NCBI GenBank assembly: GCA_017410605.1
Contig: JAFQQN010000005.1
Coordinates: 108,741 to 172,740, forward strand
Reading direction: 5' to 3'
Origin: Clostridia bacterium
GTDB taxonomy: Bacteria > Bacillota > Clostridia > Oscillospirales > Acutalibacteraceae
Length of the DNA stretch: 64,000 bases
Below the pieces are notes generated by a model that saw only the letters and a list, made by a program, of their open reading frames with translations, searched no databases and was not told where the DNA came from. Shown piece after piece: positions 1 through 64,000 of this stretch (position 1 is the stretch's first letter; every line of letters starts with the position of its first letter). The position numbers and the translations under genes were made by a program.

Positions 1-1159
1 CCCTTTTGGGTTTTGTAGAAAAAGAGGCAAATAAAGCGTGTGAGGGTTCAAGTCTTGCCTTTCTTATTTCACCCACAAAAAGACCCATTCTTAAAATATC
101 GCCTTTAATATCGGGCATATTTTGTGGAACTATATAAACAAAATTGTTTTTAACAACAAAATTTCCTTCTGGCCAATATTCAAAATTTTCCTCTAAAAAC
201 TTTAAAACTAGTTTTTTATCAGAGGCTGATATGTTTTCCTGAACGAAGCCGCCAAAATAAGTATTTCCGTCTTCTATTCTTTTAAAACTTGCAATAAAAT
301 GCCCCTCACCGCCGTCAATGGGGAAAATACGTTTGACAGAGCTGTCTATATCTTCTCTACCCGAAAGACCCTCGCGGCCAAATTTAAGATTTATTTTTTC
401 AAGCTCAAACTGAGGGTGGTTTTCTAAAAACCAAATAACAACCTCTTCGTTTTCTTTCTTGTTAAAGGTGCAGGTGCTATAAATAAGTCTGCCACCCGAC
501 ATTACTGCCTTAGAAGCATTGCTTAAAATTTCTTTTTGACGGGTCGCGCACTCTTCAACAGCCGCCAAACTCCATTCGTTTTCCAGGTCGGAATTATGCC
601 GCCACATACCCTCACCCGAGCAGGGCGCATCTACCAAAACCTTGTTAAAAAATCCCGAAAGACTTTCACACAAATATTTAGAATCTAAAGAGGAAACCGC
701 CGCGCCGCCAATCCCCATTCTTTCTATATTTGAAAGCAACGCACCGGCTCTTTTTCTTACATATTCATTAGACCACAAAATTCCGTTGCCTTTAAGCTCT
801 ACACCTATTCCGGTAGATTTTCCACCCGGAGCGGCGCAAAGGTCTAAAATGTTTTCAAATGGCTGTGCATCTACAACAGAAAGAACAGACGAGGCCGAAG
901 GCTCTTGAACATAAAAGCCACCCGAATGGTGCAGAGGTAAATTTCCCACCCCCGAAAGAAGTGGTGGAATATAATATTCATCTTTGTAAAAGGGTGTTTT
1001 TTTCAAATTATCCTTAAAACATTGTTTTACAACATCAAAGCTTGTTTTAAGGGGATTTATACGTATTCCTCTAAAGCTGGGCTTAGCATAAATTAAGTCA
1101 AACTCTTCTTCGCTTATTCCCATAAGCAAACAGGTTTGTTTTTTAAAATCACAATTCAT
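1..1159 (-). CDS. NOL1/NOP2/Sun-family rRNA cytosine-C5 methyltransferase (RsmF/RsmB-like). The 5' end is complete and the 3' end runs off the window.
   Basis: Own minus-strand translation from the ATG at 1159 (MNCDFKKQTCLLMGISEEEF...), with a GAGGTG SD upstream. In-frame motifs FYVQEPSA, VDAPCSGEGMW and IYSTCTF are typical of m5C RNA methyltransferases. It is absent from the ORF track because it stays open to the window edge. Confidence 0.8.
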   Translation of the reverse strand, partial: MNCDFKKQTCLLMGISEEEFDLIYAKPSFRGIRINPLKTSFDVVKQCFKDNLKKTPFYKDEYYIPPLLSGVGNLPLHHSGGFYVQEPSASSVLSVVDAQPFENILDLCAAPGGKSTGIGVELKGNGILWSNEYVRKRAGALLSNIERMGIGGAAVSSLDSKYLCESLSGFFNKVLVDAPCSGEGMWRHNSDLENEWSLAAVEECATRQKEILSNASKAVMSGGRLIYSTCTFNKKENEEVVIWFLENHPQFELEKINLKFGREGLSGREDIDSSVKRIFPIDGGEGHFIASFKRIEDGNTYFGGFVQENISASDKKLVLKFLEENFEYWPEGNFVVKNNFVYIVPQNMPDIKGDILRMGLFVGEIRKARLEPSHALFASFSTKPKR

Positions 1160-1258
1160 AAAATTAGCACCTCACAGGAATAAACAAGGCCTTTGGTGAG
1201 AAAATAGTTAATGTGATAGGTTTTAACCCTGTCGCACTAAATAAAGGTGGTGAAACAA

Positions 1259-1381
1259 ATGGATAACCAGAACAAAAACCAAAATCAAAACAAACAGAAT
1301 GATCAGAACAAACAGAACAATCAGAACAAGAACAACCAGAACAAATTTGACAACAAAAACAACCAGAACAAGAACAACTAA
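1259..1381 (+). CDS. 40-aa Asn/Gln/Lys-rich micro-protein (MDNQNKNQNQNKQNDQNKQNNQNKNNQNKFDNKNNQNKNN)
   Basis: ATG at 1259 lies 6-8 nt after AAAGGTGGTG. The TAA at 1379-1381 is followed by a stem-loop plus T-run. It is below the ORF-track size cut-off. Confidence 0.5.
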   Translation: MDNQNKNQNQNKQNDQNKQNNQNKNNQNKFDNKNNQNKNN

Positions 1382-1398
1382 GTATTTCTTGTAGACGA

Positions 1399-1432
1399 GG
1401 CGGAGAAGTATAACGCTTCTCCGCCGTTTTTA
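1399..1432 (+). terminator. Rho-independent terminator after the micro-ORF
   Basis: GGCGGAGAAG / CTTCTCCGCC stem with a 6-nt loop, followed by TTTTTAT. Confidence 0.7.
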
Positions 1433-1461
1433 TATCTAAAAAATTCAACTATTTTTGGGTA

Positions 1462-2427
1462 TTACATATCATATTTTTTCTCAAATCCCTCGCCGAAAAC
1501 TCCACCGGTAACCGTAACTATAGTAAAAGCCTCAGGGTCGGTAACCTTAACAGTTTTAACCGCTTTGTCAACCTCCGGCTTACGAAGTGCACAGAGCACA
1601 ACCTCGCGATTTTCGTTTTTATAACCACCCTTAGCAGGTAAAATTGTAACGCCTCTATCGGTGGCCTCAAAAATAGCATCAGAAATTTCTTTAGTTTTAT
1701 TGGTAACAATAAAAAGGAATCTTCCTGCATCAGAGCCATATAAAACTGCATCCAGCATTTGGGCTGAAGCAAAAAGAGTAATGGCTGAATAAAGGGCAGT
1801 TTCTAAATCCTTATAGGTAATTGAAGCAATTATAACTATAATTCCATCTAAAATAAGAACAAGTCTTCCCATTGAAAAATAGGGGTATTTTATTCTAATC
1901 ACCTTGGCCAAAACATCGGTACCGCCGGTGGTTCCTCCCCTTAGCATAACAAGGGAAAGACCAAGCCCAATAAGCACACCGCCGAAAATGGCCGCTATAA
2001 GTCTTTCACCCTCATACACAGGAAGAAAGCGGTCAAAAACGTCTATTATAACCGAGCTTATAAGGGTAACGAACAAGGTTTTGAAGATAAATTTTCCCCC
2101 AACCCTTAAAAAGCCTAAAGTTATTATTGGAATGTTAAAAATAAGAATTAAAAGGCCTATGGGCAAAAAGGGCAACAAATAATTAACCACGGCGGCAATA
2201 CCTGTTATTCCGCCCGGAGATATTTTGTGAGGGTCTACAAAATATACCACACCAAAGGCATAAACAACCGACCCCACTACTAAAAATAAAAGGTCAATCA
2301 AAATATCCTTAAGTGATTCGCCGTTGAACAAGGTCTTTATCTTCAAAACAAACACCACCGTATATGAATATATTGTAGAGTATTCGGTTTTTCTAATCCT
2401 CAGCTTTGCTAAGCCATATCTTTTCAA
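1462..2427 (-). CDS. YitT-family membrane protein (DUF2179 C-terminal domain)
   Basis: Multi-TM N-terminal part with GGITGIAAV and GGTTGGTD motifs, and a soluble C-terminus ending ...AFTIVTVTGGVFGEGF. The real start may lie downstream of the listed ATG, because the listed start overlaps mrnC. Confidence 0.8.
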   Translation of the reverse strand: MKRYGLAKLRIRKTEYSTIYSYTVVFVLKIKTLFNGESLKDILIDLLFLVVGSVVYAFGVVYFVDPHKISPGGITGIAAVVNYLLPFLPIGLLILIFNIPIITLGFLRVGGKFIFKTLFVTLISSVIIDVFDRFLPVYEGERLIAAIFGGVLIGLGLSLVMLRGGTTGGTDVLAKVIRIKYPYFSMGRLVLILDGIIVIIASITYKDLETALYSAITLFASAQMLDAVLYGSDAGRFLFIVTNKTKEISDAIFEATDRGVTILPAKGGYKNENREVVLCALRKPEVDKAVKTVKVTDPEAFTIVTVTGGVFGEGFEKKYDM

Positions 2428-2773
2428 AAAGCTGTTTTAATCTTTCTTCTTTCTTACTAAGATGCAAATAACCAAAAAGCGCCTCTAACCCGGTTGCGGC
2501 ATGGTACTGTGCAAGGGAAGAATTTTTAGGGACATTGTTAGTGTGAAGGTTTCTTCCGTGCTTAAAGGCTGTAAGTTCTTCCTCATTTAACATATCCTTT
2601 ATTACTTCAAAGCCCTCTGCCTGAGCATTGGCATTAACATATTCTACCGATTTTTTATGAAGCTCACCCGAGGGGCGGTTGGTTTCGGCCAATTTTTCTC
2701 TTACCATCAGGCCAAAAACCGCATCCCCTACAAAAGCAAGTGTTCCCGCGCTAAGCTCTTTTACTCTTTCCAT
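2393..2773 (-). CDS. mrnC: Mini-ribonuclease III
   Basis: 126 aa. The LAFVGDAVFGLMVREKL signature and the size fit Mini-III. Confidence 0.85.
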   Translation of the reverse strand: MERVKELSAGTLAFVGDAVFGLMVREKLAETNRPSGELHKKSVEYVNANAQAEGFEVIKDMLNEEELTAFKHGRNLHTNNVPKNSSLAQYHAATGLEALFGYLHLSKKEERLKQLFEKIWLSKAED

Positions 2774-2806
2774 TATTCATCTACCTTAGTATTTTAAATG
2801 CTCTGG

Positions 2807-4114
<1,308 letters not shown>

Positions 4115-4144
4115 CTACCCTAGTATATTAATTTAGTAAAATGT

Positions 4145-4173
4145 AAAAAACAAAGCCCCGGAAGCTCCGGGGC
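4145..4173 (-). terminator. Terminator downstream of rpmA
   Basis: GCCCCGG / CCGGGGC stem followed by a T-run on the minus strand. Confidence 0.6.
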
Positions 4174-4186
4174 AAATGTGTGTAGC

Positions 4187-4468
4187 TTATTCGGCAGCCT
4201 GGATGCTAACCTTTTTACGGTCGCGACCCATACGCTCAAACTTAACCTTACCGTCAACCAGTGCAAAAAGGGTATCGTCAGAACCCTTTCCTACATTTTC
4301 ACCCGGATGAATGTGGGTACCTCTCTGGCGAACTAAGATGTTGCCAGCTAAAACGAACTGACCGTCAGCACGTTTTACACCAAGACGCTTGGATTCACTA
4401 TCACGACCGTTCTTGGTAGAACCCATACCTTTTTTATGAGCAAAAAGTTGAATATTTACCTGTAACAT
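4187..4468 (-). CDS. rpmA: 50S ribosomal protein L27 with a cleavable N-terminal extension
   Basis: [24 protein letters not shown]... is the Firmicute pro-L27 form. Confidence 0.95.
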
Positions 4469-4471
4469 GAA

Positions 4472-4795
4472 TTACACCTCCGTAGTTAATGCAATATAAT
4501 CGGGATATTGGTTTGAAAGCTGCTTAATATGAAGCATAAAGCCAGACATAATATTAAAAGAGTCTTCAAACCCGTCTTTTAAAATCAGTGTCATTTCGCC
4601 CCGCTCTTCGTTTACAGAAATTTCTGCCCTTGCGCCCACAATTTCTGTTATTGTGTTAGCAGTCATATATGCGGCAGAAGAAACTGCAGAACAAACTATT
4701 CTGCCAAGCTCATCCTCGGCGTTTGCGGTAGAATGACCAACAATATGGAAGCCTGATAAAAGCTCGTCTTCAAAATAAAAGGCGACCGTAGTCAT
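4472..4795 (-). CDS. prp: Ribosomal-processing cysteine protease Prp
   Basis: 107 aa, located between rplU and rpmA, with the His (IVGHS) and Cys (CSAVS) dyad context. Confidence 0.85.
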   Translation of the reverse strand: MTTVAFYFEDELLSGFHIVGHSTANAEDELGRIVCSAVSSAAYMTANTITEIVGARAEISVNEERGEMTLILKDGFEDSFNIMSGFMLHIKQLSNQYPDYIALTTEV

Positions 4796-4798
4796 ATT

Positions 4799-5143
4799 TT
4801 ATTTTGCTTCAGCAGCAGCTGTAGCCTTTACAACTTCGATGTTTTCAATCTGAACCTTGGTGTAGGGCTGTCTGTGACCCATTTTACGGGCTGAACCCTT
4901 TTTAGGCTTGTAGGTAAAAACAGTAATCTTCTTGCCCTTACCGTTCTTAAGAACCTTACCTGTTACAACAGCATTTTTAACATAGGGTTTGCCAATTTTG
5001 AAAGCGCCCTTGTCGGGAGCCATGGCGATAACCTTGTCAAAAGTAACTGTTTCTTCTTCAGCGGCGCAGAGTTTTTCAACGAAAATAACGTCACCGTTTT
5101 GAACACGGTACTGCTTTCCGCCGGTTTCAATAATAGCGTACAT
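4799..5143 (-). CDS. rplU: 50S ribosomal protein L21
   Basis: [14 protein letters not shown]... is a canonical L21 N-terminus. Confidence 0.95.
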
Positions 5144-5228
5144 TTTGTGGCACCTGCCTTAATTTAAGTCTCGCTAACGCAGGCGGCGAATGAACGCACT
5201 TAAAAAAGCCTACACTAAGCGGCTTAAG
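5144..5228 (-). promoter_or_regulatory. Structured 5' leader of the rplU-prp-rpmA operon (L21-leader-like attenuator)
   Basis: An AAGCC/GGCTT hairpin plus U-run at 5201-5225 (minus strand), placed between the promoter and the rplU start. Firmicutes carry a described L21 leader at this position. Confidence 0.45.
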
Positions 5229-5229
5229 C

Positions 5230-5258
5230 ATTGTACCACTTATAAACACAAAAGTCAA
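5230..5258 (-). promoter_or_regulatory. SigA-type promoter for rplU
   Basis: Minus strand TTGACT, 17 nt spacer, TACAAT. Confidence 0.65.
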
Positions 5259-5294
5259 GTAAAAAATCAGTTTTTATAAAAATTATTTTTTATG

Positions 5295-5323
5295 TTGTAT
5301 TGGTGCCATTTATGTGGTAAAAT
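5295..5323 (+). promoter_or_regulatory. SigA-type promoter for mgtE
   Basis: TTGTAT, 17 nt spacer, TAAAAT, with TGG in the extended -10 position. Confidence 0.6.
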
Positions 5324-5329
5324 AATAAA

Positions 5330-5514
5330 AAAATTATTCAAAACGAGGTGAGAGTATGGACTCCGTTCCCGGGTGTAGCTTTATTTCATTTAATTTATAC
5401 AATAATAATGGCGGTCTATGTTTCTCACGGGAAGGGTATTAGCCCTATCCCCTGGCTTTTTTGCTTTTATATTAAACATTTTACCGCCTTGACAAAAAGA
5501 GGAGGTATTTTTTT
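5330..5514 (+). promoter_or_regulatory. Roughly 185-nt mgtE leader with a terminator-like hairpin. It may be Mg-sensing (M-box-like), but this is not confidently matched.
   Basis: A GGUGAGA box near the 5' end. TTCCCG (about 5372) can pair with CGGGAA (about 5433), and that segment also belongs to a GGGAAGGG...CCCTATCCCC hairpin followed by a T-run. Confidence 0.3.
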
Positions 5515-6879
5515 ATGTCTTTAACCACCTTTGAAAACATCTGCCAGTTGCTTCAAAGTAAAAAATTTAATCATATAAAAGAAATTCTTTCAAATATGAA
5601 CGAGGTAGATATTGCCGAGCTTATAGACCTTGCAACCCCGGAACAAGCCATTATAATTTTCAGGCTTCTTCCCAAGGAATCGGCCGCCGAAACCTTTTCA
5701 TATATGGACAGTGAAACCTGCAAACGCCTTATTGCGGTTTTTACCGACCGAGAGCTGAGAGCAGTTATGAGTGAGCTTTTCGTAGACGACGTTGCCTCTC
5801 TATTAGAGGAAATGCCGGCCAATATGGTAAGAAGAATGCTCTCGGCCGTATCACCCGAAGACCGTAAGGATATTAACCTTATCTTAAAATATCCCGAGGA
5901 TAGTGCAGGAAGTGTACTAACCACCGAGTTTGTTCGCCTTAAAAGAGATATGACGGTGGCAGAGGCTTTTGAGCATATAAGGAAGTTCGGCCCAAATAAG
6001 GAAACAATATACACCTGCTACGTTACCGATAACCGCCGCCGTCTTGAGGGTGTTATAACAGTTAAACAACTTTTGCTTGCAAGGTATGAAGATATTATAG
6101 GCGACATTATGGAAACCAATGTTATTTCGGCCGTTACCACAGACGACCGCGAAGAGGTTGCAAACACCTTTGCTAAATATGACCTTATTGCGCTGCCTGT
6201 TGTTGACCAAGAAAACCGACTTGTAGGTATTATTACCGTTGACGACGTTGTGGATATTATCAAAGAAGAAACCACCGAAGACATTGAAAAAATGGCCGCC
6301 ATTTTACCCGGTGACAAACCCTACCTTAAAACCGGGGTCTTTGAAACCGCCAAAAACAGAATACCTTGGCTTGTTCTTTTAATGTTTTTAGCTACAATTA
6401 CGGGAATGATAATATCCTCCTTTGAAAATGCCCTAGCCGGTTCTATTGTGCTTACAGCCTTTATTCCTATGATAATGAACACCGGCGGTAACTCAGGCAG
6501 TCAGTCATCTGTTGCAATTATAAGAAGCCTTGCTTTGGGGGATATAAGCTTTTCAGACATTGGCCGAATAATGTTTAAAGAACTGAGAGTGTCCTTTATT
6601 TGTGGTCTGGTTTTGGCTGTAGCTAATTTTATAAAAATAATTCTATTTGATAACCTTATTTTAAAAAGCGGAATTTCCCTTACCGTTTCGGCAGTTGTTT
6701 GCCTCACCTTGGCGCTTACTGTTATAATAGCAAAACTTGTTGGCTCTTCTTTGCCCCTTATTGCAAAAAAGCTAAGGCTCGACCCGGCGGTTATGGCCAG
6801 TCCCTTTATTACAACTATAGTAGACGCAATTTCTCTTATTATATATTTTAAAATTGCAACAGTTTTGCTAAGGATTTAA
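5515..6879 (+). CDS. mgtE: Magnesium transporter MgtE
   Basis: N-domain, tandem CBS domains and a 5-TM C-terminal domain, with the PMIMNTGGNSGSQSS motif. Confidence 0.95.
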   Translation: MSLTTFENICQLLQSKKFNHIKEILSNMNEVDIAELIDLATPEQAIIIFRLLPKESAAETFSYMDSETCKRLIAVFTDRELRAVMSELFVDDVASLLEEMPANMVRRMLSAVSPEDRKDINLILKYPEDSAGSVLTTEFVRLKRDMTVAEAFEHIRKFGPNKETIYTCYVTDNRRRLEGVITVKQLLLARYEDIIGDIMETNVISAVTTDDREEVANTFAKYDLIALPVVDQENRLVGIITVDDVVDIIKEETTEDIEKMAAILPGDKPYLKTGVFETAKNRIPWLVLLMFLATITGMIISSFENALAGSIVLTAFIPMIMNTGGNSGSQSSVAIIRSLALGDISFSDIGRIMFKELRVSFICGLVLAVANFIKIILFDNLILKSGISLTVSAVVCLTLALTVIIAKLVGSSLPLIAKKLRLDPAVMASPFITTIVDAISLIIYFKIATVLLRI

Positions 6880-6884
6880 TACAA

Positions 6885-7409
6885 ATGAATGTGTTTAAAA
6901 TTAAAATGGAATTACCTAACCGAAAACCAACACGATTAAAAAATTATAATTATGGCGCCGAGGGTGCATATTTTATAACAATATGTACACACAATCGTCG
7001 AAATATATTATCCAACATCGTAGGGGAGGGTCTCTGCGCCCTCCCGACAATAAAATTAACCCCCATTGGAGAAATCGTTGAAAATTCAATTAAATATATT
7101 AATAGCATTTACAATAACACAACGATTGAAAAATATGTAATTATGCCAAATCATATACATATAATTATCAAAATCAAATATAATGCTAATTAATTTCTAA
7201 ATCGAACGGGAGGGCACGGAGACCCTCCCCTACAGGTATATAATATAATCGGAAGGTTTAAATCTTTTACAACACATAAATATGGCGATATTCTTTGGCA
7301 ACGTTCCTTTCACTACCATATTGTACGGGGCGAAAAGGATTATATTAAAATTTGTGAATATATTGATAATAACCCCACAAAATGGAAAGAAGATAAATTT
7401 TATGTATAA
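6885..7409 (+). pseudogene. REP-associated/IS200-like HUH (Y1) transposase homolog (COG1943 type) interrupted by one in-frame TAA
   Basis: N-terminal part: ...YFITICTHNRRNIL...IMPNHIHIII (HUH motif). A TAA sits at 7191-7193. The same frame then continues FLNRTGGHGDPPLQVYNIIGRFKSFTTHKYGDILWQRSFHYHIVRGEKDYIKICEYIDNNPTKWKEDKFYV and stops at 7407-7409. Confidence 0.7.
7020..7233. repeat. Pair of inverted GC-rich hairpin modules inside the transposase-like gene
   Basis: GGGAGGG-N8-CCCTCCC occurs at 7024-7045 and again at 7208-7229. The 29-nt arms 7020-7048 and 7205-7233 are reverse complements with about 5 mismatches (2 in the loop, 3 at one end). Confidence 0.85.
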
Positions 7410-7415
7410 AAATAA

Positions 7416-7445
7416 AAGGGATTGGAGATTTTCCTCCAATCCCTT
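7416..7445. terminator. Bidirectional terminator
   Basis: AAGGGATTGGAG / CTCCAATCCCTT 12-bp stem. There is a T-run on the minus strand and TTTGATT on the plus strand. Confidence 0.7.
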
Positions 7446-7477
7446 TGATTATACATTTTAATTACAATTATCGAAGA

Positions 7478-7573
7478 TTATTTATTCAAAGCTTCGTGTA
7501 CAGCAACTGCTGGGGCAACGGTCATACCAACCATTGTGTTGTTACCTGCACCGATAAGACCCATCATCTCAAC
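7478..7573 (-). repeat. Remnant copy 1 of the 3' end of the GGGtGRT gene (last 31 codons plus stop)
   Basis: Encodes VEMMGLIGAGNNTMVGMTVAPAVAVHEALNK*. 86 of 96 nt match 12825-12920, including a 36-nt exact run (7538-7573 = 12885-12920). Confidence 0.9.
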
Positions 7574-7649
7574 GTAAAGAAGCCTTGCGTACAACTTTTC
7601 CTTAAATATTTAAGAGATAAACACATCATTCTGATGCGTTCTTAAACAC

Positions 7650-7678
7650 ATTATACATGAAAGCCTATCAAAAGTCAA
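7650..7678 (-). promoter_or_regulatory. SigA-type promoter pointing toward remnant copy 1
   Basis: Minus strand TTGACT, 17 nt spacer, TATAAT. No intact gene lies downstream before the terminator at 7416-7445. Confidence 0.5.
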
Positions 7679-7689
7679 TCATCTTTTTA

Positions 7690-7833
7690 TCAAGTTTTAT
7701 TTAAGTCTGTTTGTAATGATTGATTGATAGTTCCTTCTCTTAAATTTCTTGCTCGGCAGTTATCCAAGCACTTATTGCAGCCCTCTTCTAACGTTAGAAA
7801 ATCATCCCTAATCATCTGTAGTTTCTTCATCAT
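7690..7833 (-). pseudogene. 47-codon fragment that may be the N-terminus of a tyrosine-recombinase/integrase-like gene
   Basis: MMKKLQMIRDDFLTLEEGCNKCLDNCRARNLREGTINQSLQTDLNKT, preceded by a GAGG SD. The F..F...C..RNL.EGTI pattern resembles integrase SAM-like N-domains. It is truncated by a stop. Confidence 0.3.
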
Positions 7834-8134
7834 TTTCGCCTCAAAAAGTTGGACACATTATAAATAGAAAAACTAAAATGATGTGTCGTTTTTATTTTAA
7901 CTGTTGGTATGAAGCAGATTTTATCTGCCAAAAAGATTTATATTGCCCTGAATCGTCCGTGGCAAAACGGTCCGTTTAAACACGCCCTTAACGATGAAGA
8001 AACGGCCGCTGTTCCCGCTTCTTTGCTGAGAAGATGTGACAACCTTACCTATTGCGGTGAAGCTTCTATTATAGAAGGTGCGTATTGATAATAGAGCAAT
8101 TCTTTTTTTCGAAAAAGTTTCGTGATTCGCTTTA

Positions 8135-8163
8135 TTGACATCGTATTTTGTATTATGTATAAT
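8135..8163 (+). promoter_or_regulatory. Strong SigA-type promoter upstream of the beta-helix gene pair
   Basis: TTGACA, 17 nt spacer, TATAAT. The ATG at 8436 is about 270 nt downstream. Confidence 0.65.
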
Positions 8164-8435
8164 GATTAAAAATTGCTTCGGAGGAATAAAGATGGGGATT
8201 CGGTAATTTGCAATCATCGTTCATAAACGAAAAGGAAACTCATCACCAAGCCCTCTGTTATTCCATCAGAGATTAAAAGTTATCTCTTCCCTCCAAACGA
8301 AGATAACAATCTAATATAAAAGTGTTTTTTACTTGCAAAACACACTATTTTATGACATAACCAAATTAGTGATGAATTTTCAGCACCAACGCACTAAAAT
8401 AGGGTAATAGCCACAATCAAGGAGGTAAATTAAAT

Positions 8436-9776
8436 ATGGAAAAATATATTTCTCCAAATGAAGAAGGACTATTTGGCTCAACCGACAGCGAAACTATTCA
8501 AAATGCAATATGTATGGCTGAAAATGACGGTTGTCGTACCGTTTTAATCCCTCGCTACAATATGAGGACTGGTAAAAACGAATGGAGAATTTCCGAGAGT
8601 ATTAAGTTGCCGAGCAATTTTAACATATTTCTGGATAATTGCTATATGGTACAGGAGACCGGCACCTACGACAATATGTTCACAAACCTGTACTCCTGGG
8701 AACCCGAAAAATACAAGAAGCTTGAAAACGAACAGACAAACATTTCAATTATCGGACTTGGTAACGTAATACTCGACGGTGGTGTACATAATCACCTCAT
8801 GGAGAAAACGTCGGGTAAGTTCAATCAACCTCCGCTCCGACGAAACAATATGTTTCTTTGGATTAACGTAAGCGGCTTGAGAATTGAAAATCTTCATATA
8901 AGAAATCAGCGTTGGTGGGCGATAAACCATATGTTCTGCCGCAACGTCACGATAAAGGATATTGACTTTTATGCAATCCCCCACGTCAATAATATGGACG
9001 GTATTGATATGCGTATAGGCTGTAACAATTTCGATATTCGAAATATTACGGGACGCACAGGCGATGACGTTATAGCCATGACGGCTGTTCACGGCAAAGG
9101 CGAAATGGCATCTGCTGTGGAGGGCAAGGATCTAGACATTCACGACATTAAGATAAAGAATGTAAAGGCGGACCCGTACTATTGCTTCCTTGTCCGCATT
9201 CTCAACCACGACGGCTCAAATATATACAATATAGACATCGACACGGTTATGGACGTATCCGATTACACGAAAAAAATGCCTAGCGGAACATGCGTGGGCA
9301 TCGGAAGTAATATATACTCATTCGAACGTCCTGCAAATCACGGTGAAACAAGATGCATAAACGTTAAAAATATAACCTCACGCAGTCGCTCTGCGGTATT
9401 GGTCAGCAAAACTCTGTGCCATGCAGAATTTTCAAATATAAAGACCTATGGAGATAATATAGAGGGTTTTACCGTCTCCGATGGCTGTACACTCGAGGAT
9501 GTTCGTGTTAAGCATTTGTGGTACGGAGCAAAACAAGAGGAAATCTTAATGAGCAAAGAGTTAAAACCCGATCAATACCGTGGAACAGTCTTAAATTTGC
9601 CCTCTGCCAAGGGTGATATTAGTTTTTTCAATGTGAATGCCGATTTGGTGAAAACGTTTGTAAAAATAGGCGGTGAGGTTAATGTAACTATCGACGGATA
9701 TAGCCTTAACGATGCTATGAATACCTTTGAGGTTTCGCCTGAGAGCAAATTATTTTTGAATGGGGAGATAAAGTAA
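8436..9776 (+). CDS. Right-handed beta-helix protein, GH28/pectate-lyase-3-like, with no signal peptide
   Basis: N-terminal TDSETIQNAI...RTVLIPR motif, NMDGIDM and GRTGDDVIA (GH28-like NTD/DD boxes), and repeated xxIxN beta-helix turns. Confidence 0.65.
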   Translation: MEKYISPNEEGLFGSTDSETIQNAICMAENDGCRTVLIPRYNMRTGKNEWRISESIKLPSNFNIFLDNCYMVQETGTYDNMFTNLYSWEPEKYKKLENEQTNISIIGLGNVILDGGVHNHLMEKTSGKFNQPPLRRNNMFLWINVSGLRIENLHIRNQRWWAINHMFCRNVTIKDIDFYAIPHVNNMDGIDMRIGCNNFDIRNITGRTGDDVIAMTAVHGKGEMASAVEGKDLDIHDIKIKNVKADPYYCFLVRILNHDGSNIYNIDIDTVMDVSDYTKKMPSGTCVGIGSNIYSFERPANHGETRCINVKNITSRSRSAVLVSKTLCHAEFSNIKTYGDNIEGFTVSDGCTLEDVRVKHLWYGAKQEEILMSKELKPDQYRGTVLNLPSAKGDISFFNVNADLVKTFVKIGGEVNVTIDGYSLNDAMNTFEVSPESKLFLNGEIK

Positions 9777-9777
9777 T

Positions 9778-10599
9778 ATGTTGAATTTTAAATTACGCGG
9801 TTATCTTACCCCTGAGGATTTTTCGGGGAGTGATACCGAAAGAATACAAAAGGCTCTCGACACGTCACATTCGCAGGATATAGGTAGAGTTGTTCTATCC
9901 GGTAGCTATGAGGTTGATAAAACACTTTTTGTACATCCTATGACCGATCTCGTTTTTGAGAGAGCTACACTTTCTGCAACAGGCGCCTTCCCTCTTCTTG
10001 CCAACAAGAATCTGGATGAGAAGAAAAAGCACTTTTACTGCTTCCGCGACGAATTCATAACACTTCGCGGTGAGGGACGAATCGAGGGCGAAGTAGTGCT
10101 GTACAACGCCTTCCGCGTAAAAATCAACGGTATTGAGTTTGGCGGTGGATTGAAGCTTTTATTTACCGAGGAGGTAAGGCTCTACAACAGCAATTTTTCA
10201 GGCAAGTGCGGTATTCTAATGGGAATGGGCGCAAATAATTTTATTATGCAGAATTTATCCTCTAATTGTGACGGACCTGCCATAGTGATGGATGCATCAC
10301 ATATCCCCTATGACTACGTTGTCGGAAAAGAACCTGATATTCACGATATAATTCTGCAGGACTCAAGCTTTGGTGCAAGCTCGCCTGCCGTACTACTTAA
10401 CTCAACAGTTGATGCAAGAATATACAATATACAGATTGACCACATTAGCTCCGACGGTACTGTATTGAGTTTAGGAAAAAAGGATAACGAAGTTCCCCCG
10501 GAGTGCTACTTTAATCTTACGGCAGAAAATCTAACTTCAAAGCAAGGTGATAAAATTATTCTGAACGCCCCCACAAAGAACTGCTTCTTTAATGTATAA
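9778..10599 (+). CDS. Second right-handed beta-helix (pectate-lyase-3-like) protein, with no signal peptide
   Basis: SDTERIQKALD...GRVVLSGSYEVDKTLFV N-terminal motif. Its start is 2 nt after the upstream stop. Confidence 0.55.
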   Translation: MLNFKLRGYLTPEDFSGSDTERIQKALDTSHSQDIGRVVLSGSYEVDKTLFVHPMTDLVFERATLSATGAFPLLANKNLDEKKKHFYCFRDEFITLRGEGRIEGEVVLYNAFRVKINGIEFGGGLKLLFTEEVRLYNSNFSGKCGILMGMGANNFIMQNLSSNCDGPAIVMDASHIPYDYVVGKEPDIHDIILQDSSFGASSPAVLLNSTVDARIYNIQIDHISSDGTVLSLGKKDNEVPPECYFNLTAENLTSKQGDKIILNAPTKNCFFNV

Positions 10600-10698
10600 T
10601 TTACGCAGAAAAAAAGGGAATATAAAACGCTGATTACCGAACGATATATTTAATTGAGTTTATCATTACAATCAGCTATTTTTCATCATTTTCTCCTA

Positions 10699-10758
10699 AA
10701 AACAAATTGAACACATCATAACGTAATCCACGTGAATGATGTGTTCAATTTGTTTTTA
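10699..10758 (+). terminator. 20-bp perfect-stem hairpin plus T-run after the beta-helix pair
   Basis: AAACAAATTGAACACATCAT ... ATGATGTGTTCAATTTGTTT, followed by TTTATAGG. Confidence 0.6.
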
Positions 10759-10868
10759 TAGGAATTTAATAAAAGATGATTTCAGGTTGATGCTAAATTT
10801 ATCAAAAACTTGCTTCAAATTTGATAAAACCTCGCTATTTACTTGATAAAATCATGCTTTTTGTTCAA

Positions 10869-10935
10869 TTACTTGCTTGCCTCTTCAACTGCAACTGCAC
10901 AAGCAACAGTCATACCAACCATTGGGTTGTTACCT
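10869..10935 (-). repeat. Remnant copy 2 of the GGGtGRT gene 3' end
   Basis: Encodes ...RGNNPMVGMTVACAVAVEEASK*. 10891-10935 is an exact 45-nt direct repeat of 12850-12894. Confidence 0.9.
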
Positions 10936-11156
10936 CTCACTATAAACAGCCCTTTTTCCTTCTGCATAACATTTTTCTTTCTCATGACTGTTTTTTGCCT
11001 AAAAAACGGTGCTTTTCGGGGGTACTTGTCTTCCGGCGGCTCTATGTGGCTCTATCCGTTGTAGAAAAAATGTTGAAAAGATATTTTTTCTACATTTGAA
11101 AATCGTTATGTAGAAAAAAATCTCTCATATAATTTTTATAAATGTGTCTGTTTATC

Positions 11157-11759
11157 CTATTTCCCTGATAAACAAGACAAGAAACAATACAGATTAGATT
11201 CTTCTTTTTCTCTCCTATTCTTAAAATTCAAATAATATCTATGTGGGTATGGAGAAGATGTTTTAACATCAAAATATACCGAATTAAAATAATCTTCCTT
11301 GACAAGTTCAATTTTATTTAGGGGTATTAGGATTTTTGTGCCAATTAAATCTAAATATAAATTTTTATCACTAATTAAAAGATTTGCAAGAGTAGATAAT
11401 GTGTTTTTCTCAACATTCCAAAATGGACGGGATTCGTTATAACCTACGCTCTTCATACGACAACTGTTTTTCTCTTCAATAACAGTTAGAAATTTAGTAA
11501 CAAATATTGGATACTCGCCCTTTCTCATAATATCATCAAAATCATTTATATCTCTATCAAGCGATATGTTATTATAGTTTTTTTCTTGACACAACTCTAC
11601 AAAAGATTTAACTGCAGTTTTATGCTCTATGTTTCCATTCTCGTATTCTTTGCAAATATTCAATAGTGAATTACTATGCATTAAATATTTCTCGTGGCAT
11701 TCTTGATGTGCTACATCAAAAAATCGCTCTGTTTTTTTGCCACAGTAAATACATTTCAT
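11157..11759 (-). CDS. Hypothetical protein with an N-terminal CxxC...HxxCH zinc-ribbon-like motif
   Basis: 200 aa (MKCIYCGKKTERFFDVAHQECHEKY...), very AT-rich. I recognise no family. Confidence 0.6.
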   Translation of the reverse strand: MKCIYCGKKTERFFDVAHQECHEKYLMHSNSLLNICKEYENGNIEHKTAVKSFVELCQEKNYNNISLDRDINDFDDIMRKGEYPIFVTKFLTVIEEKNSCRMKSVGYNESRPFWNVEKNTLSTLANLLISDKNLYLDLIGTKILIPLNKIELVKEDYFNSVYFDVKTSSPYPHRYYLNFKNRREKEESNLYCFLSCLSGK

Positions 11760-11775
11760 TAAGTTCCACCAACTT

Positions 11776-12174
11776 TTAACTATATTGAAATATCTTTTTG
11801 ATTTTAACGGGTTTATTGCACTTTATAGCATAGTCAATCATTGACTTTGTACCCTTGCTTTTCTCGTCCCAAAAGCAAATAACATAGTCGCTGACCTCTG
11901 CCATTTGTTTATTTCGTTTTGGTCCAGCGCTTCTGCCGTAGGCTTTCCAATCGGCAGGGTATTTTTCAACCTTGAATCCGTTTTCTTCTGCATATCGTTC
12001 CCCGATAGTGTCAGCGCCACTTGCACAACCCGAAACGATAACTATATTGTTTTCTTTTCGGATATTTGATAAGCAATAATCAATATATAATTTTGCCTGT
12101 TCATAATTATTGTAATCTCTGCACCCTGCAATCACAACTCTTTTTGTGGTTAATTCCTTCTTAAACATAAACAC
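11776..12174 (-). CDS. DUF2493-type SLOG-superfamily protein
   Basis: VVIAGCRDY...VSGCASGADTIGERYA...YPADWKAYGRSAGPKRNKQM matches the DUF2493 signature (GGRD, GGxxGAD, PADW..GxxAGPxRN). Confidence 0.8.
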   Translation of the reverse strand: MFMFKKELTTKRVVIAGCRDYNNYEQAKLYIDYCLSNIRKENNIVIVSGCASGADTIGERYAEENGFKVEKYPADWKAYGRSAGPKRNKQMAEVSDYVICFWDEKSKGTKSMIDYAIKCNKPVKIKKIFQYS

Positions 12175-12260
12175 ACCTTTAAAATTTATATGGGGATTAT
12201 ATCCCCTTAATATTTAAGATTATAACCCCCATAATATTTATTGTCAAGGGGGGTACTATA

Positions 12261-12458
12261 ATGATTGTTTTTGATAAATTATGGAAAACTATGAAGCTTA
12301 AAGGTGTTACTACCTATAAATTAAGAGAATCCTGTGGAATTGACAGCAAAACCATAAGACGGCTCAAAGCCAACGAAAATATCGAAACAAAAACCATTGA
12401 TAAATTGTGCTCGGCTTTGGATTGTGATATATGCGACATAATGGAGTATAGAAAATAA
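12261..12458 (+). CDS. Small Xre/Cro-family HTH regulator
   Basis: 65 aa with a TTYKLRESCGIDSKTIRRL HTH. It is divergent from the SLOG gene, with a GGGGGG SD. Confidence 0.8.
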   Translation: MIVFDKLWKTMKLKGVTTYKLRESCGIDSKTIRRLKANENIETKTIDKLCSALDCDICDIMEYRK

Positions 12459-12470
12459 TTGTGTTTAAAT

Positions 12471-12500
12471 AAAGGGCGTTTTTCACCGCCCTTTATTTTT
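12471..12500 (+). terminator. Terminator after the Xre gene
   Basis: AAAGGGCG / CGCCCTTT stem followed by ATTTTTAT. Confidence 0.7.
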
Positions 12501-12532
12501 ATGGGTAGTATTTTCTTGAACATAATTACACC

Positions 12533-12562
12533 CAATAAAAAAGCACACCCCGAGGGGTGTGC
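12533..12562 (-). terminator. Strong terminator on the minus strand
   Basis: GCACACCC / GGGTGTGC stem followed by TTTTTTATT on the minus strand. Confidence 0.65.
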
Positions 12563-12585
12563 CGAAAAAGTGTTCCCTCAGTTTG

Positions 12586-12686
12586 TTGCGACGCAAACTG
12601 ACATTTCACCATACGGAGAAAAGGGTAACACCTTTTACCAAGGTATTATCCGTATGATGAAAAAAATTATTCAGTTCGCGTCGCAA
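12586..12686. ncRNA. Nested three-stem long hairpin, a candidate small RNA or 3'-UTR element
   Basis: P1 12586-12601/12671-12686 (16 bp, with one G-U in the minus-strand sense). P2 12610-12617/12649-12656 (8 bp). P3 12619-12624/12631-12636 (6 bp). Confidence 0.35.
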
Positions 12687-12775
12687 ATAGAGTTTAACAC
12701 ATTCGGTTGTTTTTTGCAAGTATTATACAAAAATTGCTCAGAAAAAGAAAAGCTTATGATATAATATAAATGTCA

Positions 12776-12800
12776 AGGGCTTGGGAAATCCCCAAGCCCT
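12776..12800 (-). terminator. Hairpin just downstream of the GGGtGRT stop
   Basis: AGGGCTTGGG / CCCAAGCCCT 10-bp stem. There is no clean U-tract. Confidence 0.4.
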
Positions 12801-12824
12801 ATATTAATTATCATACATTAAAAA

Positions 12825-13826
12825 TTACTTATTAAGCGCTTCGTGTACAGCAACTGCACAAGCAACAGTCATACCAACCATTGGGTTGTTACCTGCACCG
12901 ATAAGACCCATCATCTCAACATGGGCAGGAACAGAAGAAGAACCTGCAAACTGAGCGTCAGAGTGCATACGGCCCATTGTATCGGTCATACCATAGGAAG
13001 CAGGACCTGCAGCCATATTATCGGGATGGAGAGTACGGCCTGTACCGCCACCGGAAGCAACAGAGAAATATTTCTTGCCCTGTTCAATACATTCCTTTTT
13101 ATAGGTACCTGCAACGGGATGCTGGAAGCGAGTGGGGTTGGTAGAGTTACCGGTGATAGAAACATCAACGCCCTCGTTATGCATAATAGCTACGCCCTCG
13201 CGAACATCGTCGGCACCGTAGCAACGAACCTTTGCGCGTTCACCGTTGGAATAAGCGGTTTCCTTAACAATTTCAAGCTTACCTGTGAAATAGTCAAACT
13301 TAGTCTGAACATAGGTAAAGCCGTTGATTCTGGAAATAATTTGAGCGGCATCCTTACCAAGACCGTTAAGGATAACACGAAGAGGCTCTTTTCTTGCTTT
13401 ATTAGCGCTTCTTGCAAGACCGATAGCACCCTCAGCAGCAGCAAAGGATTCGTGACCGGCAAGGAAAGCAAAGCACTTTGTTTCTTCTCTAAGAAGCATT
13501 GCGCCAAGGTTACCGTGGCCAATACCAACCTTACGGTCGTCGGCAACAGAACCGGGAATACAGAAGGACTGAAGACCAAGGCCAATTTTTTCTGCAGCCT
13601 CTGCAGCAGAAGCAACCTTATCTTTAATTGCGATAGCACAGCCTACAACATAAGCCCAAGCAGCATTTTCAAAGCAGATAGGCTGAATGCCCTTAACAAT
13701 GTTATATGCATCTACACCTGCATTGTCACAGATTTCTTTAGCTTCTTCAATAGAAGCGATACCGTGCTTTGCAAGTTCAGCATTAATTTGATCTATTCTT
13801 CTTTCATAACTTTCAAATAAAGCCAT
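12825..13826 (-). CDS. GGGtGRT-family protein (conserved, function unknown)
   Basis: 333 aa containing the literal SGGGTGRTLHPDN signature. AAGGGAGG SD. Confidence 0.85.
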   Translation of the reverse strand: MALFESYERRIDQINAELAKHGIASIEEAKEICDNAGVDAYNIVKGIQPICFENAAWAYVVGCAIAIKDKVASAAEAAEKIGLGLQSFCIPGSVADDRKVGIGHGNLGAMLLREETKCFAFLAGHESFAAAEGAIGLARSANKARKEPLRVILNGLGKDAAQIISRINGFTYVQTKFDYFTGKLEIVKETAYSNGERAKVRCYGADDVREGVAIMHNEGVDVSITGNSTNPTRFQHPVAGTYKKECIEQGKKYFSVASGGGTGRTLHPDNMAAGPASYGMTDTMGRMHSDAQFAGSSSVPAHVEMMGLIGAGNNPMVGMTVACAVAVHEALNK

Positions 13827-13845
13827 TACGTTACGCCTCCCTTAA

Positions 13846-14538
13846 TTATTCTTCACGGGGGTCGATAAGCTTTGCAGCATCATCAACACGTCCGTACTGG
13901 CCGCTTGCTTTTTCTAAAGCTTCGTTAGCGTCCATACCCTTTTTAATCATATCCATCATTTTGCCAAGATGAACAAACTTATAACCGATAATAGCGCCGT
14001 CAGCATCAACTGCAACCTTGGTGATATAACCCTCAGCAAGTTCAAGATAACGGGGGCCTTTAACCTTTGTAGCATATGTAGTACCGGTCTGTGAACGGAG
14101 ACCCTTACCAAGGTCTTCAAGACCTGCACCAACAGGAAGACCGTCTTCAGAGAAGGCTGTCTGTGTACGACCGTAAACTATCTGTAAGAAAAGCTCTCTC
14201 ATAGCGGTGTTAATAGCGTCGCAAACAAGGTCGGTATTAAGAGCCTCAAGAAGAGTCTTGCCAACAAGAATTTCAGATGCCATAGCGGCAGAGTGGGTCA
14301 TACCTGAGCAACCAATGGTTTCAACCAAGGCCTCTTCAATAACGCCCTCTTTAACATTAAGTGAAAGCTTACAAGCGCCCTGTTGAGGTGCGCACCAGCC
14401 AATACCGTGTGTCAGGCCGGAAATATCTTTAACTTCCTTAACCTGAACCCATTTGCCCTCTTCCGGAATGGGAGCGGGGCCGTGATATGCACCCTTAGCA
14501 AGGGGGCACATTCTTTCTACTTCGCTCGAATACTTCAT
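13846..14538 (-). CDS. NifU-N/IscU-like scaffold-domain protein with a C-terminal extension
   Basis: GWCAPQQGACKLSLNV...ETIGCSGMTHSAAMASEILVGKTLLEA parallels the IscU Cys-containing blocks. AAAGGAG SD. Confidence 0.7.
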   Translation of the reverse strand: MKYSSEVERMCPLAKGAYHGPAPIPEEGKWVQVKEVKDISGLTHGIGWCAPQQGACKLSLNVKEGVIEEALVETIGCSGMTHSAAMASEILVGKTLLEALNTDLVCDAINTAMRELFLQIVYGRTQTAFSEDGLPVGAGLEDLGKGLRSQTGTTYATKVKGPRYLELAEGYITKVAVDADGAIIGYKFVHLGKMMDMIKKGMDANEALEKASGQYGRVDDAAKLIDPREE

Positions 14539-14588
14539 AAATGTACTCCTTTCGATTTGTAGTTGATTTAATACAACTGTACCTATTT

Positions 14589-14617
14589 ATTATAGCAACC
14601 TTTGACTAAAAACTCAA
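14589..14617 (-). promoter_or_regulatory. SigA-type promoter of the NifU-like/GGGtGRT operon
   Basis: Minus strand TTGAGT, 17 nt spacer, TATAAT, with a TGC extended -10. Confidence 0.6.
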
Positions 14618-14649
14618 TAGGTGTTTTAATAAAAATCGAAATTTGTTAA

Positions 14650-14697
14650 AAATTAAACAATCCACCCGTATCTTTTCAGGGTGGATTGTGATTTTTT
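14650..14697. terminator. Bidirectional terminator after the SBP gene
   Basis: ACAATCCACCC / GGGTGGATTGT 11-bp stem flanked by A/T runs. Confidence 0.7.
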
Positions 14698-14747
14698 GCA
14701 GTTTTAACAGGATATTTGTAACTATCGGCTTTAAAAAATACTACGCC

Positions 14748-15704
14748 TTATTGATAATAGAAGCTATCTCCCGGGGCCTTTTGACCTAAAGATACCATTC
14801 CGGCTGTATGAAGTGCATTTATATGCTTCTTTATAGCCTTTTTCATTTTTTTGCCATCTACGAAAGAAAACTCTGCCGATTTAAGAACAGTTTTTGCGGT
14901 TTCCAAATCTTCAAAAACCTTATATTCCACACAAAGCTTTGCTGTATCATCAATATGGGTCTTAACTATATCTACAGACTTTTCAATATCCTTCATAAGT
15001 TTTTTAACGGCCGATTTATTTTGCTCTAAAAACTCATCGGTCACAACAACACAGCCCTCAATAAAACCGGCATCTTCGGTAACAAAGTTCCAATCAGAGC
15101 GAAGATTCATAACCGAACGAAGGTTTTTATTTTTAGCAAGGGCCTTTGTTTTTATACCCTGAGTTGCAACACATATTTTAATGTTACCTTCCACCAAATC
15201 ATTTAAAAACTGTGTTTCATCAGTAGAATATTTAAAGCTTACTTGACCGTCTTTAACACCGTTTTTCTTAAGCAGATACCTTAAAACATATTCTTCCGAG
15301 GTGTTACGGCTTGAAAACTGAATTTCTTTATTTTTGAGGTCGCTTATTTTTTTAATCTCACTACCGTTTTCTATAAGGCTAACTTCACCGCTGTATGTAG
15401 TCGCCAAAACAGTAACTGTGCCACGCATTTTATTATAAAGGGTTGAAGCCATACTTGCAGGAACAATTGCAACATCGGCTTCTGTTCCCAACCTTCCTAT
15501 AACGCTTTGAGCAGTATAACAGGTGCTAAAGTTATAGCTAAGCTTAGACTCACCCGCGGTGTTTTTCTTCATAAGATTAACAAGTGACGCCGCATTCATA
15601 TCTCCCATTGCCACAATATTAACAGTTTTTGTTTCACTGCTACAACCCGAAAAAAGGCACAAAACCATACCTAAGCAAACTAAAAGACTTATTATTTTTT
15701 TCAT
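14748..15704 (-). CDS. Lipoprotein, NMT1/SsuA-like ABC substrate-binding protein (orphan)
   Basis: Start moved to MKKIISLLVCLGMVLCLFSGC (lipobox), with a GGGAGAG SD. No permease or ATPase gene is adjacent. Confidence 0.65.
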   Translation of the reverse strand: MKKIISLLVCLGMVLCLFSGCSSETKTVNIVAMGDMNAASLVNLMKKNTAGESKLSYNFSTCYTAQSVIGRLGTEADVAIVPASMASTLYNKMRGTVTVLATTYSGEVSLIENGSEIKKISDLKNKEIQFSSRNTSEEYVLRYLLKKNGVKDGQVSFKYSTDETQFLNDLVEGNIKICVATQGIKTKALAKNKNLRSVMNLRSDWNFVTEDAGFIEGCVVVTDEFLEQNKSAVKKLMKDIEKSVDIVKTHIDDTAKLCVEYKVFEDLETAKTVLKSAEFSFVDGKKMKKAIKKHINALHTAGMVSLGQKAPGDSFYYQ

Positions 15705-15775
15705 AATATCTCTCCCAAAACATTGTTTAAAACAGTATAACACATTACGGCAGTATTTTCTACCCGGTATTAATG

Positions 15776-16681
15776 TTATTTTTCAAAGCGGCTAAAAAAT
15801 TTAAAGGTCGAAGGCCAAACAGAACCGGCAAATACAACCATAACAAAATAAGAAAAGGCTCGTGAAAGTGGTTCGAAAGGAATAAAACCGAAAACAAAAT
15901 AACAAAGCTCTTTAACAGCAACCGTAAGGGCAAGACCGCCAATAAGCTTAATTATTTGTGCCCACCAAACAGCCTTGGTATTAAAATTAACATACCTTAC
16001 GTCAAGTTCATAAACAACCACCATTCCTAAAACGGCACCTAACATTTTATAGGCGTTTTTTATAGAGCTTACAAGCTCTGGTTCGGTAGCGGAATAAAGG
16101 GTTACTGTCATATATATAACCTGAAGAACAGAGATTAAAACCATTGAAGCAATTAAAATTCTCATTCCCTTTGGTTTTTTATTAATTATTTTGAAAATAA
16201 CACCAAAAAAGGCAATAAGCAATATTGCAATAGCAAATGAAACACCCACATCTAACGGGGTATGTACACCCAAATACATTCTTGAAAAGGGTACCAAAAG
16301 GCACAAAGCCAAGCATAAAACCTTAAAAGCAACATTTTTAAAGGAAACAAAAAGGGTCCCGAAAACCCCCACCGAGCTTTGGGTATGCCCGCTAGGGAAA
16401 GAATACCCCGTAGCCTCGGGTATTGCGCCCTCTACCGCCTTAAAGGATGGGTCTTTAACCCAAGGCCTTTCAATTTTAAAGGTAACCTTTAAAAGCTGAT
16501 TTATCTGAGTGCCGAGAAAACCAACAAAAAGCAGGTAATAACCCTTATATTTGTCTACACACCAAAGAACAAACATTGCCGCAACCATAAAGGGAATTTC
16601 CTCCCCTAAAAAGGTAACAGCCAACATTATTTTATCTAAAATGGGATTACGAATAGTTTCTAAAAAATAAAGAAAATCCAT
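15776..16681 (-). CDS. PAP2-family membrane phosphatase
   Basis: KxxxxRP (KIERPW), PSGH (FPSGHT) and SRxxxxxHxxxD (SRMYLGVHTPLD) motifs. Confidence 0.85.
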   Translation of the reverse strand: MDFLYFLETIRNPILDKIMLAVTFLGEEIPFMVAAMFVLWCVDKYKGYYLLFVGFLGTQINQLLKVTFKIERPWVKDPSFKAVEGAIPEATGYSFPSGHTQSSVGVFGTLFVSFKNVAFKVLCLALCLLVPFSRMYLGVHTPLDVGVSFAIAILLIAFFGVIFKIINKKPKGMRILIASMVLISVLQVIYMTVTLYSATEPELVSSIKNAYKMLGAVLGMVVVYELDVRYVNFNTKAVWWAQIIKLIGGLALTVAVKELCYFVFGFIPFEPLSRAFSYFVMVVFAGSVWPSTFKFFSRFEK

Positions 16682-16759
16682 AACACACCTCTCATTTCAT
16701 TTTTTCTTATTCAAAAGTATATCATAAAACAGAAGAATATTCAACGAATAATTAAAGCA

Positions 16760-16790
16760 AAAAGAAAACGCGGCGCCTACCGGCACCGCG
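16760..16790 (-). terminator. GC-rich terminator after the DUF1846 gene
   Basis: CGCGGCGCC / GGCACCGCG stem plus a T-run on the minus strand. Confidence 0.6.
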
Positions 16791-16803
16791 CAAGACTCAA
16801 AAC

Positions 16804-18294
16804 TTAATTGTGATAAAGCTTTTTGGTTTGATATTTTGGCTCGTAGGTAATATTAACACCCAATTTACGGAAAACATTTTCGTCTACTGAGGAGAGAATT
16901 ACCGAGGAATGAGCCTCACAGCCCCTAAGCTTTGAAAGCTGTTCAACCGCCTTTGCGGCCAATGGGTCACTAGCCCCACAAATTGAAAGAGCTATTAAAA
17001 CCTCGTCGGTGTGAAGTCTGGGGTTATGGTTGCCCATATAACCGGTTTTAAGCTTTTGAATAGGCTCAATTATAACGTGGGAAATAATATTAATGTTGTC
17101 ATCAATACCGGCTAGTTCTTTCAGAGCGTTAAGCAGTACAGCCGCAGAGGAACCTAAAAGCGAAGAGGTTTTTCCGGTGATGATTTTGCCATTATCAAAC
17201 TGCAAGGCAACGGCGGGGGCACCGGTTTGCTCGGCCTTGTCGAGAGCCGCTTTAACAACAGGGCGGTCGGCTGTTGTTATACCAACCTGACCCATCAAAA
17301 GTTCAAGCTTGGCCACCTCAGCCTTTTCAGAGGTGCCTTGCCTAACACCGCAACAAGCCGAATAGAACCTGCGAAGGATTTCCTGCTTAGAGGCATTATT
17401 AACAGCCTCATCATCAAAAATGCAGTACCCTGCCATATTTACACCCATATCAGTAGGACTTTTATAGGGTGATTTGCCCATTATGCGCTCCATCATAGCG
17501 TTTAAAACAGGAAAAATTTCAATATCTCTGTTATAGTTTACGGTGGTTTCACCGTAAGCCTCTAGGTGATAAGAGTCAATCATATTAACATCGTTAAGGT
17601 CGGCGGTAGCGGCCTCATAGGCTAAATTAACCGGAGATTTTAAAGGTATGTTCCATATTGGGAAAGTTTCAAACTTAGCATAACCGGCCTGAACTCCGCG
17701 CTTATTTTCGTGATAAAGCTGAGAAAGGCAGACAGCCATTTTACCGCTTCCCGGACCTGGTGCAGTAACCACAACCAAGGAACGCTCGGTTTCAATAAAA
17801 TCGTTTTTGCCAAAACCGTTATCACTAACTATTAGGGGGATATTTGAGGGATAATCTTCAATAGGATAATGCTTATAAACCTTAACACCCAAAGAAGACA
17901 GGCGTTTTTCAAATTTATCTGCCGCCGGCTGAGAGTTATAGCAGGTTATTACAACACTACCAACAAAAAGTCCAATACCTCTAAAGGCATCAATAAGACG
18001 AAGAGTGTCCATATCATAGGTTATACCCAAATCGCCCCGGCGCTTATTTGCTTCAATAGCATCTGCATTAATTACTATAACAATTTCGGCCTGGTCTTTA
18101 AGTTGAAGAAGCATTTTAACCTTACTGTCGGGCTTGAAACCGGGCAAAACACGGGCAGCATGATAATCGTCAAACAGCTTACCGCCAAACTCCATATAAA
18201 GCTTACCGCCGAATTTGTCAATCCTATCGCGTATCTTTTGAGATTGAAGCTTTATATATTTATCATTATCAAAACCGATTTTGCTCATTTTCAC
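16804..18294 (-). CDS. DUF1846 (UPF0371) family protein
   Basis: 496 aa. FDNDKYIKLQSQKIRDRI...LYMEFGGKLFDDYHAARVLPGF is characteristic of the family. Confidence 0.8.
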   Translation of the reverse strand: MKMSKIGFDNDKYIKLQSQKIRDRIDKFGGKLYMEFGGKLFDDYHAARVLPGFKPDSKVKMLLQLKDQAEIVIVINADAIEANKRRGDLGITYDMDTLRLIDAFRGIGLFVGSVVITCYNSQPAADKFEKRLSSLGVKVYKHYPIEDYPSNIPLIVSDNGFGKNDFIETERSLVVVTAPGPGSGKMAVCLSQLYHENKRGVQAGYAKFETFPIWNIPLKSPVNLAYEAATADLNDVNMIDSYHLEAYGETTVNYNRDIEIFPVLNAMMERIMGKSPYKSPTDMGVNMAGYCIFDDEAVNNASKQEILRRFYSACCGVRQGTSEKAEVAKLELLMGQVGITTADRPVVKAALDKAEQTGAPAVALQFDNGKIITGKTSSLLGSSAAVLLNALKELAGIDDNINIISHVIIEPIQKLKTGYMGNHNPRLHTDEVLIALSICGASDPLAAKAVEQLSKLRGCEAHSSVILSSVDENVFRKLGVNITYEPKYQTKKLYHN

Positions 18295-18310
18295 TATGCT
18301 CCTTACAATA

Positions 18311-18344
18311 AAAAACGCTCAAGAAAAGTGCTGAGCGTTTTTTA
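18311..18344. terminator. Terminator after pncB
   Basis: AACGCTCA / TGAGCGTT stem flanked by A- and T-runs. Confidence 0.6.
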
Positions 18345-18423
18345 AAATTTCCACTAAACAAGTATACTACAAAAAAATATATCTTTCAAGCAGAAAATTA
18401 ATATTTTGTTAACTTTTTTATTT

Positions 18424-19866
18424 TTAACGGAAAGAATGTTTTTTAAGCATTGAAAGCCGCTCGTCCCAAAGGTTCTGAGAAAGGTCAACATAATATGAGT
18501 GGGGTTTTTCAAAACGCTTAACCTCGTCCCAAAGGGTTTCAACCTCTTTTTTGCAATATTCGGCTATCTCACTAAGGGTGGGGCTTTTATAAACACACTC
18601 ACCCTTATCAAAAATTCGTACAGCTAAAGGCCTTGCTGTAAAATTCTCTACCCTTTTTCGTTTCCATGTGTGGTCGGGGTCGAAAATCTCATAAGGTTTT
18701 GACTCGTCTATTGTTTCGTGATGAAGAGTAATAACATCAGCAATAGCCTTGCCACTATCATTATCAAAAAGGCGCCATACCCTTTTAAAGGATGGGATTG
18801 TTATTTTGGCCGTGTTTTCACTCACCTTAATTTTAGGAATTATATTTCCCTGGTCATTCTGCACAGCCACAAGCTTATAAACTCCGCCAAAAACCGCCTC
18901 AGAGGAGGCTGTAATAAGCCTTTCACCAACACCAAAGGTATCAACCGCCGCCCCTTGAACAAGCATATCCCTTATAAGATATTCATCTAATGAGTTTGAA
19001 ACGCATATTTTACAATCGGGGTAACCGGCATCATCTAACATTTTACGCACCTTTTTAGTAAGGTATGTAATATCGCCACTGTCAATTCTTACCCCCAAAG
19101 GCCTTTTTCCCATAGGCTTTAAAACCTCATCAAAAACCTTAATAGCATTAGGTATTCCCGATTTTAAAACATTAAATGTATCAACCAAAAGCATACAGCT
19201 GTCGGGATATTGTTTTGCATAAATTTTGAAAGCCTCATATTCGCTTGAAAACATCTGAACCCAGCTATGGGCCATAGTTCCGCTTGGCTTAGAGCCAAAA
19301 TCCTTAGCGGATTTAACACAGGAGGTTCCGGCACAGCCGCCTATTACAGCCGCTCTTGCCCCTAACACCGCCGCGTCATAGCTATGGGCTCTTCGGGCGC
19401 CAAACTCTAAGACAGCCCTGCCCTCGGCCGCGCGTGAAATGCGGTTAGCCTTGGTGGCAATAAGGGATTGATGGTTTACGGTAAGTAAAACCATTGTTTC
19501 TATTAAAAAAGCCTCTAAAGCCGGGCCCCTGACAGTAACAATAGGCTCCTTTGGAAAAATTGGTGTACCTTCAGGTACGGCCCACACATCACAGGTGAAT
19601 TTAAAATTAGCAAGATACTCTAAAAATTCTTCACCAAAAAGGTTAAGGCTTCTTAAATATTCAATATCTTCCTTTTCAAAGCGCAAATTTTTTAAATATT
19701 CTATAAGCTGAGCTATGCCGGCCATAATTGCATATCCACCCTCGTCAGGAACGCGGCGGAAAAACATATCAAAATAACAAACTGCGTCTTTATCCTTAGA
19801 ATAAAAAATTCCATTAGCCATTGTAAGCTCATAGAGGTCCATAAGCATTGTTAAATTTTCTTTCAT
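18424..19866 (-). CDS. pncB: Nicotinate phosphoribosyltransferase
   Basis: Start set at MKENLTMLMDLYELTMANG, with an AGGAAG SD. Full-length NAPRTase similarity. Confidence 0.9.
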   Translation of the reverse strand: MKENLTMLMDLYELTMANGIFYSKDKDAVCYFDMFFRRVPDEGGYAIMAGIAQLIEYLKNLRFEKEDIEYLRSLNLFGEEFLEYLANFKFTCDVWAVPEGTPIFPKEPIVTVRGPALEAFLIETMVLLTVNHQSLIATKANRISRAAEGRAVLEFGARRAHSYDAAVLGARAAVIGGCAGTSCVKSAKDFGSKPSGTMAHSWVQMFSSEYEAFKIYAKQYPDSCMLLVDTFNVLKSGIPNAIKVFDEVLKPMGKRPLGVRIDSGDITYLTKKVRKMLDDAGYPDCKICVSNSLDEYLIRDMLVQGAAVDTFGVGERLITASSEAVFGGVYKLVAVQNDQGNIIPKIKVSENTAKITIPSFKRVWRLFDNDSGKAIADVITLHHETIDESKPYEIFDPDHTWKRKRVENFTARPLAVRIFDKGECVYKSPTLSEIAEYCKKEVETLWDEVKRFEKPHSYYVDLSQNLWDERLSMLKKHSFR

Positions 19867-19897
19867 AACTTTTTCACTTCCTATACAATTGCTTAAC

Positions 19898-19928
19898 AAA
19901 AAAGACTGTTCAAAGAACAGTCTTTTTT
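19898..19928. terminator. Bidirectional terminator
   Basis: AAGACTGTTC / GAACAGTCTT stem flanked by A- and T-runs. Confidence 0.7.
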
Positions 19929-19931
19929 AAA

Positions 19932-20303
19932 TTATTCTTCCTCGGCTTGGTCTTCTGGGGTTTCTTCTTCTGCAAAAACAACATCAGAAACCACAACATT
20001 AACCTTGGTTACAGCACTGCCGGTCATACCCTGAAGCTTTTCTTTAACCCCAAGCTGAACCTTTTCTGCAACCTCGCCAACCTTACGGTCTTCGGCAACC
20101 TTTATATAAATTGTTATATTGATAATGCCATGCTCTGTATTAACAGAAACAGATTTTGTGTTGCCGTTTTTTTGAATAATGCTTTTTATTGTTATAGGGC
20201 GAAGACCCAAAGAGGCAACACCGGGTGTTTCCGAAGCAGCCATTTCTGCCATACGGGCAATAACATCATTATTAATAGCCAGGCCTATATTATTATTGTT
20301 CAT
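19932..20303 (-). CDS. Asp23/Gls24-family stress protein
   Basis: 123 aa with ARMAEMAASETPGVASL and a ...VNVVVSDV core. Confidence 0.85.
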   Translation of the reverse strand: MNNNNIGLAINNDVIARMAEMAASETPGVASLGLRPITIKSIIQKNGNTKSVSVNTEHGIINITIYIKVAEDRKVGEVAEKVQLGVKEKLQGMTGSAVTKVNVVVSDVVFAEEETPEDQAEEE

Positions 20304-20372
20304 AGTTAGCCTCCTGAAAATATGTATAATAATTACTTGTTTATATTATACCATATTTTTTGGAAAGTACAA

Positions 20373-20942
20373 CTATTTAATTGCAACAATTTTAATTTTT
20401 TCTAAAGAAAAATCTGTTTGTGAGGTTACTGCGTCTTGAATTTGCAGTGTTTGACTTGCCAAAAGCTCTTCGGATTTCACAATAACGGTTATATTATCTT
20501 CCCCTATAACAGCCACAGCCTCTTCAAAGCCCTTTGCCTTAACAAGGCTTTCTATTGCGTTTTCCTTTTCAATTTCACCTGCTATTTCGGCTATTTTTTC
20601 ATTAGCTTTAGCCTTATCTCCCTCGCTTGCTTTAACATCGTTTGCCGTTTCTTTAAGAAGAGCCAAAGCCTCATCTCTCGCCTTTTTGCGGTCACTTCTG
20701 GCTGTTGTAAAATAATCTGCCTGTGGCGCGGCAGTTTCAGTAACCTCCTGTTCGGTTTCATTGGCAACATATTGGGTATCGCCCAGGTTTTTGTCTGAAA
20801 CCGATGATGTATTATTATTCGTTCCAACGAAGCCGCCTGCTCCTGAGGAATATTCCATATTAAGCCATACTGCACCGGCCAAAGCCAACATAAGCCCAGC
20901 CATTAACACCTGTTTTTTGCCGAAAACTTTTTTCTTTTTCAT
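20373..20942 (-). CDS. spoIIIAH: Stage III sporulation protein AH
   Basis: Last gene of the spoIIIA cluster. N-terminal TM segment, with DYFTTARSDRKKARDEAL typical of AH. Confidence 0.8.
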   Translation of the reverse strand: MKKKKVFGKKQVLMAGLMLALAGAVWLNMEYSSGAGGFVGTNNNTSSVSDKNLGDTQYVANETEQEVTETAAPQADYFTTARSDRKKARDEALALLKETANDVKASEGDKAKANEKIAEIAGEIEKENAIESLVKAKGFEEAVAVIGEDNITVIVKSEELLASQTLQIQDAVTSQTDFSLEKIKIVAIK

Positions 20943-20985
20943 TAAATTATCTCCTTATTTGATAAATTTTATGTAAATCAAGCCT

Positions 20986-21534
20986 TTATTTGGCCTGTGA
21001 TATACTTATTTTTCTGGAGGAAATATCCAGCATAGAGGTAATAGAAGCAATAATACTTTCTTCGGTTTGAGCATTTATTCCGGTACAAACAATAGCTACA
21101 CCTCTAATAATTGGCTTTTTCTCGGTTATTATGAGGGGGCTTTCGCCGCCGTCGCTGTTTTTAACTATAATATACTCCTCACTGCTTTTAACGCTTTCCT
21201 CATTGGCTATACTCTCCCCCTTATTATCCTCAGAGCGGTTACTATCGGTTGTGTTTTGGTTAGCATAAACATATTCCAAACCCGTTTCAAGGGTTACCGC
21301 AACTACAGGAGATTTATCCCCCGTTACAGCCGTAACAATCTGGCTTATTTTCTCCTCCAGTCGGGCGGAATATTCACTGTCGTTTTCTTTTATTACCGTA
21401 GTACCTTCTTCCTTTGGTTTTATTCCCGAGGAAATTAAAATTAAAACTACCCCAACCGCCGCAAGAATAATAAATATACCATTCTTTTCTCCTGACATAA
21501 GTTTTTCCTTTAATTTATTTATCAACTCTTTCAT
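20986..21534 (-). CDS. spoIIIAG: Stage III sporulation protein AG
   Basis: Position in the operon, an N-terminal TM segment, and a C-terminal ring-forming-domain-like PIIRGVAIVC sequence. Confidence 0.8.
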   Translation of the reverse strand: MKELINKLKEKLMSGEKNGIFIILAAVGVVLILISSGIKPKEEGTTVIKENDSEYSARLEEKISQIVTAVTGDKSPVVAVTLETGLEYVYANQNTTDSNRSEDNKGESIANEESVKSSEEYIIVKNSDGGESPLIITEKKPIIRGVAIVCTGINAQTEESIIASITSMLDISSRKISISQAK

Positions 21535-21950
21535 TGTTCCACCGCCGTTATGCCTGTTTCTTCCTTTATGATTTTTGACGCTAAATCAAACTGTTCATCC
21601 TTTTCAAGGGTTAATAATACCCTTTTAATACTTATGCTGCCGTCTTTCGTTTTATCCGTATCAAGCTCTATTTTTATAGGGCGAATATGGTTTTTTAAAA
21701 GTATTTGTGATATGGCAACCGTGACAGTAGAGTCTGCTATTTTAGTTTCTGTCTGTTCTATGTTGCCTTCGGTATCTAAATTAAAATCTACATTAAAATC
21801 TGCCGACAAAACTGCAACAATTAAAGAAGAAATAAAAAATATGCCCAAAGCATATTTCATAACCTTTTCCATTTTTCCTTTTGGGCACAAAAAGAAAAGC
21901 GCGGCCGATATTACACATATTACCGTTATAGAAAGTATTATTCCCTTCAC
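21531..21950 (-). CDS. spoIIIAF: Stage III sporulation protein AF
   Basis: I prefer the GTG start at 21950, which overlaps the spoIIIAE stop. The ORF-track version extends to 22034. Confidence 0.7.
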   Translation of the reverse strand: MKGIILSITVICVISAALFFLCPKGKMEKVMKYALGIFFISSLIVAVLSADFNVDFNLDTEGNIEQTETKIADSTVTVAISQILLKNHIRPIKIELDTDKTKDGSISIKRVLLTLEKDEQFDLASKIIKEETGITAVEQ

Positions 21951-23068
21951 TAGCCTACCCCCGAAACTACTGCTACCGAGATAATATAAAGCATACCTAT
22001 AAATACGGTACTGCCAAGCAAAATGGTAACACAAAAATCAATAGACTCAAAAACCGTAGCTATGCCCTTTATTTCAAAGAAGTCTGCCACCAAGCGGCAA
22101 ACAGCAAAGCTAAGACGCCAACAAAAAAGGCTTATTACCATTGGCAAAAGAATTGCGGCTATGGCTATAATACCGTAAATTCCTATGCCACTTTTTAATA
22201 TTCCAAGGCTACCCCTGGCGGTATTAAGAGTTTCGGCCAAGGTAGGCCCCATAATTGGAAACACACCTGTTATAATTGTTTTCGAGGCTCTAACGGCTAT
22301 ATTATCCCCAGCGGCGGCCACAGCAGTTTGCATTCCCAAAACAGAGGAAAAAACTCCCGATGCAATTCCTAAGAACCATAAAACCCCTTTTTTAATATAT
22401 CCGCACAGCCTTACAACGCCCCCTAAAGGTGATATACCTGCGCCCAGCCCTAAGCACATAACCGAAGTTGCCGCAGGAACCAAAATATAAGAAGACAGCA
22501 AAGACATTGCATCTAAGGACATAATAAGCATTGTAGAGGCACCGGCTGAGGTTGCTGTATAACCGAACGCCGTGATAACCCCACAAAGGCAAGGAATAAA
22601 AACAACCAAAAAAGAGCTTAAAGCCTGAAGCACCGCACTACATCCCGTTAACAACTGATATAAGCTGTTAAAATAGACTAAGACTACCGAGAATATAATA
22701 AATATGTTATATGCGCCATAATTTTCTTCTAAGGGAACTGTGGCATTAATTAAAGAAAAAATCATAATTATGCCTACAGCCGAAAGGGTAATTTTAAAGG
22801 GTTCTTTAATGCCGTTTTTAAAGCAGTTTATAATTACTGTAATAATGCTTTTAAAATCAGGTGGCGAAAACTCTTCTGCCGAAGAAATATTAAGACCAAT
22901 ATCTTCTAAAATTTTTTTAGCACTATTATCTAAAGCATCATAGCTTTCCCTTACCTCTGAGGCTGAAAACTGTTCTTCATAATAATCATCTAGTTGCTCG
23001 GCGCAAACATTAGAACAAAGTAAGGTAGTAAATAAAATCATCAGCGAAAATAGTTTGATAAATTTCAT
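21950..23068 (-). CDS. spoIIIAE: Stage III sporulation protein AE
   Basis: 372 aa polytopic membrane protein in the conserved operon position. Confidence 0.85.
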   Translation of the reverse strand: MKFIKLFSLMILFTTLLCSNVCAEQLDDYYEEQFSASEVRESYDALDNSAKKILEDIGLNISSAEEFSPPDFKSIITVIINCFKNGIKEPFKITLSAVGIIMIFSLINATVPLEENYGAYNIFIIFSVVLVYFNSLYQLLTGCSAVLQALSSFLVVFIPCLCGVITAFGYTATSAGASTMLIMSLDAMSLLSSYILVPAATSVMCLGLGAGISPLGGVVRLCGYIKKGVLWFLGIASGVFSSVLGMQTAVAAAGDNIAVRASKTIITGVFPIMGPTLAETLNTARGSLGILKSGIGIYGIIAIAAILLPMVISLFCWRLSFAVCRLVADFFEIKGIATVFESIDFCVTILLGSTVFIGMLYIISVAVVSGVG

Positions 23069-23072
23069 ATTT

Positions 23073-23462
23073 TCACCGCATTAAAGAAGAGGCTAGTTCT
23101 AAAACCTTATTTATAAGCGGAAGTGTTAGAATAAAAACCGCCGCTCTGCCGCCAAGCTCTACTCTTCCGGCAAGAGATGTTTGTCCAAAATCTGCACACA
23201 GCTCTGATGCAAATTTTGTTATATAACAAATTCCAAAGGCCTTTAGAACATAAAAAATAAGATTAGACTCTACACCGTACTCCTCGAGTCTTCCAAGCAA
23301 AGACTTAAGGGGAGAAATAACATTTAAAAAAATATACCCCAAAAGCATTGCGCAGACCACGGCTGATAAAAACAAAGCATATTCTGGTTTGCTTTCCCGT
23401 AAAAAAACAATAAGCACAAGAGCCACCAAAACAAAAGCAACCGTTTTAAGCATAGCAGTCAC
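23073..23462 (-). CDS. spoIIIAD: Stage III sporulation protein AD
   Basis: 129-aa membrane protein. Operon order supports the call. Confidence 0.85.
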   Translation of the reverse strand: MTAMLKTVAFVLVALVLIVFLRESKPEYALFLSAVVCAMLLGYIFLNVISPLKSLLGRLEEYGVESNLIFYVLKAFGICYITKFASELCADFGQTSLAGRVELGGRAAVFILTLPLINKVLELASSLMR

Positions 23463-23657
23463 CTACAACCCAAAAAGGTCTTTTATTGTGTCGAAAAGCT
23501 GTGCTATAACCTGAACCACCATAAACAGAACAACAACCAAGCCTGCAAGGGTAGTAAGCATTGCCTGATCCTCTCTGCCGGATCGTGTTAATAGTTGATT
23601 AAGCACTGCAACTATTATGCCTATAGCGGCTATTTTAAAAACAAAATCTATATCCAT
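23463..23657 (-). CDS. spoIIIAC: Stage III sporulation protein AC
   Basis: 64 aa. MDIDFVFKIAAIGIIVAVLNQLL... Confidence 0.85.
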   Translation of the reverse strand: MDIDFVFKIAAIGIIVAVLNQLLTRSGREDQAMLTTLAGLVVVLFMVVQVIAQLFDTIKDLFGL

Positions 23658-23715
23658 TTTACAATCCTTTCCGCTCGGGATTTAGCAGAAAACCGTTTTT
23701 ATTCTTATTGATTTT

Positions 23716-24213
23716 CTATATAAGTATAATAAATATTACGGCACTCAGAGCCATAGAAAGCCCCAAACTAAGCCTACTTTTTTCTGTTTTGACCGACTCT
23801 TCCTTGGTTTTGATTCGTTCAAATTCTGTAAAATAAAATTCACAAAGCTCTATTTGTCCCTTTATATCGCTTTGTCCAAGGCTGGCAAAAAATTCACTGA
23901 GAAGAAAAATCTCATCTTCCTTTAAAAGAGCGGGTTTTATTTTTTTCAAAGCTTCTAATATGTCGTTATAGTTTCTTTTTTTCATAACCGACCTTATTAT
24001 AAGCTTTACATCTTTTGAAAAGCCCGGCTGTGAATGTAAAAATGAAAGAAGCCTATCAAGCTCTGTTTGTGTAAAGCGTATTCGCTCTTTTACGGTTAAA
24101 ATAAGCTGAACTATCTCTATAAGCAGGGTGGTTCTTCGGTTTAGGTGTATATATTGCCCTATACCCCAAGAAACAGGTATGACCGATAACAGTAAAATTC
24201 CCAACAGCTTCAT
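23716..24213 (-). CDS. spoIIIAB: Stage III sporulation protein AB
   Basis: 165 aa. Operon order supports the call. Confidence 0.8.
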   Translation of the reverse strand: MKLLGILLLSVIPVSWGIGQYIHLNRRTTLLIEIVQLILTVKERIRFTQTELDRLLSFLHSQPGFSKDVKLIIRSVMKKRNYNDILEALKKIKPALLKEDEIFLLSEFFASLGQSDIKGQIELCEFYFTEFERIKTKEESVKTEKSRLSLGLSMALSAVIFIILI

Positions 24214-25157
24214 TTGGTTATTTCAAGGCCGTTGGCATTATAAACCTCATAATTAAAGCCGTCTTTTTTATTACAAAACACAACCCTGTTAATTGCTCCT
24301 GTTTCAAGCAAGGCTCTGGTCTGAAGTTTTTTGCCAAGCTCCGTTACACTTCCTATATGGGCTGAGGTTATAACCGAAACCCCCGAATTCATACTTTGTT
24401 TTACCGCCTCTACCTCTGCAACATCCCCCACCTCATCAAAGGCTATAATATCGGGATAAAGGGTTCTAAGGGCTATTTCTATTCCCTTTGGTTTAGGACA
24501 AGAGGTTATTACGTCGGTGGTGCTTCCCAGGTCTGCGGTGGGAACGCCACCCTTTACGGCGGCAAGTTCTCCCCTGGTATCTACAACGGCCACCTTATAA
24601 AAACGGCCGGTCATTCCTCCGGCTAGGTGGCGAACCATATCCCTTATAAGGGTAGTCTTTCCGCTTCCCGGACCTCCGCACACCAAAATTCCACCACCGT
24701 CATAATCTTTAATTACATTTCCGGCACAAAACTTAACCTCTTTAGCTATTCTAAGGTTTATAGAAGAAATATCCCTGACAGAGCTTATTCCGCCGTCAGC
24801 ACCAACAAAGGTACCGCAAATTCCTGCGCGGTGCCCCTCTTCAAGCATAATATAACCTTCCTTTATTTCTTCACTATGGGAATATACCGAATGGTTACAA
24901 AGCTCTCTAAAGGTTTGCTCTATCTCTTCGGCCGAAACAATTAGCATATCTGCCTTAGGAAGCATTGAGGTACCGTTTTTCAGAATGAAAAATTGGCTAT
25001 TCCCCACCGTTATGGTAAGGGGTCGCCCGGCTCTAAGCCTTATTTCTTCTGCAGAATATTTAAGCTCTTTTTCTAACCTAATTAGTCTTGCAGAAATTCT
25101 TTCAGGCAGATAATGTAAAACGCTATCAAATCTTTTTAGTGAATAATCCTTGTCCAT
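24210..25157 (-). CDS. spoIIIAA: Stage III sporulation protein AA (ATPase)
   Basis: GGPGSGKTT Walker A motif. First gene of the operon. Confidence 0.9.
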   Translation of the reverse strand: MDKDYSLKRFDSVLHYLPERISARLIRLEKELKYSAEEIRLRAGRPLTITVGNSQFFILKNGTSMLPKADMLIVSAEEIEQTFRELCNHSVYSHSEEIKEGYIMLEEGHRAGICGTFVGADGGISSVRDISSINLRIAKEVKFCAGNVIKDYDGGGILVCGGPGSGKTTLIRDMVRHLAGGMTGRFYKVAVVDTRGELAAVKGGVPTADLGSTTDVITSCPKPKGIEIALRTLYPDIIAFDEVGDVAEVEAVKQSMNSGVSVITSAHIGSVTELGKKLQTRALLETGAINRVVFCNKKDGFNYEVYNANGLEITK

Positions 25158-25187
25158 TTTATTTCTCCTTGCGGTAAATTCTAATTA

Positions 25188-25215
25188 AATATATGTTTAA
25201 AAGAAAAATAATAGA
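25188..25215 (-). promoter_or_regulatory. Possible SigE-type promoter of spoIIIA
   Basis: Minus strand CATATATT (-10-like, compared with CATACA-T), with TCTATTA 13 nt upstream. The match is weak. Confidence 0.3.
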
Positions 25216-25252
25216 ACAAAAAATAGCACCCGAGAAAATCTCGGATGCTATT
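25216..25252 (-). terminator. Terminator after nagB
   Basis: TAGCATCCGAG / CTCGGGTGCTA stem (1 mismatch) plus a T-run on the minus strand. Confidence 0.6.
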
Positions 25253-25268
25253 TGGATTAATAATGATT

Positions 25269-25979
25269 TTAGTTTTCGCTGAAAATTACCGTTACATCGG
25301 GGTGGAGCTGAAGAATGGAAGCGGGTACCTTGGGTGTAATCTCACCATACATTGCCTTTTCTAAAATTTCTTTTTTGTTGCTACCATTAGCAATAAGAAG
25401 AATTTTCTTTGCCTGCATAATAGACATCATACCCATTGTAATAGCTTTTCTGGGAACCTCGTCCATAGAAACGAAGAACCTTGCATTTGCCTCAATGGTA
25501 GAGGGGTCTAAGGTTACAGGGTGAGTAGCGCCTACAAAAAATTCGTCCGGCTCATTAAAGCCAATGTGACCATCAAGGCCAATTCCTAAAAGTTGAAGGT
25601 CTATTCCGCCCAAATCAGCAATAAGCTTGTCATAATTCTTACCCTCTTCTTCAAGGTTCTCAGCACAGCCGTTGGGAACATAGGTGTTTTCAGGAATGAT
25701 GTTGACATGATTAAAGAGGTTTGTATTCATAAAATAGCGGTAGCTTTGGTCGTTCTCACCGGTAAGACCAACATACTCGTCTAAATTAACCGAAGTAACT
25801 GTAGAAAAATCTAAATCGCCGTTATTGCAATACTCGATAAGCTTTTTGTAGGTTCCTACAGGAGAAGAACCTGTAGCAAGACCTAAAACGCAGTTAGGCT
25901 TTGAAATAACCTGTGAAGCAATAATGTTAGCTGCCTTACGGCTTAACTCTTCGTAAGAATTAACAGTGATAAATCTCAT
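25269..25979 (-). CDS. nagB: Glucosamine-6-phosphate deaminase
   Basis: 236 aa with LGLATGSSP and GIGLDGHIGFNEP motifs. Confidence 0.9.
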   Translation of the reverse strand: MRFITVNSYEELSRKAANIIASQVISKPNCVLGLATGSSPVGTYKKLIEYCNNGDLDFSTVTSVNLDEYVGLTGENDQSYRYFMNTNLFNHVNIIPENTYVPNGCAENLEEEGKNYDKLIADLGGIDLQLLGIGLDGHIGFNEPDEFFVGATHPVTLDPSTIEANARFFVSMDEVPRKAITMGMMSIMQAKKILLIANGSNKKEILEKAMYGEITPKVPASILQLHPDVTVIFSEN

Positions 25980-26003
25980 AATATACCTTCCTTAAATTAA
26001 GTT

Positions 26004-26666
26004 TTATTTGCGAATAACTATATTTTGCATACTTTTAACTATGCAGTTTTCGGGCAGAACCCCTCTTACAGAGGTTAGGGGATATACAGAAGTGTTTTTT
26101 CCTATTACCGTACCGGGGTTCAAAACACAGCCACAGCCTACATCTGCCTCGTCACCCAAAATTCCACCTATTTTTCTAAGACCGGTTTCGTAGTTCTCAT
26201 CGCCCTTAATTACAACGGATTTTCCGTCTGCTTTAAGGTTAGAGCAAATAGAGCCTGCGCCCATATGAGCATGATTACCCAAAACCGAATCACCAACATA
26301 ATTATAATGAGGCACCTGAACTTTGTCAAGTAAAACTGCATTTTTCATTTCGGTTGAATTGCCGATAACGCAGTCTTTTCCTGTTATTACAGCGCCCCTT
26401 ATAAAAGCACCAGGGCGAATTTCACAACCCTCACCAATAATAGTAGGGCCAATAAGGGTAACATTGGGATAAATTTTTACACTGTTATGAACCCACACAT
26501 CTTTTTCTATTTCGTTATACCCGTCAAGACCGTTGGCTATAAGTGTTTTTATATAGTCTTTTATTTTGGGCAACATCTCCCAAGGATACTCTGCCTCATC
26601 AAAAAGTGGCTTTAAATAAGGTGTTTCACAACAAAAAAGGTCACAAGTTTTTACTTTTTTATTCAA
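26004..26666 (-). CDS. Left-handed beta-helix (hexapeptide-repeat) transferase-like protein
   Basis: Hexapeptide repeats (IGEGCEIRPGAFIRGAVITGKDCVIGNS...). It resembles the C-terminal half of GlmU / sugar-nucleotidyl-transferase proteins. Confidence 0.6.
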   Translation of the reverse strand: MNKKVKTCDLFCCETPYLKPLFDEAEYPWEMLPKIKDYIKTLIANGLDGYNEIEKDVWVHNSVKIYPNVTLIGPTIIGEGCEIRPGAFIRGAVITGKDCVIGNSTEMKNAVLLDKVQVPHYNYVGDSVLGNHAHMGAGSICSNLKADGKSVVIKGDENYETGLRKIGGILGDEADVGCGCVLNPGTVIGKNTSVYPLTSVRGVLPENCIVKSMQNIVIRK

Positions 26667-28281
26667 CTGAATATCCTCCGTTTGTTATTTCTTTAGCAAT
26701 TATTTCGGCAAACTCTTTACACTTTTCTTCGCTTTCAGCCTCAATCATAATTCTGATAACCGGCTCAGTTCCGCTTTGACGAAGCAAAGCTCTACCGTTG
26801 CCGTCAATAAGCTCTTCAACCTTTTTAAGAGCTTCATTAACGTTAGCATCAGCCAAGGTTGCGGCCTTGTCCTTAACCCTGATATTTTTTGTATACTGAG
26901 GGTAAAGGTTCACAGGCTCTGCCAATTTGCCCAGAGTGGATTTTCTGTCGCACATCTCTTCGGCTAACATAATAGCTGTTAAAATTCCGTCACCTGTGGT
27001 GGCATACTTTTTAATGATTATATGACCCGACTGCTCACCGCCAAGGGCATAATCGTTTTTCTGCATACATTCATATACAAAGCGGTCGCCTACAGTAGTT
27101 TGAACACACTTCATACCCGCCTCATCAAGACCCTTTACAAAGCCGCTGTTAGACATAACTGTTGCAACAACGGTATCGTCATTTAACATTCCCTTAGACT
27201 TAAGGCGTTTGGCCAAAATATACATAATCTTATCGCCATCAACAAGACTGCCATTCTCATCTACAGCAAGGCATCTGTCTGCATCTCCATCAAAGGCAAA
27301 ACCAACATCTAAATGCTTTTCTTTTACCAGGTTACAAAGCTTTTCGGTATGTGTTGAACCGCAACCATTATTTACATTAAGGCCATCAGGCTCGGTACCA
27401 ATAACAACAGTTTTTGCTCCCAAAGCGTCAAAAACCGATTTGGCTATCATCCAAGAGGCACCGTTAGCTGAGTCGAGGCCTATTTTAAGATTTTTATAAG
27501 AGTTTGAAGCAAGGGAAATAAGGTAACCTAAATAGCGGTTTCTTCCCGAAGAATAATCTATAATTCTTCCTATTCTTTCTCTGTGGGCTAAAGGAAGATC
27601 ATCTCCGGTTACACCGAGATAATTCATATCGCCGTCAATATAGGCTTCAATGTAAGAGGTTGTGTCGTCGTCAAGCTTTTCCCCAAAACGGTTGATAACC
27701 TTAATTCCATTATCGTAAAAAGGATTGTGAGATGCAGTTATCATAATTCCGCAATCAAATTCATCCTGACGGGTAACATAAGAAACGCTTGGGGTAGTGG
27801 TTACGTGAAGCATATAAGCATCGGCACCCGAAGCAGTAATGCCGGCAACAATAGAATATTCAAGCATATAGCTAGAAAGTCTGGTGTCCTTACCTATAAC
27901 AATTCTTGGGCGATAATTGGTTTTTGTGCAGCCCGAAAGCTCTGAAGAAAAATACCAACCCAAAAATCTTCCTACACGGTAGGCCTGCATTGAGGTGAGG
28001 TCTTTATTTGCCTCTCCGCGAAAACCGTCGGTACCAAAATATTTATTTTGTCTTTTTTCACCGGTAGCCTTAGTGTTTATTGATATTTTGTTTTGTAAAA
28101 GCTCATCAGTAGACAAATTAAAAAGCTCTGCTAACTGCAAAACCTTATCAATCTGCGGCAATGCCTGATCCATTTCCCATTTAGAAACCGATTGTCTTGA
28201 AACCTCTATTTTTTCTGCAAGTTGCTCTTGAGAAATTCCGGCAGATACACGAAGCTTACATATTTTTTCGCCGATTGTCAT
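26659..28281 (-). CDS. glmM: Xre-type HTH domain fused to phosphoglucosamine mutase
   Basis: Start set at MTIGEKICKLRVSAGISQEQLAEKIEVSRQSVSKWE (HTH_3-like). This is followed by YFGTDGFRGEAN and the TASHNP phosphoserine loop of GlmM. Confidence 0.85.
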   Translation of the reverse strand: MTIGEKICKLRVSAGISQEQLAEKIEVSRQSVSKWEMDQALPQIDKVLQLAELFNLSTDELLQNKISINTKATGEKRQNKYFGTDGFRGEANKDLTSMQAYRVGRFLGWYFSSELSGCTKTNYRPRIVIGKDTRLSSYMLEYSIVAGITASGADAYMLHVTTTPSVSYVTRQDEFDCGIMITASHNPFYDNGIKVINRFGEKLDDDTTSYIEAYIDGDMNYLGVTGDDLPLAHRERIGRIIDYSSGRNRYLGYLISLASNSYKNLKIGLDSANGASWMIAKSVFDALGAKTVVIGTEPDGLNVNNGCGSTHTEKLCNLVKEKHLDVGFAFDGDADRCLAVDENGSLVDGDKIMYILAKRLKSKGMLNDDTVVATVMSNSGFVKGLDEAGMKCVQTTVGDRFVYECMQKNDYALGGEQSGHIIIKKYATTGDGILTAIMLAEEMCDRKSTLGKLAEPVNLYPQYTKNIRVKDKAATLADANVNEALKKVEELIDGNGRALLRQSGTEPVIRIMIEAESEEKCKEFAEIIAKEITNGGYSVE

Positions 28282-28300
28282 AAATTTTGCCTCTTTTCTT

Positions 28301-28314
28301 ATTCGTTTACGAAT
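28301..28314. promoter_or_regulatory. Perfect 14-bp palindrome, a candidate operator for the HTH-GlmM fusion
   Basis: ATTCGTTTACGAAT, 20 nt upstream of the start codon and next to the SD. Confidence 0.35.
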
Positions 28315-28590
28315 ATAGTATGCTTTAAACAGCAATTATATAATATCAAATTTTTCAGCGACTTACCACCAACCGAACCTTGACTCGTTCGCTACCTTTA
28401 GTTGCTTTTACACGCATTTCTGCGATAAATTTTTTTTAAAAACCACTTTTGAGCCAAAATTTTGCCAACTATCGTTGTCAAAACCTTGTTTAGGTGTAAA
28501 TAATTTCCACTTTTAGTATAACCCTTACGATGTAAAATAGTCAATAAAATTTATTTTTACAAAAATATATAAGCAACCCGCAGTTTACTA

Positions 28591-28619
28591 TTGCATTTAG
28601 CGGCATTTTAATGTATAAT
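28591..28619 (+). promoter_or_regulatory. SigA-type promoter of hisS
   Basis: TTGCAT, 17 nt spacer, TATAAT. Confidence 0.6.
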
Positions 28620-28655
28620 TTTTTAGAATAGAAACTGTTAAAGGAGCGACCTTTT

Positions 28656-29894
28656 TTGAATTTTATTAAAACCCCTGTCAAGGGAATGAACGACTTTTTA
28701 CCATCTGATATGCGACTGAGAGAATATGTTCTTTCGGTTATAAAAGAAACCTACGCAGACTTTGGCTTCGCCCAGATTGAAACCCCTATTCAAGAGCACA
28801 TTGAAAATCTGCAAAGCAACCAGGGTGGAGAAAACGAAAAGCTTATATTTAAAATTTTAAAAAGAGGCGAAAAGCTTAATATTGAAACCGCCAAGACAGA
28901 TTTAGACCTTGTTGACAGCGGTCTTCGTTATGACCTTACTTTACCCCTTGCAAGGTATTATGCCAACAACAGTGAAAATTTGTTTACCCCCTTTAAGGCC
29001 TTGCAAATAGGTAACGTTTTTCGTGCCGACCGCCCACAAAAGGGTAGGTTCCGTCAGTTCACCCAATGTGATATTGATATTTTGGGTGACGACAGTATGT
29101 TAGCCGAAACCGAGCTTGTTAGTGCAACTTCAACTCTTCTTTTAAAACTAGGGTTTGAAAACTTTAAGGTAAGAATTAACGACAGAAGAATTTTAAGGGC
29201 AATGGCTCTTAGCTGTAACGTTCCCGAAGAAAAGCTTTCCTCTGTTTATATTTCACTGGACAAGCTTGATAAAATAGGTGCCGATGGTGTAAAAGAAGAC
29301 CTGCTTCGCGGTGGAATTGACTCTGATACTGCTGATAAGTATCTTGAGCTTTTCTTAGACAGAGATGGAAAAACCTGTAGTGAAATTTGCGCTTCATTAG
29401 GCGAATTTATAGATTCTGCTATTCCTGAAGGCATTGATGCCCTTATGAAAAATGTATCTGCCGCTCTTGGAAGTAAGGTTCAGCTTGTTTTTGACCCTAC
29501 CTTGGTTCGCGGAATGGGTTACTACACCGGAACCATTTTTGAAATTGAAATGGCCGAGCTCAACTCTTCTGTAGCCGGTGGCGGCCGATATGATGAAATG
29601 ATTGGCAAGTTTGGTGCCAACCCAACACCGGCCTGTGGTTTTTCTATTGGCTTTGAGCGTATTATAACAATCTTAAAGGACAAAGGCTTTAAGGTTCCCG
29701 ATAGCAAAACTTCCGTTGCTTTTCTTGTTGACAAAAAGGCTTCTGCTGAAAAAATTGCCGAAACCTTTGAAACAGCCGCCAAGCTTAGAAAAGAGGGGTG
29801 TCGCGTTATGATAGCCAAGCGCAACAAAAACGCCAAACGCCAAAAAGACCTTTTAATTTCTGAAAATTATACCGATATTCGCGATATATTCTAA
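28656..29894 (+). CDS. hisS: Histidine--tRNA ligase
   Basis: TTG start 9 nt after AAAGGAG. Class II motifs (FRADRPQKGRFRQF, GGGRYD) plus an anticodon-binding C-terminus. Confidence 0.9.
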   Translation: MNFIKTPVKGMNDFLPSDMRLREYVLSVIKETYADFGFAQIETPIQEHIENLQSNQGGENEKLIFKILKRGEKLNIETAKTDLDLVDSGLRYDLTLPLARYYANNSENLFTPFKALQIGNVFRADRPQKGRFRQFTQCDIDILGDDSMLAETELVSATSTLLLKLGFENFKVRINDRRILRAMALSCNVPEEKLSSVYISLDKLDKIGADGVKEDLLRGGIDSDTADKYLELFLDRDGKTCSEICASLGEFIDSAIPEGIDALMKNVSAALGSKVQLVFDPTLVRGMGYYTGTIFEIEMAELNSSVAGGGRYDEMIGKFGANPTPACGFSIGFERIITILKDKGFKVPDSKTSVAFLVDKKASAEKIAETFETAAKLRKEGCRVMIAKRNKNAKRQKDLLISENYTDIRDIF

Positions 29895-29915
29895 CTTGTT
29901 TTAAGGGGTGATTTT

Positions 29916-30560
29916 ATGGCGGTTACGAGCGAAATTTTCAGCCGAAATGTAACAAAAAAAATCAATTTTAATTATCTCTCATATATTCCCAAAGACTACT
30001 CTAAAGAGAAAAAGCCACCCCTTCTTATTTATCTTCACGGGGCGGGTGAAAGAGGAGAGGATGTTAATATTGTAGCCCGTTACGGCCCCTTTAAATATGC
30101 ACAGCTTGGGGATGATTTTCCCTTTGTTATGGTGGCACCCCAATGCCCTAAAGATAAATATTGGGGTAACTACACCGAAAGCTTAGATAGTTTTTTAGAC
30201 GAAATTATCAAAAAATATAACATAGATGAAAGAAGAATTTATCTCACCGGCAACAGTATGGGTGGCACCGGCACCTGGCACTGGCTTATGGCCAGTCCCC
30301 ACCGCTTTGCTGCCGCAGCCCCTGTTTGCGGAACCGGAATTTATTGGTATGCTATACGCATTAAAAGTAAACCTGTTTGGGTTTTTCACGGCGATAGCGA
30401 CACTACCGTTCCGGTAGAAGAAAGCCGTAATATGGTTAAGAGGCTTATTGACTTTGGCGGTTCACCAATTTACACTGAATTTTCAGGCGTTGGTCACAAT
30501 GCTTGGGATTATGCTTATAACAAAGACCTTTATGATTGGTTTTTAGAACACAGTTTATAA
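29916..30560 (+). CDS. Alpha/beta-hydrolase esterase
   Basis: LIYLHGAGERGED and a GNSMGG nucleophile elbow, with a late HGDSD...GHNAW. Confidence 0.7.
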   Translation: MAVTSEIFSRNVTKKINFNYLSYIPKDYSKEKKPPLLIYLHGAGERGEDVNIVARYGPFKYAQLGDDFPFVMVAPQCPKDKYWGNYTESLDSFLDEIIKKYNIDERRIYLTGNSMGGTGTWHWLMASPHRFAAAAPVCGTGIYWYAIRIKSKPVWVFHGDSDTTVPVEESRNMVKRLIDFGGSPIYTEFSGVGHNAWDYAYNKDLYDWFLEHSL

Positions 30561-30574
30561 TTTAGGAGGCAACC

Positions 30575-31474
30575 ATGAAGCTTTCAACTCAAACATTAGC
30601 ACTGTCCAAAACCTTTGGCCGAAAAAAAACAGTCGAAATTCTCGCAAGTGTCGGCTACGAAGCAGTAGACATTACCTGTTCTAACAAATCGGGTTTTGAC
30701 AGTGACCCAATATTTGGCAATGATTATAAAAACTATGCCAAGGAGCTTATAAAAACAGCCGAAAACGGTGGGGTTTACTTTAACCAAGCACACGCACCAT
30801 TCCCAACCTCTACCGACGATGTGGGTTACACCGCAAAGGTTTATGAGAAGGTTTTGCGAAGCATAGAATTTTGTTCTTTGCTGGGAATTAGAAACATTGT
30901 TGTACACCCAAAACAACACTTACCGTATAGAGTAGAGGGTAACCCCGAAAGGCTTAAAGAAATTAACCTTGAATTTTATAATTCTCTTATCCCCTACTGT
31001 AAGGATTATAACGTTTGTGTTGCCGTGGAAAATATGTGGCAATATGATGATAATAAAGTAATTACTCATAGCACCTGTAGTAGACTGGAAGAATTTAAAG
31101 AGTATATTGATATGCTAAACAGTCCTTACATTGTTGCTTGTTTAGATTTAGGCCACGCAAACCTAATGGATAATCCGGATGTTTCAGGGTTTATAAAAGG
31201 TCTTGGTGATAGACTAAAATGTCTTCATGTTCACGCTACCGGATATAACAGCGACCTTCATGTTCTACCCTACACCGCAGGAAATATGGACTGGGACGGT
31301 ATTTTAAAGGCTTTGGCCGAAATTAATTATGACGGAGAGCTGACCTTTGAATCAGACACCACCATTGCCAATGTTCCCGAAGAGCTTAAAATTACTACCG
31401 CCAAATTTATGTGTGATGTAGGCCACACTATGACGGCAAGGTTTGAAAAATTCAAAAATGAGCTTTCTAAGTAA
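30575..31474 (+). CDS. Sugar phosphate isomerase/epimerase (xylose-isomerase-like TIM barrel)
   Basis: 299 aa. HAPF, VVHP, VENM and LDLGHAN metal-site pattern. Confidence 0.75.
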   Translation: MKLSTQTLALSKTFGRKKTVEILASVGYEAVDITCSNKSGFDSDPIFGNDYKNYAKELIKTAENGGVYFNQAHAPFPTSTDDVGYTAKVYEKVLRSIEFCSLLGIRNIVVHPKQHLPYRVEGNPERLKEINLEFYNSLIPYCKDYNVCVAVENMWQYDDNKVITHSTCSRLEEFKEYIDMLNSPYIVACLDLGHANLMDNPDVSGFIKGLGDRLKCLHVHATGYNSDLHVLPYTAGNMDWDGILKALAEINYDGELTFESDTTIANVPEELKITTAKFMCDVGHTMTARFEKFKNELSK

Positions 31475-31479
31475 AAAAC

Positions 31480-31514
31480 GAACCTGAACACCTCTGTGTT
31501 TAGGTTCATTTTTA
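31480..31514. terminator. Bidirectional terminator
   Basis: GAACCTGAACAC / GTGTTTAGGTTC stem plus a T-run. Confidence 0.7.
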
Positions 31515-31530
31515 TTATATATTTTTTTGT

Positions 31531-32004
31531 TTAAATCTCCATTATTCTGGGAACTATGCCCTCTTTGGTTATGTCTATAACCGCATAAGAATAAAGACCA
31601 TTTTTTCCTGCAAGGGTGCCGGGGTTTACAAAGTAAATACCGTTTTCATAAAGAATATCTGCGTTATGTGTATGACCGTAAAGGCATAGCTTACTTTGGC
31701 TTTCTTTTGCCTTTTCCTTTAAATAAGACAAGGAACTTTTTACATTGTAGGCATGGCCGTGTGTGTAAAGGATTTTAACACCCTCTATAAACTCATAACC
31801 TGTTGTGGACAGAAACGAAAAAGGGTTATCACAATTGCCGGGAACCATATAAAAGGTTTTATTATCATAGCAATAAGAAATTTCTTCTGCTTTTGAAAGG
31901 CCATCTCCCAGAAAAAATATATTTTTAATATCGGGGTGGTTATTGATTGCCTTTTCAAAATAGCTTACCTTCCCGTGCATATCTGAGGTAACTAATATTT
32001 TCAT
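31531..32004 (-). CDS. YfcE/MJ0936-family metallophosphoesterase
   Basis: DMHG, GDG, GNCD, THGH and GHTH motifs, all present. Confidence 0.85.
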   Translation of the reverse strand: MKILVTSDMHGKVSYFEKAINNHPDIKNIFFLGDGLSKAEEISYCYDNKTFYMVPGNCDNPFSFLSTTGYEFIEGVKILYTHGHAYNVKSSLSYLKEKAKESQSKLCLYGHTHNADILYENGIYFVNPGTLAGKNGLYSYAVIDITKEGIVPRIMEI

Positions 32005-32075
32005 AAAAAACTCCTTTGTGATACAAATTAAATTTTCTGCATAAAATATATCAGTAATATATGAGGTGATGTGTT

Positions 32076-32315
32076 ATGTCAAACAATTTCGATTCTTCTA
32101 AACTAAACGAAGAAACAAAGCGGCTTTTAAAAAGCAAGGGTATAAACCCGGAAATATTTCAAAACAACGGGGCTGCTGAGCTTCTTTCTTCTATTAATAA
32201 AACAGAAGCCGCAAAAATCAATTCTATATTAAATGACCGACAGGCCTTAGAGCAGATACTTTCCTCCGACCGTGCAAAAGCAGTAATAAAACAGCTTTTT
32301 GGCAACAGCAAATAA
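32076..32315 (+). CDS. Hypothetical small protein (79 aa)
   Basis: AGGTGATG SD. First of three coupled small ORFs. Confidence 0.55.
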   Translation: MSNNFDSSKLNEETKRLLKSKGINPEIFQNNGAAELLSSINKTEAAKINSILNDRQALEQILSSDRAKAVIKQLFGNSK

Positions 32316-32693
32316 ATGGATATTAACGAACAATTAACCAAGCTTTTAAGCTCCCCTGAAACGGTAGAACAGCTAAAAAAAGTTGCCGGTGAGTTTTTAG
32401 GAAACGATACCCCTGCACCTCCCCAGCCCCAAAGTAGCGGTGGGTTTTCACTTCCCCAGGGTCTTTTAGAAAATGTTGGTAACATTGGCTCTGTTATGAA
32501 GCTTATTTCCTTACTTCAAAACGGCAAGGATGACGACCGCATAAAGCTTTTACACGCTCTTAAGCCACACTTAAGTATTAACCGCGCCAAAAGGGTTGAT
32601 AAGGCTATTTCACTTTTGAAAATTGCCTCTGTTCTTCCTATATTAAAAGAAGAGGGCTTATTAGACGGCTTGTTAGGGGGCGATATTTTTTGA
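32316..32693 (+). CDS. Hypothetical small protein (125 aa)
   Basis: ATG immediately follows the upstream TAA. Confidence 0.55.
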   Translation: MDINEQLTKLLSSPETVEQLKKVAGEFLGNDTPAPPQPQSSGGFSLPQGLLENVGNIGSVMKLISLLQNGKDDDRIKLLHALKPHLSINRAKRVDKAISLLKIASVLPILKEEGLLDGLLGGDIF

Positions 32694-33052
32694 CCGAAAA
32701 CCAAAAGGCCGAATTTGAAAGGCAAAAGCACATTTCAGAAAACCAATTAAGGGAAATGTATTACGGTAAAAATTCTTCTGGCGGATTAAAGGTTCCTCCT
32801 TTTGTTAAGGCCTCACAGCCCGAGCAAAAGGAGTCCTCTACATCCCAAACACAAACCCGCTCAAATTCAGAGCCTACCAAACCGTCAAAGCCCTCTGCAG
32901 TACCAAAAAAGCGAAATATTTTAGAGCTTATTAACCTTAAAAACCTTGTGCTTGATGATGACAGAATTTTGCTGGTTTCCCTTTGCCTTTTATTATCACA
33001 CGAAGAGGCAGATGAGCTTTTAATAATGGCGCTTATATACATAATGCTTTAA
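32690..33052 (+). CDS. Hypothetical small protein (120 aa) with a hydrophobic C-terminal tail
   Basis: TTG start overlapping the upstream TGA, with GGGGG upstream. The C-terminus is ILLVSLCLLLSHEEADELLIMALIYIML. Confidence 0.5.
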   Translation: MTENQKAEFERQKHISENQLREMYYGKNSSGGLKVPPFVKASQPEQKESSTSQTQTRSNSEPTKPSKPSAVPKKRNILELINLKNLVLDDDRILLVSLCLLLSHEEADELLIMALIYIML

Positions 33053-33061
33053 AGCACTTGC

Positions 33062-33100
33062 TCAGCCAAGACCTAAAAAGGGTACTTGGCTGATTTTTTT
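33062..33100 (+). terminator. Terminator after the small-ORF triplet
   Basis: TCAGCCAAG / CTTGGCTGA stem followed by TTTTTTT. Confidence 0.7.
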
Positions 33101-33216
33101 ATTTTATCACATTTTACGGTTCAAAGCAAATTATTTTTCCTGCGGTAAAATATATTTGACTTTATGCCTTTAGGGGTTATATAATAGTATTAAAATATCA
33201 CCCGAAAGGTAATGCT

Positions 33217-35586
33217 ATGCTTTATACAAAAGAAGAGTTTATTAAACTTCGCCAAAACATTATAAGAAAAGATTTTGACAGAATGAATAATATGCAGCTT
33301 GAAGCTGTAGTTACTGCTAAAGGTCCACTGCTTGTTTTGGCCGGTGCCGGTAGCGGTAAAACAACTGTGCTTGTAAACCGAATAGCCTGTCTTGTAAAAT
33401 ACGGCGATGCTTTTTTTAGTAATTATGTTCCTCAGCTTACTGCAGAAGAATGGCAGTGCGGCCTGGCTTTTGCTAAGGGTGAAAGCAATTATTTGCCCAG
33501 TAGCGCTTATTCATATTTTCCTGCTCAGCCTTGGGAAATTCTCGCCATTACCTTTACTAATAAGGCCGCAAACGAGCTGAAAGGCAGAATAGCACAGCGT
33601 TTGGGCGATATAGCAAACGATATATGGGCCGGAACCTTTCACAGCATATGCGCAAGAATTCTTCGCCGCTATGGTGATATAATAGGCTATTCCTCTCATT
33701 TTACCATTTATGACGCCGACGACCAAAAGCGCATTATAAAAGAGATTTTAAAGCGTTCGGGAATATCTGAAAAAGAGCTTCCTCCCAAACATATTTTAAA
33801 CGAAATAAGCCGAGCAAAGGATAGCCTTATTTCCCCCGAAGAATATAAACTTAGTTGTGGCAACAATCCTATAAAAAAAGCAATAGCCGAAATTTACAAA
33901 ATATATCAAAAACAGCTTGCTTCTTCTGACGCTATGGATTTTGACGACATTATTTATAACACTGTAGCCCTGTTTGAAAAGGACTCTTCTGTTTTAGAAT
34001 ACTATCAAAACAAATTCAAGTATATTATGGTAGACGAATATCAAGATACAAACCATGCACAATACCGCTTAGTAAGTCTTTTGGCAGACAAATATAAAAA
34101 CATTTGTGTTGTGGGCGATGATGACCAAAGCATTTATTCTTTCCGTGGGGCAACCATTGAAAATATTTTGAGCTTTGAAGATAATTTTCCCGGTGCTAAG
34201 GTTGTAAGGCTTGAGCAAAACTACCGTTCTACATCGGCAATACTTGATGCGGCAAATTCTGTTATTGCTAATAACCGTGGCCGCAAGGGTAAAAAACTTT
34301 GGACAGAAAACTCAGACGACACAAAGCTTATGGTTGCAACCCTTTCCACCGAGCAAGAGGAGGCAAAATACATTGCCGACTGTATTTTAGAAGGTGCCAA
34401 AAATGGCATTAATTTTAGCAACAATGCTATTTTATACCGTATGAATGCCCTTTCAAGCACTATTGAAAATGTTTTAGTTAGAAGCGGAATACCCTACTGT
34501 ATAATAGGCGGCCACCGCTTTTTCGACCGAAAAGAAATTAAAGACGTTATTGCCTATTTGCAGGTAATTAACAATACATCTGACAATCTTCGACTGAAGA
34601 GAATTATAAACGAACCCAAAAGAGGCATTGGTGAAACCACGGTAAAAAATGCCGAACAGATTGCTCTTTCTCTTGGTTGCAGTCTTTTTGAGGTTTTTGA
34701 AAATGCCGAGGACTATCCCACCCTTTCAAGAAGCGCCGCGCGACTTAAAGGGTTTACCCAAATGATACATAAGCTTGAGGATATGGCAGAAACCTCCCCG
34801 CTTGACGAGTTATTTGAAGCCACTATAAATGATAGCGGATATATTTCTGCCCTTAAGGCCGAGGGTGAAGACTCAGCCGACAGGGTTGATAATGTAAACG
34901 AGCTTTTATCAGGCATTCGCACCTATATGAAAGAGGCTGAGGCTCCCTCTCTTTCAGAATACCTTGAAGAGGTTGCCCTTGTGACAGACATTGATAACTA
35001 CAATGCTGATGACGACCGCGTGGTGCTTATGACACTGCACTCTGCAAAAGGGTTAGAATTTGACCGCGTTTTTCTTATAGGAATGGAGGAAAATATTTTC
35101 CCAGGTGTGCAATCAATATATGACACGGCTCAGCTTGAGGAAGAAAGACGACTAGCCTATGTAGGTTACACCAGAGCCAAGAAAAAGCTTTTTATAACCA
35201 ACGCATATACAAGAATGCTCTTTGGCTCTACACAGCGTAATACTGTGTCCCGTTTTGTTAAAGAAATACCTTCGCATCTTTATAACACCTTTGGCAACTA
35301 TTCATCTTATATTACAAATCGTGACCAAAGACAGGCCTATAATAATTATTTAAACGGCTCTGATGACACCAAGCCATATTTTGAGCAAGGCGTTTCTAAG
35401 CCTTCAAATAACACAAAACCATCTACAAGCTATACAAAAGGAATGAGAGTTCGTCATAAAATTTTTGGTGAGGGGCTGATTTTAAGCAGCACCCCAATGG
35501 GCGGCGACTTTTTATTAGAAATTGCCTTTGATGAAAAAGGCACTAAAAAGCTTATGACCAACTTTGTGAAAATGGAAATACTATAA
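33217..35586 (+). CDS. pcrA: ATP-dependent DNA helicase PcrA/UvrD
   Basis: AGAGSGKTT, DEYQDTN and other SF1 motifs. 789 aa. Confidence 0.95.
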   Translation: MLYTKEEFIKLRQNIIRKDFDRMNNMQLEAVVTAKGPLLVLAGAGSGKTTVLVNRIACLVKYGDAFFSNYVPQLTAEEWQCGLAFAKGESNYLPSSAYSYFPAQPWEILAITFTNKAANELKGRIAQRLGDIANDIWAGTFHSICARILRRYGDIIGYSSHFTIYDADDQKRIIKEILKRSGISEKELPPKHILNEISRAKDSLISPEEYKLSCGNNPIKKAIAEIYKIYQKQLASSDAMDFDDIIYNTVALFEKDSSVLEYYQNKFKYIMVDEYQDTNHAQYRLVSLLADKYKNICVVGDDDQSIYSFRGATIENILSFEDNFPGAKVVRLEQNYRSTSAILDAANSVIANNRGRKGKKLWTENSDDTKLMVATLSTEQEEAKYIADCILEGAKNGINFSNNAILYRMNALSSTIENVLVRSGIPYCIIGGHRFFDRKEIKDVIAYLQVINNTSDNLRLKRIINEPKRGIGETTVKNAEQIALSLGCSLFEVFENAEDYPTLSRSAARLKGFTQMIHKLEDMAETSPLDELFEATINDSGYISALKAEGEDSADRVDNVNELLSGIRTYMKEAEAPSLSEYLEEVALVTDIDNYNADDDRVVLMTLHSAKGLEFDRVFLIGMEENIFPGVQSIYDTAQLEEERRLAYVGYTRAKKKLFITNAYTRMLFGSTQRNTVSRFVKEIPSHLYNTFGNYSSYITNRDQRQAYNNYLNGSDDTKPYFEQGVSKPSNNTKPSTSYTKGMRVRHKIFGEGLILSSTPMGGDFLLEIAFDEKGTKKLMTNFVKMEIL

Positions 35587-35587
35587 C

Positions 35588-35630
35588 AAAAAAACAGTTG
35601 TCTTACAAAAAAGTAAGTCAACTGTTTTTT
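35588..35630. terminator. Bidirectional terminator
   Basis: AAAAACAGTTGTCTTAC / GTAAGTCAACTGTTTTT. Confidence 0.75.
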
Positions 35631-35641
35631 AACTATTTGTA

Positions 35642-38404
35642 CTATCCTAAAGTATAGCTTTCAAGGGAAATCCCCTTATAATAATGCTTTAAAATTTGAT
35701 CATAGGTATAGCCGCTCTTAGCATAGGCATTTGCGCCTACCTGACTCATACCAACACCGTGACCGTAGCCCTTAACCGTAAATACAAACTTATCGTCGCT
35801 GGGACTGTATGATATGGTATATGCACTGGAGCGAAGAACATTTGCAGAGCCAACTCTGGCAGATGTAAAGAAGCTGTTTCTAAGGTAAGGGCCTTTTTGA
35901 ACAGAGCCACCGATGTTAACCGTTTTAACATAAAGGTTGTTTGCATCATAGGTGCATTTGAACCACTGATTTTTATCAGCAATTTGTGTAAGATCAACAT
36001 TAAGGCTTTCCTTAGCCCAATTAGCAATATCTACTGCTGAATATTTTCTAATGGTCTGATAGCCTGAAGCATTTTTATCTACCGAAGAATCAACACTTGC
36101 AAGGTATGGCAACTGGCTTGACCAAATATCTGCACTATTTGCAGTTTGTCCGGCGGAAATGGCATAATAAAAGGTTTGTGCAACGCTTCCGTTATAGGTA
36201 GCAACAATTCCCGCAACCTCGTTGGCTGCCTGTATAGCCCTTTCACCAGGAGCCTTCATAGGGGCTGTGGGGGTAGAACCACTGGCTGCACCATTACAAA
36301 GTAACCAGGAATAGGCCGCAACGGCCTGAGCCTTAAGTGCCTCTAAATGGTAGCCCGAACCCATTTCGGCCTCTAAAATATAAGCAATTATCTCATTAGC
36401 CGGGCCTGTTTCAACCTTACCGTTAAAGCTGTTTTTTACTGTAAGGGTTGGTAAAATTGATGGGTCAACAACCTGGGATGTAGTTGAAGAGGTTTGAGTG
36501 CTGGAATTTTCGGTATTAGAGGTTGCCTCTTCTGAAGAAATTTCCTCATTAGATGTTGTGATTTGAGAAGATACCTTAGAAGATGTTTCAACCTTAGAGG
36601 TTGTTATAGGCTTGGTAGGTTTAATAATAACCGTTGACGAAACCGGGCCCTCCTGCTCATATCGGCTGCTTCCGTTATCTGCCATATTTTCTTCGGCTTT
36701 ATCCTTTCCCGAAGATGTTGTAATTTGACTACTTATTTCCTCTAATGGGTTAGATGAAGTATGCTCAGAGGAGGTGGCCTCATTTGATGATGTGTCATTT
36801 AACGGTGCATCAAAATCTACCATAGGGCTTTCACCGTCCCTTACTCTTCTGGCAACAAGCACAACACTGCTTGTGTTATCCTTACAAATTAAGGTGATAA
36901 GCTCATCAGAAGCATCAACCGCAATGTTTGTTTCTATTCTTGAACGGTTTTTAACCCTTTCAACATAATCTAAAAATTCGGCATCGTCAAAAAACTGTGT
37001 TTGAACATCTAAAGAACTTCGCTCACTGGATACAGCATAAACAGAGAAGATCTTCCAGCGGTTTTCTAAATAAAGGGTATCGAAGGTAATAACCGGGGCA
37101 GAACGGTATTTTGAGTCATCTAAAAACTCTTTTAGTTGTGAAAAAACCGAAACATTGCTATCGCCTCTACCATAAATTACAATATTTCTTTCAAAAGAAT
37201 CTGCCGTAATGCGCGAATTGGTATAAGGCGTTCCGTATTTATTTACACTTCCTTCAAAAAGGTGGCTGTTATAATAATTAGACGAGTGTGATTTTGAGGT
37301 GACTATAGGAAGGCTTATATCTGTTCCCGGAACGCTTAGCCAACCAATAACATCGCTATTAGCTTGGTAAAGCCTTCCGAACTTATAAAGCATATTTTCG
37401 GGAAGCCCTGTCCAGGTTTGGCCGTAAAGCTCATGAGCCGTTGCAAGAACAGAAGAATAATGCATAGGCTGGTAGTTACATTCATAGCCAAAATAAGCCG
37501 CAATTAAAACAACCGCTGCCAGAACAACCGAAATTACTGCCCTCAATATATGTTTTTTACGCTTTTTAGGACTTGGTATCTCATCATTAGCCAAAAAATC
37601 TTCAAGATTATATTTAACAGTATTGCTGGCATCAGGTTGCTCTAATACCACAAATTCTGTTTCCTGTTCAGCCTTAGCTACAACCACACCGCCATTATCA
37701 TAGTCTTCCTTAGTGTCAAAGTTTTGGTCTTGTTCTAAGAAAGCATCAGAGTGAGGCTCGACAAGACTTGAAAGGTCTATTTTTTCATTGTCTTGAGGTA
37801 CCGATGGTTGCGCTTTCTTCTCAGCAAGTTCTTCTGACTCTTTTTTGTTATCGTCATCTTTCGCAATAATCTTTTCTTCTTGGGGTAAGAAACAAGTATC
37901 CTTTTCTTCCGGTAAGACTACCGACGAAGTGGTGATTTCCTTTTCAGAAAGTAGCTTTATATAAGGACAAACTAAAGAAGAAAGTAGCGTATGACGAAGC
38001 TCACGTTCACTAGTCAGCAAAATTATTGCTTGGTCATTATTTTCCATAACACAACCGCCAAGCTGACCCTCACCGTTTATAAGAGGAATAGCCTTTTCGG
38101 GAAGGGAATATTCCATAGAAGAGTTCACTGAAAACTCAGCCTTATTAAGCGGTGTAAGTATATACCCCGTAGCCCTTGCAATAATTTTTGGCAGATATTC
38201 GCTGTCTAAGGGATTAAAGCTTCCTATTGCCACAACCACCCTGCTACGAATAACGCTTTTGCTAAGGGCGGAAAGAAAATCGCTCTTATTGTGGGTCAAA
38301 TGGCTTAGAAAACGCATATTGCAGCAGCCGGAAATTTCAAACTCCATTTTAAAATCGGTAGATTGGTTGAAATAAATTACCTCTAAAGTAAGGTTCGGAC
38401 CCAC
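35642..38404 (-). CDS. Multi-domain membrane protein: degenerate CinA-N-like module, TM segment, degenerate class-B-sortase-like domain, Ser/Thr-rich linker and SpoIID/LytB domain
   Basis: GTG start 5 nt after AGGAGGTG. The SpoIID block is at the C-terminus (GYHLEALKAQAVAAYSW...YYAISAGQT...GHGVGMSQVGA). The sortase-like block is VIGWLSVPGTDISLPIV...VIYGRGD...LITLICKD...LVARRVR. Confidence 0.8.
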   Translation of the reverse strand: MGPNLTLEVIYFNQSTDFKMEFEISGCCNMRFLSHLTHNKSDFLSALSKSVIRSRVVVAIGSFNPLDSEYLPKIIARATGYILTPLNKAEFSVNSSMEYSLPEKAIPLINGEGQLGGCVMENNDQAIILLTSERELRHTLLSSLVCPYIKLLSEKEITTSSVVLPEEKDTCFLPQEEKIIAKDDDNKKESEELAEKKAQPSVPQDNEKIDLSSLVEPHSDAFLEQDQNFDTKEDYDNGGVVVAKAEQETEFVVLEQPDASNTVKYNLEDFLANDEIPSPKKRKKHILRAVISVVLAAVVLIAAYFGYECNYQPMHYSSVLATAHELYGQTWTGLPENMLYKFGRLYQANSDVIGWLSVPGTDISLPIVTSKSHSSNYYNSHLFEGSVNKYGTPYTNSRITADSFERNIVIYGRGDSNVSVFSQLKEFLDDSKYRSAPVITFDTLYLENRWKIFSVYAVSSERSSLDVQTQFFDDAEFLDYVERVKNRSRIETNIAVDASDELITLICKDNTSSVVLVARRVRDGESPMVDFDAPLNDTSSNEATSSEHTSSNPLEEISSQITTSSGKDKAEENMADNGSSRYEQEGPVSSTVIIKPTKPITTSKVETSSKVSSQITTSNEEISSEEATSNTENSSTQTSSTTSQVVDPSILPTLTVKNSFNGKVETGPANEIIAYILEAEMGSGYHLEALKAQAVAAYSWLLCNGAASGSTPTAPMKAPGERAIQAANEVAGIVATYNGSVAQTFYYAISAGQTANSADIWSSQLPYLASVDSSVDKNASGYQTIRKYSAVDIANWAKESLNVDLTQIADKNQWFKCTYDANNLYVKTVNIGGSVQKGPYLRNSFFTSARVGSANVLRSSAYTISYSPSDDKFVFTVKGYGHGVGMSQVGANAYAKSGYTYDQILKHYYKGISLESYTLG

Positions 38405-38474
38405 AAAAACACCTCCTGACCGGCCATAGTCTTAAGGCTATAGCATTATAAAAATTATTACTGTTACTACACCT

Positions 38475-41264
38475 TTATTGAATTAAACCTGAAGTTGAAC
38501 TTGTATTATAATCTTCATCATTCTCAGCTAAAGAAGCATCAGAAGATGACTGTGAAAATAGGTCATCAGTCTGTTCAGATGATACTTCGTTACCCACCTC
38601 AGTAGCTGTACTGTTTTCCTCTAGGTTGGCGTCTATCTTTGAAGAGCTTTCTTCTGTTAAATTACTACTTGACCCTTGCGAAGAAAACGAAGGCTTTGTA
38701 GTGCCCTTTTTTTGATACCAAATTTCAGGGTAAAGAGGAGAAGTGTTAACAGAGGAAGAAACGGCTTTATATTTATCATAACTATCGTCTCTTACCCTTC
38801 TGGCAACAACCACAAGCCTTGCCTCATCAAAGTCGTATGCACAGGTTGAAAGCGTGATTATTTCATCATCATAGGTTACATCTACATCTGTATTTATAAC
38901 ACTTCTTTTTCTTAGTTCTTCTATGAAAACCTTAAATTCCTCTTCGTTTGCAAAATTGCTTTGACGGTAATTGAATACCTCTCCATTATCATGCTCAGGC
39001 AACGTATTAGTAACAAATACCGAGAAAACCTTATATTTGCCCTCCCTATAAAGTGAGGTGAACTCAAAGGTTGGGTTTTCTTTATAAAAGTCATAGTTAA
39101 GATATTTCTTAAGCTCACCAAACATAGCACCATCGCGCATACTGTGGCCATAGATAATAAGATTTTTACTGTTTTCTAAAACACCTATTCTATTTTCGGC
39201 ATCTATAAAAAGGGCACCGTAGCGGCTGGTTTTCTTATTCATATCGTGATTGATATAAAAATCGTTATCATTACACTGATATACCGGATAATTAACCTTG
39301 GTATTATTGATTTTTAGCCAACCCTTAATATCCCTGTTTTGGTTTATAAGATTTTCAAAATCAAGTAAAATTCCTTCACCGTTCTTAATTTTCTCTTCAG
39401 TTTTATAGGTTTCGAATTCTGATGCCACCTTATTGTATTCATTTGTTTTTGAAACACTCTCGGCAAAATAATTAACAAGATATACAGTCGTTCCGATAAG
39501 TACTACAAAAGCAACAAGGAAAATTGTTTTTCTTATAGTTTCTTTAACACTGTCGCCCTTAAGGGGTAAAATTGCAGAAATAAACCTATAAAATTTCCCA
39601 TTCTTGTTAATTTTTAAAGCTTTGCGTATTTTTGTTTTCTTATAAACATTTGTTTTCACAGAGGCAGCTTGTTCATTATCAGTTTCAATGTTTTCCTTTT
39701 CAAGGCCGGTTATCATTTCGATATTACCGTTTTCGTCTTCAATTTCTAATTTTTCGGCTTTTTGTTCGAATGCCTCAAGGTAATCATCTTCGAAAACAAA
39801 GTTGGCCGCATTTTCTTCTGCCAATTTAAGCTTTTCGGGATTGGGAATATTTACGTCATCACCTATAGCGAATAAACCTTTCATTTCTTCATCAGTAAAA
39901 GCAAGTTGGTTAAGCGATGCTCTGGGAGTATTCCTTTTTTTGCTGAAAACAATGGGTGTAGTACCAGGTAAGGTATATCCCTCTATTACATCTAAAGCCT
40001 CACAGGGCAAGGTTCCTCTTGAAAGCAATTCATCACAGCCCTCTAAATATCTGCGAACCATATCTAATGCAGTAGAAGAGGCTATAATTCTTGTCTTTTC
40101 CCTATTGTTTACCCCGCACATAATTTTACGGGAAAAGACCTTATCGCCGTCGGTAATAGCAATATAAACTAAACCTGCCGGTTTTCCCTCGCTTTGGCCG
40201 GGCCCTGCAACACCGGTAATGCCTACACCAATATTGCTGCCGCACATTTCTCTAATACCCAAGGCCATTTGCGCAGCAACCTCAGGGCAAACTGCCCCCT
40301 TTGTTTCAATAATATTTTTATCTACGCCAAGTGCCTCAATTTTAATATAGTTAGCATAGGCAGTTACGCCCATTTCAAATACCTCTGAGGCACCCGGAAT
40401 TTCGGTGATTCGGCTAGATAGCATACCGGCAGTACAGGATTCGGCTGTTGCTAACTTTTTGTTTTTTTCAGAAAGAAGTTCAACAACCCTTTGCTGAAGG
40501 CTTTCGCAATTGTGACCGTAAATATTACTACCAAACTGTTTTTCTATTAGCTCAATAACCGGTTTGCACATTTCATTAGCCTTTTGCTCATTTCTTGCCT
40601 TGGCGGTAACCCTTATATCTACCTCTCCGGGCTTTGCGTAGGTTGCAACGGTAGGATTTTCTAGAGCGGTTAATTCACCACACTGCTCTGCCACTAATGA
40701 TTCACCAATGCCAAAGACCCTTATGTTATGCGAAACTATAACCTCACCACTCATGGCTGTAAGAACAGGAACAACCTTGTTTTCAAACATAGGAACAAGC
40801 TCACTTGGTGGGCCTGGAAGCAAAATCACGGTATTCTTATTGTTTTTTACAATATAACCAGGGGCCGTACCATTCTCATTTTCTAACACGGTTGCGCCCT
40901 TTATGGTAAGGGCTTGTTTTTTATTACTTTGGCTCATAACCCTGCCGGTTTTAGCAAAATACTCACTTATATGCTCTAAACTTGCAGTATGAAGTTCCAA
41001 AGGAAGACCAAGCACCTTTGCTGTTACTTCTTTTGTAATATCATCTTCCGTTGGACCAAGACCGCCGCTTAAAATAACTATCTCGCTTCGAGAAAGGGCT
41101 TGGGTTAACTGTTCGTTAAGTCTTGCACTGTTATCGCCCACAACAGACTGAGAATAAACATTTATGCCAAGCTCTGCTAAAGTTTGTGAAAGATATTGGG
41201 CATTTGTATTTAAAATGTCACCTAGCAAAAGCTCGGTTCCTACGCAAATAATTTCAGCTCTCAT
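38475..41264 (-). CDS. cinA: CinA (MoCF-binding domain plus PncC nicotinamide-nucleotide amidase) fused through a TM segment to a class-B sortase domain and a Ser-rich tail
   Basis: MRAEIICVGTELLLGDILNTNAQYLS, then a PncC-like part (ESCTAGMLS). The TM segment is TIFLVAFVVLIGTTVYLVNYF. The SrtB block is IKGWLKINNTKVNYPVYQ...IIYGHSM...ITLSTC...VVARRVR. Confidence 0.85.
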   Translation of the reverse strand: MRAEIICVGTELLLGDILNTNAQYLSQTLAELGINVYSQSVVGDNSARLNEQLTQALSRSEIVILSGGLGPTEDDITKEVTAKVLGLPLELHTASLEHISEYFAKTGRVMSQSNKKQALTIKGATVLENENGTAPGYIVKNNKNTVILLPGPPSELVPMFENKVVPVLTAMSGEVIVSHNIRVFGIGESLVAEQCGELTALENPTVATYAKPGEVDIRVTAKARNEQKANEMCKPVIELIEKQFGSNIYGHNCESLQQRVVELLSEKNKKLATAESCTAGMLSSRITEIPGASEVFEMGVTAYANYIKIEALGVDKNIIETKGAVCPEVAAQMALGIREMCGSNIGVGITGVAGPGQSEGKPAGLVYIAITDGDKVFSRKIMCGVNNREKTRIIASSTALDMVRRYLEGCDELLSRGTLPCEALDVIEGYTLPGTTPIVFSKKRNTPRASLNQLAFTDEEMKGLFAIGDDVNIPNPEKLKLAEENAANFVFEDDYLEAFEQKAEKLEIEDENGNIEMITGLEKENIETDNEQAASVKTNVYKKTKIRKALKINKNGKFYRFISAILPLKGDSVKETIRKTIFLVAFVVLIGTTVYLVNYFAESVSKTNEYNKVASEFETYKTEEKIKNGEGILLDFENLINQNRDIKGWLKINNTKVNYPVYQCNDNDFYINHDMNKKTSRYGALFIDAENRIGVLENSKNLIIYGHSMRDGAMFGELKKYLNYDFYKENPTFEFTSLYREGKYKVFSVFVTNTLPEHDNGEVFNYRQSNFANEEEFKVFIEELRKRSVINTDVDVTYDDEIITLSTCAYDFDEARLVVVARRVRDDSYDKYKAVSSSVNTSPLYPEIWYQKKGTTKPSFSSQGSSSNLTEESSSKIDANLEENSTATEVGNEVSSEQTDDLFSQSSSDASLAENDEDYNTSSTSGLIQ

Positions 41265-41300
41265 AAAATATATCCTTTTTATAAATTTTAGTCCAAGAGG

Positions 41301-42473
41301 TTAAGCCTCTATAGTTTCAAAAATGGTTCCCTCTACTGCTCTCTCAATCATCTCTTCAAAATCTATAAGCTGCTCTGCCTTTTCTACTGCCTCAAGCTTA
41401 GGATTGGTTCTTGGGTGCTTGGGGGTAAAAACAGTGCAACAATCTTCATAAGGCTCTATAGATGTCTCAAAGGTATCAATTTTGCGAGAAATTATAACAA
41501 TTTCTTCTTTATCCATTCCAATAAGGGGGCGAAAAACAGGCATATCTACAACCTTATCTGTAGTAACAAGAGCAGGTAAAGTCTGACTTGCTACCTGGCC
41601 CACACTCTCACCTGTTATAAGAGCCATACTGCCACTGTTTTGTGCAATTCTTTGGCTTATTCTCATCATCATACGGCGCATAATAAGAGTAAAATATTCT
41701 TCAGGGCAATTATTGGCTATTGCTTCTTGAATTTCGGTGAAAGGCACAACCCCCACAGGAATAGCACCTGAATATGCTGCAACCTTTGATAAAAGCTTTT
41801 TTACCTTTTGTTCTGCACGAAGGCTTGTATAAGGAGGACTGGCAAAATGTATTGCATTAAGCTTAATTCCCCTTTTTGCCATCATCCAGGCGGCAACAGG
41901 GCTATCTATTCCGCCCGAAATAAGAATGGAGGCTCGGCCCCCTGTTCCGACAGGCATACCGCCCGCACCATGAAGCTGACCGGCCCTTACATAAGCACCA
42001 AAATCTCTTACTTCTACAGTTACAACAACATCAGGGTTATGAACATCCACCTTAAGGTGGTGATAATTTTTTAATATTTCTCCGCCTAAGGTTTTAGAAA
42101 TTTCGGGAGAAGTTAGGGGGAATTTTTTATCCGACCTTTTTGCCTCAACCTTAAAAGTTTTTGCGGCTTTAAGCGACTCCTCTAAATAAGGAATGGCAAC
42201 CTTTATAATATCTTCCATATTTTTTTCACAAACTGCCGCACGGCAATATGCCGCAATACCAAATATTTTTTCAACTCTATCAAGTGCCTTTTTAAAAGGA
42301 AAATCCTCACAGTGGGGGGTAATGATTATTGTTGACTGAGCGCGTTTAACCTCTATATTACCCAAGGCCTTAAGGCTCTGCTTTATATTTTTAATAAGAA
42401 TATCCTCAAAGGTCATTCGGTTAAGACCCTTAAGGGCAAGTTCGCCGTTTTTTATAAGTATAATTTCTTTCAT
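41301..42473 (-). CDS. thiI: tRNA 4-thiouridine synthase ThiI
   Basis: THUMP domain plus the SGGIDSPVA PP-loop. Confidence 0.9.
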   Translation of the reverse strand: MKEIILIKNGELALKGLNRMTFEDILIKNIKQSLKALGNIEVKRAQSTIIITPHCEDFPFKKALDRVEKIFGIAAYCRAAVCEKNMEDIIKVAIPYLEESLKAAKTFKVEAKRSDKKFPLTSPEISKTLGGEILKNYHHLKVDVHNPDVVVTVEVRDFGAYVRAGQLHGAGGMPVGTGGRASILISGGIDSPVAAWMMAKRGIKLNAIHFASPPYTSLRAEQKVKKLLSKVAAYSGAIPVGVVPFTEIQEAIANNCPEEYFTLIMRRMMMRISQRIAQNSGSMALITGESVGQVASQTLPALVTTDKVVDMPVFRPLIGMDKEEIVIISRKIDTFETSIEPYEDCCTVFTPKHPRTNPKLEAVEKAEQLIDFEEMIERAVEGTIFETIEA

Positions 42474-42485
42474 ATTGCTCTCCCG

Positions 42486-43628
42486 TCATCTTACGGATTT
42501 TTTAAGTTTGGCCGACGCTGCAACCAATGCCTCATATAAAATATCAATCTCTTCCTCATTCGTTTGTGAGTTAAAGCTTATTCGAAGCGCGCTATCTACA
42601 CGATTGTTTTCAAGACCCATACTTCTTAAAACATGGCTTCCTGCACCCTTACTACAAGCGCTTCCGCTAGAAACACAAATGTTATAACCCTCTAAATAAT
42701 GCAGTAAGGTTTCAGACCTGTATCCCAAAAAGGAAAAATTTAAAATATAGGGTAAGCCGTTATCAGGCGAGTTGATTACAACATTATCAAATGCCGAAAG
42801 CTTTTCTATAGCATAAGCTCTAATTTGTTTTACCCTATCATTTCTTTGCTTTATAGGGGTTAAGGCTTTTACCGCCGCCCCAAAAGCGGCAATAGCCGGA
42901 ACAGCCTCAGTGCCTGAACGAAGATTTTTTTCCTGCCCACCGCCCAAAATTAATGCCGGAAGCTTTATTCCCTTTTTCACATATAAAGCACCTGAGCCTT
43001 TTATACCGTGAATTTTATGGGCACTTATCGAAACAAGGTCTGCCCCAAAATCATTGGGCACAAGTTCTATTTTACCAAAGGCCTGAACAGCATCAATATG
43101 AAGCAGCGCCGGGGATTCTTTTTCCTTAATCATTTCTTTAACCAATTCAAAGGGTAAAATTGCTCCGGTTTCGTTATTAACCGCCATAAGGCTAACAAGA
43201 ATAGTATCTTTTCTAATGGCATTTTTAATGCTATCTAAGGGTATATTTCCGTTTTTTTCAGGTAAAAGATAAGTGACCTCGTAGCCTTTAGATTCCAACC
43301 TTTTCATAGGTTCTAAAATAGAAGAATGTTCTATTGCTGTGGTTACAATATGCTTACCTCTTCGGCACAAAAGCTCTGCCGCTCCAAAAATTGCTGTATT
43401 ATTGCTTTCACTACCGGAAGAAGTAAAATAAATTTCATCCTCGCGGCAATCTAAAAAAGAGGAAAGCTCTTCCCTTACAGAGGTAACAATATTTTCTGCC
43501 GCAAGACCCAGCTCATAAAGTGAAGAGGGGTTTCCAAATCCTTCGGTCATTGCCTCTAAAGCCGCCTGGATTGCCTCTGGGCAGGGCTTTGTTGTGGCAC
43601 TGTTATCAAGATAAATCAACCGTTTCAA
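42486..43628 (-). CDS. Cysteine desulfurase (NifS/IscS class)
   Basis: SAHKIHGIKG PLP-lysine and SSGSACS active-site Cys. Adjacent to thiI. Confidence 0.9.
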   Translation of the reverse strand: MKRLIYLDNSATTKPCPEAIQAALEAMTEGFGNPSSLYELGLAAENIVTSVREELSSFLDCREDEIYFTSSGSESNNTAIFGAAELLCRRGKHIVTTAIEHSSILEPMKRLESKGYEVTYLLPEKNGNIPLDSIKNAIRKDTILVSLMAVNNETGAILPFELVKEMIKEKESPALLHIDAVQAFGKIELVPNDFGADLVSISAHKIHGIKGSGALYVKKGIKLPALILGGGQEKNLRSGTEAVPAIAAFGAAVKALTPIKQRNDRVKQIRAYAIEKLSAFDNVVINSPDNGLPYILNFSFLGYRSETLLHYLEGYNICVSSGSACSKGAGSHVLRSMGLENNRVDSALRISFNSQTNEEEIDILYEALVAASAKLKKSVR

Positions 43629-43810
43629 AACGGCACCTCACAATAAAAATTTATAACACAGTTTTATATAATTGAGCCTGAATTTATATTTCAAATTAAT
43701 AAAGGCGCAATATACACTATTTTAATTATTGTACCATAAAAGACAGCACAACACAAGGTGTTAATTTGTAAATTTTAAATTAGCTAAAGAAAGATTATAT
43801 GTTATTATCC

Positions 43811-43839
43811 TTGATTTTAAATAATAAATATAGTATAAT
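43811..43839 (+). promoter_or_regulatory. SigA-type promoter for the DUF1273 gene
   Basis: TTGATT, 17 nt spacer, TATAAT. Confidence 0.5.
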
Positions 43840-43919
43840 AGCTATGCAGAAGTTTGTTTTGGGCTTATACTATTCAACCTTCTACGAGTATAGCAAAAAG
43901 TTTGATTAGAAGGTATTAA

Positions 43920-44480
43920 ATGAGCATTCCCAATACAGTTAAAGAAAAAACATGTTGTTTCTCAGGCTACAGGCCTCACAAATTTAATTTTGAATTTAAT
44001 AAAAGTGATCTTAAATATATCGAGCTTGAAAGTAACATTATAAGTGCCTTATTGTCATCTATTGAGCAAGGGTATGACACCTTTTTATGCGGAGGTGCAA
44101 TGGGCTTTGACCTTTTATGCGGTGAATTAGTTCTTCTAATTAAAGAACGCTTTCCAAACATAAAGCTTATTTGTGTTATTCCTTTTTCCGGGCAAAGCAA
44201 AAATTTTCCTGCCGAATGGAAAGAACGATATGATCGTATTACAAGCCAATGTGACAGTGTTTATAAAATTTCTGAAAAATTCAGCAAAGCTTGTTTTCAT
44301 CTTCGTAATTTTGAGATGGTATATTCCTCCTCACGATTAATCACATATTTTACCGGTCGATCAGGGGGAACAGCCAACACAATAGCACTTGCACAGAGAG
44401 AAAAGCTTGATATTATAAATATAGGCCCTGAAAAGAAAAACAAAGTTGATTCAACAATAACTTATTATGTTGGACACTAA
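43920..44480 (+). CDS. DUF1273 (YpsA-like) SLOG-family protein
   Basis: CCFSGYRPHKF...FLCGGAMGFDL...GRSGGTANT pattern. Confidence 0.8.
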   Translation: MSIPNTVKEKTCCFSGYRPHKFNFEFNKSDLKYIELESNIISALLSSIEQGYDTFLCGGAMGFDLLCGELVLLIKERFPNIKLICVIPFSGQSKNFPAEWKERYDRITSQCDSVYKISEKFSKACFHLRNFEMVYSSSRLITYFTGRSGGTANTIALAQREKLDIINIGPEKKNKVDSTITYYVGH

Positions 44481-44491
44481 AAAAGCTACTA

Positions 44492-44568
44492 AAAGCCTCA
44501 CTCTTAAATTAGAGTGAGGCTTTAATAAAACAATAAGGCGATAGAAGAAAATTCTTCTATCGCCTTAT
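44492..44568. terminator. Two convergent terminators
   Basis: AAAGCCTCACTCT / AGAGTGAGGCTTT (44492-44523) and ATAAGGCGATAGAAG / CTTCTATCGCCTTAT (44533-44568). Confidence 0.7.
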
Positions 44569-44599
44569 TTAATTCAGCTAATTAACTTGTGTGCTTAAA

Positions 44600-46108
44600 T
44601 TATTTTGCAGCAACACGAGTTAACTCTTTATTAGCTCTGGTAACGCCAGTATTAACATTACCCTTATATTTATTAAGAACAGTGTTGATGTTAGCTACAG
44701 TGGACTTAGAAAGCTCGTTACAAATTTTGTTGTAGGTACCATCAGAAACATAGTCGGCAATACCCTGACCGTTCATAGTACGCTTCTTAGCGCTTTCTGC
44801 AGTAATGATGTTAAATACTTCTTCATACTGTTTGCTATAGAAGGTAGAAGACATGTCAATAGTAGATGGGTCGAGGTAATAACGAATGAAGTATGCAGCG
44901 CCCTGAACGTTTTTAGCGCCCTTAGGAACACCCCAAGTCTTAGGACGAACAGGAATGTATGCCTCAGACTGTGAAGGACCTGCTACAGGAACAGCCATCA
45001 TGTTTTTATGTGTAGCATTATTCTGTACATCGAGCCAAGAGCCCTGATTGTAAAGACCGTATGCAATAGCTGAGAACATACCAACCTTACCCTGCTGGAA
45101 GCCGGTTAAATCATAACCTGTAGTTGCACCGGCAGTGTTAAGCTCAGCAGCTTCGGTCCAAGCAGTAACAAGAGCTTCGTTCTTAACACCAAGATTGTTG
45201 GTGAAGGTAGCCTTAACAGGGTCATAATCAACAAAGTCTAAACCTGCGGAGTTCATAAATACATCGAAGCCTTGAGTTGCAAAACCAGTATAACCCTTAG
45301 CAGTACCGTGCTGCTTAACTGCAAGAGCATATTCCTTCTGCTTAGCCCAGTTCCACTTACCAGCCTTATAAAGCTCCCAAGGCATTTCGGTAATGCCGCA
45401 CTCGCTGAGAACTGCGGGGTTGTAATATGTTACATAGTTGGTATCTTCAACAGACCAAATACCGCGTATAGCAGCACCATAGTACTTATCGCCGGCACGG
45501 AACTCATCCATATAATTTTTGTACCAAATACTATCGTTAAGGTTAAACTTGTTAACATCTAAAGCCTGAAGAGACTTAGTAACAAAACCGGGGAAGTTTC
45601 TTGAGCTAAGGCAAACAACGTCAGGAGAATCCTTACCTGTAATCATAGCAACAAGTTTGGTTGAATACTCATTCTCAGTTGTAACTGTTGTGCGAACCTT
45701 AATGCCGGTTTTATTCTGAAAATCGTTAACCTGTTTTTGTTCAGATTCTGTGTAGTTTCTCCACATAAGAACATGAACGCCCTTTTCCTTAACAGAAGCA
45801 GGGATATTAGCATAGTCTGTAAGGTTTACAGGACCGTTGTTGCTACCCGACTGTTTAGAAGTGCTGTTCTTTTGCTTAGAAGTGGTGGTTTGCTTTTTAG
45901 AAGAACCATCTTTATTTTCAGAAGATGCATCAGCTGCATCACCGGTAGAATTGGTATCTTCTTCGTTGCCCTCAACAGATGTAACATCTGCGTTGGTTTT
46001 GCCGCTTTCGGTACCCTTGTTGTCTTTACAAGCAGTGAATGCCATAACAACAACCAACATAAGGGCAACAAGTGACAATAACTTTGCTGTCAATGTACTT
46101 GCTTTCAT
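44600..46108 (-). CDS. Carbohydrate ABC transporter substrate-binding lipoprotein
   Basis: Lipobox AFTAC, a Ser/Thr/Asn-rich linker and a family-1 SBP body. Confidence 0.8.
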   Translation of the reverse strand: MKASTLTAKLLSLVALMLVVVMAFTACKDNKGTESGKTNADVTSVEGNEEDTNSTGDAADASSENKDGSSKKQTTTSKQKNSTSKQSGSNNGPVNLTDYANIPASVKEKGVHVLMWRNYTESEQKQVNDFQNKTGIKVRTTVTTENEYSTKLVAMITGKDSPDVVCLSSRNFPGFVTKSLQALDVNKFNLNDSIWYKNYMDEFRAGDKYYGAAIRGIWSVEDTNYVTYYNPAVLSECGITEMPWELYKAGKWNWAKQKEYALAVKQHGTAKGYTGFATQGFDVFMNSAGLDFVDYDPVKATFTNNLGVKNEALVTAWTEAAELNTAGATTGYDLTGFQQGKVGMFSAIAYGLYNQGSWLDVQNNATHKNMMAVPVAGPSQSEAYIPVRPKTWGVPKGAKNVQGAAYFIRYYLDPSTIDMSSTFYSKQYEEVFNIITAESAKKRTMNGQGIADYVSDGTYNKICNELSKSTVANINTVLNKYKGNVNTGVTRANKELTRVAAK

Positions 46109-46177
46109 TTTGTTTTACCTCCATAAAATTTATTTAAAAATTATAAATGCACTTTACCGTACATTATATACAAGTAT

Positions 46178-46206
46178 ATTTTACTCGGTATAAACATTAC
46201 TGTCAA
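46178..46206 (-). promoter_or_regulatory. Internal SigA-type promoter for the SBP gene
   Basis: Minus strand TTGACA, 17 nt spacer, TAAAAT. Confidence 0.5.
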
Positions 46207-46241
46207 TAGAAAATTGTATGTTTTTAATATTTTTCATTTAA

Positions 46242-46276
46242 CAAGATATTCCTGTTTCGGCTACAGGAATATCTTG
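46242..46276. other. 14-bp perfect-stem intercistronic hairpin
   Basis: CAAGATATTCCTGT / ACAGGAATATCTTG, with no clear U-tract. Confidence 0.6.
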
Positions 46277-46303
46277 CCAGTAATTTTACACCCGAAACTT
46301 TAA

Positions 46304-47290
46304 TTATCCAACAATACCTACGCGGTCAATACTTTGAATGAACTTTTTCTGCATAAACAGATACATTATAAGAACCGGAAGTATAAATAATAAACAAGCG
46401 GCAGAAACCAATGGTGGGGCGCCCTCATTACGGTAACCCAGGGTTTCAAAAATTGTTAATGCATTAGAAAGTCTAACCGACAGCGGGAAGGTATTTGTAA
46501 AGAATATAACCGACTGATAATATTCATTCCAGTGCCAGATAATTGCAAATATTGAAACGGTAAGGAATACCACGCCAGATGAAGGAATAACAACCCTTAC
46601 GAAGGTCATAAAGGGGCCGCAGCCGTCTATCCAAGATGCCTCTTCAAGCTCTTTAGGAAGACCCATAAAGAACTGTCTATAAATGAAGATGAAAAGACCT
46701 GAACGGAGACCAACACCGAAAAGCGAAGGTAACCAGAAGGTGAATGGCGTGTCTATTAAATCAAGATAAACAGGGTCAGGATTTTGGGTTATTGTATTAA
46801 TCAATCCAATAATTCCCAAAACGTCGAAATACCTGAAGTTAAGGAACAGAGGAATAACCAAAATCTGAACCGGTACAATGGCTGTAAACAGCACCAAGGC
46901 AAAAAGCAATCCCCTACCCTTAAACTGGAACCTTGAAAAACCATAAGCTGCAACTGCGCAAGAAAAAATTTCTAAAAGAGCACTTATGCCGCCAATAAGC
47001 AATGTATTAAGCAAGGAGGTTGGGTAATCAAGTGCCTCCCAAGCTATTTTAAAGTTCTCGAAGGTGGGTGATTTAGTAATCCAGGTAACGCTGGTATCCA
47101 TAATATCGCTCTTGCTCATAATTGAGAACGAAAACATCGCAAAAAGCGGATAAAGAATGATATAGCTTATAGAAATAAGGAAAACTAGGCGGAAAGCAGA
47201 AAGTATCCATTTTCCAATATAATCTTTAAGCTTATGTCTGTTAAGGTCGGGAAATTTATCTTTAACCTTTGTTTTTAAAAAGCTAGTCAT
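46304..47290 (-). CDS. Carbohydrate ABC transporter permease (MalG-like)
   Basis: Start set at MTSFLK after AAGGAGGG. EAA loop EASWIDGCGPFMTF. Confidence 0.85.
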   Translation of the reverse strand: MTSFLKTKVKDKFPDLNRHKLKDYIGKWILSAFRLVFLISISYIILYPLFAMFSFSIMSKSDIMDTSVTWITKSPTFENFKIAWEALDYPTSLLNTLLIGGISALLEIFSCAVAAYGFSRFQFKGRGLLFALVLFTAIVPVQILVIPLFLNFRYFDVLGIIGLINTITQNPDPVYLDLIDTPFTFWLPSLFGVGLRSGLFIFIYRQFFMGLPKELEEASWIDGCGPFMTFVRVVIPSSGVVFLTVSIFAIIWHWNEYYQSVIFFTNTFPLSVRLSNALTIFETLGYRNEGAPPLVSAACLLFILPVLIMYLFMQKKFIQSIDRVGIVG

Positions 47291-47304
47291 TTTAATTTCC
47301 CTCC

Positions 47305-48405
47305 TTATTCCCAACGTTTAAGGCAAAGCTTAGAATAGATAAGAATTATCAGACCAATAATGGTACCAACAATAGCAAAGAATACCCAAAGCATTGCCGC
47401 ACTGTGATAGTAGTTTGCGTTATCAATCATTTGCGTGTAGGCCTGATTAATAACCAAGCTATTAGACTGAGTTAAAAGTTCGATTAAGGTGAAAACAATA
47501 ACCAGAAGTATTGTTTGACCTATCATAGGAAGTGTAATATACCAAAACTCTTCCCAAGTAGTAGCACCTTCAACCTTAGAAGCTTCGTAAAGCTGTGCCG
47601 GAATTGTCTGGAGTCCTGCAATATAAAGAACAACCGGAATACCACAGGTCCAAATTGTGTTGAAGATGTCGGTTATCATTTTTGAAAGCTGCGCAGTAAG
47701 GTCTTCAGGGAGATTCAACTGATTCAAAAGGGCTGAGAAGTCCATACCACTTGTTGTGCCGGCTGCAGAATATGCATCTTCTGCAGATTTTGCAGAAAGC
47801 TGAACGATAGCACCGTAACCGCCATAGCTTCTGGTAAGAAGCGTCATAACAACACCGGTAGCAACAATAACCGGAACGAAGAATACTCCACGGAAGAAGG
47901 TTCTTCCCTTGAAATTGCCATTAAGTACCAATGCAAGTATAAGGCTAACAATAACAATAATAGGCATTGAGGTGAAGAAACTGCTGATAGATTTGGTAAG
48001 ATTATTAACAAAATCCATATCTTCTTCAAAAATGAAGCGATAGTTTTCAATTCCTTCAAAAACCGAATACATCTCACCGGGGGCTACCTCAACATAACAG
48101 AAAGAATACCAGAGTGATTCGAAAAGTGGAACTATAAAGAAGAGCAGCATACCAATGCACCAAGGAAGGATAAACATACGGCCATACATACTTTTCTTGG
48201 ATTCAATACCCTTAACATGTTTTTTGTTAAGGTCGGGAATTATGTTACCTCTGTGATCATAAGCAATCTTTTGCTTCTTTTTAAGTCTTTCTTCCCTTTT
48301 CTTTGCCCGAAGCTCGGCCTTTTCAGCCTTAATAATGTCTTTTACGCTGGTAGCAGAGGAGCCTTCAGCGATAGTTATAGTTTCTGTGTTTTTATCTTTT
48401 TTCAC
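47305..48405 (-). CDS. Carbohydrate ABC transporter permease (MalF-like) with a Lys/Glu-rich N-terminal extension
   Basis: EAA loop EASKVEGATTWEEFWYITLP. Confidence 0.85.
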   Translation of the reverse strand: MKKDKNTETITIAEGSSATSVKDIIKAEKAELRAKKREERLKKKQKIAYDHRGNIIPDLNKKHVKGIESKKSMYGRMFILPWCIGMLLFFIVPLFESLWYSFCYVEVAPGEMYSVFEGIENYRFIFEEDMDFVNNLTKSISSFFTSMPIIVIVSLILALVLNGNFKGRTFFRGVFFVPVIVATGVVMTLLTRSYGGYGAIVQLSAKSAEDAYSAAGTTSGMDFSALLNQLNLPEDLTAQLSKMITDIFNTIWTCGIPVVLYIAGLQTIPAQLYEASKVEGATTWEEFWYITLPMIGQTILLVIVFTLIELLTQSNSLVINQAYTQMIDNANYYHSAAMLWVFFAIVGTIIGLIILIYSKLCLKRWE

Positions 48406-48418
48406 TAAAATCTCCTCC

Positions 48419-49612
48419 TTACCTTGCTACGAAACCAAGAGCCTTAACAGTGCCGTAATCTGTGCTGACAAAATCTTGTTCGCTGTAGTTTACAACAACT
48501 GAAACTCCGTTTTCGAAAACTGTTCTTGTAACATCTTTTGCAATATAGCTGTGAGATTTTATAGCCGAACCCGCTACCTTGTTAAGGAAATCCTTAGATT
48601 CGCTAACATATTGCTCAATTTCGGCCTTAACATCGCTGTAAACTGCTGTATTAAGCCCACGCATATATTGCTTTCTTAAATCGTTATTGTAATTTGCTAA
48701 TACTGTAAAGGAAAGTCCGCTACCCGTTTCAATTGCTTTAAGGAATTGTTTTCGGTGATTAACGGCCATATTAATAGCAGATGTGCTGATAGCTTTGGTT
48801 CCCTGGAACACTATTTGATAAAGAGGAACTTCTTCATCAAAAGACAGGAACTTTGCAGAGTTTGCAGGAGAGCCGGTTACAATATCTGCGGCTGCGGCTG
48901 CATAAGAAAATGCACCATCTAACATAACAGTTTTGCTCTTAGCAGAAATGTCGCCAACAATCTTCTCAACATCTGCACCCATTAAGGTTTTAAGCGGATA
49001 ATAAGCATTTTCTACTTCAGACTCATAATCTGAATAGCAATAATTACCTAATGTATCAAAGGACATTCCGGTAATTGAAAATTTATCAGCAATTTCGACA
49101 GCTTCATTAACGCTCTGTGGTAAAAGCTTACGTGAAACCATTACACTTGAAACTCCGCCGGCACTCTTTTTACGCTCTGATCCGTTACTGTAGTTAAACT
49201 GCTTAACAACAGCAGAGATATCAATAACATTAACGGCAGCATCTTTACTAATGCTATATCCTTTACTGTCTTCAGCAAATGTTACAGGATTAAAGTTGAA
49301 GAAGGTTTTAATAGACTCATTATTAGTAAAATCAATAAAGCTCTCAAGACTCTTCTTATTTCCGTGAGCACCAGTAAGCTTATTATTACCGTTAAGCTTA
49401 TAACCGTTAATACCGCCTTCACCATAACCATACATATTAGCTATTATGCTTCCGCCGGAAATTGTTTTAAGCTCGGAAAGAATATTCTTGGCTTCTTCGT
49501 AAGAGGTTAATGAAACCTCTTTTTTAGTGGGGAAGCCTAAGAAAAGGTCGTCCTCTACATAACTACCTATAAACTTAACAGTAAGCAATGAATTATCCTG
49601 CGATTTCTTCAT
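48419..49612 (-). CDS. C-terminal half of a DUF5696-like protein
   Basis: 397 aa. Its ATG overlaps the upstream stop (ATGA), and its frame stays open 20 codons upstream of the ATG. Confidence 0.55.
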   Translation of the reverse strand: MKKSQDNSLLTVKFIGSYVEDDLFLGFPTKKEVSLTSYEEAKNILSELKTISGGSIIANMYGYGEGGINGYKLNGNNKLTGAHGNKKSLESFIDFTNNESIKTFFNFNPVTFAEDSKGYSISKDAAVNVIDISAVVKQFNYSNGSERKKSAGGVSSVMVSRKLLPQSVNEAVEIADKFSITGMSFDTLGNYCYSDYESEVENAYYPLKTLMGADVEKIVGDISAKSKTVMLDGAFSYAAAAADIVTGSPANSAKFLSFDEEVPLYQIVFQGTKAISTSAINMAVNHRKQFLKAIETGSGLSFTVLANYNNDLRKQYMRGLNTAVYSDVKAEIEQYVSESKDFLNKVAGSAIKSHSYIAKDVTRTVFENGVSVVVNYSEQDFVSTDYGTVKALGFVAR

Positions 49613-50667
49613 TTGATGCTTATCGGTAAGGTATTTTTGGTAGAACCTACCATTCCTGTATAATCGGCCTCTTCACCTGACAGACAGTAATAACCAACCA
49701 CATAGGGCGCTAAGCCCTCTTCAACCTGGGTGTTATACTGCGAACGGTGTCTTGAATCGGCGAATATTTTCTCATAGCCTATTACATTATAATAAGAGTT
49801 AACATAAGAATAACCTATAAGCGGGTCTCCTGTTTTTACAGACAGCCCTGTAGACTCTGCACCACTTTCAATAATAGCACAAAGAGCATAATTGCTGTTT
49901 TTGATACCATAGAAGGGCATCGTTAAAGGAATTTCACGCTGTGGACTCTCGTATTTGTTTATGGTCGGGTCAGTGCCGAACATTTCAGCTTCATAAGAAC
50001 GGCTTTTGTTATCCGAGCGTAGGTCGGTATACATAAGAGCTCCGCTTCCTGAGGGGAGCACTACATAAGAATCCTTACTACCTGCGGCTGTGTTTTTAAC
50101 CGAAGCCATAAAAGGAGCAGGTGTAACGCTGGTTATAATTGTTTCGCCATACAATTTAATATTTTCGGGATCAACCTTAACCTTAAATGCATCTTCCTCT
50201 AAATAAATATCCAAACCGATGATAGACTCTATTTCATCGAAATAAAAGCTAACTCTAAGACCATTATCGATTTTTTCTGAAGAGAAGCGACCTGACTGAA
50301 TACAAGCAGTACTTGCATAATATGTAAAGGTTTGCTCACCTTTACGGCAAACAAGAGAAAGTAAAGAGTTTATTAACTCATTGCTTGCAAAATTTTCCAC
50401 TGTAGTGGAATTAAGATAATCTACCGGGGTAGAGGACCATACAGCACCATCTTTTTTAGAGGTTACGGTTACAACGGCACGGTCCTTAACCCAATTTAGA
50501 ACAAAGTTTTCATTTTCGGCAATAACGCCACTATCGAGATTTACCATCTCTTTATTGATGTCATATACCTCAGTGTTTTCCGTTTCGGAAGAACCGCAGC
50601 CGGAGAGCGCACCGAAGATAAGACACAAAGCACATATTAAAGCTAAAAACTTTTTAAAGTGTTTCAT
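49609..50667 (-). CDS. Lipoprotein forming the N-terminal half of a DUF5696-like protein
   Basis: Lipobox LSGC. ENENFVLNWVKDRAVVTVTSKKDGAVWSSTP resembles the DUF5696 N-terminus. Confidence 0.55.
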   Translation of the reverse strand: MKHFKKFLALICALCLIFGALSGCGSSETENTEVYDINKEMVNLDSGVIAENENFVLNWVKDRAVVTVTSKKDGAVWSSTPVDYLNSTTVENFASNELINSLLSLVCRKGEQTFTYYASTACIQSGRFSSEKIDNGLRVSFYFDEIESIIGLDIYLEEDAFKVKVDPENIKLYGETIITSVTPAPFMASVKNTAAGSKDSYVVLPSGSGALMYTDLRSDNKSRSYEAEMFGTDPTINKYESPQREIPLTMPFYGIKNSNYALCAIIESGAESTGLSVKTGDPLIGYSYVNSYYNVIGYEKIFADSRHRSQYNTQVEEGLAPYVVGYYCLSGEEADYTGMVGSTKNTLPISIK

Positions 50668-50688
50668 ACTAAATCCTCCTGTCTGCGG

Positions 50689-52869
50689 TTATCTATAGCT
50701 TACTTCTTTGTAAAGGGTTCCAATAAAACCGGTAAGCTGTTGAACCAAAACAAATATCATAAGCACACAAAATACAACTACTAACATAGCCAATACTGTA
50801 ATAATTGTCATTACAATAAACTTAAAGAAGCCAAACTCGTGCACCGTCATATTGCCCACACAAAGCATAATTGCCGTTAAGGCGGTGCAAACTGTGCTAA
50901 TAGCGGTAAGAAGCAATGCTTCTTCAGGGGTAAACACGTGGCTGAGTGCTGTCAGCAAAATGTTGCTGACAATTGTAGGAATAAGCGCATAGCAAGTAAC
51001 AATATAAACCTGCTTCATTGTTCCCTTTCCTTCAAAGAGTGTTGACATACCCCAGTTAGCAACGGTCCAAAGAAGAACCAAACCAACACTTGTTATAAAG
51101 GGGAACACCACGTTATAACTACTCTTATCAAAGGCAACAAAGCTGAAGGAATAATACATTGTTGAAACCACTCCGCTAAGGAAGTAAAGAATCATACAAC
51201 CTGTCGCCAATTTTACCGAGCCGTTACCGTAGTAACGAACCTGCTGTGCACCCTGGAAGGGGTGAACCACGCTTTGCAGCATCGTGGCAAATTTTACATT
51301 CTTAATAAGTTTAACTTCGTGCTTGTTACTGTATACAAGGAAGAAAATAAGTCCGCCCACAAGGGCAATAGCTATAAGGAATATCCAAACGAAGTTATTA
51401 GTAAGATAATCATTTCTTACATATTTATATGCTGAACCATAAGTATCCTGGTCAAAGCCAAGCTTGGCATATTCAAGGCAAAGTTCATAATCTTCCTCAA
51501 CCAAAGCGGCACGGGCAAGACCGCGATAAGCAAGTTGAAGATTGCGGTCATAGGTAAGCGCCTTATTCCAATACTCTTTAGCATCGGAATAGTTACCTGC
51601 ATTAGTAAGATTTTGAGCTGTTTTAACCCAATTGCCGTATTCAGTTTCTTTATAAACTGTTACGTTTAAGTTAGATGTATCAACTACCAAAACATCTTGA
51701 GTAAGGTCGTTAATATGAATAGATGAAGCTTTGACAAAGGTGCCCTGCTGAAGACCTACAGAAATACCACCGCCAAAAACCGAAAGAAGGTTACAATCTT
51801 GGTCATAAATAAAAATGTGACCGTAAGTACGGCAGAGGCCATACATATAACCGTCTTTATCAACATCCATAGAGCAAAGGTCAGTAACTCTCCAAGCAAA
51901 ATAACCGGTAGACATTGGGTATTTTACGCCGCCGCCGTCAGAGAAGTTTACTCCCTCCGCTGAGGTAACCTTGGAACCGGTTTTGTCTTTAAGAACATTG
52001 GTTCCACCGGGAGAAAGCTTTTTAAGCTGGCCGGCATTAGTTTTTTGTGTGGACACAGCGCCTGTTGCTGTATAAATAAAGTTTTCATCGTCAATTGAAA
52101 TATCGGTAAAACAGTAAGGAAGCTCTTGTTCTGCATTAGCCTTCTTCATATCGCTCACAAAGATTTTTTCATAAATCTTCTCGAAAACACCAAGAATAGA
52201 ACCTTCAACAGAGTTAGAACCGTAGAAACCGTTGAAGCTTCCGTCAGGCTTATAGAGAACTGCGCCGTAATAAGAGCCTTCACTTAAAATATAGACGTAG
52301 CCTTTGGTGTCTACCGCAATCTTGTTAGGACGGTAAGAGAAATTCTCAGGAATAACATCTGCATCGGGAAGTAAAAGCACCTTTTTAACTGTTTTATCAA
52401 GACCGGTAACAATAACCCTTGCATTTTCGGTATCTGCAATATAAATTGCTTGGTCCTCAGTAACGAAAATACCCTTAGCACCTACAAAGGTAAGTGCCTG
52501 ATCGTTAAATGTAAGACTATCAATTACAGAATGAAGTGTGTAATCAGGGTTAACAACAACCACTCTGCCGTTACCGGAATCCATTATATAGATAAGCCCT
52601 TTAGTGTCAGTAAAGATATCGTTGGGTTCTTTAAAATCTGTAATACCAAGGGAAGCGGCAGTAATAGTGGTTTCAAACTCATACATTGGGGTGGACGAAG
52701 CAGTCCATCTGGTACCGGGGGCTGTCCAATAAGTATATGTGTCGTAGGGAACCTTCTGGAAGGATTCAGCAGATACTGTGCCACCGATAACGGTGGTCAG
52801 CATCATAAGCATAAGCAGAAAAGCGGCTACACGGCACACAACACTTCTTTTTTTGCTGTGTTTTTTCAT
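50689..52869 (-). CDS. Secreted NHL-repeat beta-propeller, TPR segment and C-terminal Yip1-type 5-TM domain protein
   Basis: Signal peptide. Repeated xxGxIYIxDxxNxRVxV NHL-like blades. A TPR-like GNYSDAKEYWNKALTYD segment. Multi-TM tail. Confidence 0.65.
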   Translation of the reverse strand: MKKHSKKRSVVCRVAAFLLMLMMLTTVIGGTVSAESFQKVPYDTYTYWTAPGTRWTASSTPMYEFETTITAASLGITDFKEPNDIFTDTKGLIYIMDSGNGRVVVVNPDYTLHSVIDSLTFNDQALTFVGAKGIFVTEDQAIYIADTENARVIVTGLDKTVKKVLLLPDADVIPENFSYRPNKIAVDTKGYVYILSEGSYYGAVLYKPDGSFNGFYGSNSVEGSILGVFEKIYEKIFVSDMKKANAEQELPYCFTDISIDDENFIYTATGAVSTQKTNAGQLKKLSPGGTNVLKDKTGSKVTSAEGVNFSDGGGVKYPMSTGYFAWRVTDLCSMDVDKDGYMYGLCRTYGHIFIYDQDCNLLSVFGGGISVGLQQGTFVKASSIHINDLTQDVLVVDTSNLNVTVYKETEYGNWVKTAQNLTNAGNYSDAKEYWNKALTYDRNLQLAYRGLARAALVEEDYELCLEYAKLGFDQDTYGSAYKYVRNDYLTNNFVWIFLIAIALVGGLIFFLVYSNKHEVKLIKNVKFATMLQSVVHPFQGAQQVRYYGNGSVKLATGCMILYFLSGVVSTMYYSFSFVAFDKSSYNVVFPFITSVGLVLLWTVANWGMSTLFEGKGTMKQVYIVTCYALIPTIVSNILLTALSHVFTPEEALLLTAISTVCTALTAIMLCVGNMTVHEFGFFKFIVMTIITVLAMLVVVFCVLMIFVLVQQLTGFIGTLYKEVSYR

Positions 52870-52889
52870 AATTCACTTTCCTCCTATGC

Positions 52890-53807
52890 TTATTTAATAC
52901 CGGCACTACTCATGGTTTGAGTAACGCTTCGCTGTGAAATAAGGTAAACCAAAATCGGTGGTATCATCATTATAACCGTAACCGCCATAGCACATCCCTG
53001 ACGGGCTATACCGCCGGAAGCAATTGTAGATGCCGCAAAGGGCAGGGTTTTAAGCTCTTCACTAAAGATTGTACCGCCGGGAACAATAGACCACATATCT
53101 CTGAATGAGAAAAGAGTGAGGGTGAGCCAAGCGGGCTTAACAATAGGCATAGCTATCTGCCAATAAATTCTGAAAGAACCGGCACCGTCAATTCTTGCAG
53201 CCTCTATAAGAGGGTCAGGAACGTTGGTATCCATAAACTGCTTCATAAGAAATACACCCATTGAAGATGGAATAGCAGGAAGTATATAAACCAAATATGT
53301 ATCTATCATTCCAAGGGTGGAATAAATGAGGTAACGTGGAATTTCAAGGGTATATGCATTATAAAGAAGTGACATCTGAATAACGGTAAATATAATCTTC
53401 TTACCTTTAATATCTGTCTTAGCTAAAACAAAGGCTGCAGCAGAAGCAACAAGAATATGGAAGAATGTAGTTACAACGCTGACGAAAATACTGTTAAATG
53501 CATATCTTGAAAGAGGAACCGCCAAGTTATCTAACAGGCTTGGAAGAGTAAGATAGTTAGAGGGTGTGGGACTTACTACATAAAACCTGGGCGGGAAAAC
53601 CAAAAGCTCATCCAAAGGCTTGAAGGATGTGATGATACAGTATATCATCGGCAGGATAGAATAAAGACCAAAAACAACAAGAAAGAGGGTGTAGAAGAAG
53701 TTACCTGCTTTTGTACGGGTAAACCTTTTATACTGGTCTTTGCGGGATGCCTTTAAACGCAATTTTTGCAATTTTTTAGCATCTGATTTACTAATTGACA
53801 TTTGCAT
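52890..53807 (-). CDS. Carbohydrate ABC transporter permease
   Basis: EAARIDGAGSFRIYWQIAMP. Confidence 0.85.
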   Translation of the reverse strand: MQMSISKSDAKKLQKLRLKASRKDQYKRFTRTKAGNFFYTLFLVVFGLYSILPMIYCIITSFKPLDELLVFPPRFYVVSPTPSNYLTLPSLLDNLAVPLSRYAFNSIFVSVVTTFFHILVASAAAFVLAKTDIKGKKIIFTVIQMSLLYNAYTLEIPRYLIYSTLGMIDTYLVYILPAIPSSMGVFLMKQFMDTNVPDPLIEAARIDGAGSFRIYWQIAMPIVKPAWLTLTLFSFRDMWSIVPGGTIFSEELKTLPFAASTIASGGIARQGCAMAVTVIMMIPPILVYLISQRSVTQTMSSAGIK

Positions 53808-53814
53808 TTAATTC

Positions 53815-54741
53815 TTACCTCCCCGCCATATTTACTAACTTGCCTAACAACTGTTTAGTAAGTGACATTAAAATAAACAGTACTACTGAAATAGCCGCGG
53901 CATAGCCCATTTCGTATCTCGAAGCACCCACGTCGGAAATAAGGGAAACCAGTGTGTCGGTTGAGTTATTAACACTGGGATAACCACAAAGTGCAATGGG
54001 CACTGCACCTACTGAGAAAGCAGACTGAATCTGCATAACAACGCCGAACATAAGAATGTTCTTCATTGAAGGAATGGTTATGTACCAAAGCTCATGCCAA
54101 CGGTTACGAATACCGTCAATAGCACCGGCCTCATAAAGCTCGGGATTAACGTTTTGTAAACCTGCGATGTTGGAGAGGAAGGTAACACCCATATTAAGCC
54201 ATAACTGAACTATACATATAACAGGAAGTGCAATACTGGGGTTTTTAAGCCACTGAATAGGCTCAACTATGAGACCCATAGAAAGCAATGTGCTGTTAAT
54301 ATAACCGTAAGCATCGCCACTGAAAAGTATCTGCCAAATAAAATACACGTTACCCGAAAGGGCGGGTGCATAGAAAAGGAAGGAAAGCAAAGTTCTTACA
54401 GTAGGGCCAAATTCATTAACCATCCATGCAAGCATAAAAGCAAGGAAAAATCCGATAGGTCCAGTAATAATAGCCAGTGTGGCAGTGTTGCTTAAAGCCT
54501 TAGGAAAAACTTCGTCCTGAACAAACATACGAAGATAGTTATCAAGACCAATAAAGCGTGGTGTGGAAACAGCATCAAAATCGAAAAAGCTGAGCACCAC
54601 GGAACTAATAACCGGTAAAACTGTAAAAGCAACGAACAGGATAAAGAAAGGTGCAATCATAAAGTAGTATACAAGATTGCTGTTGAATTTATCTCTTTTG
54701 CGAAGCTTACTAAGTTCTGCAGCAGTTTTTGCATTATTCAT
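53815..54741 (-). CDS. Carbohydrate ABC transporter permease
   Basis: EAGAIDGIRNRWHELWYITIP. Confidence 0.85.
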   Translation of the reverse strand: MNNAKTAAELSKLRKRDKFNSNLVYYFMIAPFFILFVAFTVLPVISSVVLSFFDFDAVSTPRFIGLDNYLRMFVQDEVFPKALSNTATLAIITGPIGFFLAFMLAWMVNEFGPTVRTLLSFLFYAPALSGNVYFIWQILFSGDAYGYINSTLLSMGLIVEPIQWLKNPSIALPVICIVQLWLNMGVTFLSNIAGLQNVNPELYEAGAIDGIRNRWHELWYITIPSMKNILMFGVVMQIQSAFSVGAVPIALCGYPSVNNSTDTLVSLISDVGASRYEMGYAAAISVVLFILMSLTKQLLGKLVNMAGR

Positions 54742-54758
54742 ACTTTTAGTCCCCTTTC

Positions 54759-57704
54759 TTACTGAACGTTATATTGCTCACGTTTGCGCTGAATTTCATT
54801 ATCTGCAATTTCAGCCCATTTTATAAGCATATCTTTTGCGTTTTTATTGTTTTCAACTACATTCCAGTATGCCTGGTCAATACATCTGGAAGTGTAGTAG
54901 CTTCCGGGAATTTCAGGAACCTCCTGGAGCATCTTCCATTGGGCAAGAAGGTTCTTGACGCTTTCCTTGTCCCAACCCATATTTGAAAGTGCTTCAACGT
55001 TAGCAGTAGCAACACGTCCGGAAACACCGAGAATGGATTCACAGTTGTTAGAATACTCTAACTGAGTTTCTGCAGAAGTCCACCATTTAAGGAACTCCCA
55101 ACCTAAGTGCGGGTTATTAGAAACCCTTAAAATACCACAGCCTGTACCGGAACCGGCCTGAACATTATTTATCTTTCCGTCTTCACCCTTAAATCCGGGA
55201 ATGGGAACCATCTTCCACTTGCCGGTAATTTCGGGAGCAGCCATAGAAAGGTTAATATATGTTGTATAGTTTTGAATACCAAGAGGCATTGTACCTATAC
55301 GGAAACGGTTGAAGAAGTCGGCTGTTTTAGGGAATTTATATTCGGTGTAGAAATCTATCCAGAATTCGAAAGCTTTAATAGAAGTTGGTGTGGTAAGGTT
55401 GGTTGCTGTACCTTTTTCGTTATAAAGCTCTCCGCCCATTTGCATTATAAGTGTGGGCAAAATACTAAGAGAACCAACACCTGCATTAACCTGAGCAACA
55501 GTGGTTATCTGAGTATATGGCAAACTGGCCTGAAGGTTATTACGGTAAAGTATAGAAGCGGTTTCAATATACTCATCCCAGGTTGTAGGAACCTTAAGAC
55601 CATACTCTTCAAAAAGGTCGGTACGGTAGAACATCATATAGAAGTTGATTGTATCGGGAAGAGCATAAATTCCATCAGCAAAGGTAAAGGGAACTACCGA
55701 ATCCTTAGCATCCATAAAACGCTCGAGGGTTTTATCTAAGTCGCCGGTGTATTCATCGGTATACTGCTTGGTTTCGGGGTCATATTTATTAAACCTCTTA
55801 AGGTCTATCATAGACTTACGAAGTGCAAGGTTAACCGGTTCTGAACGGGCCATATGTAAAGAGCAGTCGGGTCCGCGGCCGGAAAGTATAGCCTGAACGT
55901 AAGAAGCGTTAGACATTTTAAGATTAACGCCTATACCTGTTTTGGGTGTAAAGGACGATTCAATAAGGTTATTAAGAACACGAATCTGGTCACGACCCCA
56001 GTTAGCCCAGATGGTTATGGTTTCTTCGGTTTCAAGGTTACCGGAAACATTGTTATAGTCGGCACTGAAGGAAGAAATGAAACGCTGAACGCTGTAAGAG
56101 GTTTTCTCAAACCAGCTAGCCTTAGGATCAGCTATTTGTGCATCGGGGGCGGCAACAACAATGTAGTCGAGGTTGAGGCCCATTTCCATCATAGAATAAA
56201 CAAGCGCACTAACACTTGTATAGTTGGAATAGAACATAGATTTATACTGGTGAGCAGTATATTTGTTCTTATGCATATTATCTAAAACGGCAGAAAGTGA
56301 ACGGATAGTGGTAGCGTTTGTGCCGCCGTCCTGACCTGCTAAATCCTCAATGGCGTAAGAAATTCGGTTAAGCTCGTCTCTGTAAGCTTCAAGGTTTTCC
56401 ATAAAGTTTGGAATCTGATCGAACAGGGCATAGTCACGGTTGCTGTCGGGGGACTCACCGGTAATCATAACAATGTTACGGTAAAGAAGACCGATTTCAT
56501 AAACAACATCATTAAGGTCGCGAACAATTTCGGTAAGGTCGCCAAGGCTAACCTCTAAAGAAATAAGGTTTTCGCCCTCTTTGAAATAAACAAGGTAAGG
56601 ATTACCCTCGTCATCAGAATACTCCATCATATTCCAATCAAGGTCATACTCAAAACCAATATTAGCAGCTTCTGCAAAAGGCTGTTCACCATTAATGGTA
56701 AGCTTTCGGTAAGAGGTGCCGTTAAGAACAAGGCTCTGCTGATAGCGGAAGCCCAGCTTATAATAACCGGCCTTATCAATATTAACCTTCCAGGTTATTT
56801 TGCTTCCCGGAGCAGACCAGTTAGCATCACCAATATAGTTAATACGGGTAAGATAGGGGTTAGAGCCAGCCTCAGAAGAAACGCTTGGATCACTTTGGTC
56901 ATATTGACCTACAAGAGAGTTGTTGCTCTTATAAAGAGCATCTTCGCCCTCTAAAATGATAGGGTTTTCTAAGGTTGCATATTCTGCTTTATCATAATTA
57001 GCCGAAACGGTATTATAATCATCATATTCCACAGGTGCTTCGAGAATAATGTCATTCAGAGCTACCGGCTCTGCCACGGAAAGTACTTCAATTGTATGTT
57101 TGCCGGCAGTAAGGGCAATAACATAAGGTTTGGGCTGCATACCAGTTGGGTCTTTAAAATACTCAGTTTGGAACATGTAGGTTTCCTTTTGAGCTGCAGC
57201 AAACTGGTTGCCTATACCGTCAACACGAACATCGCCATCATCAACAAACACTCTGGGCAGTTCAAATGCGCCCATGCCTTCAAAAAGAACCTTGCCATCA
57301 AACTTAAGACCTAAGGAAACAGGATTGTTCTTATTAGGCATAGCATAATAATCAAACTTTACGGTGTAAAGCCCATCTTTGGGTACGTTAATATCATAAA
57401 TAACGCTTCCCTCTTCATTTGTCCACTTGAGAACACCGCTTTTGCCTTCAAAACTGTCAACCTTTTCAACCTGAGCATTCTCAGATGAAACAAAGGAAAC
57501 AGCATCTATAGTAATTTTACTTTCGGCAGGAGCAAAGCCCTCTGTCGCGGCCAAGTACTCTACATAAGATATGGCACCAGAACCTGTAGGCATAGCAGAT
57601 GTGGTTTCCACCGCCCCGTCAACCGGCTCTGCAGATACACTTCCGGTATAAAGACCGGTGAAAAGCATTACTGCTGCCAGAACAAGACTAATCTTTCTTT
57701 TCAT
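54759..57704 (-). CDS. Giant (about 981 aa) extracellular solute-binding protein with two N-terminal CBM-like beta-sandwich modules
   Basis: Start set at MKRKISLVLAAVMLFTG after GGAGG. Two similar roughly 150-aa modules (DGLYTVKFDYYA... and AGYYKLGFRYQQ...) precede a family-1 SBP body. Confidence 0.75.
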   Translation of the reverse strand: MKRKISLVLAAVMLFTGLYTGSVSAEPVDGAVETTSAMPTGSGAISYVEYLAATEGFAPAESKITIDAVSFVSSENAQVEKVDSFEGKSGVLKWTNEEGSVIYDINVPKDGLYTVKFDYYAMPNKNNPVSLGLKFDGKVLFEGMGAFELPRVFVDDGDVRVDGIGNQFAAAQKETYMFQTEYFKDPTGMQPKPYVIALTAGKHTIEVLSVAEPVALNDIILEAPVEYDDYNTVSANYDKAEYATLENPIILEGEDALYKSNNSLVGQYDQSDPSVSSEAGSNPYLTRINYIGDANWSAPGSKITWKVNIDKAGYYKLGFRYQQSLVLNGTSYRKLTINGEQPFAEAANIGFEYDLDWNMMEYSDDEGNPYLVYFKEGENLISLEVSLGDLTEIVRDLNDVVYEIGLLYRNIVMITGESPDSNRDYALFDQIPNFMENLEAYRDELNRISYAIEDLAGQDGGTNATTIRSLSAVLDNMHKNKYTAHQYKSMFYSNYTSVSALVYSMMEMGLNLDYIVVAAPDAQIADPKASWFEKTSYSVQRFISSFSADYNNVSGNLETEETITIWANWGRDQIRVLNNLIESSFTPKTGIGVNLKMSNASYVQAILSGRGPDCSLHMARSEPVNLALRKSMIDLKRFNKYDPETKQYTDEYTGDLDKTLERFMDAKDSVVPFTFADGIYALPDTINFYMMFYRTDLFEEYGLKVPTTWDEYIETASILYRNNLQASLPYTQITTVAQVNAGVGSLSILPTLIMQMGGELYNEKGTATNLTTPTSIKAFEFWIDFYTEYKFPKTADFFNRFRIGTMPLGIQNYTTYINLSMAAPEITGKWKMVPIPGFKGEDGKINNVQAGSGTGCGILRVSNNPHLGWEFLKWWTSAETQLEYSNNCESILGVSGRVATANVEALSNMGWDKESVKNLLAQWKMLQEVPEIPGSYYTSRCIDQAYWNVVENNKNAKDMLIKWAEIADNEIQRKREQYNVQ

Positions 57705-58324
57705 TCGTTTTACCTCCGTGTGAATAATATGGAATATGCCCGTCTTCGGCCTTACATTATATAATGTATGCACCTGTCGGCCGGGTAAATGTTTGAGCAA
57801 ACACCCAAAACATTTACCTAAAGACGGAAAATACCGCCTCGGATGATACTTTTTTAATCCGAAACGTTGAAAAAAATAATATTTTAACCGATTTTAAGCA
57901 CCTTTTATGACTTGTTAAAGATTAATTGCCAAAACACACAAACGCAAACCCTAATATTTATGCAACTTTAAGCTGTTACAAAGAAAAAGGTGACATATTT
58001 GGTAATTATAACCAACAAAACTGCCATATAGACGCAAAAACACCGATTGCTATTTTATTTTATCATATTTTCACCACAATTAAAGTCTAATATTTTTCTA
58101 TAAAACTTAGAAAATTTAAACCGTTTTGTCGTCTAAAATCTCATTTTTGCCCTTTTTATCGAATTTGCTGTAATATGAATGGTTTTTTTATACAAAAAAT
58201 AACGTCTTAGTTTGTACAAAAAAACAAACACCAGTATGTCACTTTGCACAATAACTATTTTTTGAAAATAATAAATGTATATTTTTTATTTTCTAAAAAC
58301 GTTTCCAATATATACATAAGAATA

Positions 58325-58354
58325 GTAATAAAACTTCCCTGTTTTTCATACAAT
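58325..58354 (+). promoter_or_regulatory. SigE-type promoter of spoIIID
   Basis: CATACAAT matches the SigE -10 consensus exactly. GTAATAA lies 15 nt upstream. Confidence 0.5.
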
Positions 58355-58380
58355 TAAATAGTAATTTAGGAGTTGATTGT

Positions 58381-58629
58381 ATGAGGGAAGCTACTAAAAA
58401 TCGTGCGGTCGAGCTTGGGGAGTATATTGCCCTTAATAAAGCCACTGTACGCGCAACCGCCGGCAGATTTGGTATTAGTAAGTCTACCGTACATAAAGAT
58501 GTTACTCAGCGCCTTAAATCTCGCGACCCAGGACTATATGCCCAAGTAAAACAGGTGCTGGAGATTAATAAAATGGAACGGCATATAAGGGGCGGCATGG
58601 CCACAAGAAAAAAATATAAAGGTATTTAA
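58381..58629 (+). CDS. spoIIID: Stage III sporulation protein D (transcription factor)
   Basis: 82 aa. ...ATVRATAGRFGISKSTVHKDV... HTH, highly conserved. Confidence 0.92.
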   Translation: MREATKNRAVELGEYIALNKATVRATAGRFGISKSTVHKDVTQRLKSRDPGLYAQVKQVLEINKMERHIRGGMATRKKYKGI

Positions 58630-58697
58630 AAATATTTTTTGAGGTTTATAAAAACAGAGCCGGGCGACCGGCTCTGTTTTTATGTTAAAATATTAAA

Positions 58698-60149
58698 TTA
58701 TTCGCCTTTTACAATAACTGCTTCAATGCCTAATATGTCAGCAATCTTCTTTATGGTCTTTGCGTGATGGCCAATACCGAGAGCATAGTGGTGAGTAGGA
58801 CCTTCCATAACCCACTGCTTAATAAAGTCGCGAGTATTGGGCTCGAAATAACCACGAGTATTAGTATTTCCTGTGGGAGGGATAGCACCCTTCTTAGATT
58901 CACCTTCACCGATAACGAAGCGGAATTTTCCGTCATTTCCCTGTGTAATACCAAGCATTGTGATTGGGCCCTCCTTAAGCTTAAATTCAACAGAAGCGCC
59001 ACTTCCGGGCTTACCATGATATTTAAGTAAGCTTCTTAAAATGGGTTTACCTTCTGCTATACGCATATGGTGGGGACCGTCGTGACCTACAAAAATATAG
59101 TCCTCATCAAAACCGAAGGGGTGGAACTCGGCAAAACTGCCACCAATATCCAAACGGTCCATTATAAGCATTGCAATACAGGTTTTAATGTCATACTCAC
59201 CACACATTGGGAAGCCTTCAGCATTAAGAATAGAGTTGCCAACAATAAAGGAGCTGGCCACATGACGCTGAATGCTGCCTTCACTACCCTCATAGTAATA
59301 GGCCAAGCCGGTAAGCTTGAATTTTTCAATAAGCCTGTCAAGTGCTGCTGCGGTTTTAGCTGCCTCGTGAAGGTCTTTGTCGGTAACCTTAACGGTAACA
59401 GGGTCGCTAACAGGGTTGGGCATATCGAACTCGCGCTCAATAATTTCTTTCTTGGTTGCAATTTCTTCGTCGGTAACCTCATTATAAGCCTCAACGGCGT
59501 CTTCAATCTCTAAAAGAGGAACGTGAACACCAAATGCACTGGAAATAGCAGTGGGGTCGGCATGCATATCATACATAGCCTCCATAACATGACCCATAAG
59601 ACCCATTCTTGCGCCCTTAAGGTCATGAAGAACCTTTGCAATATCACACCATTCTTTAACCTCTGCCTCTACCCTCTTATCATCATAGAGAACACCAATA
59701 ATAACATCGCGAATTTTTCTATTCAAACGGTTTGCAACACAAATAAATTCGGGAACGGCACAAATTGCATCGTTTTCAAGCTGCATAAAGGTACAAGCCT
59801 TGGAGCAATCCATAGCCTCAAGAGGCTGAAGCGCCAAAAGTACCATGGGAACGTCAAGGTCACGAATAATAGGGGCGTAAACAGAGGAAGTCGCATAGGT
59901 TACCATGTTGCAGAAGATAACGTCAAGGTTATCGCCCTTCATTTTTTTAAGAACTTCATAGCCCTTTATACTGCTGTCTACCATACCGTAGTCTATAATT
60001 TCAACATCATTTGCGGCAATGTAATTCTGGGCATCCTTATGATAACCCATAATATTTTCTTCAAGTCCGGGGAACTGTGCCCAATATGTATCGTGTGCAA
60101 CAGCGAATATACCTATACGAGCATTTCTTTTATTTTTTCTTTCTAACAT
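58698..60149 (-). CDS. L-arabinose/L-fucose isomerase-family protein (specificity unknown)
   Basis: 483 aa. The N-terminal RIGIFAVAHDTYWAQFPGL pattern matches uncharacterised members of this family. Confidence 0.6.
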   Translation of the reverse strand: MLERKNKRNARIGIFAVAHDTYWAQFPGLEENIMGYHKDAQNYIAANDVEIIDYGMVDSSIKGYEVLKKMKGDNLDVIFCNMVTYATSSVYAPIIRDLDVPMVLLALQPLEAMDCSKACTFMQLENDAICAVPEFICVANRLNRKIRDVIIGVLYDDKRVEAEVKEWCDIAKVLHDLKGARMGLMGHVMEAMYDMHADPTAISSAFGVHVPLLEIEDAVEAYNEVTDEEIATKKEIIEREFDMPNPVSDPVTVKVTDKDLHEAAKTAAALDRLIEKFKLTGLAYYYEGSEGSIQRHVASSFIVGNSILNAEGFPMCGEYDIKTCIAMLIMDRLDIGGSFAEFHPFGFDEDYIFVGHDGPHHMRIAEGKPILRSLLKYHGKPGSGASVEFKLKEGPITMLGITQGNDGKFRFVIGEGESKKGAIPPTGNTNTRGYFEPNTRDFIKQWVMEGPTHHYALGIGHHAKTIKKIADILGIEAVIVKGE

Positions 60150-60163
60150 AGCTAATCCTCCAA

Positions 60164-62638
60164 TTATTTAAAATATTTTTCCCAGGTTTCCGCCTTATCC
60201 ATAACAAGCACAGTACCTGTAACATTAGAAATTTTTATTGCCTTTCCAAAAACGGTTTCTTGAACACTCTGTTCAAACTCTTGGCTAACATAGTGAGGAT
60301 AGATTGAATTTAGCATAGCATAGGTTTTGTCAGGGTCACCGTTTTTAGGCAGAACATATAATGTAGCATTTTTAAGGCCGCTTATTTGAATTCTTCTTTC
60401 AACACCCATTTGTGTACAAATTGCCTCAATAGCGTGAAGTGAGGTGTTGTCCTCTTGACTTACAAATACACGGCATTCGTGTCTCCAAGCTCTCGGCATA
60501 TGATAAATGGCACTGCCATTTTCTAAATAGGTTTCATTAGCCAACAAAAGAGGTGCGCCAAGCTCGGTTTTAAGGGAAATTTTAACCGTTGTATCGGGGC
60601 AATAACCCGAATACCACAAGCTTCCCTCATTGCGGTGCATCATAATAACCGGCTCTTTAACCGATTTATTAAGCTTTTCAACCTTTATAGAATATCCCAT
60701 ATCCTCTGCTTGGGCACGAAGAAGAATTTCCACCGGGAAGAGCTCTTCATTAACGGTAGTGTCTTTTTTAACCGCGTCATCGGCATCGGTGGCTTTTCTG
60801 GAGCAATCTGAACCTCGGCACCAAGAAATTTTTCCACCCTGCCACAGAGGGTTAGAAACGGTATGTGCAATGATTCTTTCTTTTTCCCCACCAACAGCCG
60901 AAACTAAAACATTGGTATAACCGTTTTCGTTATGTAAGCACTCACAAAGGCCGCCGTCGGTAAGAACGCTGCCATAGGAAAGCTTCTTGGCATAATTATC
61001 AAAAATAAGGTTGTCTAAATATTTTGTTGTCTTTGCTTCAAACATACCTTCAAGACTGTCGCAAATCTCTATATTAAGCACTTCAAGCAAAGAGGCTTCA
61101 GCCTTTTTAAGGCTTCCGTAAAGCATTACTCTGCCACCGTTTTTAACATAGCTTATTAAACTTTCGGTAACAACGCTTCCCTTTTCGGGAACGGGGCTAA
61201 CCAAAACCCTGTTTTTAAGAAAAGCTTCTTTTTCGTTGCTTAACCTCACAAAATTATCTGTAGAAATAACAGTGCTAAGGGGTAAAGAACGGTTAATAGC
61301 GGCAATTATATACCAATCCTCAAAGAAGGATTTTTCAAGTCTTCCGCTTTCCAATGTATTATACTCTCTAAAGGGGTATACCCAAACAAAGGGCGAGGCC
61401 TCATCAGGTGAATTTTCATAAGCCGAAAGCAGAAAAGGAATAACCTCTCGCGGCACTCTTTCAGGCATATCACCATAAGAATTGTCAATGGACAGCATAT
61501 TAAGATGACTGGCAACCACCGTTTCACCGTTATTATTTATTCTGGCACAGCTCATAGGCAGATAAATATCGTGGGGCTGACCTTCATAACGATCTATCCA
61601 AGGGCTGTTAAGCCACCAAGGGTCGTGAATATAGAACCTAAAGAGGTAATCTTCACCGGGAAGCTCGGCGGCACGGGACATATATCCCGCAAGTTCTAGA
61701 CCAAAGTTGCCGTCTAAAGCGGCCCAAGGAGAATTTGGAGGAGGAAGAAGCTTTTCAACCTCTTCATATATCATCTTATGGTTAACAGCATCGCTGGAAT
61801 AGTCTATGCCAACGGTAAGATTAGTTCCCCTTGTTTCAATAGGAAAGCTACAATTTTTTCTGAACAATCTCCAGAAGTTGGCAATTTTTTCTTCACAGTT
61901 TTTAACCTTTTCGGGAAAGAAATTTTTCCCGTCATAAAGAGCACCTGTAACACCCCAGGTTTCAGTTCCAAAACCAAAGCCGTTTGATAGCCAAATATAA
62001 TCAAATCCCATATCGGAAAGAAATACTTCAGCCTGTTTGCCCAAAAACTCACCCACCGGTGTACCCTCAGGAATACCGTTGGGATAGGCAGCATAGCTAC
62101 GACCGTCTGCATTAAGGGTATAGTAACAACAAACCATACTCTTAACGCCCATTGAGGCACCCTCACAAATTTCGTTATGACGGTTATATTTAAAATCTGA
62201 AAGAGCAAACTCTGGCCCGGGGTCAAAGGTTTCACCAACCTGAATTTCTTTTCCGGTCATCTCTTTGCCTATTTTTTTAAGGGTAGCTATAATTTCTTTA
62301 AGATGTTTATAACGCATAACAGGTGGATTTTCTATGTAATCATAGCTACGGGTATGAAGACCTTTACCATCAGGGTCAACTGTTTTATCCCAACTTTGTC
62401 TTCGGTTAGCACCGCCAATAAAACGGTCCCATTCGAAAATATCTTCCATATTTCGGTTGTAATCTAAAAGCTCACTGCCGTCAGAAGTCCACATTAATAT
62501 GGCAATTCTTTCTGCCTCTTTTACCAAAGGCAACCACTGTGTAAAAACCTCGCGACAAACCTTTTCAATATAATCAGAAGAATTTTCTTTAAAAGGTTTA
62601 AGGCTAAGCTCTAGTGTTACACTTTTCGGTCGGTTCAT
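60164..62638 (-). CDS. Large cytoplasmic protein of unknown function (824 aa), possibly a glycoside-hydrolase-like enzyme
   Basis: Start set at MNRPKSVTLELSLKPF after GGGGGG. No signal peptide. I recognise no family. Confidence 0.6.
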   Translation of the reverse strand: MNRPKSVTLELSLKPFKENSSDYIEKVCREVFTQWLPLVKEAERIAILMWTSDGSELLDYNRNMEDIFEWDRFIGGANRRQSWDKTVDPDGKGLHTRSYDYIENPPVMRYKHLKEIIATLKKIGKEMTGKEIQVGETFDPGPEFALSDFKYNRHNEICEGASMGVKSMVCCYYTLNADGRSYAAYPNGIPEGTPVGEFLGKQAEVFLSDMGFDYIWLSNGFGFGTETWGVTGALYDGKNFFPEKVKNCEEKIANFWRLFRKNCSFPIETRGTNLTVGIDYSSDAVNHKMIYEEVEKLLPPPNSPWAALDGNFGLELAGYMSRAAELPGEDYLFRFYIHDPWWLNSPWIDRYEGQPHDIYLPMSCARINNNGETVVASHLNMLSIDNSYGDMPERVPREVIPFLLSAYENSPDEASPFVWVYPFREYNTLESGRLEKSFFEDWYIIAAINRSLPLSTVISTDNFVRLSNEKEAFLKNRVLVSPVPEKGSVVTESLISYVKNGGRVMLYGSLKKAEASLLEVLNIEICDSLEGMFEAKTTKYLDNLIFDNYAKKLSYGSVLTDGGLCECLHNENGYTNVLVSAVGGEKERIIAHTVSNPLWQGGKISWCRGSDCSRKATDADDAVKKDTTVNEELFPVEILLRAQAEDMGYSIKVEKLNKSVKEPVIMMHRNEGSLWYSGYCPDTTVKISLKTELGAPLLLANETYLENGSAIYHMPRAWRHECRVFVSQEDNTSLHAIEAICTQMGVERRIQISGLKNATLYVLPKNGDPDKTYAMLNSIYPHYVSQEFEQSVQETVFGKAIKISNVTGTVLVMDKAETWEKYFK

Positions 62639-62884
62639 AAAATCCCCCCAATATTTTCTGTATTCATTATACATAAACAGTCCATTCTTTTCTATGTGTA
62701 TTTTAAACATTAATATGTCAAAAACAAACATAATTAAGCATCTCTTACAAAAAACGGACTAAAATATGTTTATTTTGAACAGTTGATTTTTTTGTAAAAT
62801 GCATTTATACTCAAATATAACACAACTTATAAACTAATTAAGGTTTATTTTTGCAATATTTAGAGTTAAGCAAGGGGCCATTTT

Positions 62885-63745
62885 ATGAAAAATATAAACT
62901 TTTGCGACATTAATCCTTTTGTACGTTATGCTCAGTTTTTAACCATAACCTCTAACCGCCAATATATTGACATTGCACCGTATGATTACCGTATGTTCTT
63001 TTGCCGAAGCGGTAGCGGAACTATTATTATAAACGGAATAAGCTATAGTATGAAACCCGGTTGTGTAATCATGTGGCCACCGGGATGTAAATACAGTATT
63101 CTATTAGGAGATAATAGTTCAGTTTTAAACCTTATGGGTGTTAATTTTGATTATACCCAGAACTTTAATTACTTATCTTCCCCTATACCGCCGGAAAAAT
63201 GGCGAAGCTACAACAGCAAGAAAATTGTTGAGCTAATAAATTTTACCGATTGTAAGGCTCTAAACCACCCCTTGTATATTCCTGATGTTCCGTTTTTACA
63301 TAATCAAATGTATAATACAGTAGCCGAGCATATATCTAAAAAGAAGTTCTACCACATTCACAACTCGGGTCAGCTTAAAAGTATTTTATCATTAATTGCC
63401 CGTTTCGCCGCTAATGAGAAAAGTGTGGCAAAAAGCGAACTTCTTGTTGACGAAATAGTTCAATACATTCATTCCCATTACCGCGAAGAAATAAACAATA
63501 CTGTTTTAGGTGATATTTTTGGTTACCACCCAAACCATCTTAACCGCCTAGTTGTTCAAAATACCGGAATGTCTATACACAAATATCTTGTGAAATGTCG
63601 AATCAACGCCGCCATAGAGCTTATACAGGCCAGTGATTTGAAAACAGGCGAAATTGCAGAAGCGGTTGGGTTTAAAGACAGCACTCACTTTTTAAAATAT
63701 TTCAAAAAAATCACAGGAAAAACCACTAGTGATTTTAGAAGATAA
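62885..63745 (+). CDS. AraC-family transcriptional regulator
   Basis: Cupin-like N-terminus and a C-terminal double HTH (...IAEAVGFKDSTHFLKYFKKITGKT). Confidence 0.9.
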   Translation: MKNINFCDINPFVRYAQFLTITSNRQYIDIAPYDYRMFFCRSGSGTIIINGISYSMKPGCVIMWPPGCKYSILLGDNSSVLNLMGVNFDYTQNFNYLSSPIPPEKWRSYNSKKIVELINFTDCKALNHPLYIPDVPFLHNQMYNTVAEHISKKKFYHIHNSGQLKSILSLIARFAANEKSVAKSELLVDEIVQYIHSHYREEINNTVLGDIFGYHPNHLNRLVVQNTGMSIHKYLVKCRINAAIELIQASDLKTGEIAEAVGFKDSTHFLKYFKKITGKTTSDFRR

Positions 63746-63788
63746 AAACTGCTTGTTAATTAAGGCTTTCTTAATTAACAAGCAGTTT
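63746..63788. terminator. Bidirectional terminator
   Basis: 19-bp stem AAACTGCTTGTTAATTAAG / CTTAATTAACAAGCAGTTT. Confidence 0.8.
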
Positions 63789-63800
63789 AATTTTTAAAAC

Positions 63801-64000
63801 TTAATCTTTTGCAATCTGTTCGGCAGATTTGTTTAAAATGTATTTATTTATTGCAGCGGCGGCGGCCTTACCGGCACCCATAGCAAGAATAACCGTAGCT
63901 GCACCGGTAACAGCATCACCACCGGCATAAACACCCTCTCTGGAAGTAAGGCCGTCTATTCCATCGGTAACAATACAGCCCCTGCTGTTTGTTTCTAAGC
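63801..64000 (-). CDS. C-terminal end of a GltD-type FAD/NAD(P) oxidoreductase (glutamate synthase small-subunit-like). The 5' part lies outside the window.
   Basis: Own translation: ...ETNSRGCIVTDGIDGLTSREGVYAGGDAVTGAATVILAMGAGKAAAAAINKYILNKSAEQIAKD*. Confidence 0.6.
   Translation of the reverse strand, partial: LETNSRGCIVTDGIDGLTSREGVYAGGDAVTGAATVILAMGAGKAAAAAINKYILNKSAEQIAKD

Follow-up and report, generated by a model that had tools for sequence, protein, structure and literature searches.

One gene for CinA and a sortase

Does the long minus-strand frame at 38475..41264 encode a single protein in which CinA is joined to a class-B sortase, and if so, what might such a protein do? The gene, here called p1, started with an ATG at 41264, ended with a stop codon at 38475-38477 and, in the open reading frame analysis, ran unbroken through the 929 aa that it encodes. 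An assembly or frameshift error fusing two separate genes, a concern raised with the original prediction and in keeping with the split versions seen in some MAGs, did not survive a comparison with homologues and a check of the junction. One homologue was a 929-aa protein with 99% identity to p1, and the same architecture recurred in diverged, full-length homologues from independent assemblies and sources, forming more than 120 clusters (41-99% identity to p1; clustering threshold 90%; assemblies of NCBI, ENA, JGI and Logan); each of the 120 best-matching clusters had both CinA and Sortase. Base composition showed no break across the CinA/sortase junction, and the features of that junction, a PxKGD motif and a transmembrane (TM) helix, were conserved in fused and split relatives alike. 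An artefact is thus already effectively refuted, its probability being close to nil, and p1 is a real gene that by itself encodes a bitopic membrane protein. Production of a separate sortase from an internal start in p1 was also considered and rejected, since the linker has a single in-frame ATG, which no Shine-Dalgarno-like sequence precedes. In public databases, p1-type proteins were named only as 'competence/damage-inducible protein A', 'nicotinamide-nucleotide amidohydrolase family protein' or 'SrtB family sortase', exposing a systematic under-annotation in which proteins of 900-1300 aa carry the name of a single domain.

A complete CinA head

CinA is widespread and its cellular role is debated, with competence/RecA targeting, NAD recycling and drug tolerance all under discussion. 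Described CinA proteins are soluble and about 400-420 aa long, and Masure et al. in 1998 reportedly found CinA of S. pneumoniae to be membrane-associated. The N-terminal part of p1 comprised, all on the minus strand, a MoCF/COG1058 domain with its GGLGPTEDD motif intact (aa 1-170, 40755..41264; PF00994 MoCF_biosynth over aa 4-169, E 9e-38), a KH-type domain (aa 178-250, 40515..40733; PF18146 CinA_KH over the same span, E 7.5e-25) and a PncC (NMN deamidase) domain (aa 254-407, 40044..40505; PF02464 CinA/PncC over the same span, E 1e-48). The CinA equivalog NF001813 matched aa 1-408 with 510.7 bits (cut-off 379). Residues of the MoCF motif were invariant in homologues, and the domain was modelled by AF2 with pLDDT >90. 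The PncC domain retained AESCTAG, Tyr303, Lys308 and Thr350, likewise invariant in homologues, the latter three corresponding to Tyr296, Lys301 and Thr340 of TtCinA (PMC4246079), and both E275-S-C-T-x-G280 and G67-G-x-G-x-T-x-D-D75 were present and invariant or nearly so. With the CinA signature residue set taken from PMC4246079, all 14 of 14 residues were intact in 141 of 154 CinA::SrtB proteins, p1 among them. In Foldseek, the AF2 model of the head matched the CinA structures 4uux (T. thermophilus) and 4ct8 with TM-scores of 0.82-0.83 over 407 columns at 35% identity, the 0.82 of the 4uux match being target-normalised. Judged by sequence and model, the head is a complete three-domain CinA with canonical signature residues, which bears out the assignment of residues 1 to about 410 in the original prediction.

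With CinA (T. thermophilus 4uux; NF001813), p1 therefore shares the three domains, the signature and catalytic residues and the fold, and it occupies the locus of the stand-alone cinA of relatives. Unlike described CinA proteins, its head is covalently tethered to the membrane in a protein of 929 aa, and the gene is flanked not by recA but by thiI and p2, a second gene described below; linkage of cinA and recA is found in model Firmicutes and is not strictly defining for CinA.

Membrane anchor and sortase domain

After the head came a disordered, mostly acidic cytoplasmic linker (aa 444-553, 39606..39935, minus strand; AF2 pLDDT <50), which was poorly conserved (mean pairwise identity 0.23) and carried 29 D+E against 21 K+R across aa 411-560; its disordered length in the model is about 110-150 aa. 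A basic juxtamembrane segment with a conserved P567-x-K569-G-D571 motif and then the TM helix followed (aa 556-601, 39462..39599, minus strand). The sole hydrophobic segment in p1 was aa 580-601 (Kyte-Doolittle 2.18), and a long helix spanned aa 573-620 in the AF2 model. As the N-terminal flank of the TM helix was basic (KKTKIRKALKINKNGKFYR...KETIRKT), an N-in/C-out orientation is predicted, with the CinA head in the cytoplasm, an internal TM anchor and the sortase domain outside the cell; the linker, the single helix and the topology thus came out as originally proposed.

The predicted extracytoplasmic domain (aa 630-826, 38787..39377, minus strand) gave 187.1 bits against the class-B sortase model TIGR03064 (aa 575-819; cut-off 153.75) and 52.6 bits against Pfam Sortase PF04203 (aa 650-824; cut-off 26.6), so that profile searches upheld the sortase assignment. 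All the motifs quoted in its favour were found, namely GWLKINNTKVNYPVYQ, IIYGHSM with His707 (39144-39146), TLSTC with Cys808 (38841-38843) and ARRVR with Arg822 (38799-38801), and the 38790-39335 within which they had been placed corresponds to aa 644-825. Solved SrtB chains matched p1 by sequence with E 1e-33 to 6.5e-38 (phmmer against PDB), and the Foldseek matches of the AF2 sortase domain were all class B (1rz2, 4lfd, 1ng5, 5b23, 5jcv and 4ux7), with TM-scores of 0.89-0.92 and about 33% identity. The predicted ectodomain of p1 is, on these grounds, a class-B sortase with an intact triad and looks active.

The sortase domain was followed by a structured C-terminal extension (aa 827-860, 38685..38786, minus strand; pLDDT 88-95). 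This 35-aa extension was specific to the sortase subfamily, with the consensus N-P-x-P-L-Y-P-x-I-W-Y-x-K-K-G and at least 90% conservation of N840, Y845, P846, Y850 and G854; solved SrtB chains lack it, their matches to p1 stopping at about aa 825. A disordered Ser/Thr/acidic tail completed the protein (aa 861-929, 38478..38684, minus strand), and with 34 S+T among the 104 residues of aa 826-929 the Ser-rich tail of the original prediction was confirmed. In relatives, the position of the tail was taken by a Ser-rich linker and SpoIID, or by PASTA repeats. In ten subfamily members that had long N-terminal extensions other than CinA, Pfam found the Sortase domain only; in close members these extensions were low-complexity, Pro/Gln-rich or acidic. 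A Ruminococcus SrtB with 29% identity (L003) was set aside as belonging to a different SrtB subfamily, without the PxKGD and YPxIWY features. That protein had a C-terminal membrane region, and its gene adjoined a signal-peptidase-like gene.

Sortases are usually seen as small enzymes that work alone in surface display; known SrtBs have about 220-260 aa and an N-terminal anchor, and their cognate substrates, which bear a C-terminal sorting signal, are often encoded nearby. Like SrtB of S. aureus, B. anthracis, L. monocytogenes, C. difficile and C. perfringens (TIGR03064, MEROPS C60B), p1 has the triad, TLSTC and a preceding TM anchor. It differs in that the anchor is internal, behind a cytoplasmic region of 560 aa, in the added 35-aa extension and the PxKGD motif before the TM helix, and in having cinA and spoIID rather than isd or pilus genes as genomic partners. 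A further difference is that no adjacent substrate of the NPxTx or (S/P)PxTG type was found in the window (the whole 64-kb stretch of DNA that was analysed), where every ORF of 80 aa or more (154 in all) was searched for a sorting motif followed by a hydrophobic segment and charged tail. The only matches to the motif pattern, ORFs 51417-51659 and 52890-53807, were not sorting-signal-like and were rejected.

A degenerate paralogue fused to SpoIID

Directly downstream of p1, across a gap of 70 nt, lay p2 (920 aa, 35642..38404, minus strand), which started with GTG and had an AGGAGG ribosome-binding site. Its N-terminal 160 residues (37925..38404) formed a degenerate MoCF-like head that aligned with CinA in hhalign (probability 97.8%, E 1.2e-12) and had VGSFNPLDxxY where CinA has GGLGPTxDD; the AF2 model of this head had pLDDT >90, and with a mean pairwise identity of 0.58 it was conserved as well as a working domain. 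A single TM helix (aa 283-306, 37487..37558) preceded a sortase-like domain (aa 336-525, 36830..37399), and the region of TM helix plus sortase matched p1 in BLASTP at 27% identity (E 1e-27). Given this match, the hhalign match of the head and the confirmed folds, p2 is a paralogue of p1. TIGR03064 gave p2 106.7 bits, under the cut-off of 153.75. Arg replaced the catalytic His in p2, and all 64 family members had Lys, Asn, Ser or Arg there, together with a variable Cys position and an invariant triad Arg; the fold nevertheless matched SrtB 1rz2 with a TM-score of 0.85 (Foldseek). By its residues, this domain is a pseudo-sortase. Purifying selection acts on the two pseudo-domains of p2, judging by mean identities of 0.58 and 0.52, compared with 0.19 in the linker.

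The C-terminal part of p2 (aa 649-920, 35645..36460, minus strand) was a SpoIID/LytB lytic-transglycosylase domain, with 142.5 bits against TIGR02669 (cut-off 83.3), an EAEM motif whose Glu was invariant in 64 of 64 sequences, and a TM-score of 0.78 against C. difficile SpoIID 5i1t (Foldseek). Because p2 scored 161.4 bits against the spore_II_D equivalog TIGR02870, under its cut-off of 234.75, it is classed as a SpoIID/LytB-domain protein and not as a proven SpoIID orthologue. At their C-terminal ends, p2 and the triple fusions described below have the catalytic Glu motif and the fold of SpoIID, a component of the DMP machinery of engulfment (B. subtilis, C. difficile 5i1t, B. anthracis 4rwr). 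Canonical SpoIID has about 340 aa and its own N-terminal TM helix, whereas here a degenerate MoCF head, a TM helix, a pseudo- or active-looking sortase and a Ser-rich linker come before the domain. An 'LPTLT' before the SpoIID domain was rejected as a sortase cleavage site, as the 64 homologues read LP-x-L-[TS]-V, with Leu in place of the Thr of LPxTG; the segment looks like the first SpoIID strand rather than a sorting signal. The original prediction had been made without the downstream paralogue, the conservation of the operon and the fusion state that varies among lineages.

The pseudo-sortase bears on whether the sortase domain, that of p1 included, is mainly a non-catalytic scaffold or a peptidoglycan- or protein-binding module, its triad being kept by structural constraint or for a proteolytic, non-transpeptidase role. 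Such a reading would suit the 64 sequences of the p2 family, which keep the fold without the catalytic His, five p1-type proteins that have lost both His and Cys (P0052, P0053, P0204, P0243 and P0248), the L008 locus, where the catalytic His is absent from both paralogues, and the lack of a substrate found nearby. We consider it very improbable for p1, whose domain exceeds the curated SrtB equivalog cut-off and whose His-Cys-Arg triad is present in 115 of 120 fused homologues; His-Cys-Arg and TLSTC are also kept in SrtB::SpoIID proteins and in four of five triple fusions of full length, and P0235, the remaining one, has His-Cys-Arg too. For an active-looking p1 sortase, L008 still implies that sortase catalysis is not universally required.

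A conserved operon with variable fusion states

Upstream of p1, and likewise on the minus strand, lay thiI (41301-42473, gap 36 nt) and a nifS/iscS-like cysteine desulfurase gene (42486-43628), together the upstream members of a conserved block (41301..43628). The order nifS-thiI-cinA-srtB-spoIID was conserved across Oscillospiraceae-type Clostridia, with cinA, srtB and spoIID present as three genes, as two genes, as a tandem paralogue pair (as in the window) or as one polypeptide. The locus was fully split in L009, as cinA (160 aa), srtB (312 aa) and spoIID (409 aa), and also split in L002, while L011 had separate cinA (427 aa) and srtB (302 aa) and L001 was one in-frame stop away from fusion. 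Pairs of p1 and p2 occurred in L004, L005 and L008, and Provencibacterium had a 1252-aa CinA::SrtB::SpoIID triple fusion at the same locus. The combinations CinA::SrtB, SrtB::SpoIID, MoCF::SrtB::SpoIID and the triple fusion all recurred, and either SpoIID or three PASTA repeats followed the sortase in relatives. A promoter and terminator scan of 35400-44000 yielded counts not clearly above shuffled controls and, in the intervals separating thiI, p1 and p2, neither an obvious terminator nor a strong promoter, which would fit housekeeping co-transcription. Most likely, p1 arose by fusion of operon neighbours. The host is taken to be an endospore former from the spoIIIAA-AH operon in the window (20373-25157), and ypeB and gerA were near the locus in relatives.

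A possible role in the sporulation cell wall

The best explanation overall is that p1, as a bitopic CinA::SrtB fusion, is probably a sporulation-linked trans-membrane cell-wall module. A link of the module to peptidoglycan is suggested by the SpoIID domain or PASTA repeats that follow the sortase in relatives. We postulate that p1 and p2 may pair on either side of the membrane through the domains they share by homology, which would put the putatively active sortase beside the SpoIID lytic transglycosylase on peptidoglycan, for wall remodelling or protein anchoring in sporulation, at engulfment or as the spore wall matures. In the T. thermophilus structure, CinA forms dimers through its COG1058 domains, and the p1 head could still be the NMN deamidase and ADP-ribose pyrophosphatase of the cell while doubling as a cytoplasmic anchoring or dimerisation module. 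Taken jointly, the pairing of p1 and p2, the sporulation wall module and a head that is both enzymatic and anchoring are possible rather than probable. The closest functional precedent for such a role is B. anthracis sortase C (class D; anchors BasI and BasH), a sporulation-specific sortase acting on mother-cell and forespore peptidoglycan (PMC3297441), although it belongs to another sortase class, is a small single-domain protein, has LPNTA substrates and has no CinA/SpoIID fusion. Several observations speak against the module, among them the low-complexity N-extensions that close members of the sortase subfamily have in place of CinA, the failure to find a sorting-signal substrate within the 64-kb window, the L008 locus without a catalytic His, and a gene arrangement that would suit housekeeping co-transcription.

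Alternatively, loss of a stop codon between operon neighbours may have produced a neutral, topologically tolerated chimera whose halves work independently, CinA in NAD recycling and SrtB in ordinary surface anchoring, with no particular link to sporulation. This would agree with the split forms in the same gene order, the single in-frame stop that separates L001 from fusion, the fully canonical CinA residues and the non-CinA N-extensions of other subfamily members, and the disordered, variable linker is as expected for independent modules and counts against a joint one. As the conserved block also holds the unrelated nifS-thiI, adjacency alone is no proof of shared function, and for operon neighbours whose fusion state varies among lineages, physical coupling of CinA and sortase need not mean catalytic coupling. 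We nevertheless regard neutral fusion as rather unlikely, because the degenerate MoCF head of p2 is under strong purifying selection, the pseudo-sortase is likewise retained, differing fusion combinations recur, and a CinA-like head, its MoCF motif degenerate, is retained in all five triple fusions of full length. That p2 and the triple fusions have kept degenerate heads speaks for a function of the head other than catalysis in the membrane protein. Within the favoured sporulation module, a bolder version, which we think distinctly unlikely, would have the CinA-type head serve, in the cytoplasm, as a module that controls or dimerises a trans-envelope machine; in this machine an active sortase, the pseudo-sortase and SpoIID would jointly act on peptidoglycan during engulfment or spore-wall maturation in gut bacteria of the Oscillospiraceae type. 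If true, spore morphogenesis would be tied to pyridine-nucleotide or ADP-ribose status, and class-B sortases would gain a new role other than surface display.

The original prediction knew of no described CinA-sortase fusion, and we found none in full-text searches on sortase fusions with CinA, on sortases in connection with SpoIID, engulfment or the forespore, and on class-B sortases in clostridial sporulation; a survey of engulfment components mentions neither sortase nor CinA (PMC7924749). Members of this large, conserved family come from abundant spore-formers of the gut; in them CinA and a sortase are covalently joined, and the sporulation cell-wall hydrolase SpoIID has repeatedly been added. 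As a gene-fusion ('Rosetta stone') lead, the family suggests that a subfamily of class-B sortases may act in the envelope or in sporulation, points to a non-enzymatic role for the CinA/MoCF fold and, in p2, offers a natural pseudo-sortase.

A CinA protein fused to a class-B sortase

The gene at 38475..41264 (-) encodes p1, an unbroken reading frame of 929 aa with an ATG start in the ORF listing. Pfam assigned three CinA domains to its N-terminal half, MoCF_biosynth (aa 4-169, E 9e-38), CinA_KH (aa 178-250, E 7.5e-25) and CinA/PncC (aa 254-407, E 1e-48), and a Sortase domain to its C-terminal half (aa 650-824, E 5e-14). Among NCBIfam models, the CinA equivalog NF001813 matched with 510.7 bits (cut-off 379), bearing out the complete CinA of the original prediction, and the class-B sortase (SrtB) equivalog TIGR03064 matched aa 575-819, including the membrane anchor, with 187.1 bits (cut-off 153.75), in support of the predicted sortase assignment. 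Every SrtB signature motif quoted in that prediction (GWLKINNTKVNYPVYQ, IIYGHSM, TLSTC and ARRVR) was found at nt 38790-39335 (aa 644-825), and the linker was acidic, the tail rich in Ser/Thr and the transmembrane (TM) segment single (aa 580-601, Kyte-Doolittle scan), as had been proposed. Since a strongly basic stretch lies just N-terminal of this segment, the positive-inside rule predicts a cytoplasmic CinA and an external sortase.

An AlphaFold2 model of p1, built on a 121-sequence alignment (mean pLDDT 81.6), was confident for aa 1-440 (pLDDT > 90) and for a sortase domain at aa 630-860 that includes a 35-aa C-terminal extension; aa 573-620 formed a single long helix containing the TM segment, and aa 444-553 and 862-929 were disordered. 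Foldseek searches of the PDB aligned the model with Thermus thermophilus CinA (4uux/4ct8) at a target-normalised TM-score of 0.82-0.83 and 35% identity over 407 columns, and the sortase matches were exclusively of class B (1rz2, 4lfd, 1ng5, 5b23, 5jcv, 4ux7; TM-score ~0.9, identity 30-36%). The same SrtB entries were recovered by sequence with aa 560-870 (E 1e-33 to 6.5e-38); as these alignments end at ~aa 825, the extension is absent from known SrtBs.

Among 5.8 billion proteins searched, at least 120 clusters were homologues of the CinA::SrtB protein (821-1269 aa, 41-99% identity); they came from NCBI, ENA, JGI and Logan assemblies. CinA domains and Sortase recurred throughout the 120 clusters listed, except for two with a degenerated sortase, and the same architecture from such varied assembly sources shows that p1 is not two genes joined by an assembly or frameshift error. 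The His-Cys-Arg triad was present in 115 of the 120 fused homologues listed, the other five having His-Cys-Lys, His-Glu-Lys or Lys-Asp-Arg. All fourteen CinA signature residues (GGxGxTxDD, ESCTG, Tyr303, Lys308 and Thr350 in p1 numbering, the last three corresponding to TtCinA Tyr296, Lys301 and Thr340; PMC4246079) were intact in 141 of 154 CinA::SrtB proteins, p1 among them. Mean pairwise identity among p1 homologues was 0.57-0.62 in the domains, 0.23 in the linker and 0.20 in the tail. The original observation is thus confirmed and its interpretation as a CinA-sortase fusion supported: p1 is a real bitopic protein, and both of its halves are predicted to be catalytically competent.

A degenerate paralogue carrying SpoIID

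The next ORF downstream, p2 (35642..38404 (-), 920 aa), follows p1 after 70 nt and is preceded by an AGGAGG ribosome-binding site. Its TM and sortase region shares 27% identity with that of p1 (E 1e-27), and a family profile of its N-terminal 160 aa matched the CinA MoCF domain (97.8% probability, E 1.2e-12), with the GGLGPTxDD motif decayed to VGSFNPLDxxY. Across 64 family members the sortase His position was never His (Lys 53, Asn 8, Ser 2, Arg 1) and the Cys position was variable, and the EAEM Glu of the C-terminal SpoIID domain, a sporulation cell-wall enzyme, was invariant. Mean pairwise identity was 0.58 and 0.52 in the two degenerate domains and 0.19 in the linker; being as conserved as working domains, they are retained pseudo-domains and not decaying remnants. 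We conclude that p2 is a tandem paralogue of p1 whose pseudo-MoCF and pseudo-sortase have been kept under selection. The SpoIID/LytB domain scored 142.5 bits against TIGR02669 (cut-off 83.3) and resembled Clostridioides difficile SpoIID (5i1t, Foldseek TM-score 0.78). Plausibly, p2 is the host's engulfment SpoIID; its score lay below the strict spore_II_D equivalog cut-off. A Ser-rich linker separates the pseudo-sortase B from the intact SpoIID/LytB domain.

Domain architectures and gene order in relatives

When the sortase region was the sole phmmer query, 1,464 of 1.84 billion cluster representatives matched below 1e-30; the best 150, strikingly diverse in length, were typed locally for domains. 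These comprised CinA::SrtB; CinA::SrtB::SpoIID with an intact triad (P0190, P0235, P0252, P0256, P0257); SrtB::SpoIID with a partial or shorter CinA-type head (P0181, P0195, P0249) or with none; SrtB alone (~300-330 aa); and SrtB with a long low-complexity N-extension. Some CinA::SrtB proteins (P0107, P0111, P0120) carried three peptidoglycan-binding PASTA repeats C-terminal of the sortase. The MoCF motif was degenerate in all five full-length triple fusions. Single CinA::SrtB::SpoIID polypeptides of 1181-1314 aa with an intact triad were seen in P0190, P0252, P0257 and a Provencibacterium MAG (L006, 7001-10759). A neighbour-joining tree of sortase cores, computed without support values, had three clades: p2-type, SpoIID-bearing active sortases, and CinA::SrtB without SpoIID.

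In the loci compared, nifS-thiI constantly preceded the cinA/srtB/spoIID arrangement, which comprised three genes in L009 (cinA, 160 aa; srtB, 312; spoIID, 409) and cinA (427) and srtB (302) in L011. In L002, 268 nt lie between cinA and srtB, and in L001 one in-frame stop; L004, L005, L008 and the window pair a CinA::SrtB gene with one of p2 type, and Provencibacterium has one CinA::SrtB::SpoIID gene (1252 aa). The neighbourhood is therefore conserved and its fusion state variable. In L001, an Acutalibacteraceae MAG, both genes share a frame and only one stop and nine codons lie between them (7327-7356); either the genes split or fused very recently, or the sequencing introduced an error. In L008 (7001-12690) the p1-type copy lacks the sortase His and Cys (Lys/Asp/Arg) and its p2-type neighbour lacks the His, so the module persists there without a competent sortase.

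The split forms, the membership of nifS-thiI in the same block and the disordered p1 linker favour a neutral fusion of operon neighbours that function independently, the main rival to a joint role for p1 and p2, but this sits poorly with degenerate CinA-type heads and pseudo-sortases retained under selection.

CinA and SrtB are each textbook families. As the original prediction had supposed, the literature searched yielded no described CinA-sortase fusion, nor the pseudo-sortase paralogue, SpoIID/PASTA extensions or subfamily-specific motifs, and an engulfment-gene survey described none of these either. Database labels for CinA::SrtB-type proteins and p2 record one domain only. Provencibacterium P0256 is named by NCBI only as a 'nicotinamide-nucleotide amidohydrolase family protein', and precomputed Pfam and source names for p2 record SpoIID alone.

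Genomic context and possible role

The nearest named relatives were Acutalibacteraceae and Oscillospiraceae MAGs, Provencibacterium and Candidatus Howiella. The window contains a spoIIIAA-AH operon (20373-25157 (-); AA, AB, AE and AH detected, AF match weak), and ypeB and gerA adjoin the locus in relatives, which identifies the host as an endospore-forming bacterium. At ~19 kb from cinA lies pncB (18424-19899 (-)), encoding nicotinate phosphoribosyltransferase, and pncB is also near the locus in L008; this proximity may reflect NAD-salvage clustering with CinA/PncC. A YpsA/SLOG-family gene (43920-44480 (+)), divergent from the nifS-thiI-cinA::srtB block, is likewise near the block in L008. An unusual regulator-enzyme fusion of 558 aa (26659-28335 (-)) joins an N-terminal XRE-type HTH_3 (aa 27-79) to a complete four-domain phosphoglucomutase/phosphomannomutase. 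The sole Rfam match within the window was a ribosomal protein L21 leader (RF00559, 5157-5234 (-), 39.1 bits, gathering score 36), and no tRNA genes were found there. We found no sortase substrate within the window.

The COG1058 domains mediate dimerisation of CinA (PMC4246079), and p1 and p2 might therefore pair across the membrane via their homologous heads and ectodomains. Such pairing would bring an active sortase beside SpoIID on the peptidoglycan during sporulation. Sortases can have sporulation-specific wall-anchoring roles, as in Bacillus anthracis SrtC (PMC3297441). We consider the more novel reading, a CinA-headed sortase/SpoIID sporulation machine, unlikely.
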